Source of the DNA: a virus
Direction: 5' to 3' (one strand)
Length of the DNA: 64,000 nt
Virus record (IMG/VR): IMGVR_UViG_3300046809_000224
Span: 3,434-67,433 of that record
Position numbers and translations under genes: made by a program. The notes under the pieces were generated by a model. It worked only from the letters and a program-made list of their open reading frames with translations, ran no database searches and was not told where the DNA came from. Shown here one piece after another: positions 1 to 64,000 of this stretch (the stretch's first letter is position 1; each line of letters starts with the position of its first letter).

Positions 1-952
1 CGAAACTGTGCCAGTAGAAGTAATGGTAGACATGATCGCGCATCGTGTGGGCAAACACCGCAAGGAATTGAAGCGGATGCCGCACATACATCGCGATTGC
101 CTGTCCGGTGGTGACTGAGCGCGGCATGCGCATGTCCACGATGTGCGCAGCTACGTATATCCACGCAAGCGCACCACCTGCGACAGCGACCGCCGCTCCT
201 AGCCATCGCCAGTCCTTTCGCACAAAAAACACAGCGAGCGGCAGCCCGAGCACCGGTAGCAACTGTGGGCGTGCCGTGACGACCATGAACGTCGACAGCA
301 GAAGCATGACTGCGTGCCACGCGTGGAACGGTCGCCCACGCACCGAGCCGAGCATGAACAGGCTGGAGGCCAAAATCAGCCAAGCGAAAGACAGGCCGTC
401 CGCTGACGCGCTAGCGATCTGGAACATCGTCATCGGTAACGCGAGCACGCAAACAAGCAATGCATTCGGTGGCCAGACTGAAAACGCTACGGCGATTATG
501 GAGGCTATCGTCACTAGCGCAGCGGCCCGCGCCAAGCGATAAGATGCGCCGATTGGCAAATCTAGCGCTTCGCCGATTCGCAACCCAATGGCCTGCGGGA
601 AATATCCCAAAGGGAAATATGGAGCCGCGCCCGCCATGTCAATGAAGATCTCCTGATGGGTCCACCTGACCGCTGCGGTGTCTCGTGCGAGTTGGGCTGA
701 GAACCGTGCTTTTGGCTTCGCAATCAAAGCCTGAGAAAATTTCAGTTCGTACTGGTGCAGGCCGATATCTATCTCACCGCCTGTCGAGTGTCCGTCGACG
801 TTGTGGGCGCTCGAGAGATGGGCTAGGAGATAGGCCCGGTTTATGTGATCGTGCTCATCAGGGGACTGCAGAGGCGGAATGAGGGACGAAAGAGTGCTGC
901 CTATGGTTACGACGGCGAAGAACACAATCGCCCACTGCTGGATTAAGCGCAT
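1..952 (-). CDS. DUF2142-like polytopic membrane protein (putative GT-C-type glycosyltransferase), 3'-truncated by window edge; missing from the ORF track
   Basis: Manual translation: MRLIQQWAIVFFAVVTIGSTLSSLIPPLQSPDEHDHINRAY...YFPLGYFPQAIG...LALPMTMFQIASASADG; PPxQxPDExxH and LPMxxFQxAS motifs, many TM stretches; alternative in-frame ATG at 970. Confidence 0.8.
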   Translation of the reverse strand, partial: MRLIQQWAIVFFAVVTIGSTLSSLIPPLQSPDEHDHINRAYLLAHLSSAHNVDGHSTGGEIDIGLHQYELKFSQALIAKPKARFSAQLARDTAAVRWTHQEIFIDMAGAAPYFPLGYFPQAIGLRIGEALDLPIGASYRLARAAALVTIASIIAVAFSVWPPNALLVCVLALPMTMFQIASASADGLSFAWLILASSLFMLGSVRGRPFHAWHAVMLLLSTFMVVTARPQLLPVLGLPLAVFFVRKDWRWLGAAVAVAGGALAWIYVAAHIVDMRMPRSVTTGQAIAMYVRHPLQFLAVFAHTMRDHVYHYFYWHSF

Positions 953-1270
953 ATTCTGTATTTCCCACATTATTACGCGCCGAATCCAGAGACCCGACAC
1001 TCTTATGCTATTTGCCAGTTTTAGTGCGCGCAAGGGACAATAGCCAGCCAAAGAAGCCTAGGCGGGTGTTACGCTTGGGTTGCGATCCGGGCATATCGCA
1101 GCCCATCCTCGGCCCCACGCCCTCGCATACGTACTTGCCCACATATCCGCAGTAGCGACATTTCTTCACGTTGTCCATGCGTATTCCCCAATGTCATAGC
1201 GGCGGCATCTGGCAACCGACCAGCCAAGTTGATTCCTAGCGCGGCAAATGTGCAACGGCGGTCCAACGGC

Positions 1271-2206
1271 TTATGCAGGATATGCAGTGGTCACGATCGA
1301 CATGGGATCGGCGTCCCACTGCAGACTGGTGTCTCCAATCTTGCGGATCAGGCAAACGCTCATCAGATATCCCGTTTCCTTCGAAAGGAAAGTTGCTGGA
1401 TTGTTGATCTGCGTTTCAGGGATGATCGTCGCAGGCTCGGCGTGCTCACTGGCTATAACTTCGAAACCGCTGTAGCGGTTAAAGATGCCATGCCAACCGA
1501 ACTTGGAAAACCGATAGAAGTCCCACGGCGCATCGTGAACAGGCCAAGCCTGATGTGAATGGATAAACGCGATACCGCCTTGCTTCATCACCGCATTCAG
1601 TTCGACCGCCGCCTTCCACGGCATGAGCAGGTGCTCAAACGTCGATATGGAAAACACGAAATCGAAATGGTTCGCCGGTAGGTGGCGGGACATGAAATGC
1701 GCGTCCCCGACGACGTCCACATTGTCGCCGGAGGCAATGTCAAACCCCGTGTACTTGGCGTTCGATGGCACTCGATCGGTTTTTGCGTTTCCGCTGCGCT
1801 TGCGCGAACCGACCTCAAGAACGGTCGGCTCCGAAGCTTCATTCATCAACCTGAAAAACTCAAGTTCCGCAGCCGATGCCTCGCGCCGCTGGTATTCGTA
1901 TTGGATGCGGGCAGGATCGCTGACGAGGTACTCACGGTCGCCATCGTCCAGTAAAAGTTGAACGGATCCATACCAGTCGGATCGGGTCGGCTTCACCTCA
2001 CATGTCAAGCGGAATCCCCATTTTTCGGCAGCATCACCAAACGGGGCAATCAGATCTGGGCGAAGGACCGTTTCTACTTTGGGAATGAAGCGTTCCCCAT
2101 CAATAACGACCTGAATGCCGCCGCCTGGATGTCCGAAGCCGGAAAACCAACCTTCGCATAGAACTTTCGATTGAAAGGTGCGAAGTCGATCAATTGCATG
2201 TTTCAC
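1271..2206 (-). CDS. Class I SAM-dependent methyltransferase with N-terminal extension
   Basis: VLEVGS motif I, YTGFD, DVVGDAH, FDFVFSISTFEHL, PVHDAPWDFYRFS; GTG start at 2206 preferred (ORF open to 2341). Confidence 0.85.
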   Translation of the reverse strand: MKHAIDRLRTFQSKVLCEGWFSGFGHPGGGIQVVIDGERFIPKVETVLRPDLIAPFGDAAEKWGFRLTCEVKPTRSDWYGSVQLLLDDGDREYLVSDPARIQYEYQRREASAAELEFFRLMNEASEPTVLEVGSRKRSGNAKTDRVPSNAKYTGFDIASGDNVDVVGDAHFMSRHLPANHFDFVFSISTFEHLLMPWKAAVELNAVMKQGGIAFIHSHQAWPVHDAPWDFYRFSKFGWHGIFNRYSGFEVIASEHAEPATIIPETQINNPATFLSKETGYLMSVCLIRKIGDTSLQWDADPMSIVTTAYPA

Positions 2207-2294
2207 TGTTTGTCTGCCTCTGGTTATCACAGCATCCCTCAGGCGTTGGATTCTAGCCCATAACCCGTGGTTTATCGACAGCGCACTCGGCCCC

Positions 2295-3075
2295 TCAGCG
2301 CGACGGCACGTTAGAAGCATCTCCCATGGCGTCGACGACAAGCGGCGCGATGACTATGAGTTCCTGTCGGGATTTGAACGTCTGTAATTCTTCGTCTTGC
2401 AATGTGCATGTCGCGTCCATATGCGATCGCCAATCAGGCAACAACGAAATTGCGGCATAGTTATCAATCACTGGCACGTCGTAAGTTGCACCAGCCACTT
2501 TGATGGCGGCGACGTACTCGGCCGTGAACGGATGATCGCTGTCGCACGTTGGCGACGGAGTCTCAAGAACTGGTCTTCTGCCTGCGTCGCGCACGGTCTG
2601 AATGGCTTGTGCGAGGTAACCGGAGAAATCGGATACTGTTTCGCCGCCGTATTGCTCGTTCAGGCCGTAGCTAATCACGACGATGGTCGATTGCGTCGAC
2701 GCAAGTCGCTGAGCAAATGGAGCCCCGCCGCCGTCCATGCCGTCGAGCAGGTTCATCAGGCTCGCGGCACGCCCGCCCGTCGCGCGGTTTGCGACCGTTA
2801 TGCCGATATCGTTAAATTGCTTCTGCAGCGCGTCTTGAAGGCTTGCCGATGCGGGCTTAACGATAGTCGGCATTCCGAGTGCTCCGTAGTCAGAGAGACC
2901 CATCGCCACGTCATCACCGAATACGTCGATCGGAACGACGGGCGCCGATGCGGGGGATGCGGGCAGGATCGGCGCTGGAATAACAGGCTTGGCAGCTACC
3001 GTGTCAGCGGGGTTCCCACTTCCACCACACGCTGCCAAACAAGCGGTCAGGGCTGCGATTAGCCCTCTTCTCCAT
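2295..3075 (-). CDS. SGNH/GDSL-fold lipoprotein with degenerate catalytic motifs; start codon unresolved
   Basis: Lipobox LAAC-GGSG; block I FGDD (instead of GDS), block II NRATGG, block III YGLNE, no DxxH in block V. Confidence 0.6.
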
Positions 3076-3340
3076 CGGACGCCTGCCGCACGTGTGCGCC
3101 GAACGTCTCCATGAACTGCAGCACACGATTGAATTCTTCTTCCGTCAAAGCCATGCGAGCCGCGCCGACGAACGCAACGTGCGGTCCCATCTTCCGCGGT
3201 TCCTTGCCGCCCGTATATTTGCGCCACTGCTGATCGCTCCCCAGCCAGAACGCCTCGGCCATCTCCTTCCCGGTCGCATTGCGACGGCGCTTGAGCTCCG
3301 CCAGGTCTTCTGTCGATGGTTCGTTGAATTGGATTGGCAT
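3059..3340 (-). CDS. XRE/KorC-like HTH transcriptional regulator
   Basis: EDLAELKRRRNATGKEMAEAFWLGSDQQWRKYTGG HTH pattern. Confidence 0.75.
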   Translation of the reverse strand: MPIQFNEPSTEDLAELKRRRNATGKEMAEAFWLGSDQQWRKYTGGKEPRKMGPHVAFVGAARMALTEEEFNRVLQFMETFGAHVRQASDGEEG

Positions 3341-3442
3341 GTCTTCTGGGCAGTGCGCGTTCGACGCGCGTGCGAAAGCTGATTTTCATTGGATCGTCCT
3401 ATCGGGTTGTTCGGGTCGCGCGGTGCGCTACCTCTGGAACGT

Positions 3443-3472
3443 ATATTAGCCCCCTAGGGTTTATCCCGTCAA
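3443..3472 (-). promoter_or_regulatory. sigma70-type promoter with palindrome CCCTAGGG in the spacer
   Basis: TTGACG-18nt-TAATAT on minus strand; palindrome at 3452-3459. Confidence 0.6.
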
Positions 3473-3501
3473 GTGCCTGAGTGTGAAATTTTTGCGGCAA
3501 T

Positions 3502-3536
3502 GAAAAAGCCGCCGAGCTTTCGCAGGGCGGCTGTCT
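3502..3536 (-). terminator. Intrinsic terminator
   Basis: AGCCGCC..GGCGGCT stem followed by T-tract on minus strand. Confidence 0.65.
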
Positions 3537-3590
3537 TACGCCGATCGCGCCGATGATACCGTAGGCATTGAGATGTCGATTCAGAAATCC

Positions 3591-3845
3591 TTATTCTTCA
3601 TCGGGACTCGCTTTCCGATCGTAGCTGTCACTTTGCGATTCGGATATCAAGCGGAACTTGCGTCGCCTCTCGAATTGATCCCGCACGCGATCGCTAGATC
3701 GGACCACGGCAGCCAACGACTCAAGCAACTCTCCTTCTCTCTCTGACAGCCGCCTGATCTCCCGTCGCTGCAGGATCAATACAGCAAGCAGTGCAATGAC
3801 CAATGCTACGAGGGCGATGTAAACGGCCATCATGGTAGTCGACAC
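3591..3845 (-). CDS. Small single-pass membrane protein with coiled-coil tail
   Basis: N-terminal hydrophobic helix, charged C-terminus, directly downstream of the antitoxin. Confidence 0.55.
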   Translation of the reverse strand: MSTTMMAVYIALVALVIALLAVLILQRREIRRLSEREGELLESLAAVVRSSDRVRDQFERRRKFRLISESQSDSYDRKASPDEE

Positions 3846-3847
3846 CC

Positions 3848-4144
3848 TCAGCTTGCATGCTCAGGCGTCACGCTTAATCTTACGCCCAGCGCATGAAGCA
3901 CCTTAAGTACGGTGTCATACCGCGGCTTGGCTCCTGGCGCCAGCGCTTTGTACAGGCTCTCGCGCCCTAAGCCGGCATCGGCCGCAACCTTGGCCATACC
4001 GCGCGCCTTGGCGACATCGGCGATTGCCGCAAGCAGAAGTTCGGGATCGCCTTCCTCAAGCACGGCATTGATGTATTCGGAGATCGTTTCCTCGCTATCG
4101 AGGTAGTCCGATGCGTCGAACCGAGAGACTTTGATCTGATTCAT
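3848..4144 (-). CDS. Addiction module antitoxin (HI1420-like HTH)
   Basis: FDASDYLDSEE...IADVAKARGMAKVAADAGLGRESLYKAL..GAKPRYDTV signature. Confidence 0.9.
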   Translation of the reverse strand: MNQIKVSRFDASDYLDSEETISEYINAVLEEGDPELLLAAIADVAKARGMAKVAADAGLGRESLYKALAPGAKPRYDTVLKVLHALGVRLSVTPEHAS

Positions 4145-4169
4145 TTCTCACTCCTATGAGAAAGGGCTA

Positions 4170-4466
4170 TCAGCCCTGTATCTGCTTCCACATCGCTTTG
4201 GCGCGCTGGATATCAGCTTTTTGCGTGGACTTGTCGCCACCACACAGCAGCAGATAAACGACGCGACCTTCGCGAGCGAAGTAAACGCGATAGCCGGGGC
4301 CGAAGTCGATCTTCAGTTCCGACACACCATCAACCAGCACCTTGTATTCACCGAAGTTGCCCAGCTCCGCACGACGGATGCGAGCGACGATCTTCGCGCG
4401 CGCCTTGAGGTCGTTCAGGCCGCTGAGCCATTCGCTGAATTCGTAGGTTTGGTTGATCGTGTTCAT
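4170..4466 (-). CDS. RelE/ParE-family toxin (HI1419-like)
   Basis: FSEWLSGLNDLKARAKIVARIRRAELGNFG...ELKIDFGPGYRVYF...LLLCGGDKSTQKADI. Confidence 0.9.
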   Translation of the reverse strand: MNTINQTYEFSEWLSGLNDLKARAKIVARIRRAELGNFGEYKVLVDGVSELKIDFGPGYRVYFAREGRVVYLLLCGGDKSTQKADIQRAKAMWKQIQG

Positions 4467-4476
4467 GTGAGATATT

Positions 4477-4492
4477 GTATCCGAACGGATAC
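4477..4492. promoter_or_regulatory. Palindromic operator of the TA operon
   Basis: GTATCCG-AA-CGGATAC just upstream of the toxin ATG. Confidence 0.65.
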
Positions 4493-4522
4493 GGAAAGCA
4501 AGCATTTTATAACACGACCAAC

Positions 4523-4549
4523 AGCCACCTTCCGGTGGCTTTTTTATTT
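4523..4549 (+). terminator. Intrinsic terminator
   Basis: AGCCACC-TTCC-GGTGGCT followed by TTTTTATTT. Confidence 0.7.
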
Positions 4550-4560
4550 CCGGGGCTCCC

Positions 4561-4863
4561 TTGAACCATCCACATCCGCACGGCGGCGATCGCATCACCG
4601 CCCTGGAGCAGCGCATGAGCACGATCGAACAACAGGCCTATGACTGGCGCGCCGAACTATCCGCGAACACAGAAGCGACGTTGCGCGTCGAGTCGAATAC
4701 GAAAGAACTAGTCGAGTTGCTGAAGCTTGCCAAAGGCGGCATCGGCTTCTTCACGGCGACCGGTCGCGTGCTTCGCAAGCTGGTGGTGTGGTTCGGCCCG
4801 TTCATCGCGTTTGCGGCGGCCGTCTGGGGTCTCATGCATGGCAAGTGGCCGGGGCAAGGATGA
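4561..4863 (+). CDS. Holin/antiholin-like protein with C-terminal TM
   Basis: Coiled coil plus C-terminal TM; stop overlaps the endolysin start. Confidence 0.55.
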   Translation: MNHPHPHGGDRITALEQRMSTIEQQAYDWRAELSANTEATLRVESNTKELVELLKLAKGGIGFFTATGRVLRKLVVWFGPFIAFAAAVWGLMHGKWPGQG

Positions 4864-5306
4864 ACGTCGCCCTTCTCGAGGCCGAACTGCGCCGCGACGA
4901 AGGCGTCAGGTATTCGATCTACCTCGACAGCCTGGGCGTGCCGACGGTTGGTTGTGGCCACAACGTAAAAGTCTCGCCGTTGCCCGCTGGCTGGTCCTGT
5001 CCGCTCACCGACGGTCAGGTTGATCAACTGCTCTCGCGCGACATTGCAACCACTCTCGTAAAGCTCGACAAAGCCCTGCCGTGGTGGCGCTCGCTTGATG
5101 AAGTGCGCCAGCGCGTCGTCGCTAACATGTGCTTCAACCTCGGCATCGGCGGCCTGCTCGGCTTCAAGAACACGTTGGCAGCGATGCAGCGCGGATCGTA
5201 TGCCGTCGCTGCGGCCGGAATGCTTAGTTCCAAGTGGGCCGGTCAAGTCGGTGCACGCGCCAAGCGGCTCGCGCAGGCGATGGAGTCTGGAACCATGCCG
5301 ACCTGA
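4860..5306 (+). CDS. Endolysin, GH24/T4-type lysozyme
   Basis: DEGVRYSIYLDSLGVPTVGCGH with E-x8-D-x5-T triad; NMCFNLG; SKWAGQVGARA. Confidence 0.92.
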   Translation: MNVALLEAELRRDEGVRYSIYLDSLGVPTVGCGHNVKVSPLPAGWSCPLTDGQVDQLLSRDIATTLVKLDKALPWWRSLDEVRQRVVANMCFNLGIGGLLGFKNTLAAMQRGSYAVAAAGMLSSKWAGQVGARAKRLAQAMESGTMPT

Positions 5307-5405
5307 ATATCTCTCTGGCGCATATTTTAATTTTATTCGTCTCCCGAATATTATCCCCCGCGATCACTTCGCAGGGTATAACCCTTGCCCGCGGGCCTTC
5401 CGTCA

Positions 5406-7160
5406 ATGGCGCAAACAGTCGTCACACTCACGGTTAGTGGATCGGGAAACTGGACGCCTCCGGCCAACTGCTCGTCCATCGACCTCCTTGAAACCTGGGG
5501 CGCGTCTGGTGGCGCATCTGGCGATGAGAACTTCGGGGCTGGTGGGGCCGGTGCTGGCGCATATTCAGCCATCAGCAACCTGCCCGTTACTGCGGGGACG
5601 CCGATACCGTACAACATCGGAGCGGCGGGAACCTCCGGTGACGGTGTAAGCGGAACGGCCGGCGGGGACACATGGTTTGGTAGCGCCGTCGCTGCGTCAG
5701 CAAATGTCCTTGCCAAAGGCGGTAGTCCTGGCTCAGATGGCTGGTCTGCGGGTGCTCTTGGTGGGCTGGGTGGGCAGGCCTCCGCGGGCATCGGAACAGT
5801 CAAATTCTCTGGTGGCAATGGCGGAAAGGGAAACGTCAACCCGGCTGGCACTGGCGGTCCCGGAGGTGGTGGTGGCGGTGCCGCTGGCCCACACGGCAAC
5901 GGCGTCAACGGTGCGGATGCTGCTGTAAGCGTCACAGGCGCGCAGGGTGGCGCAGGAGACAATGGTTCTGGCGGTGCGGCGGGGAATGGTGGCGGCACAA
6001 CCGGTAATGGCTCCGCAGGCGCGGCCAACGCAAACGGGGGCGGAGGTGGTGGAGGCGGATCCGGTCGTGATAACGGCGTCGCATCGTCAGGTGGTGCGGG
6101 TGGCTTTCCAGGTGGTGCACCGGGTGGCGGGTCGAACATTGGAGGATCGTCTGGCGGACTACCAGCTGGAGGCCAGATACGCATCACCTACACGCCGGCA
6201 TCGGCTGGCGTAACAGGAGCGGGCGCATCTACGCAGGCGACCAACGCTTCCTCGGCGGCCGGCTCTATCGCCGCTTCCGGAGTAGCAGCCACCACGCAGC
6301 GCGTCAATGCCTCGACCGCTTCGGGAAGCGTTGCAATCTCCGGTTCCGCGTCTCGCACTCAGCAGGCGAACACCGATGCGGGGGCGGGCTCAGTCTCGAT
6401 TGCGGGCACCGCGGCAAGCACGCAGGCCGCAAACACCTCTGCCAGCGTTGGAAAGCTTTCGGCACTCGGCACTGCAGCATCAACCCAGGCTGGCAATGCA
6501 TCGGCTGCTTCGGGCCTCGCCAAGATTTCTGGCTCAGGCGCATCGACTCAGCCGACGAACAGCAGCGCCGCATCTGGCGCATCTGCTATTTCCGGAGCGG
6601 GGACAAGCACTCAGGCTTCAAACGCTTCGAGCGCAGCCGGCACCACCGGCAGCACTATCGGCGGGACAGGTTCCAGCGCTCAGTCTCCGAATGCATCGGC
6701 CGCAGTGGGCGCCTTGTCGATTGCTGGCATAGCCTCGCCAGCGCAAAAGCCAGCGTCATCGGCCGCATCGGGCAATCTCAGCATCGCCGGATCGGGGGCT
6801 TCCTATGCGGCGCCGAATCTCGATGCAGGGTCCGGTCTCGTCGGGATCATTGCAACCGGCGCATCGACTCAGGCGCACGACATCTCAGGCGCATCGGGAA
6901 GCACCGCGCCTCCCGTTGTGGGCGCGGGAAGCGGCATTCAGCAATCAGACACATCGTCGGCCGCTGGGCACATTGGCGCGCAGTCCTATCCCGTTGATCC
7001 TAATTTCTACGTTCAGATTCCCGCTCGCGCTGTCTGCGTGTCATGTCTCAAACATGACTTCTACGTCGCTGGCCCGCACCGGGATTTCTTCGTTCAATCG
7101 CCGGGGCGCATGTTCTGCGTCACTGCCCCTTCACGATCCTTCTACGTGCAGTGCAAATAA
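5406..7160 (+). CDS. Glycine-rich fibre-like virion protein with ~19-aa repeats
   Basis: Gly-rich N-terminal domain followed by about 13 xGxxASTQxxNxSxAxG repeats. Confidence 0.7.
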   Translation: MAQTVVTLTVSGSGNWTPPANCSSIDLLETWGASGGASGDENFGAGGAGAGAYSAISNLPVTAGTPIPYNIGAAGTSGDGVSGTAGGDTWFGSAVAASANVLAKGGSPGSDGWSAGALGGLGGQASAGIGTVKFSGGNGGKGNVNPAGTGGPGGGGGGAAGPHGNGVNGADAAVSVTGAQGGAGDNGSGGAAGNGGGTTGNGSAGAANANGGGGGGGGSGRDNGVASSGGAGGFPGGAPGGGSNIGGSSGGLPAGGQIRITYTPASAGVTGAGASTQATNASSAAGSIAASGVAATTQRVNASTASGSVAISGSASRTQQANTDAGAGSVSIAGTAASTQAANTSASVGKLSALGTAASTQAGNASAASGLAKISGSGASTQPTNSSAASGASAISGAGTSTQASNASSAAGTTGSTIGGTGSSAQSPNASAAVGALSIAGIASPAQKPASSAASGNLSIAGSGASYAAPNLDAGSGLVGIIATGASTQAHDISGASGSTAPPVVGAGSGIQQSDTSSAAGHIGAQSYPVDPNFYVQIPARAVCVSCLKHDFYVAGPHRDFFVQSPGRMFCVTAPSRSFYVQCK

Positions 7161-7513
7161 TGATTCCAATCTCCCTGCAATTCGACTGGAAGGACCCGCG
7201 TGAAACCGCAGTGCTCACCTTCGATGCGACGCTCATGCTCGCGAGCGGAGAAACGCTGACGGGCACGCCTACGGCCCAGATCACGACAGTCACAGGCACA
7301 GATGCAACGCCGTCGCTGGTGCTGTCTGGCGTGATCGTCAACTCCGCCCCGCTGTCCGTCGCTGGCAAGACCATCGCAGTCGGGAGTGCCGTTCAGGCTG
7401 TCGCATCTGGCGGCAACTTCTCAAGCGCGTATCTGATCGCGATCACCTGCACCACTTCGAACCCGAACAAGACGCTCGTCCTGAAAGCGACGTTACCTCT
7501 AGCTGCGCAGTAA
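7160..7513 (+). CDS. Putative fibre adaptor protein
   Basis: KDPxE..LTFD...L..GETL motif of phage fibre-adaptor-like proteins; coupled to the upstream gene. Confidence 0.55.
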   Translation: MIPISLQFDWKDPRETAVLTFDATLMLASGETLTGTPTAQITTVTGTDATPSLVLSGVIVNSAPLSVAGKTIAVGSAVQAVASGGNFSSAYLIAITCTTSNPNKTLVLKATLPLAAQ

Positions 7514-7532
7514 TCCCAGCCCACTACCGAAC

Positions 7533-7560
7533 AAGCCCTCCATGTGAGGGCTTTTTTATT
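7533..7560 (+). terminator. Intrinsic terminator
   Basis: AAGCCCTC..GAGGGCTT plus T-tract. Confidence 0.75.
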
Positions 7561-7575
7561 CCCGAAGGAATTTAG

Positions 7576-7989
7576 ATGGCATCAAACCTCAAGTACAGCG
7601 CCGTCCTGAAGAACGCGCAGCAGGCGGCTATTCGAACGAGTTTGGGCGCAAGCGCGCTCATCAACATCTATAGCGGCACGCAGCCGGCGAGCCCTGATAC
7701 CGCGATCACATCGCAGGTCTTGCTCGCGACGCTTACGTGCAGCGCCACCTTTGGCACTGAATCCGGAGGCGTCGAAACGCTGAACGCCATCGCCGCCGGC
7801 ACTGGTACGGCAGGAGCTGGATCGGGCGGCACGCTCGCCACCTGGTTCCGCATGACAACTTCGGGCGGCACCGCGCACGTGGACGGCACCGTTGGCACGT
7901 CTGGTTGTGATTTGAATCTTGGCTCGGCCACGATTTCGACGGGCGTGCAGGTGTCGGTGTCGTCGTGGACCATTGCGAACGCAAACTAG
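7576..7989 (+). CDS. Conserved phage structural-type protein
   Basis: AAGGA RBS; IYSGTQPASPD...LLATL...ATWFR...DGTVG pattern. Confidence 0.7.
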   Translation: MASNLKYSAVLKNAQQAAIRTSLGASALINIYSGTQPASPDTAITSQVLLATLTCSATFGTESGGVETLNAIAAGTGTAGAGSGGTLATWFRMTTSGGTAHVDGTVGTSGCDLNLGSATISTGVQVSVSSWTIANAN

Positions 7990-7990
7990 T

Positions 7991-8356
7991 ATGCCGATCC
8001 TCAAACACCTAGTCGATGCTGCCAAGGGCAAGCATCCGATCACTACTGCGCGCTCGGGTCACTGGCCTACGGTGCGCAAGCAGCATTTGGCGCTCCATCC
8101 GGTTTGTGAAGTCTGCGGAGGCTCCGAGAAATTGGAAGTCCATCATCGCCGCCCCTTCCATTTGCATCCCGATCTCGAGCTAGATCCGTCCAATCTGGTG
8201 ACGCTCTGCGAATCGAAAAAGAGTGGCGTCAATTGCCATCTCTGGTTCGGCCATCTCGGGAATTTCCGCAGTTTCAACGTCGACGTCCTGCTCGACGCCG
8301 CCATCTGGCTCGGCAAGCTCAAGAGCCGCCCTTTATCCGACAAGGAGCAAGAGTGA
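7991..8356 (+). CDS. HNH endonuclease
   Basis: CEVC...EVHH...NLVTLC...NCH. Confidence 0.85.
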   Translation: MPILKHLVDAAKGKHPITTARSGHWPTVRKQHLALHPVCEVCGGSEKLEVHHRRPFHLHPDLELDPSNLVTLCESKKSGVNCHLWFGHLGNFRSFNVDVLLDAAIWLGKLKSRPLSDKEQE

Positions 8357-8568
8357 ACCTGTCCAACATCTCTCCAGTAACGCAAAAGCTGCTTGTAGGC
8401 GGTGTTCTGTTCGCGGCCTGGTCGTATCTCGTCTATACGGGCAAAGTCCCGGCGACGGATTACGTCGAAAACATCAAGATTGGCCTTGGCGGTCTCGGCC
8501 TCTATCACGTCGTGACCAACTCGGGCACGAAGAAGGCCGACGACTCACCGACGCCGCCCGCGGCATGA
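8353..8568 (+). CDS. Small two-TM holin-like protein
   Basis: GTG start after AAGGAG; two hydrophobic segments, charged C-terminus. Confidence 0.55.
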   Translation: MNLSNISPVTQKLLVGGVLFAAWSYLVYTGKVPATDYVENIKIGLGGLGLYHVVTNSGTKKADDSPTPPAA

Positions 8569-8870
8569 AATCCGCCCTGCTGGTGCTATGCCTAACCGGC
8601 TGTGCTGGCCAAGCCGCCTACTCGGTCAAGCCGTTCTATGAGCCCAGCTTGCAACGCATGGTCTGTTGCGAGGCCGTTGCGCTCAACTCCAAAGACATCA
8701 GCGCCCTCTCCTTTGACCTGACGACCACCGCTGATGGTGTAGTGACGGTCCACTTCAACGAGACCGGCGTAGGCGCTACCGCACCCGTTACAGCCCAAGG
8801 CGCCGTCATCTCCAACGTCGCAAACGCAGCCGGCCAAGCTGCCGCGGCTATCGTCAAACTCACTCCCTAG
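8565..8870 (+). CDS. Lipoprotein (possible spanin-like)
   Basis: MKSALLVLCLTGC lipobox. Confidence 0.65.
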   Translation: MKSALLVLCLTGCAGQAAYSVKPFYEPSLQRMVCCEAVALNSKDISALSFDLTTTADGVVTVHFNETGVGATAPVTAQGAVISNVANAAGQAAAAIVKLTP

Positions 8871-8880
8871 GATCATCGAA

Positions 8881-9333
8881 ATGAAGAAGATCATGCTGCT
8901 CGCGGCAGGCCTTGTCGCGCTCTCGCTGACCGCCTGCAACGGCTCCGCCCCTACCCTGACGTTTGCTCAACAGGTAAGCATCGCCTGTGGCGCCGCCAAC
9001 GGCGAAATCGCAATCCTGAAGGGCGACGGCGTATTCACTGGTGGCGCGGAAAAGACGCTGACCGATACCGTTCAACCCGCAGTCGACAAGGCATGCTCTG
9101 CCGGTGCGTCGGTTGCCAAGCCGGACCTTCAGCCGGTCGTGAATGCGACGCTGCCGCTCATCAAGTCACTGGTGGACTCGTCGTCGCTGTCACCTGACAA
9201 GATCAAGGCCGCCGACGCTGCGATTGATACGGGCGTGCTGGCGTTCAACATTGCGATCAGCCTTGCGCCTGTCGGGACGGCTACCGCTCCGGTCGCCGCG
9301 TCCACGCCTCTTGCCGGTGCGCCGCTGCAATGA
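8881..9333 (+). CDS. Lipoprotein
   Basis: MKKIMLLAAGLVALSLTAC lipobox. Confidence 0.75.
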   Translation: MKKIMLLAAGLVALSLTACNGSAPTLTFAQQVSIACGAANGEIAILKGDGVFTGGAEKTLTDTVQPAVDKACSAGASVAKPDLQPVVNATLPLIKSLVDSSSLSPDKIKAADAAIDTGVLAFNIAISLAPVGTATAPVAASTPLAGAPLQ

Positions 9334-9698
9334 AAGCCAAGATCATTCGCGACAGCGAAGGGTTGTTCTACGGCATCAAGTGGTTGTGCCCCGGGTGCGC
9401 TTCTGTTGGCCGGATAGGGGTTCACATCTTGCCGGTGAGTTGGTTGCCGCCTAGGGAGTCGGTGGAGTCGCCGCACGTAGCCGGAAAGCCGCACTGGTCG
9501 TTTAACGGCGACATGGAGCGCCCAGTCTTTGGGCCGAGCGTTCTTAGTCAATGGGATGAAGGCCCGGATCGTAGCCACAAGGTTTGCCACTCCTTCGTAG
9601 GCTGCAACGGCGCGCAGCCGGGGCAAATCATCTTCCTCGGCGATTGCACTCACAAACTCGCAGGCCAGACAGTCGATCTTCCGGAGATTGACCAATGA
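9330..9698 (+). CDS. DUF6527-like Cys/His protein
   Basis: CPGC...H...WSFNGD..P.F.PSVL...CHSFV...FLGDCTHKLAGQTVDLP. Confidence 0.7.
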   Translation: MKAKIIRDSEGLFYGIKWLCPGCASVGRIGVHILPVSWLPPRESVESPHVAGKPHWSFNGDMERPVFGPSVLSQWDEGPDRSHKVCHSFVGCNGAQPGQIIFLGDCTHKLAGQTVDLPEIDQ

Positions 9699-10084
9699 GC
9701 GCGTTTCTGTCCGGCCTCGAAGTCGAGCTAGTTAGCGATGCCACGAACAGCGGGCGCGGCACTTGGCGACTCACTGCACCACTGGTGTATCAGTCTGACG
9801 TGGCGCAGCAGACGTTCACCGTGCCCAAGGGAAGTCTCACGGATTTTGCTTCGGTACCGCGCATCGCCGTTGCCTTCCTGCTAACGGGCGATACGGCCCA
9901 TGAAGCCTCTGCTCTGCACGACTGGCTGTACGGATCTCACGTCGTACCGCGGAGCGTGGCAGACGCTGTTCTGCGCGAGGCGGCGCTGGTTTCCGGCGTG
10001 CCGGTATGGCGAGCATTTCTGCTTTGGGCCGGCGTTCGCATTGGTGGCGGTGGCTCCCATTGGAACGGACCCGCAACCGCTTGA
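9695..10084 (+). CDS. DUF1353 family protein
   Basis: VPKGSLTDFASVPR, ASALHDWLY, ADAVLREA, GVRIGG. Confidence 0.85.
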   Translation: MSAFLSGLEVELVSDATNSGRGTWRLTAPLVYQSDVAQQTFTVPKGSLTDFASVPRIAVAFLLTGDTAHEASALHDWLYGSHVVPRSVADAVLREAALVSGVPVWRAFLLWAGVRIGGGGSHWNGPATA

Positions 10085-10155
10085 CCTGCTGTACCCCGTC
10101 CGAGGCTTCGGTCTCGGACGCACCCCTCTTTAGCCTGCCCCTCGCAGCGCGTCAA

Positions 10156-10785
10156 TTACTTCCTACCCCATCCCAAAGCAGCCGGCCGTCCATATCCGGC
10201 GAACTTGATCTTAAGCCAATCCCTCGATCGGCCCCGCTGATACGTTGAGTCCATCCGCTTGGCGACCATGCCTTCCAAACCTAGCTCCTGGACGTGCTCA
10301 AAGACGAGCTTTCCTTCGTCCTCAATCCCGCTCGCATAGATCAGCGTACCGGTATTATCAAATGATTTTCGAAGATGTAGCTTGCGTTCAGTGAGTGGCA
10401 GAGCGCGTATGTCGGCGCCGTCGATGGATAAAGCGTCGAACACGTACAGCCTGGCCGGATCAGACTTCGCCGCGGCGCGGACATTCTTCGGCGTTTTCGT
10501 GACGGCACGCTGGCGAAGCCTGTCAAAGTCTGATCGCCCGGTGTCATCGTCGACGGTCAGCTCGGCATCCCATACGAAGTCTCCCGGTACACTTTCGACC
10601 GCCCGCACGACCTCTGGAAACGAACCGTTGAACAGATTGCCATTGCGACTCCAAAGCTTCACGTCGTCGCTCGCTTTCACGATCAGGCATCGAAACCCGT
10701 CGTACTTGAGCTCGAACAGCCAGTCAGGATCGGAGAATGGTCGCGGGTGGAGCGTAGCCAGCATCAAATTCGACGCGTCAATCAC
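10156..10785 (-). CDS. ATP-dependent DNA ligase, stand-alone adenylation domain (LigD/LigC-like)
   Basis: ELKYDGFR motif I, DAEL, LYVFD, GLEGMVAKR, YQRGRSRDWLKIK; no OB domain apparent. Confidence 0.88.
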   Translation of the reverse strand: MIDASNLMLATLHPRPFSDPDWLFELKYDGFRCLIVKASDDVKLWSRNGNLFNGSFPEVVRAVESVPGDFVWDAELTVDDDTGRSDFDRLRQRAVTKTPKNVRAAAKSDPARLYVFDALSIDGADIRALPLTERKLHLRKSFDNTGTLIYASGIEDEGKLVFEHVQELGLEGMVAKRMDSTYQRGRSRDWLKIKFAGYGRPAALGWGRK

Positions 10786-10966
10786 GGTAGCGAGACGTCC
10801 AAGCCCACGCAAGCGCCAGCTTCGCCCATGCGTCGTCTTTTGGGCAGCCCGTCACGTCACACAGGTGCTCGAAGTCCTCGGCAAGAGTATGTCCGTGCTC
10901 GTTGCGCTTGGTCGGATCAGGCAGCACGACTTCTAGAATCGCTTCAGGGTTGCGGTACTCGAACAT
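10778..10966 (-). CDS. Hypothetical protein
   Basis: AGGAGG RBS before ATG; coupled to the ligase. Confidence 0.6.
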   Translation of the reverse strand: MFEYRNPEAILEVVLPDPTKRNEHGHTLAEDFEHLCDVTGCPKDDAWAKLALAWAWTSRYRD

Positions 10967-10970
10967 GGCG

Positions 10971-11183
10971 TCACCTCCTTGTCCGCTCACCAGCAGAAAT
11001 CGGACCTTCGTCGTCGGCGCCTATGGCGCGAATCCACCCGGAACATCCGCGCTCCGGATTGGCGCGAACCTGTTTGAGTCCGTCACGCAAGCAAAGAGCG
11101 TGAGACCCGCCCGCGACATCGCCTCCCCAGCGCTCGCAGAGACGGCAGTGTCGGTCGGTAGTTGGACTGTCAAAGAGACCCAT
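10971..11183 (-). CDS. Small Cys-rich hypothetical protein
   Basis: CRLC...C...C; first gene after the LexA box. Confidence 0.6.
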   Translation of the reverse strand: MGLFDSPTTDRHCRLCERWGGDVAGGSHALCLRDGLKQVRANPERGCSGWIRAIGADDEGPISAGERTRR

Positions 11184-11190
11184 AGCTCGA

Positions 11191-11210
11191 TACTGTGTTT
11201 CCGTACAGTA
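11191..11210. promoter_or_regulatory. LexA (SOS) box overlapping a minus-strand -10 (TATACT)
   Basis: TACTGT-GTTTCCGT-ACAGTA. Confidence 0.8.
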
Positions 11211-11313
11211 TAGCGAGATTCACGGAGTCATGAGAATTCTGAAATTAGCAGAAAAAGACACACCAACGATTTCAGGTATCTCTATCGAAAACCTTGAAAC
11301 CCTTACTGGTGGC

Positions 11314-11367
11314 TGGTGCCGGGGACCGGACTTGAACCGGCAAGCCGTTAGGCGGCGGATTTTAAGT
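11314..11367 (-). other. att core: 3' half of tRNA-Leu(TAA), probable attP
   Basis: Reverse complement ACTTAAAATCCGCCGCCTAACGGCTTGCCGGTTCAAGTCCGGTCCCCGGCACCA: anticodon loop, long variable arm, T-arm, CCA; no 5' half; adjacent to integrase. Confidence 0.85.
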
Positions 11368-11443
11368 ATTGCTTCACTGTTCGTTTACACAGGCTTTAGG
11401 CTTGCCTGTCACGGTAAATCAAGGGTTTGCGGCTGTGCAAATG

Positions 11444-11459
11444 CTGTATATGTGAACAG
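11444..11459. promoter_or_regulatory. Second LexA-type box
   Basis: CTGT-ATATGTGA-ACAG. Confidence 0.6.
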
Positions 11460-11495
11460 TGGGTAGCGATGTTTTAGCAGAAAAAGGCACACCCT

Positions 11496-12488
11496 CTATC
11501 GCTTCTTGCCGATCTCGCTGATAGCGCTCGCAAGCTTGTCTGTGACCAGATGAGAATAGCGCTTCGTCGACACAACCGACTTGTGCCCGAGGACGCCGCC
11601 GACCGTGAACAAGTCGATTCCTGCGTTGATCATTTCCGACGCGGCACCGTGGCGCAGGTCATGAAATTTTGTCTCTGGATGGCCAGCCAATTCGCGCGCT
11701 TTCATCCACTCGGTCTCGAACTGCTTCACTGTGACCGTGAACCGAACCCGGCGCGCTAGTACGGCGATGCGCGGGTGAATTGGCACGATACGCGGTCGAC
11801 CATTCTTTGTGTCCGCCAGCGAGAACCCCTGCCGCGTCACTTTGGCCTTCATTATCTCACCGCGCCGCATGCCCGAGTAAAACGCTATGCGGATGGCCGC
11901 GCGAACCTGGCGATTCGTACAGGCGCGCGCGATCTCCAGCATCTCCTCTCGTTGAGGATAATGATGGCGCTCGTTGTTAACCGGGGGGATGACCATCCGA
12001 GACGTCTGGTCAACGTCCAGGCGGCCGACCTTGTGGGCATACTTGATAGCTGCCCGGATGTACGCGAGGATGTTCCGGATAGCGCCGTCGGTCAGTGGAC
12101 GCTTCGGGCGCCCGTTGCGGTCCTTGCTGGCCCGGAGATAACCGACAAACCCCTTCGACCAATTGTGCAGGTCAGTCGCGTCTTGATGCGAGTATTCCGG
12201 GCCCCACTTTTCCAGGATCTGGATTCGCTTCGTGGCGTCCTTCCAATCCCCGCTCTTGTCGGCCACGTGTGTGCTCACGCACTCGCCAATAGTTACGACC
12301 ACCTTCCTTGTTCCGCTGGCGAGCGCGTAAATCTCCGCTTCCCACTTCCTCGCTAACTCATCTGCTTCCTTGGCAGATATTCCCGGAGGGAGAAGCTTGG
12401 TTTTTCGAACCTGCTCACCCTCGACGACACGCTTGAACGTCCAGCGGAGGCGCTTGCGGCCGGCCTTTGTAATGGTTTGGATTGACAT
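11496..12488 (-). CDS. int: Tyrosine integrase
   Basis: SGMRRGE (R), TKNG (K), FHDLRH (HxxR), LGH, catalytic Y in TKRYSH. Confidence 0.95.
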   Translation of the reverse strand: MSIQTITKAGRKRLRWTFKRVVEGEQVRKTKLLPPGISAKEADELARKWEAEIYALASGTRKVVVTIGECVSTHVADKSGDWKDATKRIQILEKWGPEYSHQDATDLHNWSKGFVGYLRASKDRNGRPKRPLTDGAIRNILAYIRAAIKYAHKVGRLDVDQTSRMVIPPVNNERHHYPQREEMLEIARACTNRQVRAAIRIAFYSGMRRGEIMKAKVTRQGFSLADTKNGRPRIVPIHPRIAVLARRVRFTVTVKQFETEWMKARELAGHPETKFHDLRHGAASEMINAGIDLFTVGGVLGHKSVVSTKRYSHLVTDKLASAISEIGKKR

Positions 12489-12661
12489 GATGCGAGGAAG
12501 TCGTAGAGAGAATCAAGATCGTAGACATACGTCTTGTGGCCAAGGCGATAGCGCTTGATGTGCGTCCCGCCCCGGTCGATTCTGCTGATTGATGCGTATG
12601 GCACGCCGAGGATGGCGGCGGCCTCCTTCGCGCTCACGCGCTTTCCTTCGGCGATACCCAT
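12353..12661 (-). CDS. Excisionase-like HTH protein
   Basis: VSAKEAAAILGV HTH immediately upstream of and overlapping int. Confidence 0.65.
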   Translation of the reverse strand: MGIAEGKRVSAKEAAAILGVPYASISRIDRGGTHIKRYRLGHKTYVYDLDSLYDFLASCQSKPLQRPAASASAGRSSVSSRVSRFEKPSFSLREYLPRKQMS

Positions 12662-12713
12662 TCAACCTCCCAATCCTTATGTGTTGTTTCAATCACGCGT
12701 TGTGCTTCTTTCA

Positions 12714-12956
12714 TCATGCTGCCCGTTTCTCCGCTGCAAAAACATCCTGAAGCGCCTTGATCGCATCGGCATACAGGCGATCCTTCCAGCGGCGTCCGGC
12801 GTAGTTACCTCGCCTGCTCGGTGGTGCCATCCCCAATTCAAAGCTTCGGGCCTTTTCGCTCACGGTCACCGCGCCGTGTCCCGGCCATTCGATGACGACG
12901 CCATAGCAGCCGATCTCTTCGCGCGTCCAGCCTTCCGGCAATGTTGGATCGCTCAT
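12714..12956 (-). CDS. Hypothetical protein
   Basis: Coupled ORF in the early left operon. Confidence 0.6.
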   Translation of the reverse strand: MSDPTLPEGWTREEIGCYGVVIEWPGHGAVTVSEKARSFELGMAPPSRRGNYAGRRWKDRLYADAIKALQDVFAAEKRAA

Positions 12957-13090
12957 CCCACCACCTCCCCTTCCTCCAACTTCTCGAGCGCCTCAAGCGC
13001 CAGTCGCAGGGCGAATTCCGTGCGTGGACGGTCTGCGTTATTGGCAATCGCCCATCGGAGTTCGTCCTTTAGCGTTTCGATTTCTGTCAT
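12953..13090 (-). CDS. Hypothetical 45-aa protein (not in ORF track)
   Basis: MTEIETLKDELRWAIANNADRPRTEFALRLALEALEKLEEGEVVG; ATGA overlaps at both ends. Confidence 0.55.
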   Translation of the reverse strand: MTEIETLKDELRWAIANNADRPRTEFALRLALEALEKLEEGEVVG

Positions 13091-13443
13091 GGGGAGCCTT
13101 TTGCGATTTCTTCCTCAATTTCTCGATCGATGCTACGGAGCTTCCGTGCGCACTCGGTTTCCACCTCATAGCGGAGCGCTTTGAGCGCCAGCAGCTTCGT
13201 GCTGTATAGCCAGCGCGCACCCTGCGAGGTAGTGCGATTCGTCTGGCCTCGACCATGGTTTATGGAACTTGAACACGCCGGCTCTATGCGCCCATAAGAC
13301 ATGCCGCCGACGTGCAGAAAACCAGTGGAGAGTTCATTCCCCTTCGGCGGCGCAACATCTGGTGCTACGGGTGCCGTGCGCCTCAGGGCGCATTCAGTCA
13401 ATGCCGCTTCAAGCGTTTCGCGCTCTTTTTTGTTCATCGCCAT
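13087..13443 (-). CDS. Hypothetical phage protein
   Basis: GGAG RBS, coupled ORF. Confidence 0.65.
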   Translation of the reverse strand: MAMNKKERETLEAALTECALRRTAPVAPDVAPPKGNELSTGFLHVGGMSYGRIEPACSSSINHGRGQTNRTTSQGARWLYSTKLLALKALRYEVETECARKLRSIDREIEEEIAKGSP

Positions 13444-13637
13444 GTTTTCGGCTCCCTAACCACATTAATTCCCGCCGCAGACAGCGCCACGGCAACCTTG
13501 TCCTGCGAGTCGTCGGCCATCATCTGCGCAAACTTGCTGCAAAGGTCATGCACCTGATACGTCGTAGGCTGCTTTGCCAGCGAGAAGGAGCGGTGCGATT
13601 CGTCGAATGCTCGGCGGCTGTTGGTGTGGTTCATCAT
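13434..13637 (-). CDS. Hypothetical protein
   Basis: Coupled ORF. Confidence 0.5.
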   Translation of the reverse strand: MMNHTNSRRAFDESHRSFSLAKQPTTYQVHDLCSKFAQMMADDSQDKVAVALSAAGINVVREPKTWR

Positions 13638-13915
13638 GGTCCCACGTTGATTGCAAACACCCTCACCGGCTCAGGCCCGAAGTGCGGGTGCAGGATGGTT
13701 CGTTCGACGTAGCCGCGCCACGGCTTGAGAATGCGGCGGTCCCAATCGTCGGCCTTCGGGTAGCCGAGCGTCAGGACGATTCGACCGTAGTGGCGATTCA
13801 CCAGGCGCTTCGTCCAGTACTCATTCACAAGCCGATACTCTTCCGGCTTGTCACCGCGCTTGATGGCGTGGAAGTATTCGGCCTTGAGCGGCAAAACCAA
13901 GGTTGGCAGATTCAT
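13634..13915 (-). CDS. ASCH-domain protein
   Basis: LPLKAEYFHAIKRGDKPEEYR ASCH signature. Confidence 0.8.
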   Translation of the reverse strand: MNLPTLVLPLKAEYFHAIKRGDKPEEYRLVNEYWTKRLVNRHYGRIVLTLGYPKADDWDRRILKPWRGYVERTILHPHFGPEPVRVFAINVGP

Positions 13916-14217
13916 CGGCTCGCCTCGAACATGTCGATCGTCTTCGTGTCGCGCTCGGGCTCGGGCTGTAGATTGGCGATGATGTGGCTCAAGCGCGTGC
14001 TGCCGTCGCCACCATATGGCAGGCACTGGCCGTCCCAGCCGACCTTCGCAAGGTCCGCCTCGCTTGTCATCGCAGTAGCTGCCGAATACTTGATCTGATC
14101 GCCCAAGGCATCGCCGAATATCTCGCGCTTCTCGTGTTCCGCGACTACACGGGCATGCTGCTCGTTATCCGCCATCACAACGGCAGTCAGGCTGATCGTT
14201 AGTGCATACGGTTTCAT
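13912..14217 (-). CDS. Hypothetical protein
   Basis: AAGGAG RBS; MKPYALTISLTAVV. Confidence 0.6.
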   Translation of the reverse strand: MKPYALTISLTAVVMADNEQHARVVAEHEKREIFGDALGDQIKYSAATAMTSEADLAKVGWDGQCLPYGGDGSTRLSHIIANLQPEPERDTKTIDMFEASR

Positions 14218-14218
14218 T

Positions 14219-14764
14219 TCACTCCTTTTTAGAAAGAGCGCGGATAGCCTCGGCGCATTTGTCCGCGCCGTCAGACTCTCCAGCCACATAGCTATCTGGC
14301 GGCATGCCGTGATTGGCGAACTCGCCATGAAGTTCCTCTCGCTTACGGACGGCCACGATGTTCGCCTCTTCCGGGGTATTGAACGAACCCAGGTAATACT
14401 GCTTCCTATTGAAATTCACTAATGCGCAGTACTTGCCTTTACGCTCGATAACACCCTTGTAACCGGTTGGATTGTTTCTCAGCAATCCTTTGTTGAGTCC
14501 GTTTTGTCCGCTTGTGCATACCCGTAGATTTGCGCGTCGATTGTCGAGCGTGTCCCCGTTGATATGGTCCACCTGCAATTTTTCGCCCTTATTAAGTCCG
14601 AACAAAAATCTGTGCAGATAGAGCATGAGCCGGTTATTCGTGGCAACCGTCACTTTCCTGCACGCGTACCCCTTGTTGAAGTACCACTTCATGGCCGACA
14701 GAGCCTCAAAATCTTCGTCGTCTACGATTGCAACCTTGCCCTGGGTAAGAGGAATGCTCTTCAT
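14219..14764 (-). CDS. HNH-AP2 homing endonuclease
   Basis: IPLTQGKVAIVDDED, VDHINGDTLDNRRANLR, TGYKGV, YLGSF..PEEA, LHGEFA. Confidence 0.9.
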   Translation of the reverse strand: MKSIPLTQGKVAIVDDEDFEALSAMKWYFNKGYACRKVTVATNNRLMLYLHRFLFGLNKGEKLQVDHINGDTLDNRRANLRVCTSGQNGLNKGLLRNNPTGYKGVIERKGKYCALVNFNRKQYYLGSFNTPEEANIVAVRKREELHGEFANHGMPPDSYVAGESDGADKCAEAIRALSKKE

Positions 14765-15709
14765 TTATTTCTCTCCCGCTTTCTGTGACAGAGCGGCCGG
14801 AAGCGGCTTCCAATCACCGTCCTCGGGCTTGCCAAACGACAGGCCCGGTGTGAACACAAGGTTCTCGGTATATCGATCTTCGCAGCGATTCGCGCGAATC
14901 CACGATAATGGCCAGCACACTTCCCCGAATTCCCGCTTTCCGACGATGCGATATTTCATCTGCGTGCCATCATCGTGCAAGGCAACTCCGTCTCGATCAC
15001 AGTCGGCGCCGTACTCAATGTTGTCGCCCTTGTATAGAAAGAAGAAACGTGACCCGACCTTCACGCCTAGTTCGCCCAGGTCGTTGACGATCCACTGCGG
15101 CTGCCACGCATCCCGCCCGTCTCCATTCTCAAGAGCGGCGGTGGGAGCGGTGGCATTCAACCGCTGCTCAAGCTGATAGTCAGTCAGCCATTCGGTTGTG
15201 TATCCGTCCAGCGTTCCATCAGGGTCCGGCGACAGACAGTCACCATCAGCACCGCTGTAGTTTTCGCCATTCCAAGTCCACAACGAAAGTCCCTCGCCGT
15301 CATAGTTGCGGTCGCGGATCAGAGCGAACTTGTGCGCCACCGCCTCTTTCCCTGCTGCCGCGAGTAGAGCGTCGCGCTCGGACTCAAGGGCGGTTAGGCG
15401 GGCGTTGAGCCGTTCGTTTTCCTCGGTTAGCAGCGCGTTTGCCTGTCGCTCAGATGCGAGCACTTCGGGCGACGACTCGGCGAGCGCCTTCTCTGCCAAC
15501 CCTTGACGAATCGACGCGTCACGGATCGTCGCGTCGGCGAGAGACCGGGCGGCGTTAGCCTGCTTGCGAATCGCTGCTTCCAACTCGGCAATGCGGGCGG
15601 CTTGCTGCTCGATCAGGTCGGCGGCTTCCGTGGCAATCGACGGGACAGAAGGGATCGGAGCGCGCGTCTCGTGAAACAGGCGCAGCCGCTTAATCAGGTC
15701 TTCAACCAT
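14765..15709 (-). CDS. Mosaic Ead/Ea22-like early protein
   Basis: EAADLIEQQAARIAELEA coiled coil plus internal modules. Confidence 0.65.
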   Translation of the reverse strand: MVEDLIKRLRLFHETRAPIPSVPSIATEAADLIEQQAARIAELEAAIRKQANAARSLADATIRDASIRQGLAEKALAESSPEVLASERQANALLTEENERLNARLTALESERDALLAAAGKEAVAHKFALIRDRNYDGEGLSLWTWNGENYSGADGDCLSPDPDGTLDGYTTEWLTDYQLEQRLNATAPTAALENGDGRDAWQPQWIVNDLGELGVKVGSRFFFLYKGDNIEYGADCDRDGVALHDDGTQMKYRIVGKREFGEVCWPLSWIRANRCEDRYTENLVFTPGLSFGKPEDGDWKPLPAALSQKAGEK

Positions 15710-15944
15710 TATTTGTCTCCTTGGCGAGGGCGCGGATAAAATCAACGCAATCGAGCACCGTCACTGGCGATAGAAACTGCGGACTCTTGTAATCGTCCGC
15801 AAGCGCCTTAGCACATCCCTCAAGCGCCGCGCGGTGGGATGCTTGCTCGATGGCGCGGGCGAAGTCGATTAACGCCGACTCACTAGCATCCAGATCGAAG
15901 CCTGTCGTTTCCAGATGCATGCGCTTGATGTCGTCGTCAGTCAT
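15702..15944 (-). CDS. Hypothetical protein
   Basis: DFARAIE and IRAL motifs common in phage early genes. Confidence 0.6.
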   Translation of the reverse strand: MTDDDIKRMHLETTGFDLDASESALIDFARAIEQASHRAALEGCAKALADDYKSPQFLSPVTVLDCVDFIRALAKETNNG

Positions 15945-16812
15945 GGCCGGCTCCGCTTGCAGGTTGCGCAGCGGTCAGATGGTTGCCAATCGCGTCAATA
16001 AGCTCCGTCTGCGCCGGGTGACCGTATTCGCTCGCATGCTGCTCAAGGTGATACTTGGCTTGACGCAAAAGTGTCAGCGCTACCTGTGTCTGTGCTGGTT
16101 GCGGGGCGGCGTAGACGATGCGCGTTGCGAAGCATGCCGGGTATTTCGCCATGTGGTCGTGCGCGTCTTTGCTGCAATCCGCCCACACGTCCTTATTCGC
16201 ATGGATATTTTCTCGACACTGATAGATCGGCTCCGCTGCCACCTTTTCGGCGGTGAGAGCGGCGCGCATTTCGTCCATGCTTGCCATGTCGAACATGCCC
16301 GGAAATGCTACTGCTGCATCGTCTTCATCTACCTGCGGTGGAATCCACTTGATGCCAGCGGCGTTGCATTTGGCGATGATCTGTGCATCCGTCAACGATT
16401 CATGCGGTGCTGTCGTGCTGGCTATGAAGTCATAAGCCTCGATTGCCCATGCGTTCAGCCGGTCAACATCATCCGGGCCGTAATTGCTCATGTTCAATTC
16501 GATGTAATCGGCCAGCAGCGCTTCCCGCTCCCCAATCGCCCCATTTGCGGCGTCCTCACCGATATGCTGAGCGCGGCGGTTCCACCCGGCAATTGCCGAT
16601 TGCTTGTGAAGACCATTCACCGCGTCAAAGCAACCCATCCGGTTGTTTGCGTAGCCGCGCTTTCCGTCAACGCCGCACACGGTGCACCGGACTAATGCAG
16701 CCCAGCGCGTAGCGTCCACTTCCTCGTATTCCTGCAACTCTGCTGCCCCGCCACAGAACGGGCACGGCTTCAGTTCCTCACCGCTCGGCTGAGTGTGATT
16801 TGTCGTGGTCAT
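15937..16812 (-). CDS. Lar-like Zn-ribbon mosaic protein
   Basis: ELKPCPFCGG...CTVCG...AIAGWNRR. Confidence 0.7.
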   Translation of the reverse strand: MTTTNHTQPSGEELKPCPFCGGAAELQEYEEVDATRWAALVRCTVCGVDGKRGYANNRMGCFDAVNGLHKQSAIAGWNRRAQHIGEDAANGAIGEREALLADYIELNMSNYGPDDVDRLNAWAIEAYDFIASTTAPHESLTDAQIIAKCNAAGIKWIPPQVDEDDAAVAFPGMFDMASMDEMRAALTAEKVAAEPIYQCRENIHANKDVWADCSKDAHDHMAKYPACFATRIVYAAPQPAQTQVALTLLRQAKYHLEQHASEYGHPAQTELIDAIGNHLTAAQPASGAGHD

Positions 16813-17522
16813 TTGCTGTCCTTTGCGCGAGCGAGTGTGTGGCGTGCGCGGCTCTGAACCCAATCTGCGAACTCCGTGTCATCTGCAAATGTCTCGTGGT
16901 CGAACCGCTTGGCATTGACGATGTTTTGCAGTTCCTTCACCGCCTCGTCTGCTTGCTCGGCGTCACCGCACGATTGCGCGGGAGCGGCGTATCCAATCTG
17001 CTCATACGCCTTGGCAATGACCTCGTGTGCCTTACCGCGGGCCTTGGAATCAGCCAGGGTCGAAGGCGTTTTTGTGAAGTGCTGCACCATCATTTGCAGC
17101 GTGTCGAGCAATTCACGTGTCAAGGCGTCCGCCGATTGCGCGGGAGCGGTGGGAAGGGGGCCAGTAACGCCAGCCAGCTCCCACGTCTCAGTCCTCAGAC
17201 GGTGCTCGATTTCCTCGCAGGCAAGATCAAAGACTGACTCGGCTTGCGTTGGGATTGCCGTACCTGATTTCGAGAACCCTTGCTGCCGAACGGCGGCCAC
17301 GATATGCAAGGCGCGCCGCTGCTCAAGCGCCACCGCGAGGTCAATCACGTCATCGGCCGTCACGGCAGGCTTGCTTGCAAGCAGGGCGCGTTGAGCCCAC
17401 TTGACGGCCTTGGTGAAGCTCTTCAGGTTGCACGGGCAATATGGGTTGTCGGTGCTGAACGTGTCGCGCCAGCCTTTCTCGATCTGCTCATTGGTAAGCA
17501 CTGCGTCTGTATCGGTATTCAT
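16809..17522 (-). CDS. Mosaic hypothetical phage protein
   Basis: Coupled ORF with AP-rich linkers. Confidence 0.6.
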   Translation of the reverse strand: MNTDTDAVLTNEQIEKGWRDTFSTDNPYCPCNLKSFTKAVKWAQRALLASKPAVTADDVIDLAVALEQRRALHIVAAVRQQGFSKSGTAIPTQAESVFDLACEEIEHRLRTETWELAGVTGPLPTAPAQSADALTRELLDTLQMMVQHFTKTPSTLADSKARGKAHEVIAKAYEQIGYAAPAQSCGDAEQADEAVKELQNIVNAKRFDHETFADDTEFADWVQSRARHTLARAKDSK

Positions 17523-18193
17523 GTCGGGTTCCTTGCGGGTGGGTCAGAACAGATGCGCTTGAATTCGACGACCCAGACCCACGGGTTGTCTGCCCATGCG
17601 GCGCCAGCGGCTGGCTTTAGGCCATCCCAAAGACACATGTAAAGTTCGCGGGGCGTCAGGGTCTCGTCGGCGTCGGGCACGTGACGAAGGAAGTCGATCC
17701 CTTCAGCTTCGGCGTCCGCGTCGCTGCAGTCCTGCAGACGCTCAACACGCACGCCGGTGACTTCGAGCGTGACGCGAGACGCCCAGCGCGGCATGTGGAT
17801 GGACGGCGTCCAGACCAGCGTTTCATCCGGCCGCGATGCGCGAAACCAGCAGTTCGCCGCCTTATGGTTTTCCGGGTTGGCGCGCTCTTCGCGATAGCTC
17901 GGCAGGTCCGATCCGCTACCCGGGCCGACGTATAAAAACGTCTCGCGCACCCACAGACGATCGCCAGGCTTACCGTATGGGCAACGGATGTGCTTGCTAA
18001 TAACGCTCTCAGAACTACCCCACGCCCATTCGCCGGTCGGTTCGTCGGCGCCGCGCGCGTCATCCGTGCCGCGAAATTGAAAAATGTGATGCGCTCCTGT
18101 CGGCTTCACGATGCGGCGCGTCTGCGTCTTGCTGCCGTCGAGCAGAGCGCGCACCATCGGGCCGCTGAACAGGATCGGACGTTCTTTGCTCAT
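17519..18193 (-). CDS. ASCH-like conserved phage protein
   Basis: ERPILFSGPMVRALLDGSKTQTRR, CPYGKPGDRLWVRET, WTPSIHMPRWASR, NPWVWVVEF. Confidence 0.85.
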   Translation of the reverse strand: MSKERPILFSGPMVRALLDGSKTQTRRIVKPTGAHHIFQFRGTDDARGADEPTGEWAWGSSESVISKHIRCPYGKPGDRLWVRETFLYVGPGSGSDLPSYREERANPENHKAANCWFRASRPDETLVWTPSIHMPRWASRVTLEVTGVRVERLQDCSDADAEAEGIDFLRHVPDADETLTPRELYMCLWDGLKPAAGAAWADNPWVWVVEFKRICSDPPARNPT

Positions 18194-18346
18194 ATTCCCT
18201 CGCCGGCATAGCCGAACTGTTGATAGAAAAGTCGTGACTTCGCATGGCGCTCGAAAGCGCCTACGATTGATTGTTGGGGGCCGCTGCATCGCGTTTTCAT
18301 CGGGAACCGCTTGCGCCTATCCGATGCGATGCTGCGGCGGTAGTCG

Positions 18347-18775
18347 TCAGAAAGGCGCGTCGTCGTTCATGTCGTCAAAGCCACCGCCAGCCGGCGCACG
18401 TTGCGGAGCGGGACGTTGTTGTTGCGGCTTCGGTGCGGGCGCTTGCTGCTGCGGCTGCCCGCCACCAGCCAAATCAATCGCAGTGATACGGCCCGCTAGC
18501 TTCACGCCTTCCGTGCCGTCCGCCTTTTTGAACGTCTCGACGTGTGCGTCCTCGATTGCGACGGTCACGAGCGATCCTTTCGTGAGGTACGGTGCCAACA
18601 CTTCAGCACGCTTTCCCCACAGTGCGCCGTCAACCCATTGCGTAGGCTTCTTGCCGTCGTCGCCCTTGCGACCGTAACTGAACGCCAGCGATACGCTTGC
18701 AACGGCATCGCCGCCCGTTGTATTGCGCACCTCAACATCGCGGCCAACGCGGGCCAATCCGAAAATTTGAATCAT
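18347..18775 (-). CDS. ssb: Single-stranded DNA-binding protein (divergent)
   Basis: OB fold, YLTKGS, acidic DDAPF tail. Confidence 0.9.
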   Translation of the reverse strand: MIQIFGLARVGRDVEVRNTTGGDAVASVSLAFSYGRKGDDGKKPTQWVDGALWGKRAEVLAPYLTKGSLVTVAIEDAHVETFKKADGTEGVKLAGRITAIDLAGGGQPQQQAPAPKPQQQRPAPQRAPAGGGFDDMNDDAPF

Positions 18776-18793
18776 GATTCGCTCTTGTGTAAG

Positions 18794-19441
18794 TTAAGCG
18801 GCCATCGCCGCGATTTGCTTGTGAGTTGCATCGACTTCGAACAGGAACTGTCGAAGCTCTGCCTCGTACTCTTTGATCAGTGCTTCGTCGCGCTCCCAGC
18901 GAAACACGAATAGCTGGAGCTTCTCGGGCATCTCAGGATCGAACGAGACGAAGTCGACAAACTCCGCGCCGGTGATCAGCATGTTGTGCAGGACCTGGTT
19001 GACGTAAGTCGGTGGCACGCGGTTTTCGGTCAGGTACTTGAAGTGCGTTTTGCTTTTCGGGCACTTCGCCTCCCAAATGCCGAACCTGCCTTCGTCTTCG
19101 AGAAAGCCATCGACGCTACAGCCGGCCATCATGTCTTCCCGATAGACAAAGCCGCTTTCCTGAACCGTGATACCGGTTTGGATCTCATATCGCATCCGGG
19201 CAAATGGCTCCTGTTCATGGCCGCGTTCGGTGTCGTCGTTTGAAAACTCGTCGGCGCACGGCTTGCACAGCAGGCGCTCAAGCGCTAGCTGGACGCGGTA
19301 GTCGGCGCGCGTTGCAGCTTCGCCTGATTTAACCTTGGCAGTGACCGCGGAGGCCTTTGAACCGGTCGCCCTGCCCGAACGATCCGCGAACCATTCTGGC
19401 GTCCCCTGGGGATGCTCCGATACGATGAAATTCCGCTTCAT
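18794..19441 (-). CDS. YqaJ/lambda-type exonuclease
   Basis: QGTPEWFADRSG.ATGS, GCSVDG, EAKCP, Q...M. Confidence 0.9.
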   Translation of the reverse strand: MKRNFIVSEHPQGTPEWFADRSGRATGSKASAVTAKVKSGEAATRADYRVQLALERLLCKPCADEFSNDDTERGHEQEPFARMRYEIQTGITVQESGFVYREDMMAGCSVDGFLEDEGRFGIWEAKCPKSKTHFKYLTENRVPPTYVNQVLHNMLITGAEFVDFVSFDPEMPEKLQLFVFRWERDEALIKEYEAELRQFLFEVDATHKQIAAMAA

Positions 19442-20223
19442 TGCGTGCTCCTTTCGATCTCGGCCTTTTTCTTGTCGGCCATCGTTTTGAACTGGTTCCA
19501 GCTCGCGACGTCGCTAATGGTTTCGAAGGCGGCCCCGGCCAGCGCACGGGTCTTGCGAACGTCTTCCACCGTCTCCGCAGAATTAAGCGCTGCCTCCCAC
19601 TTCATCCAGACGTCATCTGCGTTGACCTTGGCAAACCCTTGCGCGTCATCGTCCATTCCCTTCGTCGCAACGCCGGTAGCGGCTAGAAGGGTGTAGCGCT
19701 GCAGGTAACTGACCGTCGACGCAACCTGCTGAATGGCGTTCTTCTTGCCGCTGCTGTCGGGCATAGCCTCCATCGTGACTTTCTCGCTATGGCCCAGCAC
19801 GTGCGTAATCACGCAGTCAACCGTGATCCGATCGCCTTCCTGGCTGACATCCCATCGGTGCGAGAGTTGATGTTTCGCCATGGCGGGACAGACAACCGCG
19901 GTCACATCGGATAGTTCGGCGTGCATGTACTTTGTTCCGCTGAACTCGACCGTCTTCTTTTTAAAGATTTCCAGCGGTTCCGATTTGAAGGCGGTCATGG
20001 CGGCGACGTATGCCTTGCGGGCTTCGTTGGTCTCCCATCGCTCCTGGAGCGCCATCAGCTTTTCCAGCTTCTCAAGGTCGGCCCCGCTCTCAACTGCGAT
20101 ACGCAGCAGGTCTGCAGGCGTGGCGCTAACGACCGCGCGTTGCTGCTGCACGGCGGGCGGCTTGGCGGCGGCTGCCGGTGCCACGTCAATATCGGTAATG
20201 TCGGCCATGGTGGCTACTGTCAT
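19438..20223 (-). CDS. erf: ERF-family single-strand annealing protein
   Basis: SGKKNAIQQVASTVSYLQRYTLLAATGVAT..DDD. Confidence 0.9.
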   Translation of the reverse strand: MTVATMADITDIDVAPAAAAKPPAVQQQRAVVSATPADLLRIAVESGADLEKLEKLMALQERWETNEARKAYVAAMTAFKSEPLEIFKKKTVEFSGTKYMHAELSDVTAVVCPAMAKHQLSHRWDVSQEGDRITVDCVITHVLGHSEKVTMEAMPDSSGKKNAIQQVASTVSYLQRYTLLAATGVATKGMDDDAQGFAKVNADDVWMKWEAALNSAETVEDVRKTRALAGAAFETISDVASWNQFKTMADKKKAEIERSTQ

Positions 20224-21461
20224 GCTGCTTTCTCCAATTGATTTGCGGCGACGTTCTCGGCAGCCAGTTGCTCATCGGCTGCGGCATAGTCGAATTTCTT
20301 CATCCACTGCATGACGTCGCCAACGGTGACGCGGTAGTGAGCAGCTAACGTCTTGACCATCTCGACGTCTCCAGGCCCGTTCTTTTCAAACTCAACGCGC
20401 TGGCGCTCTGCCTCAGCAGCTTCGGCGGCGACACGCTGCGCTTCCTGCTCCGCAAAGATGCGATCCGCTTCCGCCCGGGCGATTCGTGCCGCCTCGGCTT
20501 CTGCCGCCTCACGCTTGGCGCGCTCTTCAGCTTCAATCGCTGCCAGCCGCTCGCGCTCTACCCGCTCCTGCTCTGCCCTTGCCGCTGCAATCTCCGCCTG
20601 CTGACGGTCGATCTCGGCCTGTTGCGCCGCCATCCGCGCTTCGTGCTCCGCCTGTTGCTGGCGCATCGCTTCAGCGGCACGCTCTTGCGCTGCTCGTTGC
20701 TCGGCTTCGACGCGTTCACGTTCCGCCCGGTCTTTCGCTTCCTGCTCGGCGCGGGCCTCAGCCGCCTTGCGCTCCTGCTCGGCGAGCTCGGCGCGATGCC
20801 GTTCAAGCGCCTCACGTTCTGCGGCGATTCGGGCCTGCTCTGACTCATGCTCTTTCTGCGCCGCGAACATCTCCCAAAGCTTGTGAATCGCAGCGAGCTT
20901 CGCAACCTCTGCTTCGCCTGAGAACTCCATGAAGCTGTCGAGCACGATCTCGACGGCCTCTAGACTCTCAATCGCCGCGCCAATCGTCTCGGATGACTTT
21001 CCAACCAGCATTGACGGGATGGCTTGTAATTCGGCGATTCGCTGGCGGATGGCCGTGATTCGCGCCGACTCGGCCAGCGCCTTCGCGATCTTCTCGTCGT
21101 CCTTGCGCTTTTCTTCCGCCTTGATCGCAGCATCGAAGCGCGATTCGAACGGCTCGATCTCGGCCTCGATTTCCTTCTGGCGCGTGTCCAGCAACTTGCC
21201 GATTTCCAGAATCGGCGCCTTGCGCTCCTTGCGGGCCTTCTCGCTCGCCACACGGATCTCGCGGAACGTCGCCCGGTGCTTCACTGCCACCGCCATACCG
21301 GCTGTCGTCGTCACATCGAACTCTGCCGCGGCGGCCAGCGTCTTGGCATCGGCCAGGCGTTTGGCGAACGGCTCGAACACAAGCTCAACGTACTTCGTCG
21401 GCTCGATCGTGATCAGTTGTTGCGGCTGCTCGGCAACCGTCAGTTGTGTTGTGTCGCTCAT
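20220..21461 (-). CDS. Long coiled-coil phage protein
   Basis: EKARKERKAPIL motif and long E/A/R-rich heptads; start MSDTTQ after GAGGG. Confidence 0.7.
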   Translation of the reverse strand: MSDTTQLTVAEQPQQLITIEPTKYVELVFEPFAKRLADAKTLAAAAEFDVTTTAGMAVAVKHRATFREIRVASEKARKERKAPILEIGKLLDTRQKEIEAEIEPFESRFDAAIKAEEKRKDDEKIAKALAESARITAIRQRIAELQAIPSMLVGKSSETIGAAIESLEAVEIVLDSFMEFSGEAEVAKLAAIHKLWEMFAAQKEHESEQARIAAEREALERHRAELAEQERKAAEARAEQEAKDRAERERVEAEQRAAQERAAEAMRQQQAEHEARMAAQQAEIDRQQAEIAAARAEQERVERERLAAIEAEERAKREAAEAEAARIARAEADRIFAEQEAQRVAAEAAEAERQRVEFEKNGPGDVEMVKTLAAHYRVTVGDVMQWMKKFDYAAADEQLAAENVAANQLEKAA

Positions 21462-21649
21462 GCTGCCCTCAGTTGTTGTTCTTGCCATGCTGCAAACCTC
21501 GCCTCGTACACATCGAAGTACCCGGCGAACGTTTCGCGCAGCTTTGCTTTGTTGACTGGATCGGCCATCAGATAGCAATGGGCGAGTGACTGGACGAAGG
21601 AGCCGCCCTGCTTCTCCATGACGTGGATGGCGTTGTCGTAGTGGGTCAT
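21458..21649 (-). CDS. Hypothetical protein
   Basis: GGSFVQSLA..ADPVN motif; AAGGAG RBS. Confidence 0.7.
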   Translation of the reverse strand: MTHYDNAIHVMEKQGGSFVQSLAHCYLMADPVNKAKLRETFAGYFDVYEARFAAWQEQQLRAA

Positions 21650-22134
21650 GCGATCTCCTTAGCGCGCGCAATAGCCCTGCGGCGCATGTTTTCGATGTCT
21701 CGCGGATTGGCGAGGTGCGGCGTCTTACCCCATGAACAACATTGCAACCACCAACTGTTCAGCCGATGCGGCGCACCGCCGACCACTACTCCACCGTCAC
21801 GACCTCCCTGGACAGCGTGGAGTGTCGGAACTTGCCCGCAATAGAGGCAGGCGCAATGCTCAAGGCCCTCTATTCCGATGAGCTTTTGCTCGTAGTTCTT
21901 GATGGCCTTGTGCTCGACCGTCTCGCGCCATTGCAGGCCATCCGGCACGCTTACCCTGTAGCCGTCCCAATAGTCGAATACCGGAGAAAGCACGCTGCTA
22001 TAACCAGCACCGCGCATCCGCATGTGAGCGGCGACGATTACAATCTCGCCCGGCAACGCAAGGCTAGGAACGCGCCATTCATATGCGCCTTCGGTCCCGG
22101 GCCGTCGCTCGGCGTAGTCGATCCATCCGCTCAT
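21646..22134 (-). CDS. Hypothetical protein with C-terminal Zn-ribbon
   Basis: MSGWI...RP start; CLYC...CC. Confidence 0.6.
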   Translation of the reverse strand: MSGWIDYAERRPGTEGAYEWRVPSLALPGEIVIVAAHMRMRGAGYSSVLSPVFDYWDGYRVSVPDGLQWRETVEHKAIKNYEQKLIGIEGLEHCACLYCGQVPTLHAVQGGRDGGVVVGGAPHRLNSWWLQCCSWGKTPHLANPRDIENMRRRAIARAKEIA

Positions 22135-22319
22135 GCCGCACCCCGTATCGTTCCCATCTGAACAAACTGGCGAGCGACGCTCGGCGGAATGTAGGCGCCG
22201 GAGATACGCACACGCGGCGTCAGGCGAGCGCGCTGCTCAAGCCATTTGCGCCGTTGCTCGCGATTAAAATGCGACCCGTACTGGCGAAGCGACTTGCGGA
22301 GAGAGAAAAGCTGTTTCAT
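22131..22319 (-). CDS. Small basic protein with Arg-rich motif
   Basis: NREQRRKWLEQRAR; GAGGG RBS. Confidence 0.5.
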   Translation of the reverse strand: MKQLFSLRKSLRQYGSHFNREQRRKWLEQRARLTPRVRISGAYIPPSVARQFVQMGTIRGAA

Positions 22320-22325
22320 GTGCCC

Positions 22326-22514
22326 TCAGCTCGTGAGTGTGTGGACAGCCAGCAGCACCACTGCAACGACGATCGCGCCGCAGGAGACGCCGGCAATGAG
22401 TTCGTGTGTCTTGGCGGTCGCTCGCAAAAGATCGTTGTCGTTCGCGAGTCGGCGAAGTCCCTCGTCAGAAATGCAGACGGTGTAATCCTCGGTTTGCTCG
22501 TAGGTGGCGCTCAT
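22326..22514 (-). CDS. Small C-terminal TM protein
   Basis: GGAGG RBS; hydrophobic C-terminus. Confidence 0.5.
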   Translation of the reverse strand: MSATYEQTEDYTVCISDEGLRRLANDNDLLRATAKTHELIAGVSCGAIVVAVVLLAVHTLTS

Positions 22515-22780
22515 GATTCCTCCTCTTCTTCTTCCGGCTGCTCGTCCAGAACCTCGGCCTCGCACTGCGGGCAGACTTCGCGCACGTCTTTGTGCACTTC
22601 CTTGCTGCCCCAGTACTCGTATGCGCCTATGCCAAAGTCGACTTTCACCGTCTGGACATTGCATTGGCACTCAGGGCAATAGCCGTACTTCGTGTCCGGC
22701 TCATAGTCCGGCTCGTATGTGTCGTAGTCGCGCAGCGGCGCGATTTGCCTGTAGACCTCGGCATTGAAATGTTTGCCCAC
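22511..22780 (-). CDS. Zn-ribbon protein with acidic tail
   Basis: CPEC...CPQC; GAGGAG RBS. Confidence 0.65.
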   Translation of the reverse strand: MGKHFNAEVYRQIAPLRDYDTYEPDYEPDTKYGYCPECQCNVQTVKVDFGIGAYEYWGSKEVHKDVREVCPQCEAEVLDEQPEEEEEES

Positions 22781-22883
22781 GGTAGGACTCCTCAATTCTG
22801 TTGAAGGTTAAGCCCTGGCGAGTAGCGTGCCGGTCCCCGGTTATCCGGCGTTCTTGCAGTGGGAATGCGCTACTCGTCAGGGC

Positions 22884-23102
22884 GCCGGTCTTTCCCGGCT
22901 GTCAGCGTGTTAAGAGGCTCGCAACTCTCGGTCTTTCCCGGCTGGCAGAGGCTTCGGGCCGCTCAGATGAGCCACGATACTTCGCCTCGGTTGCCGTCTC
23001 TCCGGCTGTCGCACCACTCCTTGTGCCCACTACAGGCCCGGCAGGTGTCGCGTTGAGTTCGTTGCGGCGTCTCACCGCTGCGGCTTATAGCTGCTAAGAG
23101 CG
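22884..23102 (-). repeat. Tandem boxA/boxB-like (nut-like) array
   Basis: GACAGCCGGGAAAGACCGGC (22884-22903), GCCAGCCGGGAAAGACCG (22929-22946), GACAGCCGGAGAGACGGC (22993-23010), GCAGCGGTGAGACGCCGC (23064-23081); CGCTCTTA at 23095-23102. Confidence 0.55.
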
Positions 23103-23118
23103 GCCGTCGCTTCGATAT

Positions 23119-23250
23119 TCAGTCAAGCGGCCCAAACACCGCCTCACGAAAGCGCAACCACGCTTCCTCATCCCTTTCCCGCTGCGCCGCCATCTGCTCG
23201 TCAAGCCATGCGCGGGTGATCTCTACCCATGCGTCAAGTTCCGTTTTCAT
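23119..23250 (-). CDS. Hypothetical 43-aa protein (not in ORF track)
   Basis: MKTELDAWVEITRAWLDEQ...; start overlaps the ACP-like stop. Confidence 0.5.
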   Translation of the reverse strand: MKTELDAWVEITRAWLDEQMAAQRERDEEAWLRFREAVFGPLD

Positions 23251-23495
23251 TTCACCCTCGCCGTCACGCAGTCAACAATGTCTCGCGCCGTCCTGAGCGC
23301 GTTCATTGCGTCGTCATCGATCTCAAACCCGAACTCGTCTTCGACAGTCATCGTGATTTCGAGCAGATCAAGATCGTCCATGCCGTACTCGACGGCCATC
23401 TGAGCGTCGAGATTCAAGCTGGCCGGCGTCGTGGCGAACTGCTCGGCGACGATGTGCCGCACCCGCTCCTCAACATTCCTCACTGCGGTTTCCAT
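23247..23495 (-). CDS. Acyl-carrier-protein homologue lacking the phosphopantetheine serine
   Basis: VEERVRHIVAEQF...GMDDLDLLEITMTVEDEFGFEIDD aligns with AcpP (IEERVKKIIGEQL...GADSLDTVELVMALEEEF.EIPD). Confidence 0.85.
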   Translation of the reverse strand: METAVRNVEERVRHIVAEQFATTPASLNLDAQMAVEYGMDDLDLLEITMTVEDEFGFEIDDDAMNALRTARDIVDCVTARVK

Positions 23496-23601
23496 GCTTC
23501 CCTCCGCTTGGGTTCGCGGTTGCGGCGCTCGTCGGCACCGCGCACAAATAAAATGAGCACGATGTTCGCGATCAGGATGATGGTTATCCAGTGGTAGGTG
23601 T

Positions 23602-23856
23602 TCATTTGGCCTCCAGAAGGGCGCGACCTTCATCCATAAACTTGAGAATGTCAGCGGCGTTGTTCATCGCGGTCCAATACAGCTTTTCTAGCATCGTGTC
23701 CGTCAGCGCTTTCGGCTGGCTGGCGGGCTTGGTGTCGACTTGCGTGAACATCGCGTCATGCCATGCGATCTGCCAGGTGAACCAATCGACGTTTATTCCG
23801 GCTTCGCGCTGCTGCTCGAAGCCTTCACGGCATGCATGCGGGTTAATGGTTTCCAT
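23602..23856 (-). CDS. Hypothetical protein
   Basis: Coupled ORF; WFTWQIAW. Confidence 0.55.
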   Translation of the reverse strand: METINPHACREGFEQQREAGINVDWFTWQIAWHDAMFTQVDTKPASQPKALTDTMLEKLYWTAMNNAADILKFMDEGRALLEAK

Positions 23857-23858
23857 GG

Positions 23859-24011
23859 TCAGCACCAGGCAATCAGATCAAGTTGGACATACTCCGAATC
23901 CAGCACCCTGCCCGTCCGCGTTACCCGGTCGATCCGGTAGAGGAAACCAAGGTGCGGGATCGCCTGCGTCGCTATCTCCATGATGCGGTGGACTGCTCTT
24001 TGAGGGGTCAT
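23859..24011 (-). CDS. Hypothetical 50-aa protein (not in ORF track)
   Basis: MTPQRAVHRIMEIAT...; ATGA overlap with upstream gene. Confidence 0.4.
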   Translation of the reverse strand: MTPQRAVHRIMEIATQAIPHLGFLYRIDRVTRTGRVLDSEYVQLDLIAWC

Positions 24012-24331
24012 GGTTGGGTCCCGGTGGCTTTGGCGAGTGCTTCACGCGCAACCTCGCATGCCATGCCAATCAGGGCCATTAGCTCAACCGGGCTTCCGTG
24101 ATCACATGCCTCAACTAATTCCCGGCATGCGTCAAAAAGATCCGGGGCGGCTTGAAACAAGCGAGCCACCGCCTCAGCCTCGCCTTGTGAGCAATCAGGT
24201 CCGCGCTGCACGCTGGCATAGATGCGGTTGCAAAATTGCTCCTCGCCCTTGCTCCAGCCTGCGTGCTGAAGCGCATAAATCGTCGAGCCGGTTCGCAGAT
24301 ATGGCCCCGGCGTATGCTTGATCTCGCTCAT
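24008..24331 (-). CDS. Conserved phage early protein
   Basis: KHTPGP...ARLFQAAPDL...AREALAKATG signature. Confidence 0.8.
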   Translation of the reverse strand: MSEIKHTPGPYLRTGSTIYALQHAGWSKGEEQFCNRIYASVQRGPDCSQGEAEAVARLFQAAPDLFDACRELVEACDHGSPVELMALIGMACEVAREALAKATGTQP

Positions 24332-24828
24332 GTCACTCTCCCAGCGCCGTAGCGCTAAGTTGTACTAACGTGCGATCGCAGAACGCGGCACGCGGGTTGT
24401 TTGATTAGCCGCCTAGCGGGCGGCATTCCGTATCGCTATGGCCTGGTGGCCCTTGGTGGTATGCAGTGTTCGGGTGTGGCGACTGGACCGTCGGTGCACC
24501 GCACCGATATTCTTTCCGCGCCTTAAGCCGGCCTTAGTTCACCCAGCCGACATCCAATCGCCACGCCTGAAAACTGCCTCCGCACGGCTCCGGTCTGTTT
24601 CCCGTCACCGTGCGGTTTTGATCTGTCGCAGCGTTCCTCAGACTTCTGTCCGGTAGCCATACATCGGCCTAGCGCGGTTGGTCTGTGCTGCGTAACGGCC
24701 GATTCGATCAGGCCGGCAGAGCGAGTCCCGAAGGAGGCTCTGCGTATTCGGTTTTTAAAGATCGCAACTCGCTGTCACCGAGTTGTGCGCCGTTGCGCGG
24801 TGTTGCGGTAGTGCTTGGTATGGAGAGA

Positions 24829-24857
24829 ATCATAGATCAATTTGATTTGCTTTGCAA
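24829..24857 (-). promoter_or_regulatory. pL-like early promoter, with a boxA-like GATCTTTAAAAA downstream at 24752-24763
   Basis: TTGCAA-17nt-TATGAT on minus strand, overlapping ATCAATTTGAT. Confidence 0.65.
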
Positions 24858-24991
24858 AGCAAAACTTCATAAAAAGATTTGCTTGCACTGCAAAAATGTT
24901 TCTATCGGCTCGATAGGTCCGATAGAGCAAAAAGATTTAACAATCCGCTTCATTCGCCGCCTAGACTTCAGCGGTAGACAGGGAGAGCGCA

Positions 24992-25192
24992 ATGACAGCT
25001 GAAGACGTGATTACCGTGTTCGAGCGGCTGAACATTGAGGGCCGGGCGGACGTGCCAATAGATGACGCGTGTGCCGGCTTCGCGGGGTGGCTGGCGGAGA
25101 ACTGGGAGATATTTGAGGGGGATGACCTGGCGCTGCTGACGTCGGTCGGCGCTACGTTGTGGCGGGAGGGGTTTGCGCAGAGGCGGAAATGA
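24992..25192 (+). CDS. Hypothetical protein in the immunity region
   Basis: GGGAG RBS; convergent with cI. Confidence 0.55.
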   Translation: MTAEDVITVFERLNIEGRADVPIDDACAGFAGWLAENWEIFEGDDLALLTSVGATLWREGFAQRRK

Positions 25193-25215
25193 AAAAGCCT
25201 GGCGCACGGCCAGGC
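25192..25215 (-). terminator. Terminator after cI
   Basis: AGCCTGGC..GCCAGGCT plus TTTT on minus strand. Confidence 0.65.
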
Positions 25216-25253
25216 TCCTTCGACATACCCCGTTTTGTGGTTTTTAGCGGTTA

Positions 25254-26012
25254 CTAGTTGCCGCCGGCCAGGCCTGAGCCTGAGCGGTAGATCACCTCGC
25301 CGGCAATCTGCAGGCTCTCCAGCTGGTCTGCATGAATCACCTTGTCCGGGAACTCCGGATTGTATGAGTGCAGCCTGAGCGCCCCTTCCGGCTCTTTGAA
25401 TATCTGCTTGACCAAGGGCTCGTCCTCAAAGACAACTGCGTAGATCAGACCGTCTTTCACCCGGGTCTTGCTCGAGCAGATCATCATCATGTCGCGGTTG
25501 AACAGGTATGGCTCCATGCTGCGGCCGTGTACCTGGGCGAGCTTGCAATCTTGCGGTCGTACTCCCAAGGCGCGGAAAAAACCAAGGTCAAACGGAAGCG
25601 CCTTCTTCTGCCTTACTTCCCACTGAATCACGCCAGTCCCCGCCGAAAAACGATAGTCAAACCGGTCAATCCAGACCCGATCCTCATCGATCTCAAGATC
25701 CTCCGGCGCCTCCCAGGTGACTACATTACCTTGGTCGTCGGGAAGCAAACGCTTAATCAAGGCATCTGGTTGACTTGTTTTTGCCACATCGTTTTGCTCT
25801 GAACTGTGCTGTACGTCTAGCCACCCTTCAGGCCGCGCAAAGGCTGACTCGATCCGCCTGGCCAGCTTATCGCCAATGTTGCGAGTGGGCGCAGGCCCCA
25901 TAACCTGGTTGACCTGCTGCGTGCTGCTGTCGATCCTGCGGGCGAACTCCGCCGGCCCGTCCGTCATCAACGAACGTGCGTTCTCCAGCCTGATTTCCTT
26001 GACTGTTTTCAT
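25254..26012 (-). CDS. cI: CI-like repressor (HTH + S24 autopeptidase)
   Basis: N-terminal HTH, SAG cleavage site, GRSMEP Ser, VKQ Lys; divergent from cro. Confidence 0.92.
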   Translation of the reverse strand: MKTVKEIRLENARSLMTDGPAEFARRIDSSTQQVNQVMGPAPTRNIGDKLARRIESAFARPEGWLDVQHSSEQNDVAKTSQPDALIKRLLPDDQGNVVTWEAPEDLEIDEDRVWIDRFDYRFSAGTGVIQWEVRQKKALPFDLGFFRALGVRPQDCKLAQVHGRSMEPYLFNRDMMMICSSKTRVKDGLIYAVVFEDEPLVKQIFKEPEGALRLHSYNPEFPDKVIHADQLESLQIAGEVIYRSGSGLAGGN

Positions 26013-26083
26013 GGGCCGAATGATGGGCGCATCAATCATTTTGATCAACGTGCAAAAAGATTTGCTTTAGCACATCAAACCAC

Positions 26084-26112
26084 TTGATGTGTATATCGTT
26101 TTGATCTATATT
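26084..26112 (+). promoter_or_regulatory. pR-like promoter
   Basis: TTGATG-17nt-TATATT among ATCxxTTTGAT repeats. Confidence 0.65.
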
Positions 26113-26142
26113 GGCTACACACTTTGATTTATTGGTAGCCAC

Positions 26143-26436
26143 ATGGATCTCCGAACGTACTTCCAGACGACGAAGCCTGCCGAGCGCGAAGAGTTCGCGA
26201 ATGCCGTCGGCGCCAAGGTCGATTACCTGTACCTCTGCTCTCGCGGAACGCGAAAACCCGGACCGGAGTTGTGCAAGCGCATTGTCGCTCATGACGCCAG
26301 GTTCACGCTTGGAGAGCTCAGGCCGGACATCTGGGGTGATGGCATTGAGGCCATCGCATCCATCGACGACACCCAACCGCCCGTAGGTGTGCGGGGATCG
26401 GCTAGAAAAACCAAAGACAGCAAAAAGCAGCACTAG
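26143..26436 (+). CDS. cro: Cro-like (YdaS-type) regulator
   Basis: EFANAVG...GTRKPGPEL...ELRPDIWG. Confidence 0.85.
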   Translation: MDLRTYFQTTKPAEREEFANAVGAKVDYLYLCSRGTRKPGPELCKRIVAHDARFTLGELRPDIWGDGIEAIASIDDTQPPVGVRGSARKTKDSKKQH

Positions 26437-26579
26437 GGGCGACATAGACGTAACAGGGTTCACCGAAGCATGGGGGCGTTTTTTCATAAGTTGTAGAGCC
26501 TGAATGGCGGCATGAACTGTCGCCATTTTCTCCAGTATGGACCGTCAACGCCTCGCAAGAGGCACAAACCATAGGAAAG

Positions 26580-26972
26580 GTGAACAACATGCAGCAACGT
26601 GAAATGCCCATGCACGGCGAGGTAAAGAAAGTGAAAGCAGCCCCTAACGAGCTAGTGAATATGTGTGATGACGAACTCGATGCTGTGCGTCTCTGCATCC
26701 AGCTTTCCAAGTTCACACACGACTACGTTGGCAAGCAACTGTCGATCGACAAGGGATATATGTCGCGCTTACTGCAAGGCAATGCCGGCGCACTGATGCA
26801 GAAACGCGTCGCGCTGATGAAGTTGTGCGGCACGTATGCGCCGGTCCAGTTCGAATGCGCTGAGCTTGGTCTTGTGCCGGTGCCGCGTGACGAATACGAG
26901 CGGTTGTTGGCTATGGCGGCTGAACTTGATGCCATCAAGGGCGCCGGCTTTATGGGATTGGTGGCCGCATGA
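26580..26972 (+). CDS. CII-position HTH regulator
   Basis: VGKQLSIDKGYMSRLLQG HTH after cro. Confidence 0.65.
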   Translation: MNNMQQREMPMHGEVKKVKAAPNELVNMCDDELDAVRLCIQLSKFTHDYVGKQLSIDKGYMSRLLQGNAGALMQKRVALMKLCGTYAPVQFECAELGLVPVPRDEYERLLAMAAELDAIKGAGFMGLVAA

Positions 26973-27142
26973 ACCTCCACAAACGCAACGAATTTCAGCG
27001 CGCCCAATGGCAGGCATATCAGGCCAGCCAGAGCGTCTCGCTGATTGACCGCCTGATGGCATCGCCAGTCACGTTCGGCGTCTGCCTGTCGGTGCTGTGT
27101 GTGCTGCCGGTGGTGGCCGTGATTGTTTGTCTTAGGGGGTGA
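26969..27142 (+). CDS. Small TM protein (not in ORF track)
   Basis: MNLHKRNEF...FGVCLSVLCVLPVVAVIVCLRG; ATGA coupling. Confidence 0.5.
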   Translation: MNLHKRNEFQRAQWQAYQASQSVSLIDRLMASPVTFGVCLSVLCVLPVVAVIVCLRG

Positions 27143-27143
27143 G

Positions 27144-27314
27144 ATGAAACGAGACCTTCTGAATCGGGAACCGGCCAAGTGGCGCGACCAGGACGCATTG
27201 GCCCAGAAGATCGGGCAGACGCGCAAGAAGGCCGAGAAGCATCAGCTCGTCACCCTTCTGTGTGATTCGCTCGCGCGGATGACTGAGAAGCCGAAGCATC
27301 GGAGGCCGCTGTGA
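27144..27314 (+). CDS. Hypothetical protein
   Basis: Coupled ORF. Confidence 0.5.
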   Translation: MKRDLLNREPAKWRDQDALAQKIGQTRKKAEKHQLVTLLCDSLARMTEKPKHRRPL

Positions 27315-27553
27315 GCGCCCGCGGAGTTCGTCGGGTGTCCAGTGCTGAATTGCGCATTAACAGGGCGCTGGATTCGTTGGTTAAGAGCCTGCCGGTCGAC
27401 GTCTTCCCGATTGCCGATCCGGACCTCGCTGCGCTTTCGGAACTGCTGCATCGCATGACTGTGTGCCAAGAGGATACGCCTGCAACGCGCATGGCCGGCG
27501 AAGCTATCCGCAGGCTGCGGGCTTATTTGTTGAAAGTTGGAAAGCAAAGATGA
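27311..27553 (+). CDS. Hypothetical protein
   Basis: GGAGG RBS, GTGA coupling. Confidence 0.5.
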   Translation: MSARGVRRVSSAELRINRALDSLVKSLPVDVFPIADPDLAALSELLHRMTVCQEDTPATRMAGEAIRRLRAYLLKVGKQR

Positions 27554-27657
27554 GGACCGCGCTCAAGAGATCGCTGATGTGGCTTGTATGCCGCGCTATG
27601 TGGCTCAAGCCGGTGGTCGATTGGGCATTCAAGGTGTTTGACCTGAAGGGGCTGTGA

Positions 27658-28350
27658 GTGGCCGGGGATTGGATAAAGATGAGAATCGCTTTGGCGGATG
27701 ATCCCGCCGTCATATCTATAGCTGCGCGCTTGTCTGTCGACGAGTTCACTGTTGTCGGTATGTTGCACCACTTGTGGGGGTGGGCCGATACGCAGTCACG
27801 CGATGGTCACGCTCCCGGCGTGACAAATGTCTGGATAGATCGGTACGTTCGTCACGTTGGTTTCGCCGAAGCGATGGTTTCTGTTGGGTGGCTGAAGATC
27901 GACTCGGCCGGCGTGACGTTCCCGAACTTTGACAGACACAACGGCGAAAGCGCCAAGGCACGCGGGTTAGCAGCCGAAAGAAAGAGAAATCAGAGAAGCA
28001 AAGTCACGGAAGAAGATGGACAAATGTCACGGTCAGAGCGTGACATAAACGTGACCAGAGAAGAGAAGAGAAGAGAAGAAAAGAAAGAGAGTGCTCCGAA
28101 CGCTTCGCGTCCGAAATCTCGCAAAACGGCGATACCTGATGACTTTGGAATCAGCGACCGTGTTGCGGCGTGGGCGGCGGAAGACGGATACGAATTCCTT
28201 GACGAGCACTTGGCGTCCTTCAGACGGAAAGTCGCGGCGAATGGATACAAGTATGTCGACTGGGATTCAGCCTTCATGGAAGCGATCAGAAGCGACTGGG
28301 CGAAGATCAACAACAGGCCGAAAGGCAATACGTCGGGGTTGGTACTGTGA
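27658..28350 (+). CDS. Replication initiator (O-like)
   Basis: MAGDWIKMR...L..LW.WAD, GFAEAM.VGWL, FPNFDRHNG, TREEKRREE, C-terminal DnaT-like segment. Confidence 0.85.
   Translation: MAGDWIKMRIALADDPAVISIAARLSVDEFTVVGMLHHLWGWADTQSRDGHAPGVTNVWIDRYVRHVGFAEAMVSVGWLKIDSAGVTFPNFDRHNGESAKARGLAAERKRNQRSKVTEEDGQMSRSERDINVTREEKRREEKKESAPNASRPKSRKTAIPDDFGISDRVAAWAAEDGYEFLDEHLASFRRKVAANGYKYVDWDSAFMEAIRSDWAKINNRPKGNTSGLVL
27794..28090. repeat. Putative origin: GTCACG/CGTGAC iterons plus an AGAAG purine tract inside the initiator gene
   Basis: About eight GTCACG/CGTGAC hexamers, then AGAGAAGAGAAGAGAAGAGAAGAAAAGAAAGAGA. Confidence 0.55.
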
Positions 28351-30080
28351 AAAGCTTCAGTGATTTCGGAATCGACTTGGGCAACAAGAGCGGCGTTGAG
28401 GTCAAGACGACCTGCCCGCAGTGCTCGTCGTCGCGCAAGAAAAAGAACTATCCGTGTCTGAACGTCAACACGGAACAGGGCGTATGGAATTGCTGGCATT
28501 GCGGCTGGAGCGGCACGCTCAAGGGCGGCGAATGGCAGAAGCCGGAAGTCCGTAAGGTCTACACGAAGCCTGCATTCGTCACGCCGGCGCAAGTGCCGGA
28601 TGGCACCGTCGCGTGGTTCAAGACTAGAGGCATCGATGCGGCGGCGCTCGAGCGCAACAAAGTCACGAAAGGCAATACCTACTTCCCGCAGATCGAAGAA
28701 GAGCGGGACTGCATCATGTTCCCGTACTTCCGCGGCGAGGAAGTGGTGAACATCAAGTACCGCTCGAAAGACAAAATGTTCCGCATGGCGTCCGGCGCCG
28801 AGCGAATCTTGTACGGCATCAACGACATCGATCCTGAAGGCCTTATTTGGGTTGAGGGCGAAATCGACAAGCTGTCAGTCGAGATGGCGGGCCTGACGAG
28901 CTGCGTGTCTGTTCCAGATGGCGCGCCCGCTGCCGACTCGAAGTCGTACAGCAACAAATTCGACTTTCTCACCGAGAAGGCCCTGGAAGACGTGAAGGTG
29001 CACATCATCGCCGTCGACAACGACGAGCCGGGCGTACGCCTGCAGGAAGAGTTAGTGCGCCGGCTCGGTCGCGAGAAGTGTCTGATCGTAGTCTGGCCGG
29101 AAAACTGCAAGGACGCCAACGAGGTCTTGCTGACGCACGGCCCCGACGTCCTGCTGGATTGCATCAAGAATGCTCGAGCCCTTCCCATTGAAGGGACGTA
29201 CAGCGTCAACGACATCATCGAGTCGATTTTCAACGACTACGAATACGGCCCCGAGCGCGGTGTGTCGACGAGTTGGTCGGAAATGGATGATACGTACCGC
29301 GTCATGACGGGGGAATGGACGCTCGTAACGGGCATTCCTGGGCACGGCAAGTCTGAGTGGCTAGATGCCCTTGCCCTGAACCTCGCGAACCACTACGGGT
29401 GGAATTTCGACATCTTCTCTCCGGAGAATCAGCCGCTCAAGTATCACGTCGAGAAGATGGCGGAAAAATTTGTCGGCAAGCCGTTCATGGAAGGGTTTAC
29501 GGATCGTATGTCCTTCAAGGAAATGAGCGAAGCGCTGAAGTTCATCAACGATCACTTTCATTTCATGCTGCCCGACTACCCCACTGTCGACGGTTTGCTT
29601 GAAATCTCGCAGCAACTGGTTTTTCGCCACGGTATCCAGGGGTTGATTATCGATCCGTGGAATGAAATTAACCCGGCCCGCGACGGCAACGTTACTGAAA
29701 CGGACTACATCAGCCAGGCGCTGACGAAGATCCGGACGTTCGCCCGCCGCAATCAGGTTCACGTATGGCTAGTCGCTCACCCGACGAAGCTGCAGAAGGA
29801 TAAGACGACCGGCGCATATCCGGTTCCGACGCCGTATGACGTCAGCGGCTCGGCTCACTGGAGAAACAAGGCGGACAACTGCATCACGGTTTATCGCGAC
29901 GTTGTACAGGCGGGATCGCCAGTCCAGGTTCATGTCCAGAAGGTCCGGAAAAAGACGAACGGCAAGGTTGGAATGGTCGAGTTCGATTACGACCATATCT
30001 GCGGCAGATACAAGCCGTACAAAAAGAGCGTCTTGCCGAACACGTATTCGATGACCAACCGTAGGAAGGAGGCAGCGTGA
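28347..30080 (+). CDS. Primase-helicase (Zn finger + TOPRIM + SF4 helicase; T7 gp4/Twinkle-like)
   Basis: CPQC/CWHC, VEGEID, DND..G, KDANE, GIPGHGKS, IIDPW, LVAHP. Confidence 0.92.
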   Translation: MKSFSDFGIDLGNKSGVEVKTTCPQCSSSRKKKNYPCLNVNTEQGVWNCWHCGWSGTLKGGEWQKPEVRKVYTKPAFVTPAQVPDGTVAWFKTRGIDAAALERNKVTKGNTYFPQIEEERDCIMFPYFRGEEVVNIKYRSKDKMFRMASGAERILYGINDIDPEGLIWVEGEIDKLSVEMAGLTSCVSVPDGAPAADSKSYSNKFDFLTEKALEDVKVHIIAVDNDEPGVRLQEELVRRLGREKCLIVVWPENCKDANEVLLTHGPDVLLDCIKNARALPIEGTYSVNDIIESIFNDYEYGPERGVSTSWSEMDDTYRVMTGEWTLVTGIPGHGKSEWLDALALNLANHYGWNFDIFSPENQPLKYHVEKMAEKFVGKPFMEGFTDRMSFKEMSEALKFINDHFHFMLPDYPTVDGLLEISQQLVFRHGIQGLIIDPWNEINPARDGNVTETDYISQALTKIRTFARRNQVHVWLVAHPTKLQKDKTTGAYPVPTPYDVSGSAHWRNKADNCITVYRDVVQAGSPVQVHVQKVRKKTNGKVGMVEFDYDHICGRYKPYKKSVLPNTYSMTNRRKEAA

Positions 30081-30448
30081 ATACAGACGAATTGATTGCA
30101 GATATCCGCGCGACGTTTCCCGGCGTTGCCGCAATGAAACGCGAGTCGTGTGCAGGCGGCGAACGCTGGATGATTGGTGCCGAGCAAGCGACGCCATTTC
30201 CAGATGGCCTATCGGTCTTCTGCGGCTGCGCCGGATGTTTCGAGTCTGGCACGCATGACGGCGGAGTTCACTCAGGTTTTGCTAAGTGGATCGAGAACCG
30301 GAGCTTCTATCTCGAGCGAGAAGACGAATTCTGGTTTGTGCCCACGGGCTTGCCTGTCGCAGAAGAGATCGCCGAATGGCACGCAGCATATGCAATCGCA
30401 CACGCCAAGGGGCCAGTCGACCCAAATGATGACGGGTTGCCCTTCTGA
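30077..30448 (+). CDS. Hypothetical protein
   Basis: GGAGG RBS, coupled. Confidence 0.6.
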   Translation: MNTDELIADIRATFPGVAAMKRESCAGGERWMIGAEQATPFPDGLSVFCGCAGCFESGTHDGGVHSGFAKWIENRSFYLEREDEFWFVPTGLPVAEEIAEWHAAYAIAHAKGPVDPNDDGLPF

Positions 30449-30615
30449 TGATCCACGACCCGGTGAGACTGCAGGAAGTGATCGAAGAAATATCCGAGTG
30501 GCCGACGAAACAGCATCGCGTCCAATACATCGAGGCGATAAGCAAAGAGTTCGGGCCAGAGGCGGCGCAACAGATACGGGACGGCCTGAGGTTGTGGGCC
30601 GAGAGAAACAAGTAA
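30448..30615 (+). CDS. Hypothetical 55-aa protein (not in ORF track)
   Basis: MIHDPVRLQEVIEEISEW...; TGATG coupling. Confidence 0.5.
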   Translation: MIHDPVRLQEVIEEISEWPTKQHRVQYIEAISKEFGPEAAQQIRDGLRLWAERNK

Positions 30616-30682
30616 GGGGTGGCGAGATGAGTGAAATAACTGAAAGACGCGTAGGTAGTTGTACTAACGTGCTGGAGGTCGT

Positions 30683-31177
30683 ATGAGCCGCAGCCAGAAG
30701 TCTAGAAAGAAGTACGACCCCAACCGCCGACTGAATCGTTGCGCCGCAATCATGGAACGCGCCATCGCCCGCATGCCGATTCGAGAGGATGCAAAGCGAG
30801 ACATCGAGATCGCGGCACACATCGCATTAGATCGGCTGCTCAAGGGCGCTGACAAAGACTCGCTTTACGTTCTCGCGAGCGCTATTGACGTCGCGCATGA
30901 ACTGGCCGTTAAGGACGTCGGCGCTGACTACCTCGCTGAGATCGAAGCCGGCATGGCCGCCATCGTGCGCGCAAAGAAGCACGGAGATCTGACTGGCGTC
31001 TGGAAGTTGTTCGGAGACGACGCTGACCGCGTCAGTACCGCCCTCGCCGTTCACGACGCCCAACTCGAGGTCGCGAGCCGCGAGTTGGTGGTCGACACGA
31101 TCAACACCGTCACCGCTCGAGTCGAGGGCGGTTCGAAGGAAACCGAATTCGAAGAAATGATGTTGCAAGCGGCATAA
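30683..31177 (+). CDS. Hypothetical phage protein
   Basis: GGAGG RBS; RKKYDP...ALAVHDAQL. Confidence 0.7.
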   Translation: MSRSQKSRKKYDPNRRLNRCAAIMERAIARMPIREDAKRDIEIAAHIALDRLLKGADKDSLYVLASAIDVAHELAVKDVGADYLAEIEAGMAAIVRAKKHGDLTGVWKLFGDDADRVSTALAVHDAQLEVASRELVVDTINTVTARVEGGSKETEFEEMMLQAA

Positions 31178-31197
31178 CCAAACATACGGAGTGAAAA

Positions 31198-31668
31198 ATG
31201 GCATCGGAGAAGCAAATGGCCCGGTGGCTGAGACATTCGACAGTCCGCGAGAACGGCTGCATCGAATACAACGGCAACGTTAATCGAGATGGGTACGCTC
31301 CAGTCCGACATCAGGGTACTAGGCAGTATCTGCACAGAATTTCGTTTGAGCATTACAAGCACAAGTTGGACGACGGAATTTGCGCGCTACATAGCTGCGA
31401 TAACCGTCGTTGCTGGAATGCGGAACATCTGTTTGCTGGGACGCGCACGGTCAATAACGAAGACAAGGTCAAGAAAGGTCGTCAAGCGAAAGGATCGGAG
31501 CACGGATTGAGGGGCGCCGAACACCCGTTGGCGAGGCTTTCTACCCAGGATGTGCGGAATGTTAGGGCGCTGTATTCGGATGGCGAGAAACAGCGCGTGA
31601 TAGCAGAAAAGTACGGGATCAGCCAGCCGGCTGTATCCGCGATCGTTAATCATAAAAGGTGGGCGTAA
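31198..31668 (+). CDS. HNH endonuclease with C-terminal HTH
   Basis: [27 protein letters not shown]; IAEKYGISQ. Confidence 0.88.
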
Positions 31669-31670
31669 TC

Positions 31671-32117
31671 ATGGCTTCAGTTAATCGCGTAACTCTCCTC
31701 GGCAATCTCGGTGCAGATCCGGAAGTGCGTTATCTGCCCAGTGGCGACGCGGTGGCGAACATTCGCCTCGCAACGACCGACCGTTACAAGGACAAGACGT
31801 CCGGTGAAATGAAGGAAGCCACCGAATGGCACCGGGTGTCGTTCTTCGGACGCCTCGCCGAGATCGTCTCCGAATACCTGAAGAAGGGATCGACGGTCTA
31901 CATCGAAGGAAAGATCCGCACACGCAAATACCAGGCGCAGGACGGCACCGACCGTTATTCGACTGACATCGTTGCAGACCAGATGCAGATGCTCGGTGGC
32001 CGCGCCGAAGGTGGTGAGCGTCCGCAGCAACGCCGTCAGGAGTCCGCCAAGCCTGCAGAGAACCGTGCGCCGGCCGGTGGCGGGTTCGAGCAGATGGACG
32101 ACGACATCCCATTCTAG
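31671..32117 (+). CDS. ssb: Single-stranded DNA-binding protein (host-like)
   Basis: [19 protein letters not shown]...TEWHRV...DDDIPF. Confidence 0.95.
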
Positions 32118-32126
32118 GAGGAAGTC

Positions 32127-32705
32127 ATGGGAGCCAGAAAGTGGTCCGACGAGGAGATCGCCATTGCTCGAGGCATCCTCGCGAGCGGCAAGACCGTAAA
32201 GGCGATGGCGCATCTGCTACCCGGCCGCCCTATCGGCGGAATCAAATGCATGGTCACGAAGCTTGCCGGCGACGACAAGAAGAAGCGCGGCGACACGCAA
32301 TGGCTGTGGCCGGCGATGGAACGGGAGCTTAAACAGAGTCCCGGACAGACCATTGAGGAACTGCGCATCAAATTCGGCTGCTCGCATAAACACGCATGCG
32401 ATGTCATTCGTTCGCGGCACGGCTCTGATGTCTATGTCTCGGACTGGAAGACCTATATCGGCCATCACATCGAAAGATGGTCGCTGGGAACTGGTCCGGA
32501 CGCACCGAAGCCGCCGCGTCAGTCGATCGAGGAACGTCGACGTCTTGGAAGACTTGCGTATCGGATGCGAACTGCAAAGCGGAATCCGTTCGAAAACATG
32601 TTGATGCAGCTTCAGGGTGAGATAGCCAAGGTCGGGGCAAATGATTCGGGCCGCGTCTACATTCACCTGACCGACTCACCCGACGAAATGGAGATCGCAG
32701 CATGA
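32127..32705 (+). CDS. Putative DNA-binding hypothetical protein
   Basis: WSDEE start; HTH-like segments; AGGAGG RBS. Confidence 0.65.
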   Translation: MGARKWSDEEIAIARGILASGKTVKAMAHLLPGRPIGGIKCMVTKLAGDDKKKRGDTQWLWPAMERELKQSPGQTIEELRIKFGCSHKHACDVIRSRHGSDVYVSDWKTYIGHHIERWSLGTGPDAPKPPRQSIEERRRLGRLAYRMRTAKRNPFENMLMQLQGEIAKVGANDSGRVYIHLTDSPDEMEIAA

Positions 32706-32983
32706 ACTGCAAACCTGGTGATCTGGCGATCGTTATCAAAGCAAGCAGGGAATCCAACATCGGAAAGATCGTAAGGGTGCTTCGTCTCTATTCCCGCGAA
32801 GAAAAAGGAGTCGCATGGGAGGTTGAGTGCGAAACCGTTGTCGAAGTGGTCGGAATTTTTAATCAGCGTCCTGCACGGCGTAATCCTGAAAAAGCTCTCA
32901 TCGCATGGGATGACTGGCTTCGTCCGATCAGCGGCGTCCCCGTCAACGACGAAGTAACCGACGACATCAAGGAGCCAGCATGA
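32702..32983 (+). CDS. Hypothetical phage protein
   Basis: MNCKPGDLAIV...D.WLRPI family pattern. Confidence 0.7.
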   Translation: MNCKPGDLAIVIKASRESNIGKIVRVLRLYSREEKGVAWEVECETVVEVVGIFNQRPARRNPEKALIAWDDWLRPISGVPVNDEVTDDIKEPA

Positions 32984-33159
32984 ACACCCTACCCGAACCC
33001 TCGCAACTAGTCGCGGGCATGAGCCACAAAGAAATGCTCGAGATTATGGCTGCGAACAACATTTTCTGTGGCCATGACCGCTTCGCCCGAATCCTGATGG
33101 ATGCGCAGCGTCGAGCCATTGCGGCGCAGAGCGAAGTGAATGAGGAGAAGACGGTATGA
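32980..33159 (+). CDS. Hypothetical 59-aa protein (not in ORF track)
   Basis: AAGGAG RBS; ATGA overlaps at both ends. Confidence 0.55.
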   Translation: MNTLPEPSQLVAGMSHKEMLEIMAANNIFCGHDRFARILMDAQRRAIAAQSEVNEEKTV

Positions 33160-33485
33160 CCATGTTCGAAACCACACGCCGGATTTATATCAGCGGGCCC
33201 ATGTCGGGAATCGATCGCCTCAACTTCCCGCTCTTTAACCGCACTGCGGTGCGTCTGCGGAACATGCGATGGGAGGTCGTCAACCCAGTCGAGATCAATC
33301 CAGACCCAGAAGCCAAATGGCTTGATTGCATTGCAGCCGATTTGAAGGCGATGGACGGCTGCACGGCGATCTGTTTGTTGCCGGGCTGGACAAATTCGTT
33401 TGGCGCCAAGATCGAGCGCCTGGCTGCCGACAAGCTTGGGCTGGAAATTTACAACTTAGCCGATCTTATTCCGGAGGCAGCATGA
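33156..33485 (+). CDS. DUF4406 (nucleoside deoxyribosyltransferase-like fold)
   Basis: IYISGPMSG..NFPLF...NP...LPGW..S.GA..E. Confidence 0.85.
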   Translation: MTMFETTRRIYISGPMSGIDRLNFPLFNRTAVRLRNMRWEVVNPVEINPDPEAKWLDCIAADLKAMDGCTAICLLPGWTNSFGAKIERLAADKLGLEIYNLADLIPEAA

Positions 33486-34069
33486 GAGACCTTCCCAACA
33501 TCATCGCCCTGGTTGGCAACGCAGGCGCCGGCAAGTCGACCGTCGCCGAATACCTGATGGAAGTTCATCGCTACAAGCTGGTGAAGTTCGCCGGCCCGCT
33601 CAAGACCATGCTTCGGGCGATCGGTCTTGACGAAGAGGAAATCGAAGGCTCGCGCAAGGAGGTGCCTTGCGACCTGCTGTGCGGAAAGACGCCACGGCAC
33701 GCGATGGTCACGCTCGGAACTGAATGGGGCCGCGACCATATCGGCGCAAACTTCTGGGCGGGTCTGTGGCAGGAAGAAGTCGCGGCGCACATCAACTCAG
33801 GACATGTGGTCGTGGTCGACGATTGCCGTTTCCCGAACGAGCTCGAAGCCGTCAGGAAAATGGGTGGCATCGCCTGGCTCATTACGCGCCCGGATCACGC
33901 AGGTTCGTCCATCCCGACGCACCGCAGCGAAGGCGCCCTGTCGCACCACTATAGCCAGATGCGCCACATCATCAACGATAGCGACGTCACGGCGCTGCAC
34001 TTGCAAGTGTTCGACGCGTTGCGGGCTGAGTTGAATGCCGAGTATCTGGCGCATGAGGTGAAGGCGTGA
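33482..34069 (+). CDS. Deoxynucleoside monophosphate kinase
   Basis: GNAGAGKST, FAGPLK, TPRHAMVTLGTEWGR, DDCRFPNE, HRSE. Confidence 0.9.
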   Translation: MRDLPNIIALVGNAGAGKSTVAEYLMEVHRYKLVKFAGPLKTMLRAIGLDEEEIEGSRKEVPCDLLCGKTPRHAMVTLGTEWGRDHIGANFWAGLWQEEVAAHINSGHVVVVDDCRFPNELEAVRKMGGIAWLITRPDHAGSSIPTHRSEGALSHHYSQMRHIINDSDVTALHLQVFDALRAELNAEYLAHEVKA

Positions 34070-34404
34070 GCGAACCACAACAACTTCGCGTCTACCGCAT
34101 CGAGGCGATCGGTTTAGATCCCATCACGGTCTACGTTGAGCAGTTCCGCCCGGGCGCCGCCCGCATGGTGGTCCAGTGCTATGCGCGAGCATGGACAGGA
34201 TTCTGGGGCTCGCATGGCACGGAAGCCCCGCTGGAATCGTTTGTTGCTTCAAGCGATGCCGAGTATGTCGCGAACGGGCTTGTGTGGGGAACCAATGACC
34301 TGATTCTCAAGCGCCGCGAGAAAGACAACTACGCGTATGTCACAAGGATTGTGCGGGCGATTCAGGCGGAGTTTAGACGTGTCTCGTTGGAGGTCGCAGC
34401 ATGA
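34066..34404 (+). CDS. Hypothetical phage protein
   Basis: LDPITVYVE...CY.RAWTGFWG. Confidence 0.7.
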   Translation: MSEPQQLRVYRIEAIGLDPITVYVEQFRPGAARMVVQCYARAWTGFWGSHGTEAPLESFVASSDAEYVANGLVWGTNDLILKRREKDNYAYVTRIVRAIQAEFRRVSLEVAA

Positions 34405-34814
34405 CCGCCGCCCTATACAGAGAGTTCACGCTAAAGAACGGCGGCGTCTGGAATGCCGTCGTAGCCTTCATCAAGGCGAATGCACCCACATTCGCCGACA
34501 AGGGGGAGCCGTTGCGTCTGATCGTCACCGCCGAGGAGCGGCAGAGAAACGCTCAGCAAAACCGCTTTTACTGGGGCGCCGTGCTCAAGCAGGTCAGCGA
34601 GTCAGCATGGGTCGACGGAAGGCAATACGACAAAGACACGTGGCACGAATTCTTCGCGCGCAAGTATGGCGTGCTCGACGAGCTCACCCTGCCCGATGGC
34701 GAAATCATTACGCGCCGGAAGTCGACGACGCAGATGAGCGTTGGGGAGTTTTCGGAATATCTCGATGCCGTGCAGAGCTATGCGGGCGAAACGCTGGGGG
34801 TGACGTTCGAATGA
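34401..34814 (+). CDS. ninB: NinB/Orf recombination protein
   Basis: RNAQQNRFYWG...WHEFF...STTQMSVGEFSEYL. Confidence 0.85.
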   Translation: MTAALYREFTLKNGGVWNAVVAFIKANAPTFADKGEPLRLIVTAEERQRNAQQNRFYWGAVLKQVSESAWVDGRQYDKDTWHEFFARKYGVLDELTLPDGEIITRRKSTTQMSVGEFSEYLDAVQSYAGETLGVTFE

Positions 34815-34942
34815 AACACAGCCAAGTTTTCACCATTTGCGCGGCTGTCTACATCTCTCCGCACGTTTCGCCGGCAGCGGGAATATGTCTTGGCATCTAT
34901 TTCGGAGTGTGGGCGATTTATCACGTGTGGAGGGAATCTTGA
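34811..34942 (+). CDS. Small membrane peptide
   Basis: MKHSQVFTICAAVY...; coupled on both sides. Confidence 0.4.
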   Translation: MKHSQVFTICAAVYISPHVSPAAGICLGIYFGVWAIYHVWRES

Positions 34943-35550
34943 TCCGCACTTCAATCCCGGTGAAGAAGGCACTAAAGCCTCGCCGCTGCCGATCTTGTGG
35001 CAACTCCTTTCAACCGATCAGCAGCATGTCCAAGGCGTGCTCGGTCAACTGTGCTCTTGATCTGGTTCGCCAAGCCAACGCTCGCAAGGAAGCCCGAGCC
35101 AAGCGCGAGGAACGGGTAGCAACGCGGGTGGCGAAGGAGAAGGCAAAGACCCGCGGCACACATTTGAAGGAATTGCAGGCAGCGTTCAATGCATTCATCA
35201 GAGCGCGGGATGCGAATGAGCCTTGCATCTCCTGTGACCGACCGGCGACTTGGGATGGTCAATGGCACGCATCGCACTATCGCTCGGTCGGATCGACGCC
35301 GGAATTGCGCTTCAACGAATTTAACGTGCACCGGAGCTGCAGTATCTGCAACAACTTTTTGAGCGGCAACATCGGTTCATATCGCCCGCGACTTATCGCG
35401 AAGATCGGATTGGAGAAGGTCGAATGGATCGAGGGCGACCATCCCCCGCAAAAGCTCACCATCCCGGAGATCATCGAATTGAAGGCTCAGTACCGGGCGA
35501 AGGCCCGAGAGATCAAGAAGGCAACGACTAACGAATTGGAGGCGGCGTAA
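34939..35550 (+). CDS. ninG: NinG/Rap endonuclease
   Basis: CRSC...CSVNC, AFNAFIRARD.NEPCISC, HYRSVGS.PELRF. Confidence 0.9.
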   Translation: MIRTSIPVKKALKPRRCRSCGNSFQPISSMSKACSVNCALDLVRQANARKEARAKREERVATRVAKEKAKTRGTHLKELQAAFNAFIRARDANEPCISCDRPATWDGQWHASHYRSVGSTPELRFNEFNVHRSCSICNNFLSGNIGSYRPRLIAKIGLEKVEWIEGDHPPQKLTIPEIIELKAQYRAKAREIKKATTNELEAA

Positions 35551-35882
35551 TGGTCAAGAGATACGGCACGAGCAGCATGGAATGCGAGAACGGCATATAC
35601 GTTTTGCATGCGGAGTATGAAAAGGTTCTGGCGGAGTGTGAGCGGCTTCGGGCGGCGCTCGATTCCGGAACCCCGGCACAGCAATTCGCACTGGTCGTCG
35701 ACCGCAACTATGAGGGCGAAGGAATTTCACTTGCCACTTGGAACGGTGAGAACTACAGCTTTCCAGATGGCGATTGCTACGAACGTCGTGGCGACACATT
35801 GGATGGCTACGAAGCCGAGTGGCTGACGGACCATCAACTCGAACAACTCGTCAGGACGGGGCGCGCAAAGGAGAAAGCATGA
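35550..35882 (+). CDS. Hypothetical protein sharing a module with 14765..15709
   Basis: FALVVDRNYEGEGISLATWNGENYS...EWLTDHQLEQ. Confidence 0.7.
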   Translation: MVKRYGTSSMECENGIYVLHAEYEKVLAECERLRAALDSGTPAQQFALVVDRNYEGEGISLATWNGENYSFPDGDCYERRGDTLDGYEAEWLTDHQLEQLVRTGRAKEKA

Positions 35883-36100
35883 AAACAGTCGCGCTCTGCG
35901 TCGCCTTCTACGGCCTAGGCGTATTCAACTGCGCCGTGTTTGCTGCGGTGTACCTACTCCACCGCCCGCGGTATGTGGCGCCGACGATGCATAACAGGAA
36001 GTGGAGGGATAGAGCCATCTGCGAAGCAGCACCGCCTTTGGATCGCGAAGACGCTGGCATTCAATACCGATTCATGGGCGCGACCGGACTTGAAGATTGA
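35879..36100 (+). CDS. Small membrane protein
   Basis: N-terminal hydrophobic segment; coupled. Confidence 0.5.
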   Translation: MKTVALCVAFYGLGVFNCAVFAAVYLLHRPRYVAPTMHNRKWRDRAICEAAPPLDREDAGIQYRFMGATGLED

Positions 36101-36219
36101 TCGCAAAACGGGTGATTGACAGATCGCTCCGTTTGTAGTCCTTAATGTCGCAATGGTATAATCGACGCAATAGGTTGTGTCGGTTTTGGTGGTTCTAACT
36201 ACATCGTGTGCGGGGTTCT

Positions 36220-36756
36220 ATGACAAGTTTCAGTGGTTTCCGTAGACGCGAGGCGCGAGCCATCAACTCGGGCAATCTTCGCTGGTCTGATCGAGAGTCA
36301 ACCGATGCCGATTTCATCGCGGCACGTGGCCTATCAGGAGAACCGCTCGGTGCATTGCTTGAGCGTCTGAAGTGGGGCAACGATCACCGCGCCTACGCCC
36401 GTTGCGTACATCTTCTCGGCGAGCGTTTCTATGCTCGCAAGAAGCGCAACGTGGTGAAGGCTCTCTGCCACACAGCGATCCGAGAGTGGCTCGACGAGAA
36501 TTGTCGGAAGTGCGGTGGTCGCGGGCTGGAGACGGACAAATTCCGCAACATGACGTCCTGCACAAAGTGCAACGGAACTGGTCTGCATCAATACGAGGAC
36601 TACGAGCGCGCCCACATGGCTAATCTGGCCGCCGGTTCGTGGAAGAAGTATGAGCGTGACTATGAAACTGTTCTCGAATGCCTTCGTGGCGCCGTGTCCT
36701 CGCATACGGTCGGCGCGATGAAAGCGTTTGGGGCATTTGATGAGGTGGCGGCATGA
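36220..36756 (+). CDS. Late antiterminator Q-like protein
   Basis: EWLDENCRKCGGRG...CTKCNGTG Zn finger; position after nin genes; TGGTATAAT upstream. Confidence 0.7.
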   Translation: MTSFSGFRRREARAINSGNLRWSDRESTDADFIAARGLSGEPLGALLERLKWGNDHRAYARCVHLLGERFYARKKRNVVKALCHTAIREWLDENCRKCGGRGLETDKFRNMTSCTKCNGTGLHQYEDYERAHMANLAAGSWKKYERDYETVLECLRGAVSSHTVGAMKAFGAFDEVAA

Positions 36757-37001
36757 ACGACAATGAAACAGAGGCCTGTTCTTCGTGTGGGTTAACGGTG
36801 GGCGAGACGAGGCTCCTTGTTTCCCTCAGAGATGGACAGACAGAGATCCCATACCCGAATGACGACATCCTTCGCCTCGTCGGCTGGGAAAAGTCTGACG
36901 GAGGCGGGATGCCGCGCATGCAAGCAATTAGCCGGTACAACGCCATAGCCTCGTTCGTTCTGGATGGAGTCGCATCGTCGTTTCCTGGAGTAAAAGCATG
37001 A
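36753..37001 (+). CDS. Hypothetical protein
   Basis: Coupled ORF. Confidence 0.5.
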   Translation: MNDNETEACSSCGLTVGETRLLVSLRDGQTEIPYPNDDILRLVGWEKSDGGGMPRMQAISRYNAIASFVLDGVASSFPGVKA

Positions 37002-37270
37002 TCAGTCGAGAAGAGTTTGAGTCTCACTGGGTGAGCGATGTTCCGCAGATGTATCGCGCGTCGGCGCTTGAGGAATTGAGGGCGAACCGCAGCGATGAGT
37101 TCGGCTATGGACGCGACGAATTGCGGTGGGCTTGGGACGCATGGCAGGAGTCCCGTCGCGTCGCCCTTCAGGAAATCGGATCGATCCTTATGGACCAGTC
37201 CATCCCTCATCTGGCTGTCCGCATGAATGACGCCATGAAACTGATCGATCAAACAGTTTTGCAGGCGTGA
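36998..37270 (+). CDS. Hypothetical protein
   Basis: SREEFE...AWDAWQESR motif. Confidence 0.6.
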   Translation: MISREEFESHWVSDVPQMYRASALEELRANRSDEFGYGRDELRWAWDAWQESRRVALQEIGSILMDQSIPHLAVRMNDAMKLIDQTVLQA

Positions 37271-37279
37271 AAATAGTTG

Positions 37280-37308
37280 TTGTAAACCCTTGCGTTCTTT
37301 CGTACACT
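37280..37308 (+). promoter_or_regulatory. pR'-like late promoter
   Basis: TTGTAA-17nt-TACACT. Confidence 0.6.
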
Positions 37309-37452
37309 GTGGACTTAGAGCAAGTAAATGACGTTTAGCCCGAGCCGGAATCGGATAGCGCAGACAGCCGCGAGTCCCCGGAAACCAGCAGACGCCCTCG
37401 ACATATAACGCTCCCAAAGATGTTTGATGGGATCGTGCGCTCAAAAATTCCC

Positions 37453-37490
37453 AAAGCCCTGCCCTAACCCGGCGGGGCTTTTTCGTTTCT
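37453..37490 (+). terminator. tR'-like terminator
   Basis: AAGCCCTGCC..GGCGGGGCTT plus T-tract, about 150 nt downstream of the promoter. Confidence 0.75.
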
Positions 37491-37497
37491 GGTCGCC

Positions 37498-37770
37498 ATG
37501 AAATTCCCCGAACCCCAAGAGTCCCGCGCTTATGGGAACCCGGAGGATGTCTATGCAGCCAAGCAAGCGGCAGAAGCTAACCGCGCCAGACGTGCGGCAG
37601 AGGCTGAGGCAAATGAGCCGATGGCCAGACGTCGAACGTTGACTGTCCGCAAGGGCTGGCATGCGCGCAAAGCCGCAGAACAACTTTTCGACTTCCCCGC
37701 TGGGGCCGGTGCAGTGTCGGCCGTCCCGTGCCCCACTCCCTCTGCAATGAGGGTCGAGCTGGTCGACTGA
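37498..37770 (+). CDS. Hypothetical protein
   Basis: ORF after tR'. Confidence 0.5.
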   Translation: MKFPEPQESRAYGNPEDVYAAKQAAEANRARRAAEAEANEPMARRRTLTVRKGWHARKAAEQLFDFPAGAGAVSAVPCPTPSAMRVELVD

Positions 37771-37788
37771 CGCCAGCGAGAATTTGAT

Positions 37789-37911
37789 ATGAACGCACAA
37801 GAGTTAATCGACAGCCTGGAGTTGGATCTGGAGCGCATGCGCGCCATCGATCCGGCGCTCAGGGCTTCGATGATCGCGCGGCTGGATGAGTTGCGTAAGG
37901 CAATGAAGTGA
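37789..37911 (+). CDS. Hypothetical 40-aa helical protein (not in ORF track)
   Basis: MNAQELIDSLELDLERMRAIDPALRASMIARLDELRKAMK. Confidence 0.45.
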   Translation: MNAQELIDSLELDLERMRAIDPALRASMIARLDELRKAMK

Positions 37912-38536
37912 CTGGCCTCCTGGAAAGCCTCACCTTTGGACCAATGCTCGCAGCAACATGGCACCTCGCATGCGCGCACGCACTCACCGGCTACACAGAA
38001 TGGCTGATAGACGTTTGCGAGCCGTTCGCTGCTGGTGGTGTGCTAGAGAGTTGATTGACGGCCGGCGTTGTTGCAGGCCGGAAGACAAGTTGGACTGATC
38101 CCCCGCTCCGCCGCCAGCTACGGTCGGCGTAGCAGTTTGATACGGGTGGTGGGGCACCAAAAGCGCCGATAGTACTAGGGTCTCGTCCACCCCTGCGGCA
38201 CAACGGACGGCTTTCATGCAGGCGCACTAAGCGCGGATACAGCAAGCCATGGCCTTCTGCGACACGCGGTGGGTTGATCCGGCCGGATTTGGGACTGCTC
38301 CGGGAGTGCGCCGCCATGAGGGTGACAGCCGCAATCGACCATTGATGTCCGCAGCGATCCCAGAACAATCCGCACACCGTGCGGGCGCCGGGTAGAGGAC
38401 ATTGCCGCAATGATGTGGCTCACTAGATTGCGCCGCCGCTTATGCAGATGGCAACCCGCAAACGGATGGGGCTCTGCCTGCTAGTCGCGGACTCCCTCAC
38501 CCATTCTCCTCGCTAGTAGCTTCCCCTGGCTACTCT

Positions 38537-38562
38537 GCCGTCTTCGGACGGCTTTTTTATTT
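38537..38562 (+). terminator. Intrinsic terminator
   Basis: GCCGTC-TTCG-GACGGC plus T-tract. Confidence 0.8.
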
Positions 38563-38572
38563 GGTGCGACCG

Positions 38573-38785
38573 ATGGCAACGCGAAAGAAAGCCGAACCCG
38601 TCGAGCGCACAGATATTTGCAAGGCATGCCGCTTCGCGCACTACGACCGCGCCGAAGGGCTGCACTGCAGACGGTATCCACCCGTCCACGTCTATGACGT
38701 CGCGACAGGCGTAACAGCCGTTCAGTGGCCGGAAGTCGATTCCGACATGTACTGCGGCGAGTTCAAAGCACAATTAAGCTCATAA
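38573..38785 (+). CDS. Small Cys-rich protein
   Basis: CKAC...CRRYPP...WP.V....CGEF. Confidence 0.7.
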   Translation: MATRKKAEPVERTDICKACRFAHYDRAEGLHCRRYPPVHVYDVATGVTAVQWPEVDSDMYCGEFKAQLSS

Positions 38786-38795
38786 GGGGAAGGCA

Positions 38796-39968
38796 GTGGC
38801 ACGACAATTTGACCCGCGTTTGCGAGAATTTGCCGATGCCCGGGAAATTTCCTTCCTCGAAGCCGTCGAGAAACACGGTAAGCCCACGCACGCAGCGAAA
38901 GCGCTTGGCATCCATCACAGCGTTCTGATTCGCGCTCTGGAGAATCTGGAGAGGCGGGCAGCGAAGATGGGGTATGCGCCGGCGCATGATATGACGCACA
39001 CGGTTCCTGATGGATTCCGCGTCAAGGGTACGTCGACGGCCTACACGGCTGACGGCATTGCCATTCAGTGGGTCAAGACTGAGCGGGACGGCAACCGGGC
39101 GGAAGAGATCGCCCGCGAGGCTATCGCCGTCCTGACTGAGTCCGTGCAAGGTCTCGCGCCTCTCACTGCTGCGCCGGCCTATTCGCAGCCTGACATTCTG
39201 GCCGTCTACCCTTTTGGGGATCCGCATGTCGGCCTGTACACCTGGGCCAAGGAATGCGGCAACGACTTCGATCTGGAGATCGGCCGCAAGCTCACGCTCG
39301 GCGCAGTTGACCGCTTGGTGGCATCGGCGCCCGCCGCAGAGACAGCGATTCTGCTGCTTCTCGGCGACGTGTACCACATGAACGATCAGACAAACCAGAC
39401 TCCGGCGCACCGGCATCAGCTCGATGTCGACTCGCGCTTCGTCAAGGTCTTGCAGGTTGGCATCGAGACATACCGGCACGCGATACTCCGCGCCCTACAG
39501 AAACACAAGCGCGTGATCGTCAAGGCAGTGCCTGGCAATCACGATCCGCAGGCAATCTGGGCGCTCGCGTTCACGCTGGCTGCCTACTTCTCGAGCGAGC
39601 CGCGGGTTGAGGTCGATCTAGGCCCTTCGAAGTTCTGGTACTTCAAGTTCGGCAAAGTGCTGATTGGGTCCACGCATGGTGATACAGCCAAGCACGAACA
39701 ACTCGGCGGCATCATGGCATGTGACCGCGCAGAGGACTGGGGCGCAACGAAGCATCGGTACTGGTACACCGGCCACGTGCATTCCAAGGGCGTGAAGGAA
39801 CTACCTGGCGTCGTCTGTGAGTCGTTCCGGACGCTCGCCGCACAGGATGCCTACGCCGCCGGCCATGGCTACCGTGCTGGCCGGGACATGTGCTGCATCG
39901 TTCATCACCGCGAACATGGCGAGATCGAGCGGCATCGTTGCGATGTGGGAATGTTGGAGGCCGCATGA
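38796..39968 (+). CDS. HTH plus calcineurin-like metallophosphoesterase
   Basis: AAKALGI HTH; GDPH, GDVYH, GNHD, HGD, GHVH. Confidence 0.85.
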   Translation: MARQFDPRLREFADAREISFLEAVEKHGKPTHAAKALGIHHSVLIRALENLERRAAKMGYAPAHDMTHTVPDGFRVKGTSTAYTADGIAIQWVKTERDGNRAEEIAREAIAVLTESVQGLAPLTAAPAYSQPDILAVYPFGDPHVGLYTWAKECGNDFDLEIGRKLTLGAVDRLVASAPAAETAILLLLGDVYHMNDQTNQTPAHRHQLDVDSRFVKVLQVGIETYRHAILRALQKHKRVIVKAVPGNHDPQAIWALAFTLAAYFSSEPRVEVDLGPSKFWYFKFGKVLIGSTHGDTAKHEQLGGIMACDRAEDWGATKHRYWYTGHVHSKGVKELPGVVCESFRTLAAQDAYAAGHGYRAGRDMCCIVHHREHGEIERHRCDVGMLEAA

Positions 39969-40261
39969 CTGAAGCCGAAACCGAAATGCTGGCCCTTCTG
40001 CGTGATCTAGTGCGCGCGACAAAGCACATGGCCGATCTCGTAACCGAGATGTCGGCGCGCCTTGAAAGAAACACTCAGGTTCGCGTACATTTGAATGGCG
40101 AAGTACCGACGCAGCCGATTGTGTGGCCGACGCCGCTCGATCGACCGAAGCTCAATTGTGGCAAGTGCGGAATCGCCTTGGGAGATGTGATGAGCTATTG
40201 CTGCCCACAGGCCGATTGCCCTTGCGGCTTGGGCGGGTTCTCATGCAAGGCAGCCGCATGA
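39965..40261 (+). CDS. Hypothetical protein with C-terminal Zn motif
   Basis: CGKC...CPQADCP; GGAGG RBS. Confidence 0.55.
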   Translation: MTEAETEMLALLRDLVRATKHMADLVTEMSARLERNTQVRVHLNGEVPTQPIVWPTPLDRPKLNCGKCGIALGDVMSYCCPQADCPCGLGGFSCKAAA

Positions 40262-40347
40262 TCTCCCCCGCCACCCTATCCCTCGCCTACTGCATCCTGC
40301 TCGCGGCGATTGTGATTGTGCCGCCGAGATATTGAACTGAGACCGGA

Positions 40348-40707
40348 ATGACCTATCCCAACACTCAGAACGCCAGCGCAGGCGCAATCCCCGTCTACAT
40401 CGTCTCGCAACCAACCAGCGGGCCGTGGCCGAACAGCCAGAGCAAGGCAAACGGCGCGATCCCGGTTGTATTCGTCGCGCAGCCTGGTTCGGGTCCATGG
40501 CCCAACGACCAGTCCAAGGCGGCCGGAGCAATCCCAGTTCGCGTCGTGAGCGCACCGACAGGCAACGGGCCGTTCTCGGACGATCAGGGTGCAAACACGG
40601 GCGCGATTCCCGTCTGGGACGCAACGAGTTTGCCCGCGCACGCAGCGACGTATCCGAATGCGCAGAACAAGGCCGGTGGGGCCATTCCCGTATGGCGGGT
40701 GAATTGA
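40348..40707 (+). CDS. Five-repeat PNxQxxAxGAIPV protein
   Basis: Entire 119-aa ORF consists of five ~24-aa repeats. Confidence 0.75.
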   Translation: MTYPNTQNASAGAIPVYIVSQPTSGPWPNSQSKANGAIPVVFVAQPGSGPWPNDQSKAAGAIPVRVVSAPTGNGPFSDDQGANTGAIPVWDATSLPAHAATYPNAQNKAGGAIPVWRVN

Positions 40708-40759
40708 GGCAGAAGTCTCAACCACTCGCTCTGGCAAAAGTTGAATTAACCTAAACACT

Positions 40760-41446
40760 ATGGCGCAAGAAAGAAAAGCCGCGCCGGACTGGGAAAGGAT
40801 CGAAGCCGACTATCGCGCGGGCGTGCTATCCCTTCGGGAAATGGCGGCAACCCACGGAATCACCGAAGGGGCTATTCGCAAGCGTGCAAAGCGCGACGAA
40901 TGGGTGCGCGACCTCGCCGCAAAGGTGCAGGCAAAGGCCGACGCACTGGTACGCAAAGAGGAAGTACGCAGCGCGGTACGCGCGGAAAGTGCGTACTCAG
41001 AGCGCGATATTGTGGAAGCAGGAGCTGAGGCGATTGCCCGCATTCGTTTGGCGCATCGGAGTGACATATCCCGGTCCCGTGCGCTGGCTATGTCCCTCCT
41101 CGGTGAACTGGAAACGCAGACCGCCAACCTCGAATTATTCGAGCAGCTTGGCGATATTCTCCGTTCCGACGACGAGCGCGGTCAGGATAGGCGCAACGAC
41201 ATCTATCAGAAAGTCATCTCTAGCGCTGGCCGGATTGATGGGATGAAGAAGCTGTCCGATACGCTGAAAACGCTAATCGGGTTGGAGCGCGAGGCATACG
41301 GCCTGGTGGAGGCGCAAAAGGTTGAGCTAACCGGCAAGAACGGTGGCCCGATAGAAACGCGGCGCGCCCAGGAAATGACTGATGACGAACTCGCCGCTTT
41401 CCTTACAGCAGGCGGCGCAGGAACTATGGATCCGCCGCAGGGCTAG
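40760..41446 (+). CDS. Terminase small subunit
   Basis: PDWERIEADYRAG.LSLRE HTH; KVELTGKNGGPI; precedes TerL. Confidence 0.85.
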   Translation: MAQERKAAPDWERIEADYRAGVLSLREMAATHGITEGAIRKRAKRDEWVRDLAAKVQAKADALVRKEEVRSAVRAESAYSERDIVEAGAEAIARIRLAHRSDISRSRALAMSLLGELETQTANLELFEQLGDILRSDDERGQDRRNDIYQKVISSAGRIDGMKKLSDTLKTLIGLEREAYGLVEAQKVELTGKNGGPIETRRAQEMTDDELAAFLTAGGAGTMDPPQG

Positions 41447-42926
41447 AGAGGACGTACTCTCTTACGCTCAGGCCATTGAAATCCCCGGCAAGCCAGCCGG
41501 CGAAGACCCTGATACGGAGTTCTTCGAGCCCATCGAATCGTCGATGGCGCAGCACCACCGGCTCATTCTCGAGACGATGGAGCGGGTCAGCAAGACGCCA
41601 CACGGCCGGGCGATGTTCTTTATGCCGCCTGGTTCGGCGAAGTCGACGTATGCATCGGTGGTGTTTCCCTCCCGCTATCTCGGTGCGGAGAAGAATCGCA
41701 AGGTCATTCTCGCCAGCTACGGTGATGACCTCGCGCGCAAGATGGGCCGCCGCACCCGCTCGATCATCAAGCAGAAGCGGTTCAAGGGAATCTTCAATTG
41801 CGAGCTGACGACTGAATCGTCTGCTGCGCAAGAGTTCTCTCTAACGAACGGTAGCGAATATATCGCGACCGGCATTCTCGGTGGCGTCACGGGTAACCGC
41901 GCCAACGGCATCATCATTGATGACCCGGTGAAAGGCCGCGAACAGGCCGACTCGCCGACGATCCGCGACAAGACTTGGGATGCGTATAACGATGACCTCA
42001 AGACTCGCCTGATCCCCGGCGGCTGGGTCGTCATCATCCAGACTCGCTGGCACGAAGACGACCTCGCCGGCCGCATCCTTCCGGAAGACTGGAAAGGCGA
42101 AAGCGGCCCGATCATGTGCCGCGACGGCAACGTCTGGGAAGTCGTCTGTCTGCAGGCGCGCTGCGAAGTCCAGAACGATCCGCTCGGTCGAAAAATCGGC
42201 GAATACCTCTGGCCGCAATGGTTCACGGAAAAGCACTGGGCGCAGTTTCAGAACAACGTCCGCACGTGGGCATCGCTCTATCAGCAGTTGCCGCGTCCGC
42301 TTGAAGGAACGCTGTTCAAGGTCGAAAACATGCTGGTCGACGGCGCTCCGGTGCCGTGGCCGCAGCGCTGCGATTATGTGTTCGCCGTCCTCGACTCCGC
42401 TCTCAAGGCGGGCGACAAGAACGATGGCACGGGCGTGACCTACTTCGCCCGCAATCGCCACATCGGGCACAAGCTGATCATTCTCGATTGGGACATAACC
42501 CAGATCGAGAGCGACCTGATCGCCGAGTGGTTTCCACACGTAATGTCGCGAGTCGAGGAACTGGCGAGGCTATGCGGCGCACGCATGGGCAGTGCCGGGA
42601 GTTTTGTTGAGGACAAGGGTAGCGGTATCACCCTGCTTCAGCGCGCGGCACGTAGCGCATGGCCGGCTCAGGCTATCGACAGCAAGTTGACCTCAATGAG
42701 CAAAGACGCCCGCGGCACAGGCGTGTCCGATTTTGTCCATAGCGGCGACGTGAAGATCAGTGAGCACGCCTACAACAAGATCGTTGAGTACAAGGGCCGC
42801 TCGCAAAACCACTTCCTTAGCCAGTTCTTTGGCTATCGACTCGGCATTCCAAATCAGGCTGACGACCTCTACGACACGGGCGTCTACGGCATCGCAATCG
42901 GCCTCGGCGACAGCGATGGTCTGTAA
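41382..42926 (+). CDS. Terminase large subunit
   Basis: MPPGSAKST Walker A, IIIDDP Walker B, TRWHEDDL, SLYQQ.P, C-terminal nuclease DD. Confidence 0.95.
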   Translation: MTNSPLSLQQAAQELWIRRRAREDVLSYAQAIEIPGKPAGEDPDTEFFEPIESSMAQHHRLILETMERVSKTPHGRAMFFMPPGSAKSTYASVVFPSRYLGAEKNRKVILASYGDDLARKMGRRTRSIIKQKRFKGIFNCELTTESSAAQEFSLTNGSEYIATGILGGVTGNRANGIIIDDPVKGREQADSPTIRDKTWDAYNDDLKTRLIPGGWVVIIQTRWHEDDLAGRILPEDWKGESGPIMCRDGNVWEVVCLQARCEVQNDPLGRKIGEYLWPQWFTEKHWAQFQNNVRTWASLYQQLPRPLEGTLFKVENMLVDGAPVPWPQRCDYVFAVLDSALKAGDKNDGTGVTYFARNRHIGHKLIILDWDITQIESDLIAEWFPHVMSRVEELARLCGARMGSAGSFVEDKGSGITLLQRAARSAWPAQAIDSKLTSMSKDARGTGVSDFVHSGDVKISEHAYNKIVEYKGRSQNHFLSQFFGYRLGIPNQADDLYDTGVYGIAIGLGDSDGL

Positions 42927-42944
42927 ATAATCCACGGTAACCAA

Positions 42945-44359
42945 ATGGCTGAAATCACAATCGAAGGCTCCAAGCTGTCCTCGAGCCTGGTCGATCTGCT
43001 GATGGCTGACGACTTGGTGCCGGGCGCAGAGCCGGGTTATCAGCTGTGCAAGCAGATATACGCGTTCCATCCCTTGGGTGGAAAGATCGTCGACCAGCCG
43101 ATCCAGTTGGCGATGAGTCAGCCGCGCAAGATTTCGATTCCCAATAGCCCGGAAGAGCCGGTGCGGGATGCGTTCGTGCGTAAGTGGCGCGAGATCAACG
43201 CCGACAGCTACATCGCGAACACGGCGCGTCTCGGAAAAATCTACGGCGCATCGGCGATTGTCTGCGGTGCGAAAGACGTCGACACTACGTCACCCATCGA
43301 TCTGAGCAAGATCTCCGCCCAGCAGTTCTACTTCAACGCGCTCGACCCGCTGAACACCGCGGGATCGTTGGTGCTGAATCAGGACCCCAACGCGCCGGAC
43401 TTTCAGAAGCCGACGATGATCACGGCTGCCGGACAGGAATATCACCCTTCTCGCACCTGCGTCTGGTTCAACGAAGCGCCGCTTTACATCGAGTACACGA
43501 GCTCGGCATTCGGCTATACAGGGCGCTCCGTCTTCCAGCGCGCTCTCTTCCCGTTGAAGTCATTCGTGCAGACGATGATTGCCGACGATATGGTCTCGCG
43601 CAAAGTCGGCGTGCTTGTCGCCAAGATGAAGCCGGCGGGATCGATCGCCGACAGAGCGATGGCAGTTTTGCAAGGGATCAAGCGCAACGTCGTCAAGGAA
43701 GCGCAGACGAACAACGTCATCAATATTGCGACGGACGAAGCGATCGAGACGCTGAACCTGCTCAATGCAGACGGAGCGCTCACGACGTCTCGCAAGAACA
43801 TTCTCGAGAACATTGCCGCGGCTGTACCGCAGCCAGCGAAGATGCTTAATTCCGAATCGTATGCGGAAGGGTTCGGCGAAGGGACTGAGGACGCGAAGGA
43901 AATCGTCCGGTACATCGACAACGAGCGGCTGAAGATGCAGCCGCTTTACGATTTCTTCGACAACATCGTCATGCACCTGGCATGGACGCCTGAGTTCTTC
44001 GCGACGATCCAGAAGACGATCCCGGAATACAAAAAGCTCACATACGAGCAGGCTTTCTATCAGTGGAAGAACGCGTTCACTGCTGAATGGCCGTCTTTGC
44101 TTGTCGAGCCGGAATCGAAGCTGGTTGAGGTTGAGGATGTCAAGCTCAAAAGCATCATCGCGGCGCTCGAAGTCCTGAGGCCGGACCTCGACCCGGACAA
44201 CCTGGCACGTCTGATCGAGTGGGCGGCCAACAACATCAACGAATCGAAGCACCTGTTTTCGAATCCTCTCGTGCTGGACTACGATGATTTAAAGAACTAC
44301 GTTCCACCTACGCCAGACAAAGAACCCAACGAGCCGGCGCCCTTCTCGCGCGAATCCTG

Positions 44360-44360
<1 letters not shown>
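42945..44360 (+). CDS. Portal protein (DUF1073-like)
   Basis: Position after TerL, size, YHPSR and G.SV motifs. Confidence 0.85.
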
Positions 44361-47120
<2,760 letters not shown>

Positions 47121-47140
47121 CTGCAGTAGTCGCTAACACG

Positions 47141-47170
47141 AGGCCCGCCACTGAGCGGGCTTTTTTCATT
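47141..47170 (+). terminator. Intrinsic terminator
   Basis: GCCCGC..GCGGGC plus T6. Confidence 0.75.
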
Positions 47171-47185
47171 TCAGGATAGGAAAAC

Positions 47186-48070
47186 ATGGCACTCAATACG
47201 CCTTTCTACCCGTACGCGACTACGAATGCTCAAGGTTCGTTCTCGGTACAAAGCGCTGGCTACGTTCAGGGCGTCTATCAGGACGCTCCGGCCACGCGCT
47301 ACTCGCTCGCAGTCGGCACTGTCTCCGCAAGCGCAACTCGCCCGATGTGGGGCGGCATGGCCATCTCCGAGAGCATCGCTCCCGCATCGGGATATGACCG
47401 CACCCTCGGCGGCACGATCGTCGAGGCGTCGGCTGTTGCGAACATCACCGGCTTCACGGTTTTCAACAACGCCTATGCGTGGGTTGGTTCGCCGTCGAGC
47501 CCAGTTCCGACCGCTGGTGCTGCTGGCATGTCGGTGCCGTTCTTCCGTCTTGGCTCGGGTATTGCGATTCCGGTCGCCATGGACCCGTCGCTCGTGTCGC
47601 TGGACGGCAGCCTGATCACCAGCCAGGTGTCGTGGGACTTCAACAACCAGGTTCTGCAGCCGTATGACGCAGCAACGGCGACCTACTCGGTCACCTCTGC
47701 AACGTCGTCGTACTCGAACGGCGTGTACACGATCGCTATCGTGATGGCTGCGGCCTCGCCGGTTGCTGGCGTGGGCGACTTCATCAACATCAGCGGCGTG
47801 ACCGGCACGGGCGCATCGCTCGTGAACGGCAACCAGACCGTTTCGGCATTCACCGACAACCAGCACTTCTCGATCCAGATCACCGCTGGCTCGGGTTCGA
47901 TCGCGACGGGCGCGCTGTCGGGCACGATCGTACTCAACTACGGCACGGGTGCACTCCCCGTCAAGATCCTGGACATCAACGCTGGCAACAGCATGACTGT
48001 CTCCTACAACGCAACCACCGGCGCAGCTACCTGGAATCGTCAAGGTTACGCGGCCCTTATCCAGCTCTAA
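47186..48070 (+). CDS. Capsid decoration/cement protein with inserted beta domain
   Basis: Between scaffold and MCP genes; PMWGGMAISE, FFRLGSG. Confidence 0.7.
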   Translation: MALNTPFYPYATTNAQGSFSVQSAGYVQGVYQDAPATRYSLAVGTVSASATRPMWGGMAISESIAPASGYDRTLGGTIVEASAVANITGFTVFNNAYAWVGSPSSPVPTAGAAGMSVPFFRLGSGIAIPVAMDPSLVSLDGSLITSQVSWDFNNQVLQPYDAATATYSVTSATSSYSNGVYTIAIVMAAASPVAGVGDFINISGVTGTGASLVNGNQTVSAFTDNQHFSIQITAGSGSIATGALSGTIVLNYGTGALPVKILDINAGNSMTVSYNATTGAATWNRQGYAALIQL

Positions 48071-48079
48071 GGACAAAAA

Positions 48080-49099
48080 ATGGCCAATATCGTACCGGCA
48101 CAAATCCGGGTCAACCCGTCGTATGTGGTTCCCGAACTCCTCCTGCAATACCAACAGGCATCGGGTGCTTTCGACACGATCGCAACCGGCGATCCGCTCG
48201 TCCGTCTTGGCGAGGGCGATCTCGCCGTCTACATCAAGCGTCTCGACGTCCGCACGCAGGTCCAGACCGGCCAGTTCGTTGCCAATGCGTTGCCGAGCTG
48301 CACGGTGGTCTACAACGAAATCAGCACGCCGACGTACATGATCCGTTCGCGCGCTGAGTATGACCACCACGACACGGCTGCTCTCGGCCGCGTTGGCGCG
48401 TCGACCGTCGAGGCGCACCGTCTGGCAATGCGTCAGGGCACGTTCCAGCAACAGCGGAATCTGCTGCTGTATGGCGCGAACCCGGCAAACGGCGAAGGTC
48501 TGCTCAACGCGAACGGCGCGACGGCACTGAACCTGCCGGCTGACCCGAACGGCAACACGTCGATCTCGACGTATGACAACGGCGCGTTGGCGTTCTTCCT
48601 CGCACAGCAGATCGCTGCGATCAAGACGCGCACGATGACGGTTGGCGTCCCGGCACGATTCACGGTGCTGACGACCCAGCGCATCATGCAGGCGATCAGC
48701 TACTACGGCATCGTGCAACTCACGCAGTTCCAGCGTGAAGGCGCAGGCTCGAAGTCGATCCGCGGCCTCGTGGATGACGTCGCCGGCTGGAACAAGGACG
48801 AGATCACCTGGACTTGCGATGACACGCTCATCGGCAAGGGCGCAGGCGGTACCGACCTGATCATCATTTCCATGCCGGAAGTGAAGAAGAACCGCGTGAA
48901 CAAGATCAACACGAACGTGTTTGCCGAACTCACGCCGGGCCTCGACGCATGCTCGCTTCAGCTTGTCGACCGTGCTGCTCCGACCGAAATCATCGCCCCG
49001 CTCCCCGCTGGTGCTGTTGACGTTGTGTCGGAACTGCGCTCGACGTCGGGCTGGGCGCCGCGTCCGGAAGCCATCACGCTGGTTAGCGCTGGCTTCTAA
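48080..49099 (+). CDS. Major capsid protein
   Basis: 339 aa; LLYG....GEGLLN motif; position. Confidence 0.85.
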   Translation: MANIVPAQIRVNPSYVVPELLLQYQQASGAFDTIATGDPLVRLGEGDLAVYIKRLDVRTQVQTGQFVANALPSCTVVYNEISTPTYMIRSRAEYDHHDTAALGRVGASTVEAHRLAMRQGTFQQQRNLLLYGANPANGEGLLNANGATALNLPADPNGNTSISTYDNGALAFFLAQQIAAIKTRTMTVGVPARFTVLTTQRIMQAISYYGIVQLTQFQREGAGSKSIRGLVDDVAGWNKDEITWTCDDTLIGKGAGGTDLIIISMPEVKKNRVNKINTNVFAELTPGLDACSLQLVDRAAPTEIIAPLPAGAVDVVSELRSTSGWAPRPEAITLVSAGF

Positions 49100-49105
49100 A
49101 CGGTC

Positions 49106-49190
49106 AGCTCGCGGATAGGTTGCGCAACTGACAAGCACGCCCCCTGTCGTGTTTCCGCGGGCTCCAATACAGGGACTTAACTAACAGGGA
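49106..49190 (+). ncRNA. Three-way-junction structured RNA (c4/c4-2-like) in the leader of 49196
   Basis: P1 AGCTCGCGGA/TCCGCGGGCT, P2 GGTT/AACT, P3 AAGCACG/CGTGTTT with loop CCCCCTGT; ACAGGG twice downstream. Confidence 0.6.
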
Positions 49191-49195
49191 ATACC

Positions 49196-49711
49196 ATGCC
49201 GTTATTCGTCGCAAATCTGACCAAACACAATTTCCAGTTGCACTTCTGGACCGAGCGCACGCAGCGCCCGATCTTCGTGGAAATCCCTCCCGGCCAGCAG
49301 AAGAGCATCTATCCCGAAGGCTCTCGCGCCGACCACGAAAGCATCGTGAATCAGCACAAGATGTACGGCATGCTGCCGGTATCGGAAATCGATCGCGCCA
49401 AAGGATTCGTCGGCCAGTGCTATCAGTTCGATACGCCAATCCCGCTGGACCGTCTCTATAACACGATGACGAACAACGAGGATGTGCTGTATGACGAAGC
49501 GGCCGAGCGCCGGAAGGAAGCCGCAGCCTCGTCCGATGACTTGATGCGCAAGGCAGCGCAGGAAACCGATTCGAAGATCGCATCTTTCGAGGTCGAGATT
49601 GAAGAGGTCGACCAGAAAGGCGTCGAGTCTCAGGTTCATGAAGTCATCACGGTCGGCGAAGAAAAGCCGCAACAGTCTGAACGTCGCCGCGGTCGCCCGC
49701 GTCGTAGCTAA
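49196..49711 (+). CDS. Conserved head-region hypothetical protein
   Basis: After MCP; C-terminal RRRGRPR. Confidence 0.7.
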   Translation: MPLFVANLTKHNFQLHFWTERTQRPIFVEIPPGQQKSIYPEGSRADHESIVNQHKMYGMLPVSEIDRAKGFVGQCYQFDTPIPLDRLYNTMTNNEDVLYDEAAERRKEAAASSDDLMRKAAQETDSKIASFEVEIEEVDQKGVESQVHEVITVGEEKPQQSERRRGRPRRS

Positions 49712-49719
49712 GAGGCAAT

Positions 49720-50223
49720 ATGTGCACGCCCTGCTTTCCACCGCTTCCCGGCATGGGCGTGCTTGCCCCATGGCAGACCAAGTCCGCGCCGAACACAACT
49801 GATCTGTACACTTTCCTGACGACGGTCGCGGGAGTTCCGACTGCCGCGCTACCTTCCAGTAGTCCATACATCGCGTGGGCACTGAGCTACGCCGAAGAAA
49901 AGACGCTTCTGGTGCTTTACGCCATTGGGCAGGACTATTACTGCTTTGCCGTCTATTGCCTGGCAACGTCCTTCCTGCTGAACTGGTGCCCTGATCAGCC
50001 GGGCCAGACGTTCTTTGCGCAGGCCCGCTCCGACATGAAGCTCACCAGCTTCACGCCCGGCGTCGTCAATTCCGCGGCGGATCAGGGGACGTCTGATTCG
50101 CTGTTATCCCCGGACTTTCTCAAGGGCCTCACGCTCGGCCAACTGCAGGCGCTCCGTGATCCATATGGACGGCAATGGCTGGCCATGCAACAGGATCTTG
50201 GCGCCATCTGGGGCATCAGTTGA
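49720..50223 (+). CDS. Putative head-tail adaptor
   Basis: GVVNSAAD..S, PYGRQWL (DUF4054-like); synteny. Confidence 0.65.
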   Translation: MCTPCFPPLPGMGVLAPWQTKSAPNTTDLYTFLTTVAGVPTAALPSSSPYIAWALSYAEEKTLLVLYAIGQDYYCFAVYCLATSFLLNWCPDQPGQTFFAQARSDMKLTSFTPGVVNSAADQGTSDSLLSPDFLKGLTLGQLQALRDPYGRQWLAMQQDLGAIWGIS

Positions 50224-50231
50224 GGTAAATC

Positions 50232-50786
50232 ATGGCAGCGAGAGACTTTGCCACTCCGATGGCTGAGGGTGGCGGAAGTTATTCGCCTGTGCACGTCGGC
50301 ACTACGACCGCGCCACCTGGCCGGATCACGTTGCACCTCGGCGTGATCGACGTCCCGTACGTAGACGGCGGTGGATCGAAGGGAAAGAAAGGCAAGAAAA
50401 GCGCCTCTACGAAGACGACCGGCGAGGTCGCCGAAATCCTCGAAGAGAAGTACGGCGTGTTGGACACGTTTGCTTTTGCGCGTCTGCCGGACATCGCTAA
50501 AGCACTGGAGCATTCCATTGCCGGACAGCTTGAAACCATGATGATGGGCGGCCATCCCTCGGGCAACCCGTTTGCCGGCGCCGAGTCATCGATCACCATG
50601 ATGATGAAAAACTTCATCTCGATGCAGGAAATCGAGCACATGGGGGTCGAGGGAGTTCCGACGCAGGCCGCACTGAATGGCGTCAATCACCGCCTGAAGC
50701 ATCCATACGCCAAGGGCAATCCCCGGCGCCCTTCTTTCATCGACACATCGCTCTACTGGTCAACGCTCACCGCGTGGTTTGATTAA
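50232..50786 (+). CDS. Neck/tail-completion protein
   Basis: RRPSFIDT motif; synteny. Confidence 0.6.
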   Translation: MAARDFATPMAEGGGSYSPVHVGTTTAPPGRITLHLGVIDVPYVDGGGSKGKKGKKSASTKTTGEVAEILEEKYGVLDTFAFARLPDIAKALEHSIAGQLETMMMGGHPSGNPFAGAESSITMMMKNFISMQEIEHMGVEGVPTQAALNGVNHRLKHPYAKGNPRRPSFIDTSLYWSTLTAWFD

Positions 50787-51733
50787 TGCCAACTATCGCC
50801 GAATCGCTAGGATCGCAAAGCCAGTTGGCGAGTACGTTGGCGGCCGGCGTCGACCAGATATCGCAAAGCCAGTCGGTCACGTTCACCCGGTATAGCCAGT
50901 CGATTCTCGCGACTGACGGGTATGTGTTCTGGGTCAACACCGGGGTCACGCAAACAGTCCAAGGGTCTTTGCACCTTGTGACGGATCAACAACAGAACGA
51001 AGACGAAACGATTGACGTCAACCGGATCATCTTCACTGCCCTCAGCCAGATAGACGTTTTCAACACCGCGGCGCCTACCGATCTGTTCATTGGGACTATC
51101 GACGGCATCCGGTTCTCGTTCAACGCACGGGGATCGCTTTACAAGCAAGCCAACCTGTACCACTACGTTGGCAACGCCGTTTATCCGGCGCTCGCTTCGC
51201 AGTTAATCGATAGCGCGGCTGACCTGCCGACCGGGCCGATCGTATCCAACAGCCTGCCGATCTGGCTGGCGCAGGGCACACCAGCGCTTCCTGTTTATCC
51301 GTCGTATCTGGTGCCGGCGAACGTCGTCCCGCCCTATGTTGTGGCGCACGTCGAGCCCGATGCTACGGAAGCACCTTCGTTCCCGATCTATGTGTGGCCG
51401 GGCACGACCGTACCGAATTCCGGTGCGTCGCCTTTGCATGACATGCCGAGTTCACAACTCGCCAAGGATCGCGTTCGCCTGACTCTGTACGGCCTCACGA
51501 ATCAGCAGGCGATCCAGTTCTATGCGTCGCTGATTGACTACTCGTTGAACACCGACAACTTCGGATTTGGCAATTCGCCGGTGCTGAAAGACGCCAAGCG
51601 CACCCAGTCCGAGTTGAGCGTTATCGCGATGAAAAAGACGCTCGACATTGACGCCTGGTACTTCCAGACGACGTCCGATGCGATCGCGCGCCGATTGATT
51701 CTCTCGGCTGGTTTCTCCTCCATCACCACCTAG
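50786..51733 (+). CDS. Neck/tail-terminator-type structural protein
   Basis: Synteny; coupled start. Confidence 0.6.
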   Translation: MPTIAESLGSQSQLASTLAAGVDQISQSQSVTFTRYSQSILATDGYVFWVNTGVTQTVQGSLHLVTDQQQNEDETIDVNRIIFTALSQIDVFNTAAPTDLFIGTIDGIRFSFNARGSLYKQANLYHYVGNAVYPALASQLIDSAADLPTGPIVSNSLPIWLAQGTPALPVYPSYLVPANVVPPYVVAHVEPDATEAPSFPIYVWPGTTVPNSGASPLHDMPSSQLAKDRVRLTLYGLTNQQAIQFYASLIDYSLNTDNFGFGNSPVLKDAKRTQSELSVIAMKKTLDIDAWYFQTTSDAIARRLILSAGFSSITT

Positions 51734-51757
51734 CGGGGCACCCCGACTAGTCATTCC

Positions 51758-51785
51758 ACCCCGCCGCGAGCGGGGTTTTTCTTTT
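51758..51785 (+). terminator. Intrinsic terminator
   Basis: ACCCCGC..GCGGGGT plus T-tract. Confidence 0.75.
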
Positions 51786-51797
51786 CAGGAGCTTTAA

Positions 51798-52172
51798 ATG
51801 CCCCAGGCCCCGCTTCAAGCAAACGTAGCACTCAACGCAGCAAACAAGAGTTCGCAACTCCAGATGGATGCGAGCGGAAATCTGCTCGTCGGCAATGGTT
51901 CGGCCAACAAGCTCAACGTTACCGCCATCAATCTCGTGAAGGCCGGTGCAGGTCGGGTTTGCAAAGTCACGGTTGTCGCCGCCGCCACCGCCGGCAACTT
52001 TGCTGTGTACGACGTCGCCACCACCGGTGCCGCTGCGACCGCCAACGCAATTCTCAAATACACCGCTTCGTGGCCGGCGGTCGGCACCGTCATCAACCTT
52101 GATTTCCCTTGCGCGGCAGGCATCGTCGTAGATCCGGGTACGGGTGGCCAGGTCGCCGTTTCGTTCGATTAA
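51798..52172 (+). CDS. Small beta-rich virion protein
   Basis: AGGAG RBS; beta-strand pattern. Confidence 0.65.
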   Translation: MPQAPLQANVALNAANKSSQLQMDASGNLLVGNGSANKLNVTAINLVKAGAGRVCKVTVVAAATAGNFAVYDVATTGAAATANAILKYTASWPAVGTVINLDFPCAAGIVVDPGTGGQVAVSFD

Positions 52173-52187
52173 TAGAGGTCCGCCCAC

Positions 52188-53513
52188 ATGGCAACCACAA
52201 TCACACCGACTATCGTAACGGTCAATACGACCGTCACGCGCGCGCCGACCGTCTCCCAACTGCAGCAAAGTGGTACGATTGTGTCGGCGGGCGGTACTAC
52301 TCTCGCAAGCGGAACGTATCAGTATTGCGGCTCTCTATCCGCCGTGCAGGCAATCCTCGCCACGCCCCTCGCGCTGACCGGCATGGTCTGGTCGAGCGGC
52401 ACGGTGACCGCTACCACCGCAGCCACCATCGGTTTGGCAACAGGCCAGACGTTCACGACAACTATTGCTGGTGCGACGCCTGCCGCTTATAACGGCACTT
52501 ACACCGCGACGGTTGCTAGCGCCAACACTTTCACGTTCGCTCTTGCCGCCAATCCCGGCACCCAGACCGTTCCGGGCACCTACCTGCCGTCGAACGCGGG
52601 CTTTATCAGCAACTCGGCGACGACGTTCTTCGCGCAGGGTAATTCGGTTGGCGTCTACGTGCTGGAACTGGGTGCGCAGACCACCGCAGCGTCGGCAATC
52701 ACTGCCCTGCAAACGTGGATCACGGCAAACAGCAATCCGCAAGTCTTCTACGCATACCTGCTGCCGGCCGCGTGGGATGCCGCATCGTCCGCCGCCCTGA
52801 ATACGATGACGGCGAACTACGAGAGCCCAAGCGGTCAGACGTATTTCTTTGTCACCACGACCGTTGCGAACCTGCCGAACTACGCCAATAACAAGGCGGT
52901 GTATGCGCAGGTCCCGAGCCCGACTAAGGCGTCGACCGAGCATCAACTGTCGGTGGACTTCTACAACTGGCTCGCCAATAAGCCGGGCTCGGCCAGTCCG
53001 CTGGCGCCGATGTCGTATCGCTATGCTTTCGGCGTGACTCCTTGGTCGCAGGTCGGCAACCAGACCAGCATCAATACGATTCTGACCAACTACGGCAACC
53101 TGATTCTGACGGGCGCTGAGGGCGGCATTTCCACTGCGTGCGTTTTCAAGGGCACGACGATGGACGGCGAACAGGCTGCCTGGTGGTATGGCATCGACTG
53201 GTTCCGCATTCAGGTCAAGCAGGCGCTCGCCGCGGCAATCATCAACGGCTCGAACAGCAACCCACCGCTGCTCTATGACCAGAACGGCATTAACACGCTG
53301 CTCGCCGTTGCTCAGAACGTGGCGAATTCGGCTGTCAAGTTCGGCTGTGCGCTGAGCGCGGTTGTGACCGCAGTCCCGTTCGCGACTTACACCACGGACA
53401 ACCCGAACGATTACAACGCAGGCATCTACAACGGCTTCGCGGCGACGGTGGTTGGTCAGAATGCATTTTTGACCCTGACTTTCAATCTCGACGCTACGCA
53501 GTTCGTTGCTTAA
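52188..53513 (+). CDS. Tail sheath protein
   Basis: WWYGIDW, LLYDQNGINTL (DUF3383-like C-terminus); precedes tube. Confidence 0.8.
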   Translation: MATTITPTIVTVNTTVTRAPTVSQLQQSGTIVSAGGTTLASGTYQYCGSLSAVQAILATPLALTGMVWSSGTVTATTAATIGLATGQTFTTTIAGATPAAYNGTYTATVASANTFTFALAANPGTQTVPGTYLPSNAGFISNSATTFFAQGNSVGVYVLELGAQTTAASAITALQTWITANSNPQVFYAYLLPAAWDAASSAALNTMTANYESPSGQTYFFVTTTVANLPNYANNKAVYAQVPSPTKASTEHQLSVDFYNWLANKPGSASPLAPMSYRYAFGVTPWSQVGNQTSINTILTNYGNLILTGAEGGISTACVFKGTTMDGEQAAWWYGIDWFRIQVKQALAAAIINGSNSNPPLLYDQNGINTLLAVAQNVANSAVKFGCALSAVVTAVPFATYTTDNPNDYNAGIYNGFAATVVGQNAFLTLTFNLDATQFVA

Positions 53514-53522
53514 GGACGCACC

Positions 53523-53966
53523 ATGGCAAATCCCTATCTCAATGCGGGTCCGCTAAACCGCGTCCGATGCTCCGTCGTAGTGGCGGCCTTTCCCACGTTG
53601 AACATCACGGCCCAGTACATGGGCAAGTCGTTCGCGCACATCGAATTTGAAGGCGATTTCGTGCCTCAGATCGAAACCGCAACCGGCGTCGTGAACTCGC
53701 CGGAGCCATACGTCATGGCCAGCATCACCGTGGGGCTGCTGCGGTCCCAGGCCTTGGCAGCGAGCTGGCTCGCGCAGGCACAGGACACAGGCATTCTTGG
53801 CGACGTGACGATTCACAGCGACACGTCTGCATGGCCGGCGATCACGCTGAACGACACGGCCATCCGCTCGATTTCGCCTGGTGCGTTCGACGGCACCGAT
53901 CCTGTTGTCCGGCTAACGCTCCGAGGCACCTACAACATCAACAGCTCGCTCTGGTCCTTCACTTGA
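53523..53966 (+). CDS. Tail tube protein
   Basis: 147 aa, directly after sheath. Confidence 0.7.
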   Translation: MANPYLNAGPLNRVRCSVVVAAFPTLNITAQYMGKSFAHIEFEGDFVPQIETATGVVNSPEPYVMASITVGLLRSQALAASWLAQAQDTGILGDVTIHSDTSAWPAITLNDTAIRSISPGAFDGTDPVVRLTLRGTYNINSSLWSFT

Positions 53967-53973
53967 CCATCAC

Positions 53974-54050
53974 GCCACGGCTAGGGACGCGACCCGAAAG
54001 CCAGCACCTTACTGGTTGCCGTGGCACCTCATAAGGCTCAGTTAAAGGGA
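53974..54050 (+). ncRNA. Second three-way-junction structured RNA (c4/c4-2-like) in the chaperone leader
   Basis: P1 GCCACGGC/GCCGTGGC, TAGGG..CCC-GAAA, P3 GCCAG/CTGGT with loop CACCTTA; TAAGG downstream. Confidence 0.6.
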
Positions 54051-54055
54051 TTGAG

Positions 54056-54718
54056 ATGAAGATCGACGAACGGCGGAATCTGGTTCTACCCGTCGTGACA
54101 GATAAGGTCACGAAGAAAGTCATAAAGCAGGTCGACGGAAAAGACGTGCCCGAGGAAGTAACGGAAGATGTGGTCCGTATTTATGCCTTCCACACTCCCG
54201 TCTCCCGCGCCATCTTCGAGCAGCATTACCGTGTTCTCGCTGCCACCAAGGCTTCGCTGTCAAGCAAGGGTGCGCACTACCTGATGGGCGCTGGCCCGCG
54301 GATCGCGGCGCTGACCCTGAAAGACGAAGGGCGAAAAGAGGCGGCTAGTTTGGGCATGGTCGACGAGCGAGGGAATGTTCACGACGAGTCCACCGATGCA
54401 CTCTTCGCTGAGTTCAAGCGTCTCACGACCGTTCTTTGCCCGAGCCCGACCGGCTGGGACATGCTACCCGTAGAGACGGCCATCTCGAGCGGAAAGATCG
54501 ACGCCGAGGATTGGGAGGAAACGGTCGCCGCCGTCACTTTTTTTACCTGTCACTATGCGATGGCGAAAAAGGCGGATCGCGAGACGGCAGCGAAGGGAAC
54601 AGCATCCTTTCTGGGTGCGTCGATCACGTCATCCACGCCTACGGAATTCATCGCCTCTTTGCCGACATTGACGCAGGCCGCGCCTACGACAAAGACACCA
54701 TCGTCGATTCCATCCTGA
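54056..54718 (+). CDS. Tail assembly chaperone (G-like); probable -1 frameshift extension to 54834
   Basis: Between tube and tape measure; T-TTT-TTT at 54538-54544 with the -1 frame open to TGA at 54834. Confidence 0.7.
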   Translation: MKIDERRNLVLPVVTDKVTKKVIKQVDGKDVPEEVTEDVVRIYAFHTPVSRAIFEQHYRVLAATKASLSSKGAHYLMGAGPRIAALTLKDEGRKEAASLGMVDERGNVHDESTDALFAEFKRLTTVLCPSPTGWDMLPVETAISSGKIDAEDWEETVAAVTFFTCHYAMAKKADRETAAKGTASFLGASITSSTPTEFIASLPTLTQAAPTTKTPSSIPS

Positions 54719-54830
54719 ACTACATCGCCACTGAGGGATTCGGCGAGGTGTTTGAGCGGTACGACAGCCCATATCGAACAGCGCAGCAGTTCCGTCATCG
54801 GTATCTGATCGAGGCGCTCAAGAGGCCAGC

Positions 54831-56450
54831 ATGACGCAAAAAGCAATCGTCGATATTGAGCTTAACGACTCGCAGTTTCGCGAGTTCCACGCCCTCTTTA
54901 GCGACTACCAGAAGAAGCTGGAAGCGATGCCCGAGGACTGGGCAAAGGTCACCGGTTCGATTGACGATGCCGGCGTCGGAATGGCGGACTTCTCAAAGTC
55001 GTCGAAACTCTCGAAAGAATTCCTGATGATTGCGGCCATTCAGGCGAACGCGATCACTCAAGGCCTACAAAAGGCAACCGGCGCGCAGGACAAGTTCAAC
55101 ACCAAGACGAAAGACGGCGCCCTCCAGATGGGCCGCATGGCCAAGTTTTCTAAGGAAGTCCATAAAGACATCTCGAAGATGAGTGGCGTGCTCCTGAAAC
55201 TGGGGGCTATTGGCGGTTCGTTGCTGTCATTCCCGGCCGCCGTCTTTGCGTCGACCAATGCGCTCGCGGGGCAGAATCTTCAGGCTCGTGGACTAGGCCT
55301 TCGCATCGGCCAGACCCAGGCGTTTGGCGCGAATTTTGAAAAGTTTGGTCTCGGCTCGTCCGACCTCGGAAATGTTTCGAATGCCCAAGGCGACGTCAGC
55401 AAATGGCGCGCTTTCATGGCCGCCGGTCTGACGCCAGATCAGATCCAGAACGAGGACGCGGAGAAACTGACGTATGACTTCGCCCGGGCGGCCAGTGGTA
55501 AGTTCCGCGAATGGCAGAAGTCCGGCATGCCAGCTGCCTCCATGGCACAAGCATACGGTTTCACGGACCTACTTTCGCTTCAGCAACTTCGTACCGGCGC
55601 CAGTTATAGCGACTCGGACTGGATGAAGGCTCAGCAGAAGGAAATCGCTGATGCGAAGCGCAACGAGGTCGATCAAGGCACAGCCGATCAGGCGTCCGAC
55701 GTAAAGGCCGCGCTGAAGTCGGACTGGGCGCAGGTCATGAACGAGTTCAACGGGCAGTTGGCTCAAATGGCGCCTGAGTTGAAGACGATGGGTGACGCAG
55801 CGGCGGCAGCCGCCGTCAATCTCCTGAAAGTCGCCGGGCCGGAGGCGAAGGCCGTCATCGACGCGTTGCAGGGCCCTCCAGTGTCACGCACTGACGCTGC
55901 TAAGGGCGGGGTTGTTGGCGGGCTGGCGACGGCAGGTTATTGGTTGCGCGACAAGATTCCCGGGCTGCGAAACGTTTTCTCGGATTCGGGCTCGGACTCT
56001 TTCGGGACGTTAGGCGCACCGACGATGGCCGGCATCATCGATGCTCAGTACACGGTTGAGTCTGCGCGCGGCAAGAAGTTGCTGTCGCCCAAAGGCGCAA
56101 TGGGCCCGATGCAGTTCATGCCCGACACGTGGAAGCAATGGGGCCATGGCGACGTCAACAACCTCAAAGATTCCCAGGACGCAGCGCAACGATATGACGC
56201 ATTCCTTCTGAAACGCTACGGCGGAGACGTGAGGAAAGCCCTCGCTGCCTACAACTGGGGCATGGGCAACTTGGACAAGGACGTCGCGAAGAACGGGGAA
56301 AACTGGGAATCGCATGCGCCGCGAGAGACTCGCGACTATATCGCCAAAATCACGCAACTGATGCTTCGACAAGGCCAGAACGTCAGCATCAACATCACCA
56401 ACTCGACGCCCGCCCGTGTCGCGACTTCAATGAACGCAGCGCAGCACTGA
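54831..56450 (+). CDS. Tape measure protein with C-terminal lytic transglycosylase
   Basis: Helical N-terminus; VES...SPKGAMGPMQFMP.T...ALAAYNWG...ETRDY. Confidence 0.9.
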   Translation: MTQKAIVDIELNDSQFREFHALFSDYQKKLEAMPEDWAKVTGSIDDAGVGMADFSKSSKLSKEFLMIAAIQANAITQGLQKATGAQDKFNTKTKDGALQMGRMAKFSKEVHKDISKMSGVLLKLGAIGGSLLSFPAAVFASTNALAGQNLQARGLGLRIGQTQAFGANFEKFGLGSSDLGNVSNAQGDVSKWRAFMAAGLTPDQIQNEDAEKLTYDFARAASGKFREWQKSGMPAASMAQAYGFTDLLSLQQLRTGASYSDSDWMKAQQKEIADAKRNEVDQGTADQASDVKAALKSDWAQVMNEFNGQLAQMAPELKTMGDAAAAAAVNLLKVAGPEAKAVIDALQGPPVSRTDAAKGGVVGGLATAGYWLRDKIPGLRNVFSDSGSDSFGTLGAPTMAGIIDAQYTVESARGKKLLSPKGAMGPMQFMPDTWKQWGHGDVNNLKDSQDAAQRYDAFLLKRYGGDVRKALAAYNWGMGNLDKDVAKNGENWESHAPRETRDYIAKITQLMLRQGQNVSINITNSTPARVATSMNAAQH

Positions 56451-56451
56451 T

Positions 56452-57192
56452 ATGGCAATCTCCGACGCATTCCGGTCCACCTACGACCTCGCTTTCCAGC
56501 GCAGCCCCATCATTCTGGTTGGGGGGATCGCGTCGAACACTCTAGGCGGCATGCTCCCGATCATTGCGTTGGGCGGCCAGGCGCTTGGCGCGCTGCAGGG
56601 CGCATTGACGAGTGGTAGCCTCTCCACCGACGACTTCTTCGCAACCTATGTGCCGATTCCTGGCTCGACGCTGATCAGTCAGCAGATTGCGACATATCCA
56701 TTTGCCAATCAGGCGGTGGCGGCGAATTCAACTATCCAGCAGCCGTTGACGATCTCGCTCCGAATGATCGCGCCGGTGAAGGACACTGCGGGATATCTGA
56801 CGAAACTTGCGATATGGACATCGCTGCAGAGTTCGCTGGTTGCACATAACGCAGCCGGCGGCCGGTATCACGTCGCAACGCCATGGCGTATCTACACCGA
56901 TTGTCTGTTGCAAAGCATTTCGGACACGACAGGTGGGGACGGAAAGCAGCAGCAGATCATGGCTCAGTGGGATTTCGTGCAACCGCTCGTCACCCAGATG
57001 CGGGCCGATAGCGCATACAACTCGTTGATGAGCAAGCTGTCGTCGGGAGCGCAGGTAACGCCCTCGGCCACGGCTGGCACATCCATCTGGTCTAGCGCGG
57101 CGACTGCTGTAGGCACTGCGGCGCAAAACGCAGTGTCCAACGTCACAAGTCTGACTGGCGTGGTCAATCAATACCTCTCGGCGCCGCTATGA
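56452..57192 (+). CDS. Baseplate/tube initiator-type protein
   Basis: Synteny after tape measure. Confidence 0.6.
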   Translation: MAISDAFRSTYDLAFQRSPIILVGGIASNTLGGMLPIIALGGQALGALQGALTSGSLSTDDFFATYVPIPGSTLISQQIATYPFANQAVAANSTIQQPLTISLRMIAPVKDTAGYLTKLAIWTSLQSSLVAHNAAGGRYHVATPWRIYTDCLLQSISDTTGGDGKQQQIMAQWDFVQPLVTQMRADSAYNSLMSKLSSGAQVTPSATAGTSIWSSAATAVGTAAQNAVSNVTSLTGVVNQYLSAPL

Positions 57193-57470
57193 GCACTACG
57201 CTGATCGCATTTTCGCCGAATAACTCGGCATCGCCGCCCTTCTCAACCACGGTCACGCTCGACAACGTCAGTTACCAACTCATCGTTACCTGGAACATTG
57301 CGGGGCAGCGTTGGTTTGCATCATTGCAGGATCAATCCGGCACTGCGATATGGTCCGGGGCGCTGGTAGGCTCTCCACTCGGCTACGACATCCTGCTGGC
57401 GCCGGGCATCTTCACGTCAAGCACGCTGCTGTACCGGGCGGACACCGGGAACTTCGAGGTTAGTTCGTGA
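57189..57470 (+). CDS. Small baseplate protein
   Basis: LD...Y...WN..GQRW pattern. Confidence 0.65.
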   Translation: MSTTLIAFSPNNSASPPFSTTVTLDNVSYQLIVTWNIAGQRWFASLQDQSGTAIWSGALVGSPLGYDILLAPGIFTSSTLLYRADTGNFEVSS

Positions 57471-58426
57471 GCCGATACTACTCCCTGACGATTACGCCGG
57501 CAGGCAGCACGACGCCGTTCAGGACGTACACCTCGCATCCGAAAAATATTTACGATCCCGCAGCGCTGAACATAGAGTACGACGCGCTGATAGGCCCGTA
57601 TGGCACGCCGAGCGGCGCGTCAACTGTTACGGTGTACGGCATCCCGCTTCAGGATCTGACGCAGGCACAGCAGTTCGCGGGCATGACGCTCGAGCTTAAG
57701 GCGGGCATGCGAACTGGGCTGCCGCTGGTTAATCCCGCCCAGTCGGGCACGATTCTCAAAGGCCCCATTTTCCAGTCGTTCGGCAACTGGGAGGGCGTAG
57801 ACCAAACGCTCGACTTCGTTGTAATCCCGGGCGTCTACACAGTGGACAATCCAGGCAACATCCTGCTCGACTGGAGCGCTGGTATGTCTCTCGCGGACGC
57901 GCTGAAGCAGACGTTTTCCGTAGCGTACCCGGGCTTTCAGGTGTCGATGAACATCGGCGGTGATTTCGTGCAAAGCCACGACGAGCCGCATATTTGCGGG
58001 ACGTTGGATCAACTGGCGCAGGTCGTCGGCGATATCACCGAGGGAGTGTTCGATAATCGCGTGACGATCGGAATTCAGGCGGGCGAGATTGTTATTTACG
58101 ACAGCACTTATAAGCCCGGCCCAATCCAGTTGAATTTCAATGACTTCGTGGGCCAGCCGACGTGGATTGGTGTGAACACGATCCAGACGAAAATGGTCGC
58201 GCGCGCCGACTTGCAGATGGGCGCCATCGTCAAGATGCCGGAAGGTCTTCAAAACGCGCCCGGGTACATCAAGACGACTGCAGCGGCCTATCCCTCAAGC
58301 ATCAAGTATCAAACGACGTTCCAGAACAATTTCATCATCAACGAATTGCGCCAGATCGGTAACTTCCGGTCAGCGGACGCGGCACAATGGTCAACGATAG
58401 CGAACTGCATCGTCCTTCCGAGCTAA
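57467..58426 (+). CDS. Baseplate hub protein
   Basis: Synteny; GQPTW; GNFR. Confidence 0.65.
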   Translation: MSRYYSLTITPAGSTTPFRTYTSHPKNIYDPAALNIEYDALIGPYGTPSGASTVTVYGIPLQDLTQAQQFAGMTLELKAGMRTGLPLVNPAQSGTILKGPIFQSFGNWEGVDQTLDFVVIPGVYTVDNPGNILLDWSAGMSLADALKQTFSVAYPGFQVSMNIGGDFVQSHDEPHICGTLDQLAQVVGDITEGVFDNRVTIGIQAGEIVIYDSTYKPGPIQLNFNDFVGQPTWIGVNTIQTKMVARADLQMGAIVKMPEGLQNAPGYIKTTAAAYPSSIKYQTTFQNNFIINELRQIGNFRSADAAQWSTIANCIVLPS

Positions 58427-58429
58427 GCG

Positions 58430-59083
58430 ATGTCAGAGAACTACGCCAAACTGTGGGTTCAGCGGAGCGCCAACCAGACCGCGATTAACCGCGCCCAACA
58501 GGCGATTGAGAATCTTGGCCGGGCATTGCCTTGCCGTGTCGTCAAGGTTAGCGGAGCGATAGTCACCGTAGCATTTGAGGTCAACTCCGCTCCATATACG
58601 CTGCCCAACATCACCATCCCTAAGGCGGAAAGTCCGTGGATCAGGATGCCGACGCAGGTGGGCGACAAGGGCGTCACGATGCCTGCGGATGCTTATCTCG
58701 GCGGAGTATCCGGGCTGGGCGGTGGCGTCGCAACGCTGACGAGGCCCGGCAATCTGAGTGCTCTCGTTTTTGTGCCGATCAGCAATTCCGGCTCTGGGCC
58801 AGATGATCCCAACGCCGCGCAGATCGAAGGCCCGAACGGAGCAATCGTCCGTACTTCTGATGGAGTATCTTCGGCAGTTGTCAGCGAAACGGGCGTCACC
58901 CTGACATTTGGAACCACGTCACTGGTCGTCAATGCGGCTGGAATTACGATGACCTTCGGTACGCAGACCATCGTTCTTAACGGGTCTGGCCTGCAGATCA
59001 ACGGCGAGAGCTACGAGAACCACACACATGGCTATTTCCCGGGAACTGGAGCCAAGGTTCAAACGGACCCGCCGATCAACTAG
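58430..59083 (+). CDS. Baseplate spike (gpV-like)
   Basis: LPCRVVKV OB fold, P.QVGDKG, beta-helix repeats, C-terminal HTH (HxH metal-binding) tip. Confidence 0.8.
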   Translation: MSENYAKLWVQRSANQTAINRAQQAIENLGRALPCRVVKVSGAIVTVAFEVNSAPYTLPNITIPKAESPWIRMPTQVGDKGVTMPADAYLGGVSGLGGGVATLTRPGNLSALVFVPISNSGSGPDDPNAAQIEGPNGAIVRTSDGVSSAVVSETGVTLTFGTTSLVVNAAGITMTFGTQTIVLNGSGLQINGESYENHTHGYFPGTGAKVQTDPPIN

Positions 59084-59412
59084 CGGCGCGTGTATGAACC
59101 CTTCAGTCCGTCGTACCGGTCCTGCCACATGCTGAACTTGTGCATGTAATCGACGGTGCCGTTGCTCCAATGTACTGTGATGTAGCAGTCGATTCGATAC
59201 AGACCGGGGTAGTACTCGTACGCCGGCGTTCCGACTGCCGTCTCAATAGACTGGATTCGGGCAGCATTCGGTCCGAGGTCCAGAAGATAAGGGATGTTCG
59301 CCATCTCCATGTCGTGTGCGAGCGGAGCCTGGCAGTTTTGCGGGATGCCAGACAGGTCGGCCGCATTGGCATGCACTGCAGACATTGCAAGCAGAATCAC
59401 GAGTTTGCGCAT
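59080..59412 (-). CDS. Secreted hypothetical protein (moron)
   Basis: Signal peptide MRKLVILLAMSAVHANA; two Cys. Confidence 0.65.
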   Translation of the reverse strand: MRKLVILLAMSAVHANAADLSGIPQNCQAPLAHDMEMANIPYLLDLGPNAARIQSIETAVGTPAYEYYPGLYRIDCYITVHWSNGTVDYMHKFSMWQDRYDGLKGSYTRR

Positions 59413-60059
59413 TATTCGCTTTCCTTTTTAAGTACCCCGAAGTCGTCGGGATTGAACCTCGGACATACGTCGCAGTGTCGCGCTACGCCTTCCGCCTGAA
59501 TTTGATTCGATACAGATGCGGGATGTCCGCGCTGAGGCCGGAACCACTGCAGCATATGTCGACAAGGGAATACGAAAGCCCCCTTTTCTGAGGCCGCTTC
59601 GTAGTGCCTGAAGTTCGGCGCGATATGGTCGAATGTCCGATAAGGTGCCAACGGATTGAATGGGTCGTCCACCATCCGGAAGCAGTGCGCCCTGTGGTCT
59701 CGAGCAGCGCACGAATCGGCGAAGCATTTCAGTACCGCCTCGATCTGGAACGCGGGCTCCATTTCGCCAATGACCATGCGCCCCTGCGCATAGAAATGCG
59801 TGCCCCGCCAGCCTCGAACGTAGTGAATCAGGTCCATCGCCTGAGTGGCGCCATCAAACGTCTTAGCGAATCCCGCGACATGAATCTTGAGAGTCTCCAG
59901 GTCTCGCTCTGCGAATAGCGTCGCGCGCCTGGCCACTTCCAACGCCCACGGAAATGCCTCCGATCGACTTCGCAGGAACAGAACGAGCACCAGATAGTCG
60001 CGCGACTTCCTCAGCAGATTGTCGTGCGCAAAGAAACTTGGTGAGTAGGTATCTGGCAT
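59412..60059 (-). CDS. Hypothetical Cys-rich protein (moron)
   Basis: 215 aa; HCF, FPCR, HCDVCP; TAATG coupling to the next gene. Confidence 0.65.
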   Translation of the reverse strand: MPDTYSPSFFAHDNLLRKSRDYLVLVLFLRSRSEAFPWALEVARRATLFAERDLETLKIHVAGFAKTFDGATQAMDLIHYVRGWRGTHFYAQGRMVIGEMEPAFQIEAVLKCFADSCAARDHRAHCFRMVDDPFNPLAPYRTFDHIAPNFRHYEAASEKGAFVFPCRHMLQWFRPQRGHPASVSNQIQAEGVARHCDVCPRFNPDDFGVLKKESE

Positions 60060-60083
60060 AGATAAATTGAAATGGTCAAGTAA

Positions 60084-60488
60084 ATGCGCACATATGGGCG
60101 AATCCTGAACGAGGACGGTTCGAAAACATGGGTTGTGGTCGAGACCGATGCGAACGGATACAACGACAACGTTTATCTGACCACTCTCGCGCAATGTCTG
60201 AAACTGAATCTTGGCGAGAGTCCGATCTACGCGAACTACGGTATTCCTCAATACCAGACGATCGTGACGCAGGTCTTGCCTGATTACTACGTCATGCAGA
60301 CGCAGACGCAGTTCTCGCAGTACTTCGCGTCACTCACGATTAACCGGGTGCAGGGCTCGTTTCCGCCCGTCTACAACGTCAGTGCGGTATGCCACAGCGG
60401 CGCAATTCTGACTCCATACGTGGATTCATCGATCAACGCCCCGCAACTCGACAGCACATTCATTCTCAATCAATCGGCCCTCGCATGA
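60084..60488 (+). CDS. Baseplate wedge (gpW/gp25-like)
   Basis: LAQCLKLNLGESP..ANYGIP. Confidence 0.7.
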   Translation: MRTYGRILNEDGSKTWVVVETDANGYNDNVYLTTLAQCLKLNLGESPIYANYGIPQYQTIVTQVLPDYYVMQTQTQFSQYFASLTINRVQGSFPPVYNVSAVCHSGAILTPYVDSSINAPQLDSTFILNQSALA

Positions 60489-61930
60489 TTCGACGCATTC
60501 TCTTCCTGCTCGCGTTTATTTGTTCGACGGCCAACGCACAGTTTACGCCCGGTCAGATTCTGACGGCGTCTCAGCTCAACGCCGCGTTAGCCGCGAAAAC
60601 GAGCAATTCAGCCGCGGCGATCACGGGCGGCTCGATTACAAATGCCACCATCAACGGTGGAACGATGTCGGGTACTGCCATAACCGGCGGGACGATCTCA
60701 GGTCTGACATCACCGCTTCCCGTAGCATCGGGAGGCACCGGCGCCACCGCGTCAACCGGATCAGGGAGCGTGGTGCTAGCCACCGCTCCGACCATTGCAG
60801 GGCTGACCGTGACCGGAACGTTCACCGCTCCCGGTTTAATCGCTCCCGGTTCGCTGGCATCACAAGCGGCAAATACAGTACTCGCAAACGCCACGGCAGC
60901 AAGCGCGTCTCCCACGGCGTTCGCGATGCCGAGTTGCTCGACGTCGACCAGCGCGCTGCAGTACACAAGCGGCACGGGCTTTACCTGCTTCGCCAATTCC
61001 GCCACGACGACCGGAACGCTAGCGCAATTCGCCTCCACGACCTCCGCACAACTGGCTGGCGTGTTGTCGGATGAAACCGGCAGCGGCGCCGCGGTGTTCG
61101 GTACGAACCCGGCAATCAGCGGCGCAACGATCACTGGATCGTCGTATGCGGGCAGCGTAGCCGCAACGACGCTGTCAGCAAGCAGCACTGTCAGCGGCAC
61201 AGGCTTCAGCACGTATCTCGCGTCGCCCCCAGCGATCGGCGGCACCGCGCCGGCCGCAGGCACATTCACCAATCTTTCATCGAGCGGAACGGTCGGCGGT
61301 ACCGGCTTTACCAATTACCTCGCATCCCCGCCAGCCATTGGTGGGACGGCCGCGGCTGCAGGCTCGTTCACAACGCTATCAGCATCTAGCACTGTCAGTG
61401 GGGCAGGGTTCAGTACCTACTTGGCCTCGCCTCCGGCAATTGGCACCACAGCAGCTGCTGCGGGCAAATTCACGACGCTCCAGGCTACAAGCGCTATCAC
61501 ACCCGCATATCCGGCCGGTATCGTCGGAAACGTCACGGGTAGCAACGTATCGGCGGGGAGCGTTGGCGAACCGTTGACGGCAACCGCATCAGCCGTTGCG
61601 GCGACGAGCGCCACGCTTGGCAATGTCGTGTCGCTTACTTTGACCGCTGGGGATTGGGACGTTGGATGCACATTGCAAACAAATCCTGCGGGCACAACGA
61701 CAACACAGGGGCTGAATTACGGACTGACAACGACGTCTGGCGCGCAAACCGCGTTTCCCTATGTGATCTTGCAGTCGGTGTCGTTTCCGGCGGGCGTCGG
61801 TTATGACGGGGTGTGCCCCGTCCGCTTTATCAACGTATCAACGTCGACAACGGTTTATCTCACTGCCGCTACGACGTTCGCCACGAGCACGCTTACGCAC
61901 AGCGGCTTCATCTGGGCCAGACGTCGCTAG
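60485..61930 (+). CDS. Fibre-like Thr/Ala/Gly-rich protein with signal-peptide-like N-terminus and 34-aa repeats
   Basis: MIRRILFLLAFICSTANA; LPVASGGTGA; three YLASPPAIG repeats; LTLTAGDWDV C-terminal domain. Confidence 0.75.
   Translation: MIRRILFLLAFICSTANAQFTPGQILTASQLNAALAAKTSNSAAAITGGSITNATINGGTMSGTAITGGTISGLTSPLPVASGGTGATASTGSGSVVLATAPTIAGLTVTGTFTAPGLIAPGSLASQAANTVLANATAASASPTAFAMPSCSTSTSALQYTSGTGFTCFANSATTTGTLAQFASTTSAQLAGVLSDETGSGAAVFGTNPAISGATITGSSYAGSVAATTLSASSTVSGTGFSTYLASPPAIGGTAPAAGTFTNLSSSGTVGGTGFTNYLASPPAIGGTAAAAGSFTTLSASSTVSGAGFSTYLASPPAIGTTAAAAGKFTTLQATSAITPAYPAGIVGNVTGSNVSAGSVGEPLTATASAVAATSATLGNVVSLTLTAGDWDVGCTLQTNPAGTTTTQGLNYGLTTTSGAQTAFPYVILQSVSFPAGVGYDGVCPVRFINVSTSTTVYLTAATTFATSTLTHSGFIWARRR
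61166..61480 (+). repeat. Three ~102-bp in-frame tandem repeats
   Basis: TTLSASSTVSGTGFSTYLASPPAIGGTAPAAGTF unit, three degenerate copies. Confidence 0.8.
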
Positions 61931-61945
61931 ACCGATAGCAAAGCC

Positions 61946-61973
61946 AGGCCGCCTTCGGGCGGCTTTTTCGTTT
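61946..61973 (+). terminator. Intrinsic terminator
   Basis: GCCGCC-TTCG-GGCGGC plus T-tract. Confidence 0.8.
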
Positions 61974-61994
61974 CCGAACTGACCACAACGCCGC

Positions 61995-63410
61995 ATGAGC
62001 ACAACGTCTATTCCACTGATAATGACGACGGCAGGGCCGCAGGCGACTCCCGTGGCGACGCTGTACGACACCCTGATCAACTATGTTTCCAATCAGGTTC
62101 CCGGCTACACAGCCAACCTTCCCGGCTCCCTGATAGACGATGTCGCGGGCACCGACACTGGCGCGCTCGTCGCGATCGATCAAGCACGAGTCGACGCCAT
62201 CAACAGCGTCAGCCCATATGGTGCCAATGCATTTGTGCTGGCCCAACTCGGCGCTCAATTCGGGATCGCTCAGGGAGTGGGCGCAAACGGCAGTGTGTAT
62301 GTCCAGTTCGCCGGTCCAGCTGGTTATGTGTTCCAGAAAGGCTTCGTCGTGGGTGACGGAACCAATCAGTACGCGCTTCAGGATGGCGGAGTCATCCAGG
62401 CCAGCGGATTAAGCCCGCTCCTTTTTGCGGTAGCGACGACGAGCGGTAGCTTCGCGATTCCGGCCAACACCGTCAATCAGTTGGTGACGTCGGTTCCAAG
62501 CGCCTATGCAGTCACGGTTACTAACCCGGAGGCCGGAACCGCCGCAACGACCGCTCAGAGCGTGCAGGACTATCGCGCCCAGGTGTTGCAGGCCGGATTG
62601 GTAGCGGCCACTGGAACTCCCGCTTACCTTAAAACGCTGCTTTACAAGATCACGGGCGTTCAGCAACAACTGGTTTCGATTAACGCGGTTTCGGGCGGCT
62701 GGCAGGTCGTCTGCGGAGGCGGCGATGCATATGCCGTTGCGAACGCAATTCTGCAGGGTGCTGGCGACATCGCATTGCTAAAGGGCTCCCAGCTGTCGGT
62801 CACGACAATGACCGCAGCCAACCCGGTCGTCATCACGACCAACCTGAATCATGGATACGTTGCGGGCGGCACGGTGACTGTGGCGGGGGCTACGCCAAGC
62901 GCATACAACCGCACCTATACGATCGCGTCGGTTACGCCAACAACGATCACGACGACGACAAACGGCAGCGGATTTGGTGCATATGTCAGTGGCGCCACGC
63001 TCAGTCCGAATCCCCGCAATGTGACTGTGTCTCTATTCCAGAATCCCGATACCTATTCGGTAACGTTCGTCAATCCTCCGCAGCAAGTTGTGACAGTAGC
63101 GGTGACCTGGAATACGACTCTACCCAGCTTTACGGCAGGCACATCGGTCAATCAGTTGGCAGCTCCGGCGCTTCAGTCATACATCAACTCGATCTACGTC
63201 GGGCAGCCGATCAATGAACTCGAGATGACGGCGGTGTTTCAAAGTGCGGTTTCTTCAGTGATCGCCGCGTCCAACATAACGACATTGCAGTTTGCCGTGA
63301 CCATCAATGGCGTTCCGGTGTCTCCCGCAGCCGGCACCAGCATCATTGCCGGGGATGTTGAGGGCTACTTCTCAGCGAGCGCAACTGCGATCACGGTAAC
63401 TCAGGGATAG
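61995..63410 (+). CDS. Baseplate J-like protein with inserted beta domain
   Basis: VSPYGAN...LGAQFG, DYRAQV, VANAI. Confidence 0.8.
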   Translation: MSTTSIPLIMTTAGPQATPVATLYDTLINYVSNQVPGYTANLPGSLIDDVAGTDTGALVAIDQARVDAINSVSPYGANAFVLAQLGAQFGIAQGVGANGSVYVQFAGPAGYVFQKGFVVGDGTNQYALQDGGVIQASGLSPLLFAVATTSGSFAIPANTVNQLVTSVPSAYAVTVTNPEAGTAATTAQSVQDYRAQVLQAGLVAATGTPAYLKTLLYKITGVQQQLVSINAVSGGWQVVCGGGDAYAVANAILQGAGDIALLKGSQLSVTTMTAANPVVITTNLNHGYVAGGTVTVAGATPSAYNRTYTIASVTPTTITTTTNGSGFGAYVSGATLSPNPRNVTVSLFQNPDTYSVTFVNPPQQVVTVAVTWNTTLPSFTAGTSVNQLAAPALQSYINSIYVGQPINELEMTAVFQSAVSSVIAASNITTLQFAVTINGVPVSPAAGTSIIAGDVEGYFSASATAITVTQG

Positions 63411-63412
63411 CC

Positions 63413-64000
63413 ATGGGCAATATCGAATCATTCTCGACTTTGCCGCTTCAGAAAACAATCCCGAGCTACCTATACCTTCAATACAGCGATGACGAGAACC
63501 TTCAGGCTTTCGTCGATGCGTTCAACTCGATTTCGCAAGGGTACGTCGACTGGTTCAATGACACGCCGCTTGGCCTCTACACGTCGCCAAACATAACGGG
63601 CCCGCTGTTGGATTGGATAGGTAATGGTGTCTATGGAATCCCCCGCCCAGTCCTCTCGACGCAAACCTCCACGACGATAGCCGGATACAACACCGCACCC
63701 TATAACACGGTCCCATACAACGGTCTCAGCCACTCATCGTCTGGAACCGCAGAGATTGCCTCGGACGACATCTACAAACGTGTGATGACGTGGAACCTGT
63801 ATCGCGGTGATGGTCAGGTTTTCAATATGGGCTGGCTCAAGAACCGGGTCAACAGGTTCCTCAATGGAGCTAATGGGTCCGACTATGCGGTACTCGACAA
63901 CCCTCCATCGATAACCGTATCTGGGAACGTATTCACCATTACGTCGTTTGAGGATTCGAATTTTACGATCCTGCAGGAGTGCCTGAACAACGGTGTTCTA
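63413..64000 (+). CDS. Baseplate wedge (gpI/DUF2612-like), truncated by window edge; missing from the ORF track
   Basis: MGNIESF...YLYLQYSDDENL...GPLLDWIGNGVYGIPRP...SDDIYKR. Confidence 0.75.
   Translation, partial: MGNIESFSTLPLQKTIPSYLYLQYSDDENLQAFVDAFNSISQGYVDWFNDTPLGLYTSPNITGPLLDWIGNGVYGIPRPVLSTQTSTTIAGYNTAPYNTVPYNGLSHSSSGTAEIASDDIYKRVMTWNLYRGDGQVFNMGWLKNRVNRFLNGANGSDYAVLDNPPSITVSGNVFTITSFEDSNFTILQECLNNGVL

What the first reader, a model, noticed from the sequence alone, without database searches (positions are those of the whole stretch)
23247..23495. Phage-encoded pseudo-ACP: phosphopantetheine Ser replaced by Asp
Seen: an 82-aa acidic ACP homologue in the early left operon, with GMDDLD in place of GADSLD. 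Codon GAT (23373-23375) is at least two substitutions from any Ser codon, so a single error is unlikely; the ORF is intact with an RBS and coupled neighbours, and no PPTase or acyl enzyme is in the window. Known: the Ser is needed to carry acyl groups; ACP feeds fatty-acid and lipid A synthesis and LuxI-type AHL synthases, and binds SpoT, MukB and Tn7 TnsD. Inference: a non-loadable decoy whose Asp mimics the holo phosphate and titrates ACP partners, for host takeover or to block the stringent response, quorum sensing or ACP-dependent defence.
Basis: partly seen in the sequence, partly recalled or inferred. Interest (0 to 1): 0.85.

Follow-up and report, generated by a model that had tools for sequence, protein, structure and literature searches.

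The report
Phage acyl carrier protein lacking serine
A temperate phage of Burkholderia-type soil bacteria carries a small look-alike of acyl carrier protein in which aspartate replaces the serine that holds the cofactor, so it cannot carry fatty acids and probably acts by binding other proteins.

Summary
Window 23247-23495 (-) encodes an 82-aa protein with a confident ACP fold. Asp41 (GAT, 23373-23375) sits where the DSL serine should be.

This is not an error or a lone allele. All 12 nearest homologues lack Ser (11 Asp, 1 Tyr; identities measured for 8 of them, 53-79%). Their sister clade of 33 phage ACPs is all Ser. A second phage lineage made the same Ser-to-Asp change. dN/dS among Asp-type genes is 0.21-0.32. 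The acidic docking residues of helix II are kept. Position 65 switches with the site: Asn in Asp-types, Phe/Trp in Ser-types.

The phage record has no PPTase, ketosynthase, acyl-AMP ligase or malonyl transferase.

New context: the gene is an optional cassette in the early-left operon of Paraburkholderia-type prophages. It lies between a 41-aa membrane microprotein and a 43-aa single-helix microprotein. Sibling phages carry a Ser-type ACP, or no ACP, at that slot.

Function is inferred only: a non-loadable ACP mimic acting through protein binding. The host target is unknown. The E. coli apo-ACP target PlsB was absent from the three host-type genomes checked. I found no published precedent in phages. 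Verdict: a new variant of a known kind, interest about 0.6.

The parts
23247..23495 (-). Asp-type ACP-fold gene, 82 aa, pI 4.1
   Evidence: PF00550. AlphaFold2 pLDDT 91.8 with four helices. Foldseek top hits are ACPs, TM 0.84-0.91. pI.
23373..23375 (-). GAT codon for Asp41, at the position of the phosphopantetheine-bearing Ser and first residue of helix II
   Evidence: Asp in 12 of 13 rows of the clade.
23500..23505 (-). GGAGGG ribosome-binding site, 4 nt upstream of the ATG
   Evidence: Read.
23119..23250 (-). 43-aa acidic microprotein predicted as one long helix. Its start overlaps the ACP stop (ATGA).
   Evidence: Family of 55 clusters. Invariant W8, D27, A30, F34. AlphaFold2 pLDDT 94.3, helix 4-42.
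23480..23605 (-). 41-aa membrane-type microprotein ending in an F-V/I-R-G-A motif. It overlaps the ACP start by 16 nt and is coupled (ATGA) to the upstream ORF.
   Evidence: conserved upstream of the slot in the window, L094, L104 and L160-L164. No family match.
23602..23865 (-). 87-aa conserved early ORF upstream of the slot
   Evidence: Homologue in L160. No family match.
24829..24858 (-). Promoter-like site (TTGCAA-17-TATGAT), candidate leftward early promoter
   Evidence: Consensus match only: 2 found against 1.3 expected.
25254..26048 (-). CI-like repressor with S24 peptidase domain, which marks the immunity region
   Evidence: PF00717 E 2.1e-18.

Best explanation
The gene encodes a folded ACP that is permanently unable to take the 4'-phosphopantetheine arm because Asp replaces the acceptor Ser. 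It is kept by selection as an accessory early gene of temperate Burkholderia/Paraburkholderia-type phages. Most likely it works purely by protein-protein binding. It keeps the acidic helix-II face that all ACP clients dock on, so it would occupy ACP-docking sites on one or more host proteins as a cargo-less competitor of host AcpP. Candidates are AcpS, fatty-acid or lipid A enzymes, or another ACP client. This would transiently disturb an ACP-dependent host process after infection or induction. Shown: fold, loss of Ser, conservation of Asp, purifying selection, retained docking residues, orphan status, early-operon cassette position. Inferred: that it binds host ACP clients, that Asp is needed as a negative charge, and the effect on the host.
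For: Fold and site. Two discrete states: a clade of 12 rows (11 Asp, 1 Tyr; SH-aLRT 90) plus P0010 (Asp), against a sister clade of 33 rows that are all Ser (SH-aLRT 93). The tree was built with the site's own column left out. A second Ser-to-Asp lineage (P0167/L117, P0177) sits among Ser rows. dN/dS among the four Asp-type genes with DNA is 0.21-0.32, with dS 0.8-1.6. Docking residues in the 13 Asp-clade rows: D40 12/13, D43 13/13, E46 13/13, E52 13/13, D53 12/13, E54 13/13. The equivalent E. coli residues D35, E41 and E47/E48 make the ion pairs with AcpS (abstract of bioRxiv 10.1101/2025.01.28.635281). Coupled change next to the cofactor entrance: position 65 is Asn in 10 of 13 Asp-clade rows but Phe, Trp or Tyr in 27 of 32 sister Ser rows. 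Over all 106 rows, only 1 of 25 non-Ser rows is aromatic there, against 35 of 81 Ser rows. Ser-type loci use TCG or TCT (6 of 6), yet the replacements seen are Asp or Glu rather than the one-step neighbours Thr or Ala. No PPTase or acyl enzyme in the record. Precedent that an ACP without the arm can work by binding alone: Plasmodium mACP (abstract of PMC8547962).
Against: No binding or phenotype was tested, and no host partner is identified. Ser-type alleles sit in the same slot in sibling phages, so whatever the cassette does may not depend on being unloadable. Asp could also be held partly by helix N-capping rather than by charge mimicry. The gene is dispensable for this phage type: 0 of 5 partner-bearing Paraburkholderia prophages have it. 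Host AcpP is very abundant (0.25% of soluble protein in E. coli per PMC3896788), so simple competition needs high expression or a scarce target. PlsB, the E. coli target of apo-ACP toxicity, was found in 0 of 3 Burkholderia/Paraburkholderia genomes. SpoT is reported not to bind apo-ACP (passage of PMC3896788). My hit lists were retrieved with Asp-bearing queries, which slightly favours Asp-bearing hits. In the pattern-based viral set, only 5 of 68 aligned domains lack Ser (3 Asp, 1 Arg, 1 Tyr).
Confidence: 0.4

Rival explanations
1. It is an adaptor or scaffold, not a competitor. The ACP fold serves as a small acidic binding module for a specific phage or host protein that is not a classical ACP client, as Ppant-less mitochondrial ACP does for Isd11-Nfs1 in Plasmodium. 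It may act together with the flanking microproteins.
For: Precedent in the abstract of PMC8547962. The gene is translationally coupled on both sides to conserved microproteins. Where the 43-aa helix gene occurs in loci found through ACP, it is directly adjacent, with a gap of 0-14 nt in 6 of 6 cases. By matching contig lengths, at least 11 of 55 helix-protein clusters share a contig with an ACP, 2 Asp-type and 9 Ser-type. This is a weak proxy.
Against: The helix gene and the membrane microprotein stay adjacent without any ACP in 5 of 5 Paraburkholderia prophages, and one Asp-type locus (L095) lacks the helix gene. The pairing is therefore not obligate. Retention of the whole acidic helix-II ridge is what a generic ACP-client binder would keep.
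Confidence: 0.25
2. It is an anti-defence or exclusion factor in an arms race. The acidic ACP-like protein blocks or triggers a host or rival-phage system, and the Ser and Asp alleles are alternative escape forms.
For: It is an optional cassette at a variable slot in the early operon, which holds nothing, a pilin-leader-like microprotein, a Ser-ACP or an Asp-ACP. The ACP core is 33-67% identical between flanks that are 90-97% identical. A natural variant contig replaces 607 nt here with 312 other letters. The protein is strongly acidic, pI 4.1, like known phage mimic proteins (the comparison is recalled). A Lar-like restriction-alleviation domain lies in the same operon.
Against: No match of this protein or 9 neighbours to 5027 PADLOC models. 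No defence system known to me depends on ACP. dN/dS of 0.2-0.3 shows purifying rather than diversifying selection within the Asp type.
Confidence: 0.12
3. It is a decaying auxiliary metabolic gene: a former carrier ACP that lost its Ser and drifts, with Asp tolerated only because it caps helix II.
For: Phage acpP genes are usually read as lipid-synthesis AMGs (passages of PMC8224337). Ser, Thr, Asp and Asn are all good helix N-caps (recalled). One clade member has Tyr.
Against: Asp is kept in 12 of 13 rows down to 51% identity, with dN/dS 0.21-0.32. No Ser, Thr or Asn occurs in the Asp clade and no Asp in the 33-row Ser clade. There is convergent Ser-to-Asp change with a convergent loss of the aromatic residue at position 65. 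The ORF is intact with a strong RBS in every copy seen.
Confidence: 0.08

Closest known systems
Bacterial housekeeping acyl carrier protein AcpP (PF00550; TIGR00517)
   Same: Four-helix fold, length, acidity, and the acidic helix-II docking residues. 38-39% identity to Burkholderia, Paraburkholderia and Cupriavidus AcpP. Solved ACPs superpose at 0.8-1.3 A.
   Different: The acceptor Ser is Asp. It scores below the curated cut-off of all 16 NCBIfam ACP models listed (best 59.5 against 71 bits). It is phage-borne and orphan, and is changed at the pocket entrance (Met64, Asn65, Asp60 where AcpP has Ala, Glu, Pro).
Ser-type prophage ACPs of Burkholderiaceae (sister clade; e.g. L104, L102, L092)
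   Same: Same slot in the same early-left operon of related prophages. In L092 the exonuclease is 87% and the repressor 67% identical. They share Tyr37, Met64 and the E-I/V-T/V-M helix II.
   Different: They keep DSL in 33 of 33 rows and carry Phe or Trp at position 65, so they are presumably loaded by the host PPTase. The window's protein cannot be.
Plasmodium falciparum mitochondrial ACP lacking the Ppant group (PMC8547962, abstract read)
   Same: An ACP that has lost the prosthetic group yet is retained and works by binding partner proteins.
   Different: A eukaryotic organelle protein bound to Isd11-Nfs1. It has no sequence kinship beyond the fold family. No LYR-type partner is identified here, and here the replacement is Asp.
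Phage or prophage 'acpP' auxiliary metabolic genes (phrog_5934; Ralstonia phage phiRSL1 ACP; roseobacter prophages, PMC8224337 passages)
   Same: Small ACP genes in phage genomes. phiRSL1 is the best cultured-phage match at 41% identity.
   Different: Those keep Ser, as do 63 of 68 aligned ACP domains in the 66 viral loci. Some sit beside fabG and fabF. This one cannot carry acyl groups, so the AMG reading does not apply.
Toxicity of unmodified apo-ACP in E. coli (PMC3896788, passages read)
   Same: An unloaded ACP acting as an inhibitor of an ACP-dependent enzyme is an established effect.
   Different: The E. coli target, glycerol-3-phosphate acyltransferase PlsB, was not found in 3 of 3 Burkholderia/Paraburkholderia genomes. 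If the principle applies, the target must differ.

Membership tests
Acyl carrier protein, structural family (PF00550 PP-binding) | Sequence match above the Pfam gathering score | tested here: met
   45.5 bits against 20.8, residues 10-77 over the full model.
Acyl carrier protein, structural family (PF00550 PP-binding) | Four-helix ACP fold | tested here: met
   AlphaFold2 pLDDT 91.8. 93 PDB hits at E<=0.001; all listed top hits are ACPs.
Functional carrier ACP (holo-ACP) | Ser in the D-S-L motif at the N-terminus of helix II, which accepts 4'-phosphopantetheine | tested here: not met
   Asp41 aligns to the Ser. Helix II starts at residue 41.
Functional carrier ACP (holo-ACP) | Meets NCBIfam ACP equivalog or subfamily cut-offs | tested here: not met
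   16 of 16 listed models are below cut-off.
Functional carrier ACP (holo-ACP) | Actual absence or presence of the prosthetic group on the protein | not testable with these tools
   Needs mass spectrometry of the expressed protein.
Phage auxiliary lipid-synthesis module | Partner enzymes (PPTase, KS, AT, acyl-AMP ligase) in the same genome | tested here: not met
   0 matches for PF01648, PF00109, PF00698 and PF00501 in the 67,433-bp record, and the controls rang.
Ppant-less binding ACP (Plasmodium mACP type) | Acceptor Ser lost but protein retained under selection | tested here: met
Ppant-less binding ACP (Plasmodium mACP type) | Binds and stabilises a defined partner without the arm | not testable with these tools
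Known anti-phage defence or candidate defence proteins (PADLOC) | Match to any of 5027 models | tested here: not met
   0 families for this protein and 9 neighbours.

The most novel reading that the evidence does not exclude
Burkholderiaceae temperate phages carry a swappable early-gene cassette encoding ACP mimics in two fixed states: loadable (Ser with an aromatic lid) and charge-locked (Asp with Asn). The Asp form would be a constitutive 'phospho-mimic' of holo-ACP. It would hijack or blind a host ACP-sensing checkpoint, such as the SpoT-type stringent response, acyl-homoserine-lactone synthesis, or an as yet unknown ACP-dependent immunity. This would make ACP mimicry a new class of phage host-takeover or counter-defence strategy.
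Probability: 0.2. Interest if true: 0.85.

Novelty: new variant of a known kind. Interest (0 to 1): 0.6.

Why it matters
Phage ACP genes are routinely annotated as lipid-synthesis auxiliary genes. This clade shows that some cannot carry anything and are nevertheless conserved, so that annotation is misleading for them.

If the protein is a cargo-less mimic of one of the most connected proteins in the bacterial cell, it offers a natural probe for which ACP interactions matter during infection. It would also be a possible lead for inhibiting ACP-dependent enzymes.

The system comes with built-in controls: a Ser-type allele, an Asp-type allele and an empty slot, all in near-identical genetic backgrounds.

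Tried and rejected
- **Complex prediction.** The ACP-like protein (108-row alignment) with the 43-aa helix protein (5 rows) scored 0.00 against a mark of 0.32. The verdict was 'no answer', so I do not use it either way.
- **RNA evidence.** No RNA holder was listed among 24 runs, so expression is unknown.
- **Cultured relatives.** The 10-kb region has no megablast match in 50,697 phage records. The 43-aa protein has no tblastn match in phages. P0001 has no match in plasmids at 1e-10.
- **GTDB species representatives.** The Asp-type profile found nothing above housekeeping AcpP level in 400 Burkholderiaceae genomes (1 more was not scored) or in 95 Burkholderia genomes. In 213 Paraburkholderia genomes it gave 4 matches. 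I read 3 of them and all are Ser-type; I did not recover the fourth (L091). The first genome-contig scan with the wider alignment returned only housekeeping AcpP loci.
- **ESM Atlas.** No usable hit for the 43-aa protein.
- **Two-gene module idea.** I first read ACP plus the 43-aa helix as an obligate pair. I rejected this after finding the helix gene without an ACP in 5 of 5 genomes.
- **PlsB as target.** Rejected for this host group.
- **Longer 128-aa ORF from 23633.** Rejected.
- **Promoter and terminator scan.** At chance level.
- **Literature.** Seven searches found no paper on a Ser-less phage ACP. This covers only the held library.
- **Closed or unused tools.** I did not ask for any paper supplements.

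Full report
**What is there**

Window 23247-23495 on the minus strand is an 82-aa ORF. A GGAGGG site lies 4 nt before its ATG.
- It matches Pfam PP-binding over the full model (E 8.9e-12, 45.5 bits against a cut-off of 20.8).
- It matches PHROG 5934 'acyl carrier protein'.
- It matches 106 distinct solved ACP sequences at E<=0.01.
- In the three printed alignments, query ...YGMDDLDLLE... lies under ...LGADSLDTVE.... Asp41 therefore stands where the phosphopantetheine-bearing Ser should be.
- The codon is GAT at 23373-23375, at least two changes from any Ser codon.
- An AlphaFold2 model built on 108 sequences is confident (pLDDT 91.8). It shows the four ACP helices, with helix II beginning exactly at residue 41.
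- Foldseek returns ACPs at TM 0.84-0.91 and rmsd 0.8-1.3 A.
- The protein falls below the curated cut-off of all 16 NCBIfam ACP models listed.

**Genome context**

The window is bases 3434-67433 of a 67,433-bp IMG/VR virus record rated complete by CheckV. It is a temperate phage with lambdoid layout:
- integrase at 11496-12488 (-);
- a leftward early operon holding an exonuclease, an Erf-like annealing protein and a Lar-like domain protein;
- an S24 repressor at 25254-26048 (-);
- rightward, a replication initiator and a primase/helicase;
- then terminase, portal, head, tail sheath and baseplate genes.

The host is probably Burkholderia sensu lato.
- Named homologues come from Paraburkholderia and Burkholderia.
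- A prophage in a Paraburkholderia genome (L092) shares an 87% identical exonuclease and a 67% identical repressor.
- Near-identical DNA is held by rhizosphere metagenome runs.

The record has no PPTase, ketosynthase, malonyl/acyl transferase or AMP-binding enzyme (all with positive controls). The ACP is therefore an orphan.

**Is the Asp real and selected?**

Yes, on several lines of evidence.

*Independent reads.* Contigs from three further runs cover the gene without any difference. A diverged relative in a fourth run has differences listed elsewhere in the gene but none at the Asp codon. The three identical runs may be one campaign.

*Nearest relatives.* The five closest database proteins (65-79% identity) and three more at 53-59% all have Asp. 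In that 10-sequence alignment Asp41 is invariant, while even the neighbouring Asp40 varies once.

*Tree.* I built a maximum-likelihood tree of 106 short homologues with the site's own column left out.
- The window falls in a 12-row clade (11 Asp, 1 Tyr; SH-aLRT 90).
- P0010 (Asp) and a 33-row clade that is entirely Ser (SH-aLRT 93) join it.
- Together they form a 46-row phage-type clade (SH-aLRT 89).
- With only 83 columns many forks are open, and the tool warns of this.

*A second origin.* A second Asp pair (P0167, which is the ORF of viral locus L117, and P0177) lies among Ser rows elsewhere in the tree. On this tree the Asp state needs between 2 changes (forced by well-supported branches) and 10 changes (most parsimonious).

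*Selection.* Pairwise dN/dS among the four Asp-type genes for which I have DNA is 0.21-0.32. dS is 0.8-1.6, so it is close to saturation.

*Codon argument.* Ser-type relatives use TCG or TCT (6 of 6).
- One-step mutational neighbours of those codons would be Thr, Ala, Pro, Leu or Trp.
- Of the 25 non-Ser rows in the tree set, 20 are Asp, 3 Glu, 1 Tyr and 1 Arg. One Pro appeared in another list.
- The two states do not mix. There is no Ser, Thr or Asn in the Asp clade, and no Asp in the Ser clade.
- This argues against a mere helix-capping constraint and for two distinct functional states.

*Caveat.* The lists were retrieved with Asp-bearing queries, which adds a few bits to Asp-bearing hits. 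In the viral set, found by patterns that do not include the site, 63 of 69 ACP domains are Ser, 3 Asp, 1 Arg, 1 Tyr and 1 unaligned.

**What else changed with the Ser**

I compared the 13 Asp-clade rows with 32 sister Ser rows.
- The acidic ridge of helix II is kept: D40 12/13, D43 13/13, E46 13/13, E52 13/13, D53 12/13, E54 13/13.
- The E. coli equivalents D35, E41 and E47/E48 are the residues that ion-pair with AcpS (abstract of bioRxiv 10.1101/2025.01.28.635281). That these residues also form the general docking face for ACP clients is my recollection of the ACP literature.
- Position 65 lies at the end of helix III, beside the channel the prosthetic arm takes in E. coli ACP (position recalled, not measured here). 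It is Asn in 10 of 13 Asp-clade rows and Phe, Trp or Tyr in 27 of 32 Ser rows.
- The second Asp lineage has Ala or Asn at position 65, where its Ser relatives have Phe.
- Positions 36, 60 and 70-72 also switch between the two clades.

I read this as evidence that the Ser-type proteins really carry the arm, and that the Asp-type has been remodelled around its absence while keeping the docking face.

**The slot**

The gene is tightly packed between small ORFs.
- An 87-aa ORF ends in ATGA with a 41-aa membrane-type microprotein (23480-23605).
- That microprotein overlaps the ACP start by 16 nt.
- The ACP stop overlaps (ATGA) the start of a 43-aa ORF (23119-23250).

The 43-aa protein is real.
- It has 55 database clusters, and all the named ones are from Paraburkholderia.
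- It has four invariant residues across 49 sequences.
- It is predicted with pLDDT 94 as one long helix.

Among 69 loci that contain an ACP homologue, the helix gene follows directly (gap 0-14 nt) in six: three Asp-type (window, L094, L117) and three Ser-type (L104, L106, L110).

L094 (Asp) and L104 (Ser) are 90-97% identical in DNA through the end of the membrane-microprotein gene, the first 12 ACP codons and the start of the helix gene. They are only 33-67% identical through the ACP core. This is an allelic cassette swap.

When I searched 213 Paraburkholderia species genomes with the helix protein instead, 5 had it. In all 5 the membrane microprotein is next to or close upstream of the helix gene with no ACP anywhere within 1.5 kb. 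In three of them a second microprotein with a pilin-leader-like N-terminus sits between the two.

One metagenome contig replaces 607 nt here (ACP, membrane microprotein and part of the 87-aa ORF) with 312 other letters.

So the ACP is an optional, exchangeable cassette at a variable slot. It is not an obligate partner of the helix protein, and I withdrew that idea.

**How it most likely works**

*Shown:* a folded ACP that cannot be loaded at the canonical site, kept under purifying selection, with its docking face intact, expressed from an early-operon position, and without any enzyme of its own.

*Inferred:* it acts by binding.

My preferred reading (about 0.4) is a cargo-less competitor at ACP-docking sites of host proteins.

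The target is open.
- Unmodified ACP is a documented inhibitor in E. coli through the glycerol-3-phosphate acyltransferase. SpoT is reported not to bind apo-ACP (passages of PMC3896788).
- PlsB was not found in 3 of 3 Burkholderia/Paraburkholderia genomes, while the E. coli control rang. That particular target is therefore unlikely.
- A scarce client such as AcpS would be easier to titrate than the abundant Fab enzymes. This is inference.

*Rivals:*
- an adaptor role for a non-client partner, as in Plasmodium Ppant-less mACP (abstract of PMC8547962): 0.25;
- an anti-defence or exclusion role, suggested by the cassette behaviour: 0.12, with no PADLOC match;
- a decaying metabolic gene: 0.08, contradicted by the conservation.

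**Comparison with what is known, and novelty**

The protein is a member of the ACP structural family. It fails the defining feature of a functional carrier, so I do not file it as an acyl carrier.

Prophage acpP genes are discussed in the literature as lipid-synthesis auxiliary genes (passages of PMC8224337).

Seven full-text searches found no paper describing a Ser-less phage ACP. The nearest concept is the apicomplexan mACP. The searches cover only the held library, and I did not ask for any supplements.

I rate it a new variant of a known kind. It is of moderate to good interest, because nature supplies matched Ser, Asp and empty alleles that make the question directly testable.

**Limits**
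- No binding, modification, expression or phenotype data exist.
- The single complex-prediction job gave no verdict.

Noticed in passing
window 23119-23865 (-); L160-L164; L094, L104: The slot between a conserved membrane microprotein (ending F-V/I-R-G-A) and the 43-aa helix gene has variable content across related prophages. It holds nothing (L160, L161), a second microprotein with a pilin-leader-like N-terminus (R-K-Q-R-G-F-T; L162-L164), a Ser-type ACP or an Asp-type ACP.
   Followed up: partly
window 23250 to 23858: One contig of run X6 joins 23250 to 23858, with 312 other letters in place of the 607 nt that hold the ACP, the membrane microprotein and part of the 87-aa ORF. This is a natural replacement variant. 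The letters were not shown.
   Followed up: no
L099 5989-6225; protein P0193: Another phage ACP lineage lacks the Ser in a different way: Arg in L099 and Glu in P0193. It also has an altered helix II (...D-A-L-L-I-V-M...) and no 43-aa gene downstream.
   Followed up: no
proteins P0222, P0216, P0046, P0127, P0140, P0143, P0109, P0111: Asp or Glu at the Ser site also occurs in scattered non-phage-clade ACP homologues. These include a 122-aa protein named from the fungus Linnemannia elongata and one from Actinomadura. Their contexts are unknown.
   Followed up: no
L112, second ACP-like domain near 7432: A 165-kb viral contig carries two ACP-like domains. One has Ser and one has Tyr at the site.
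   Followed up: no
window 45192-47120 (+): A 642-aa protein in the head-gene block matches phrog_6216 strongly. Its N-terminal part also matches MutT/NUDIX hydrolase families (E 1.2e-22).
   Followed up: no
window 15937-16863 (-): A 308-aa early-operon protein has a Lar-like restriction-alleviation domain at residues 27-113.
   Followed up: no
window 1-11400: Left of the integrase, three large ORFs were scanned against PHROGs: 1271-2341 and 5385-7160 had no match, and 2295-3389 had a weak match of unknown function. This part may be host flank or cargo rather than core phage.
   Followed up: no
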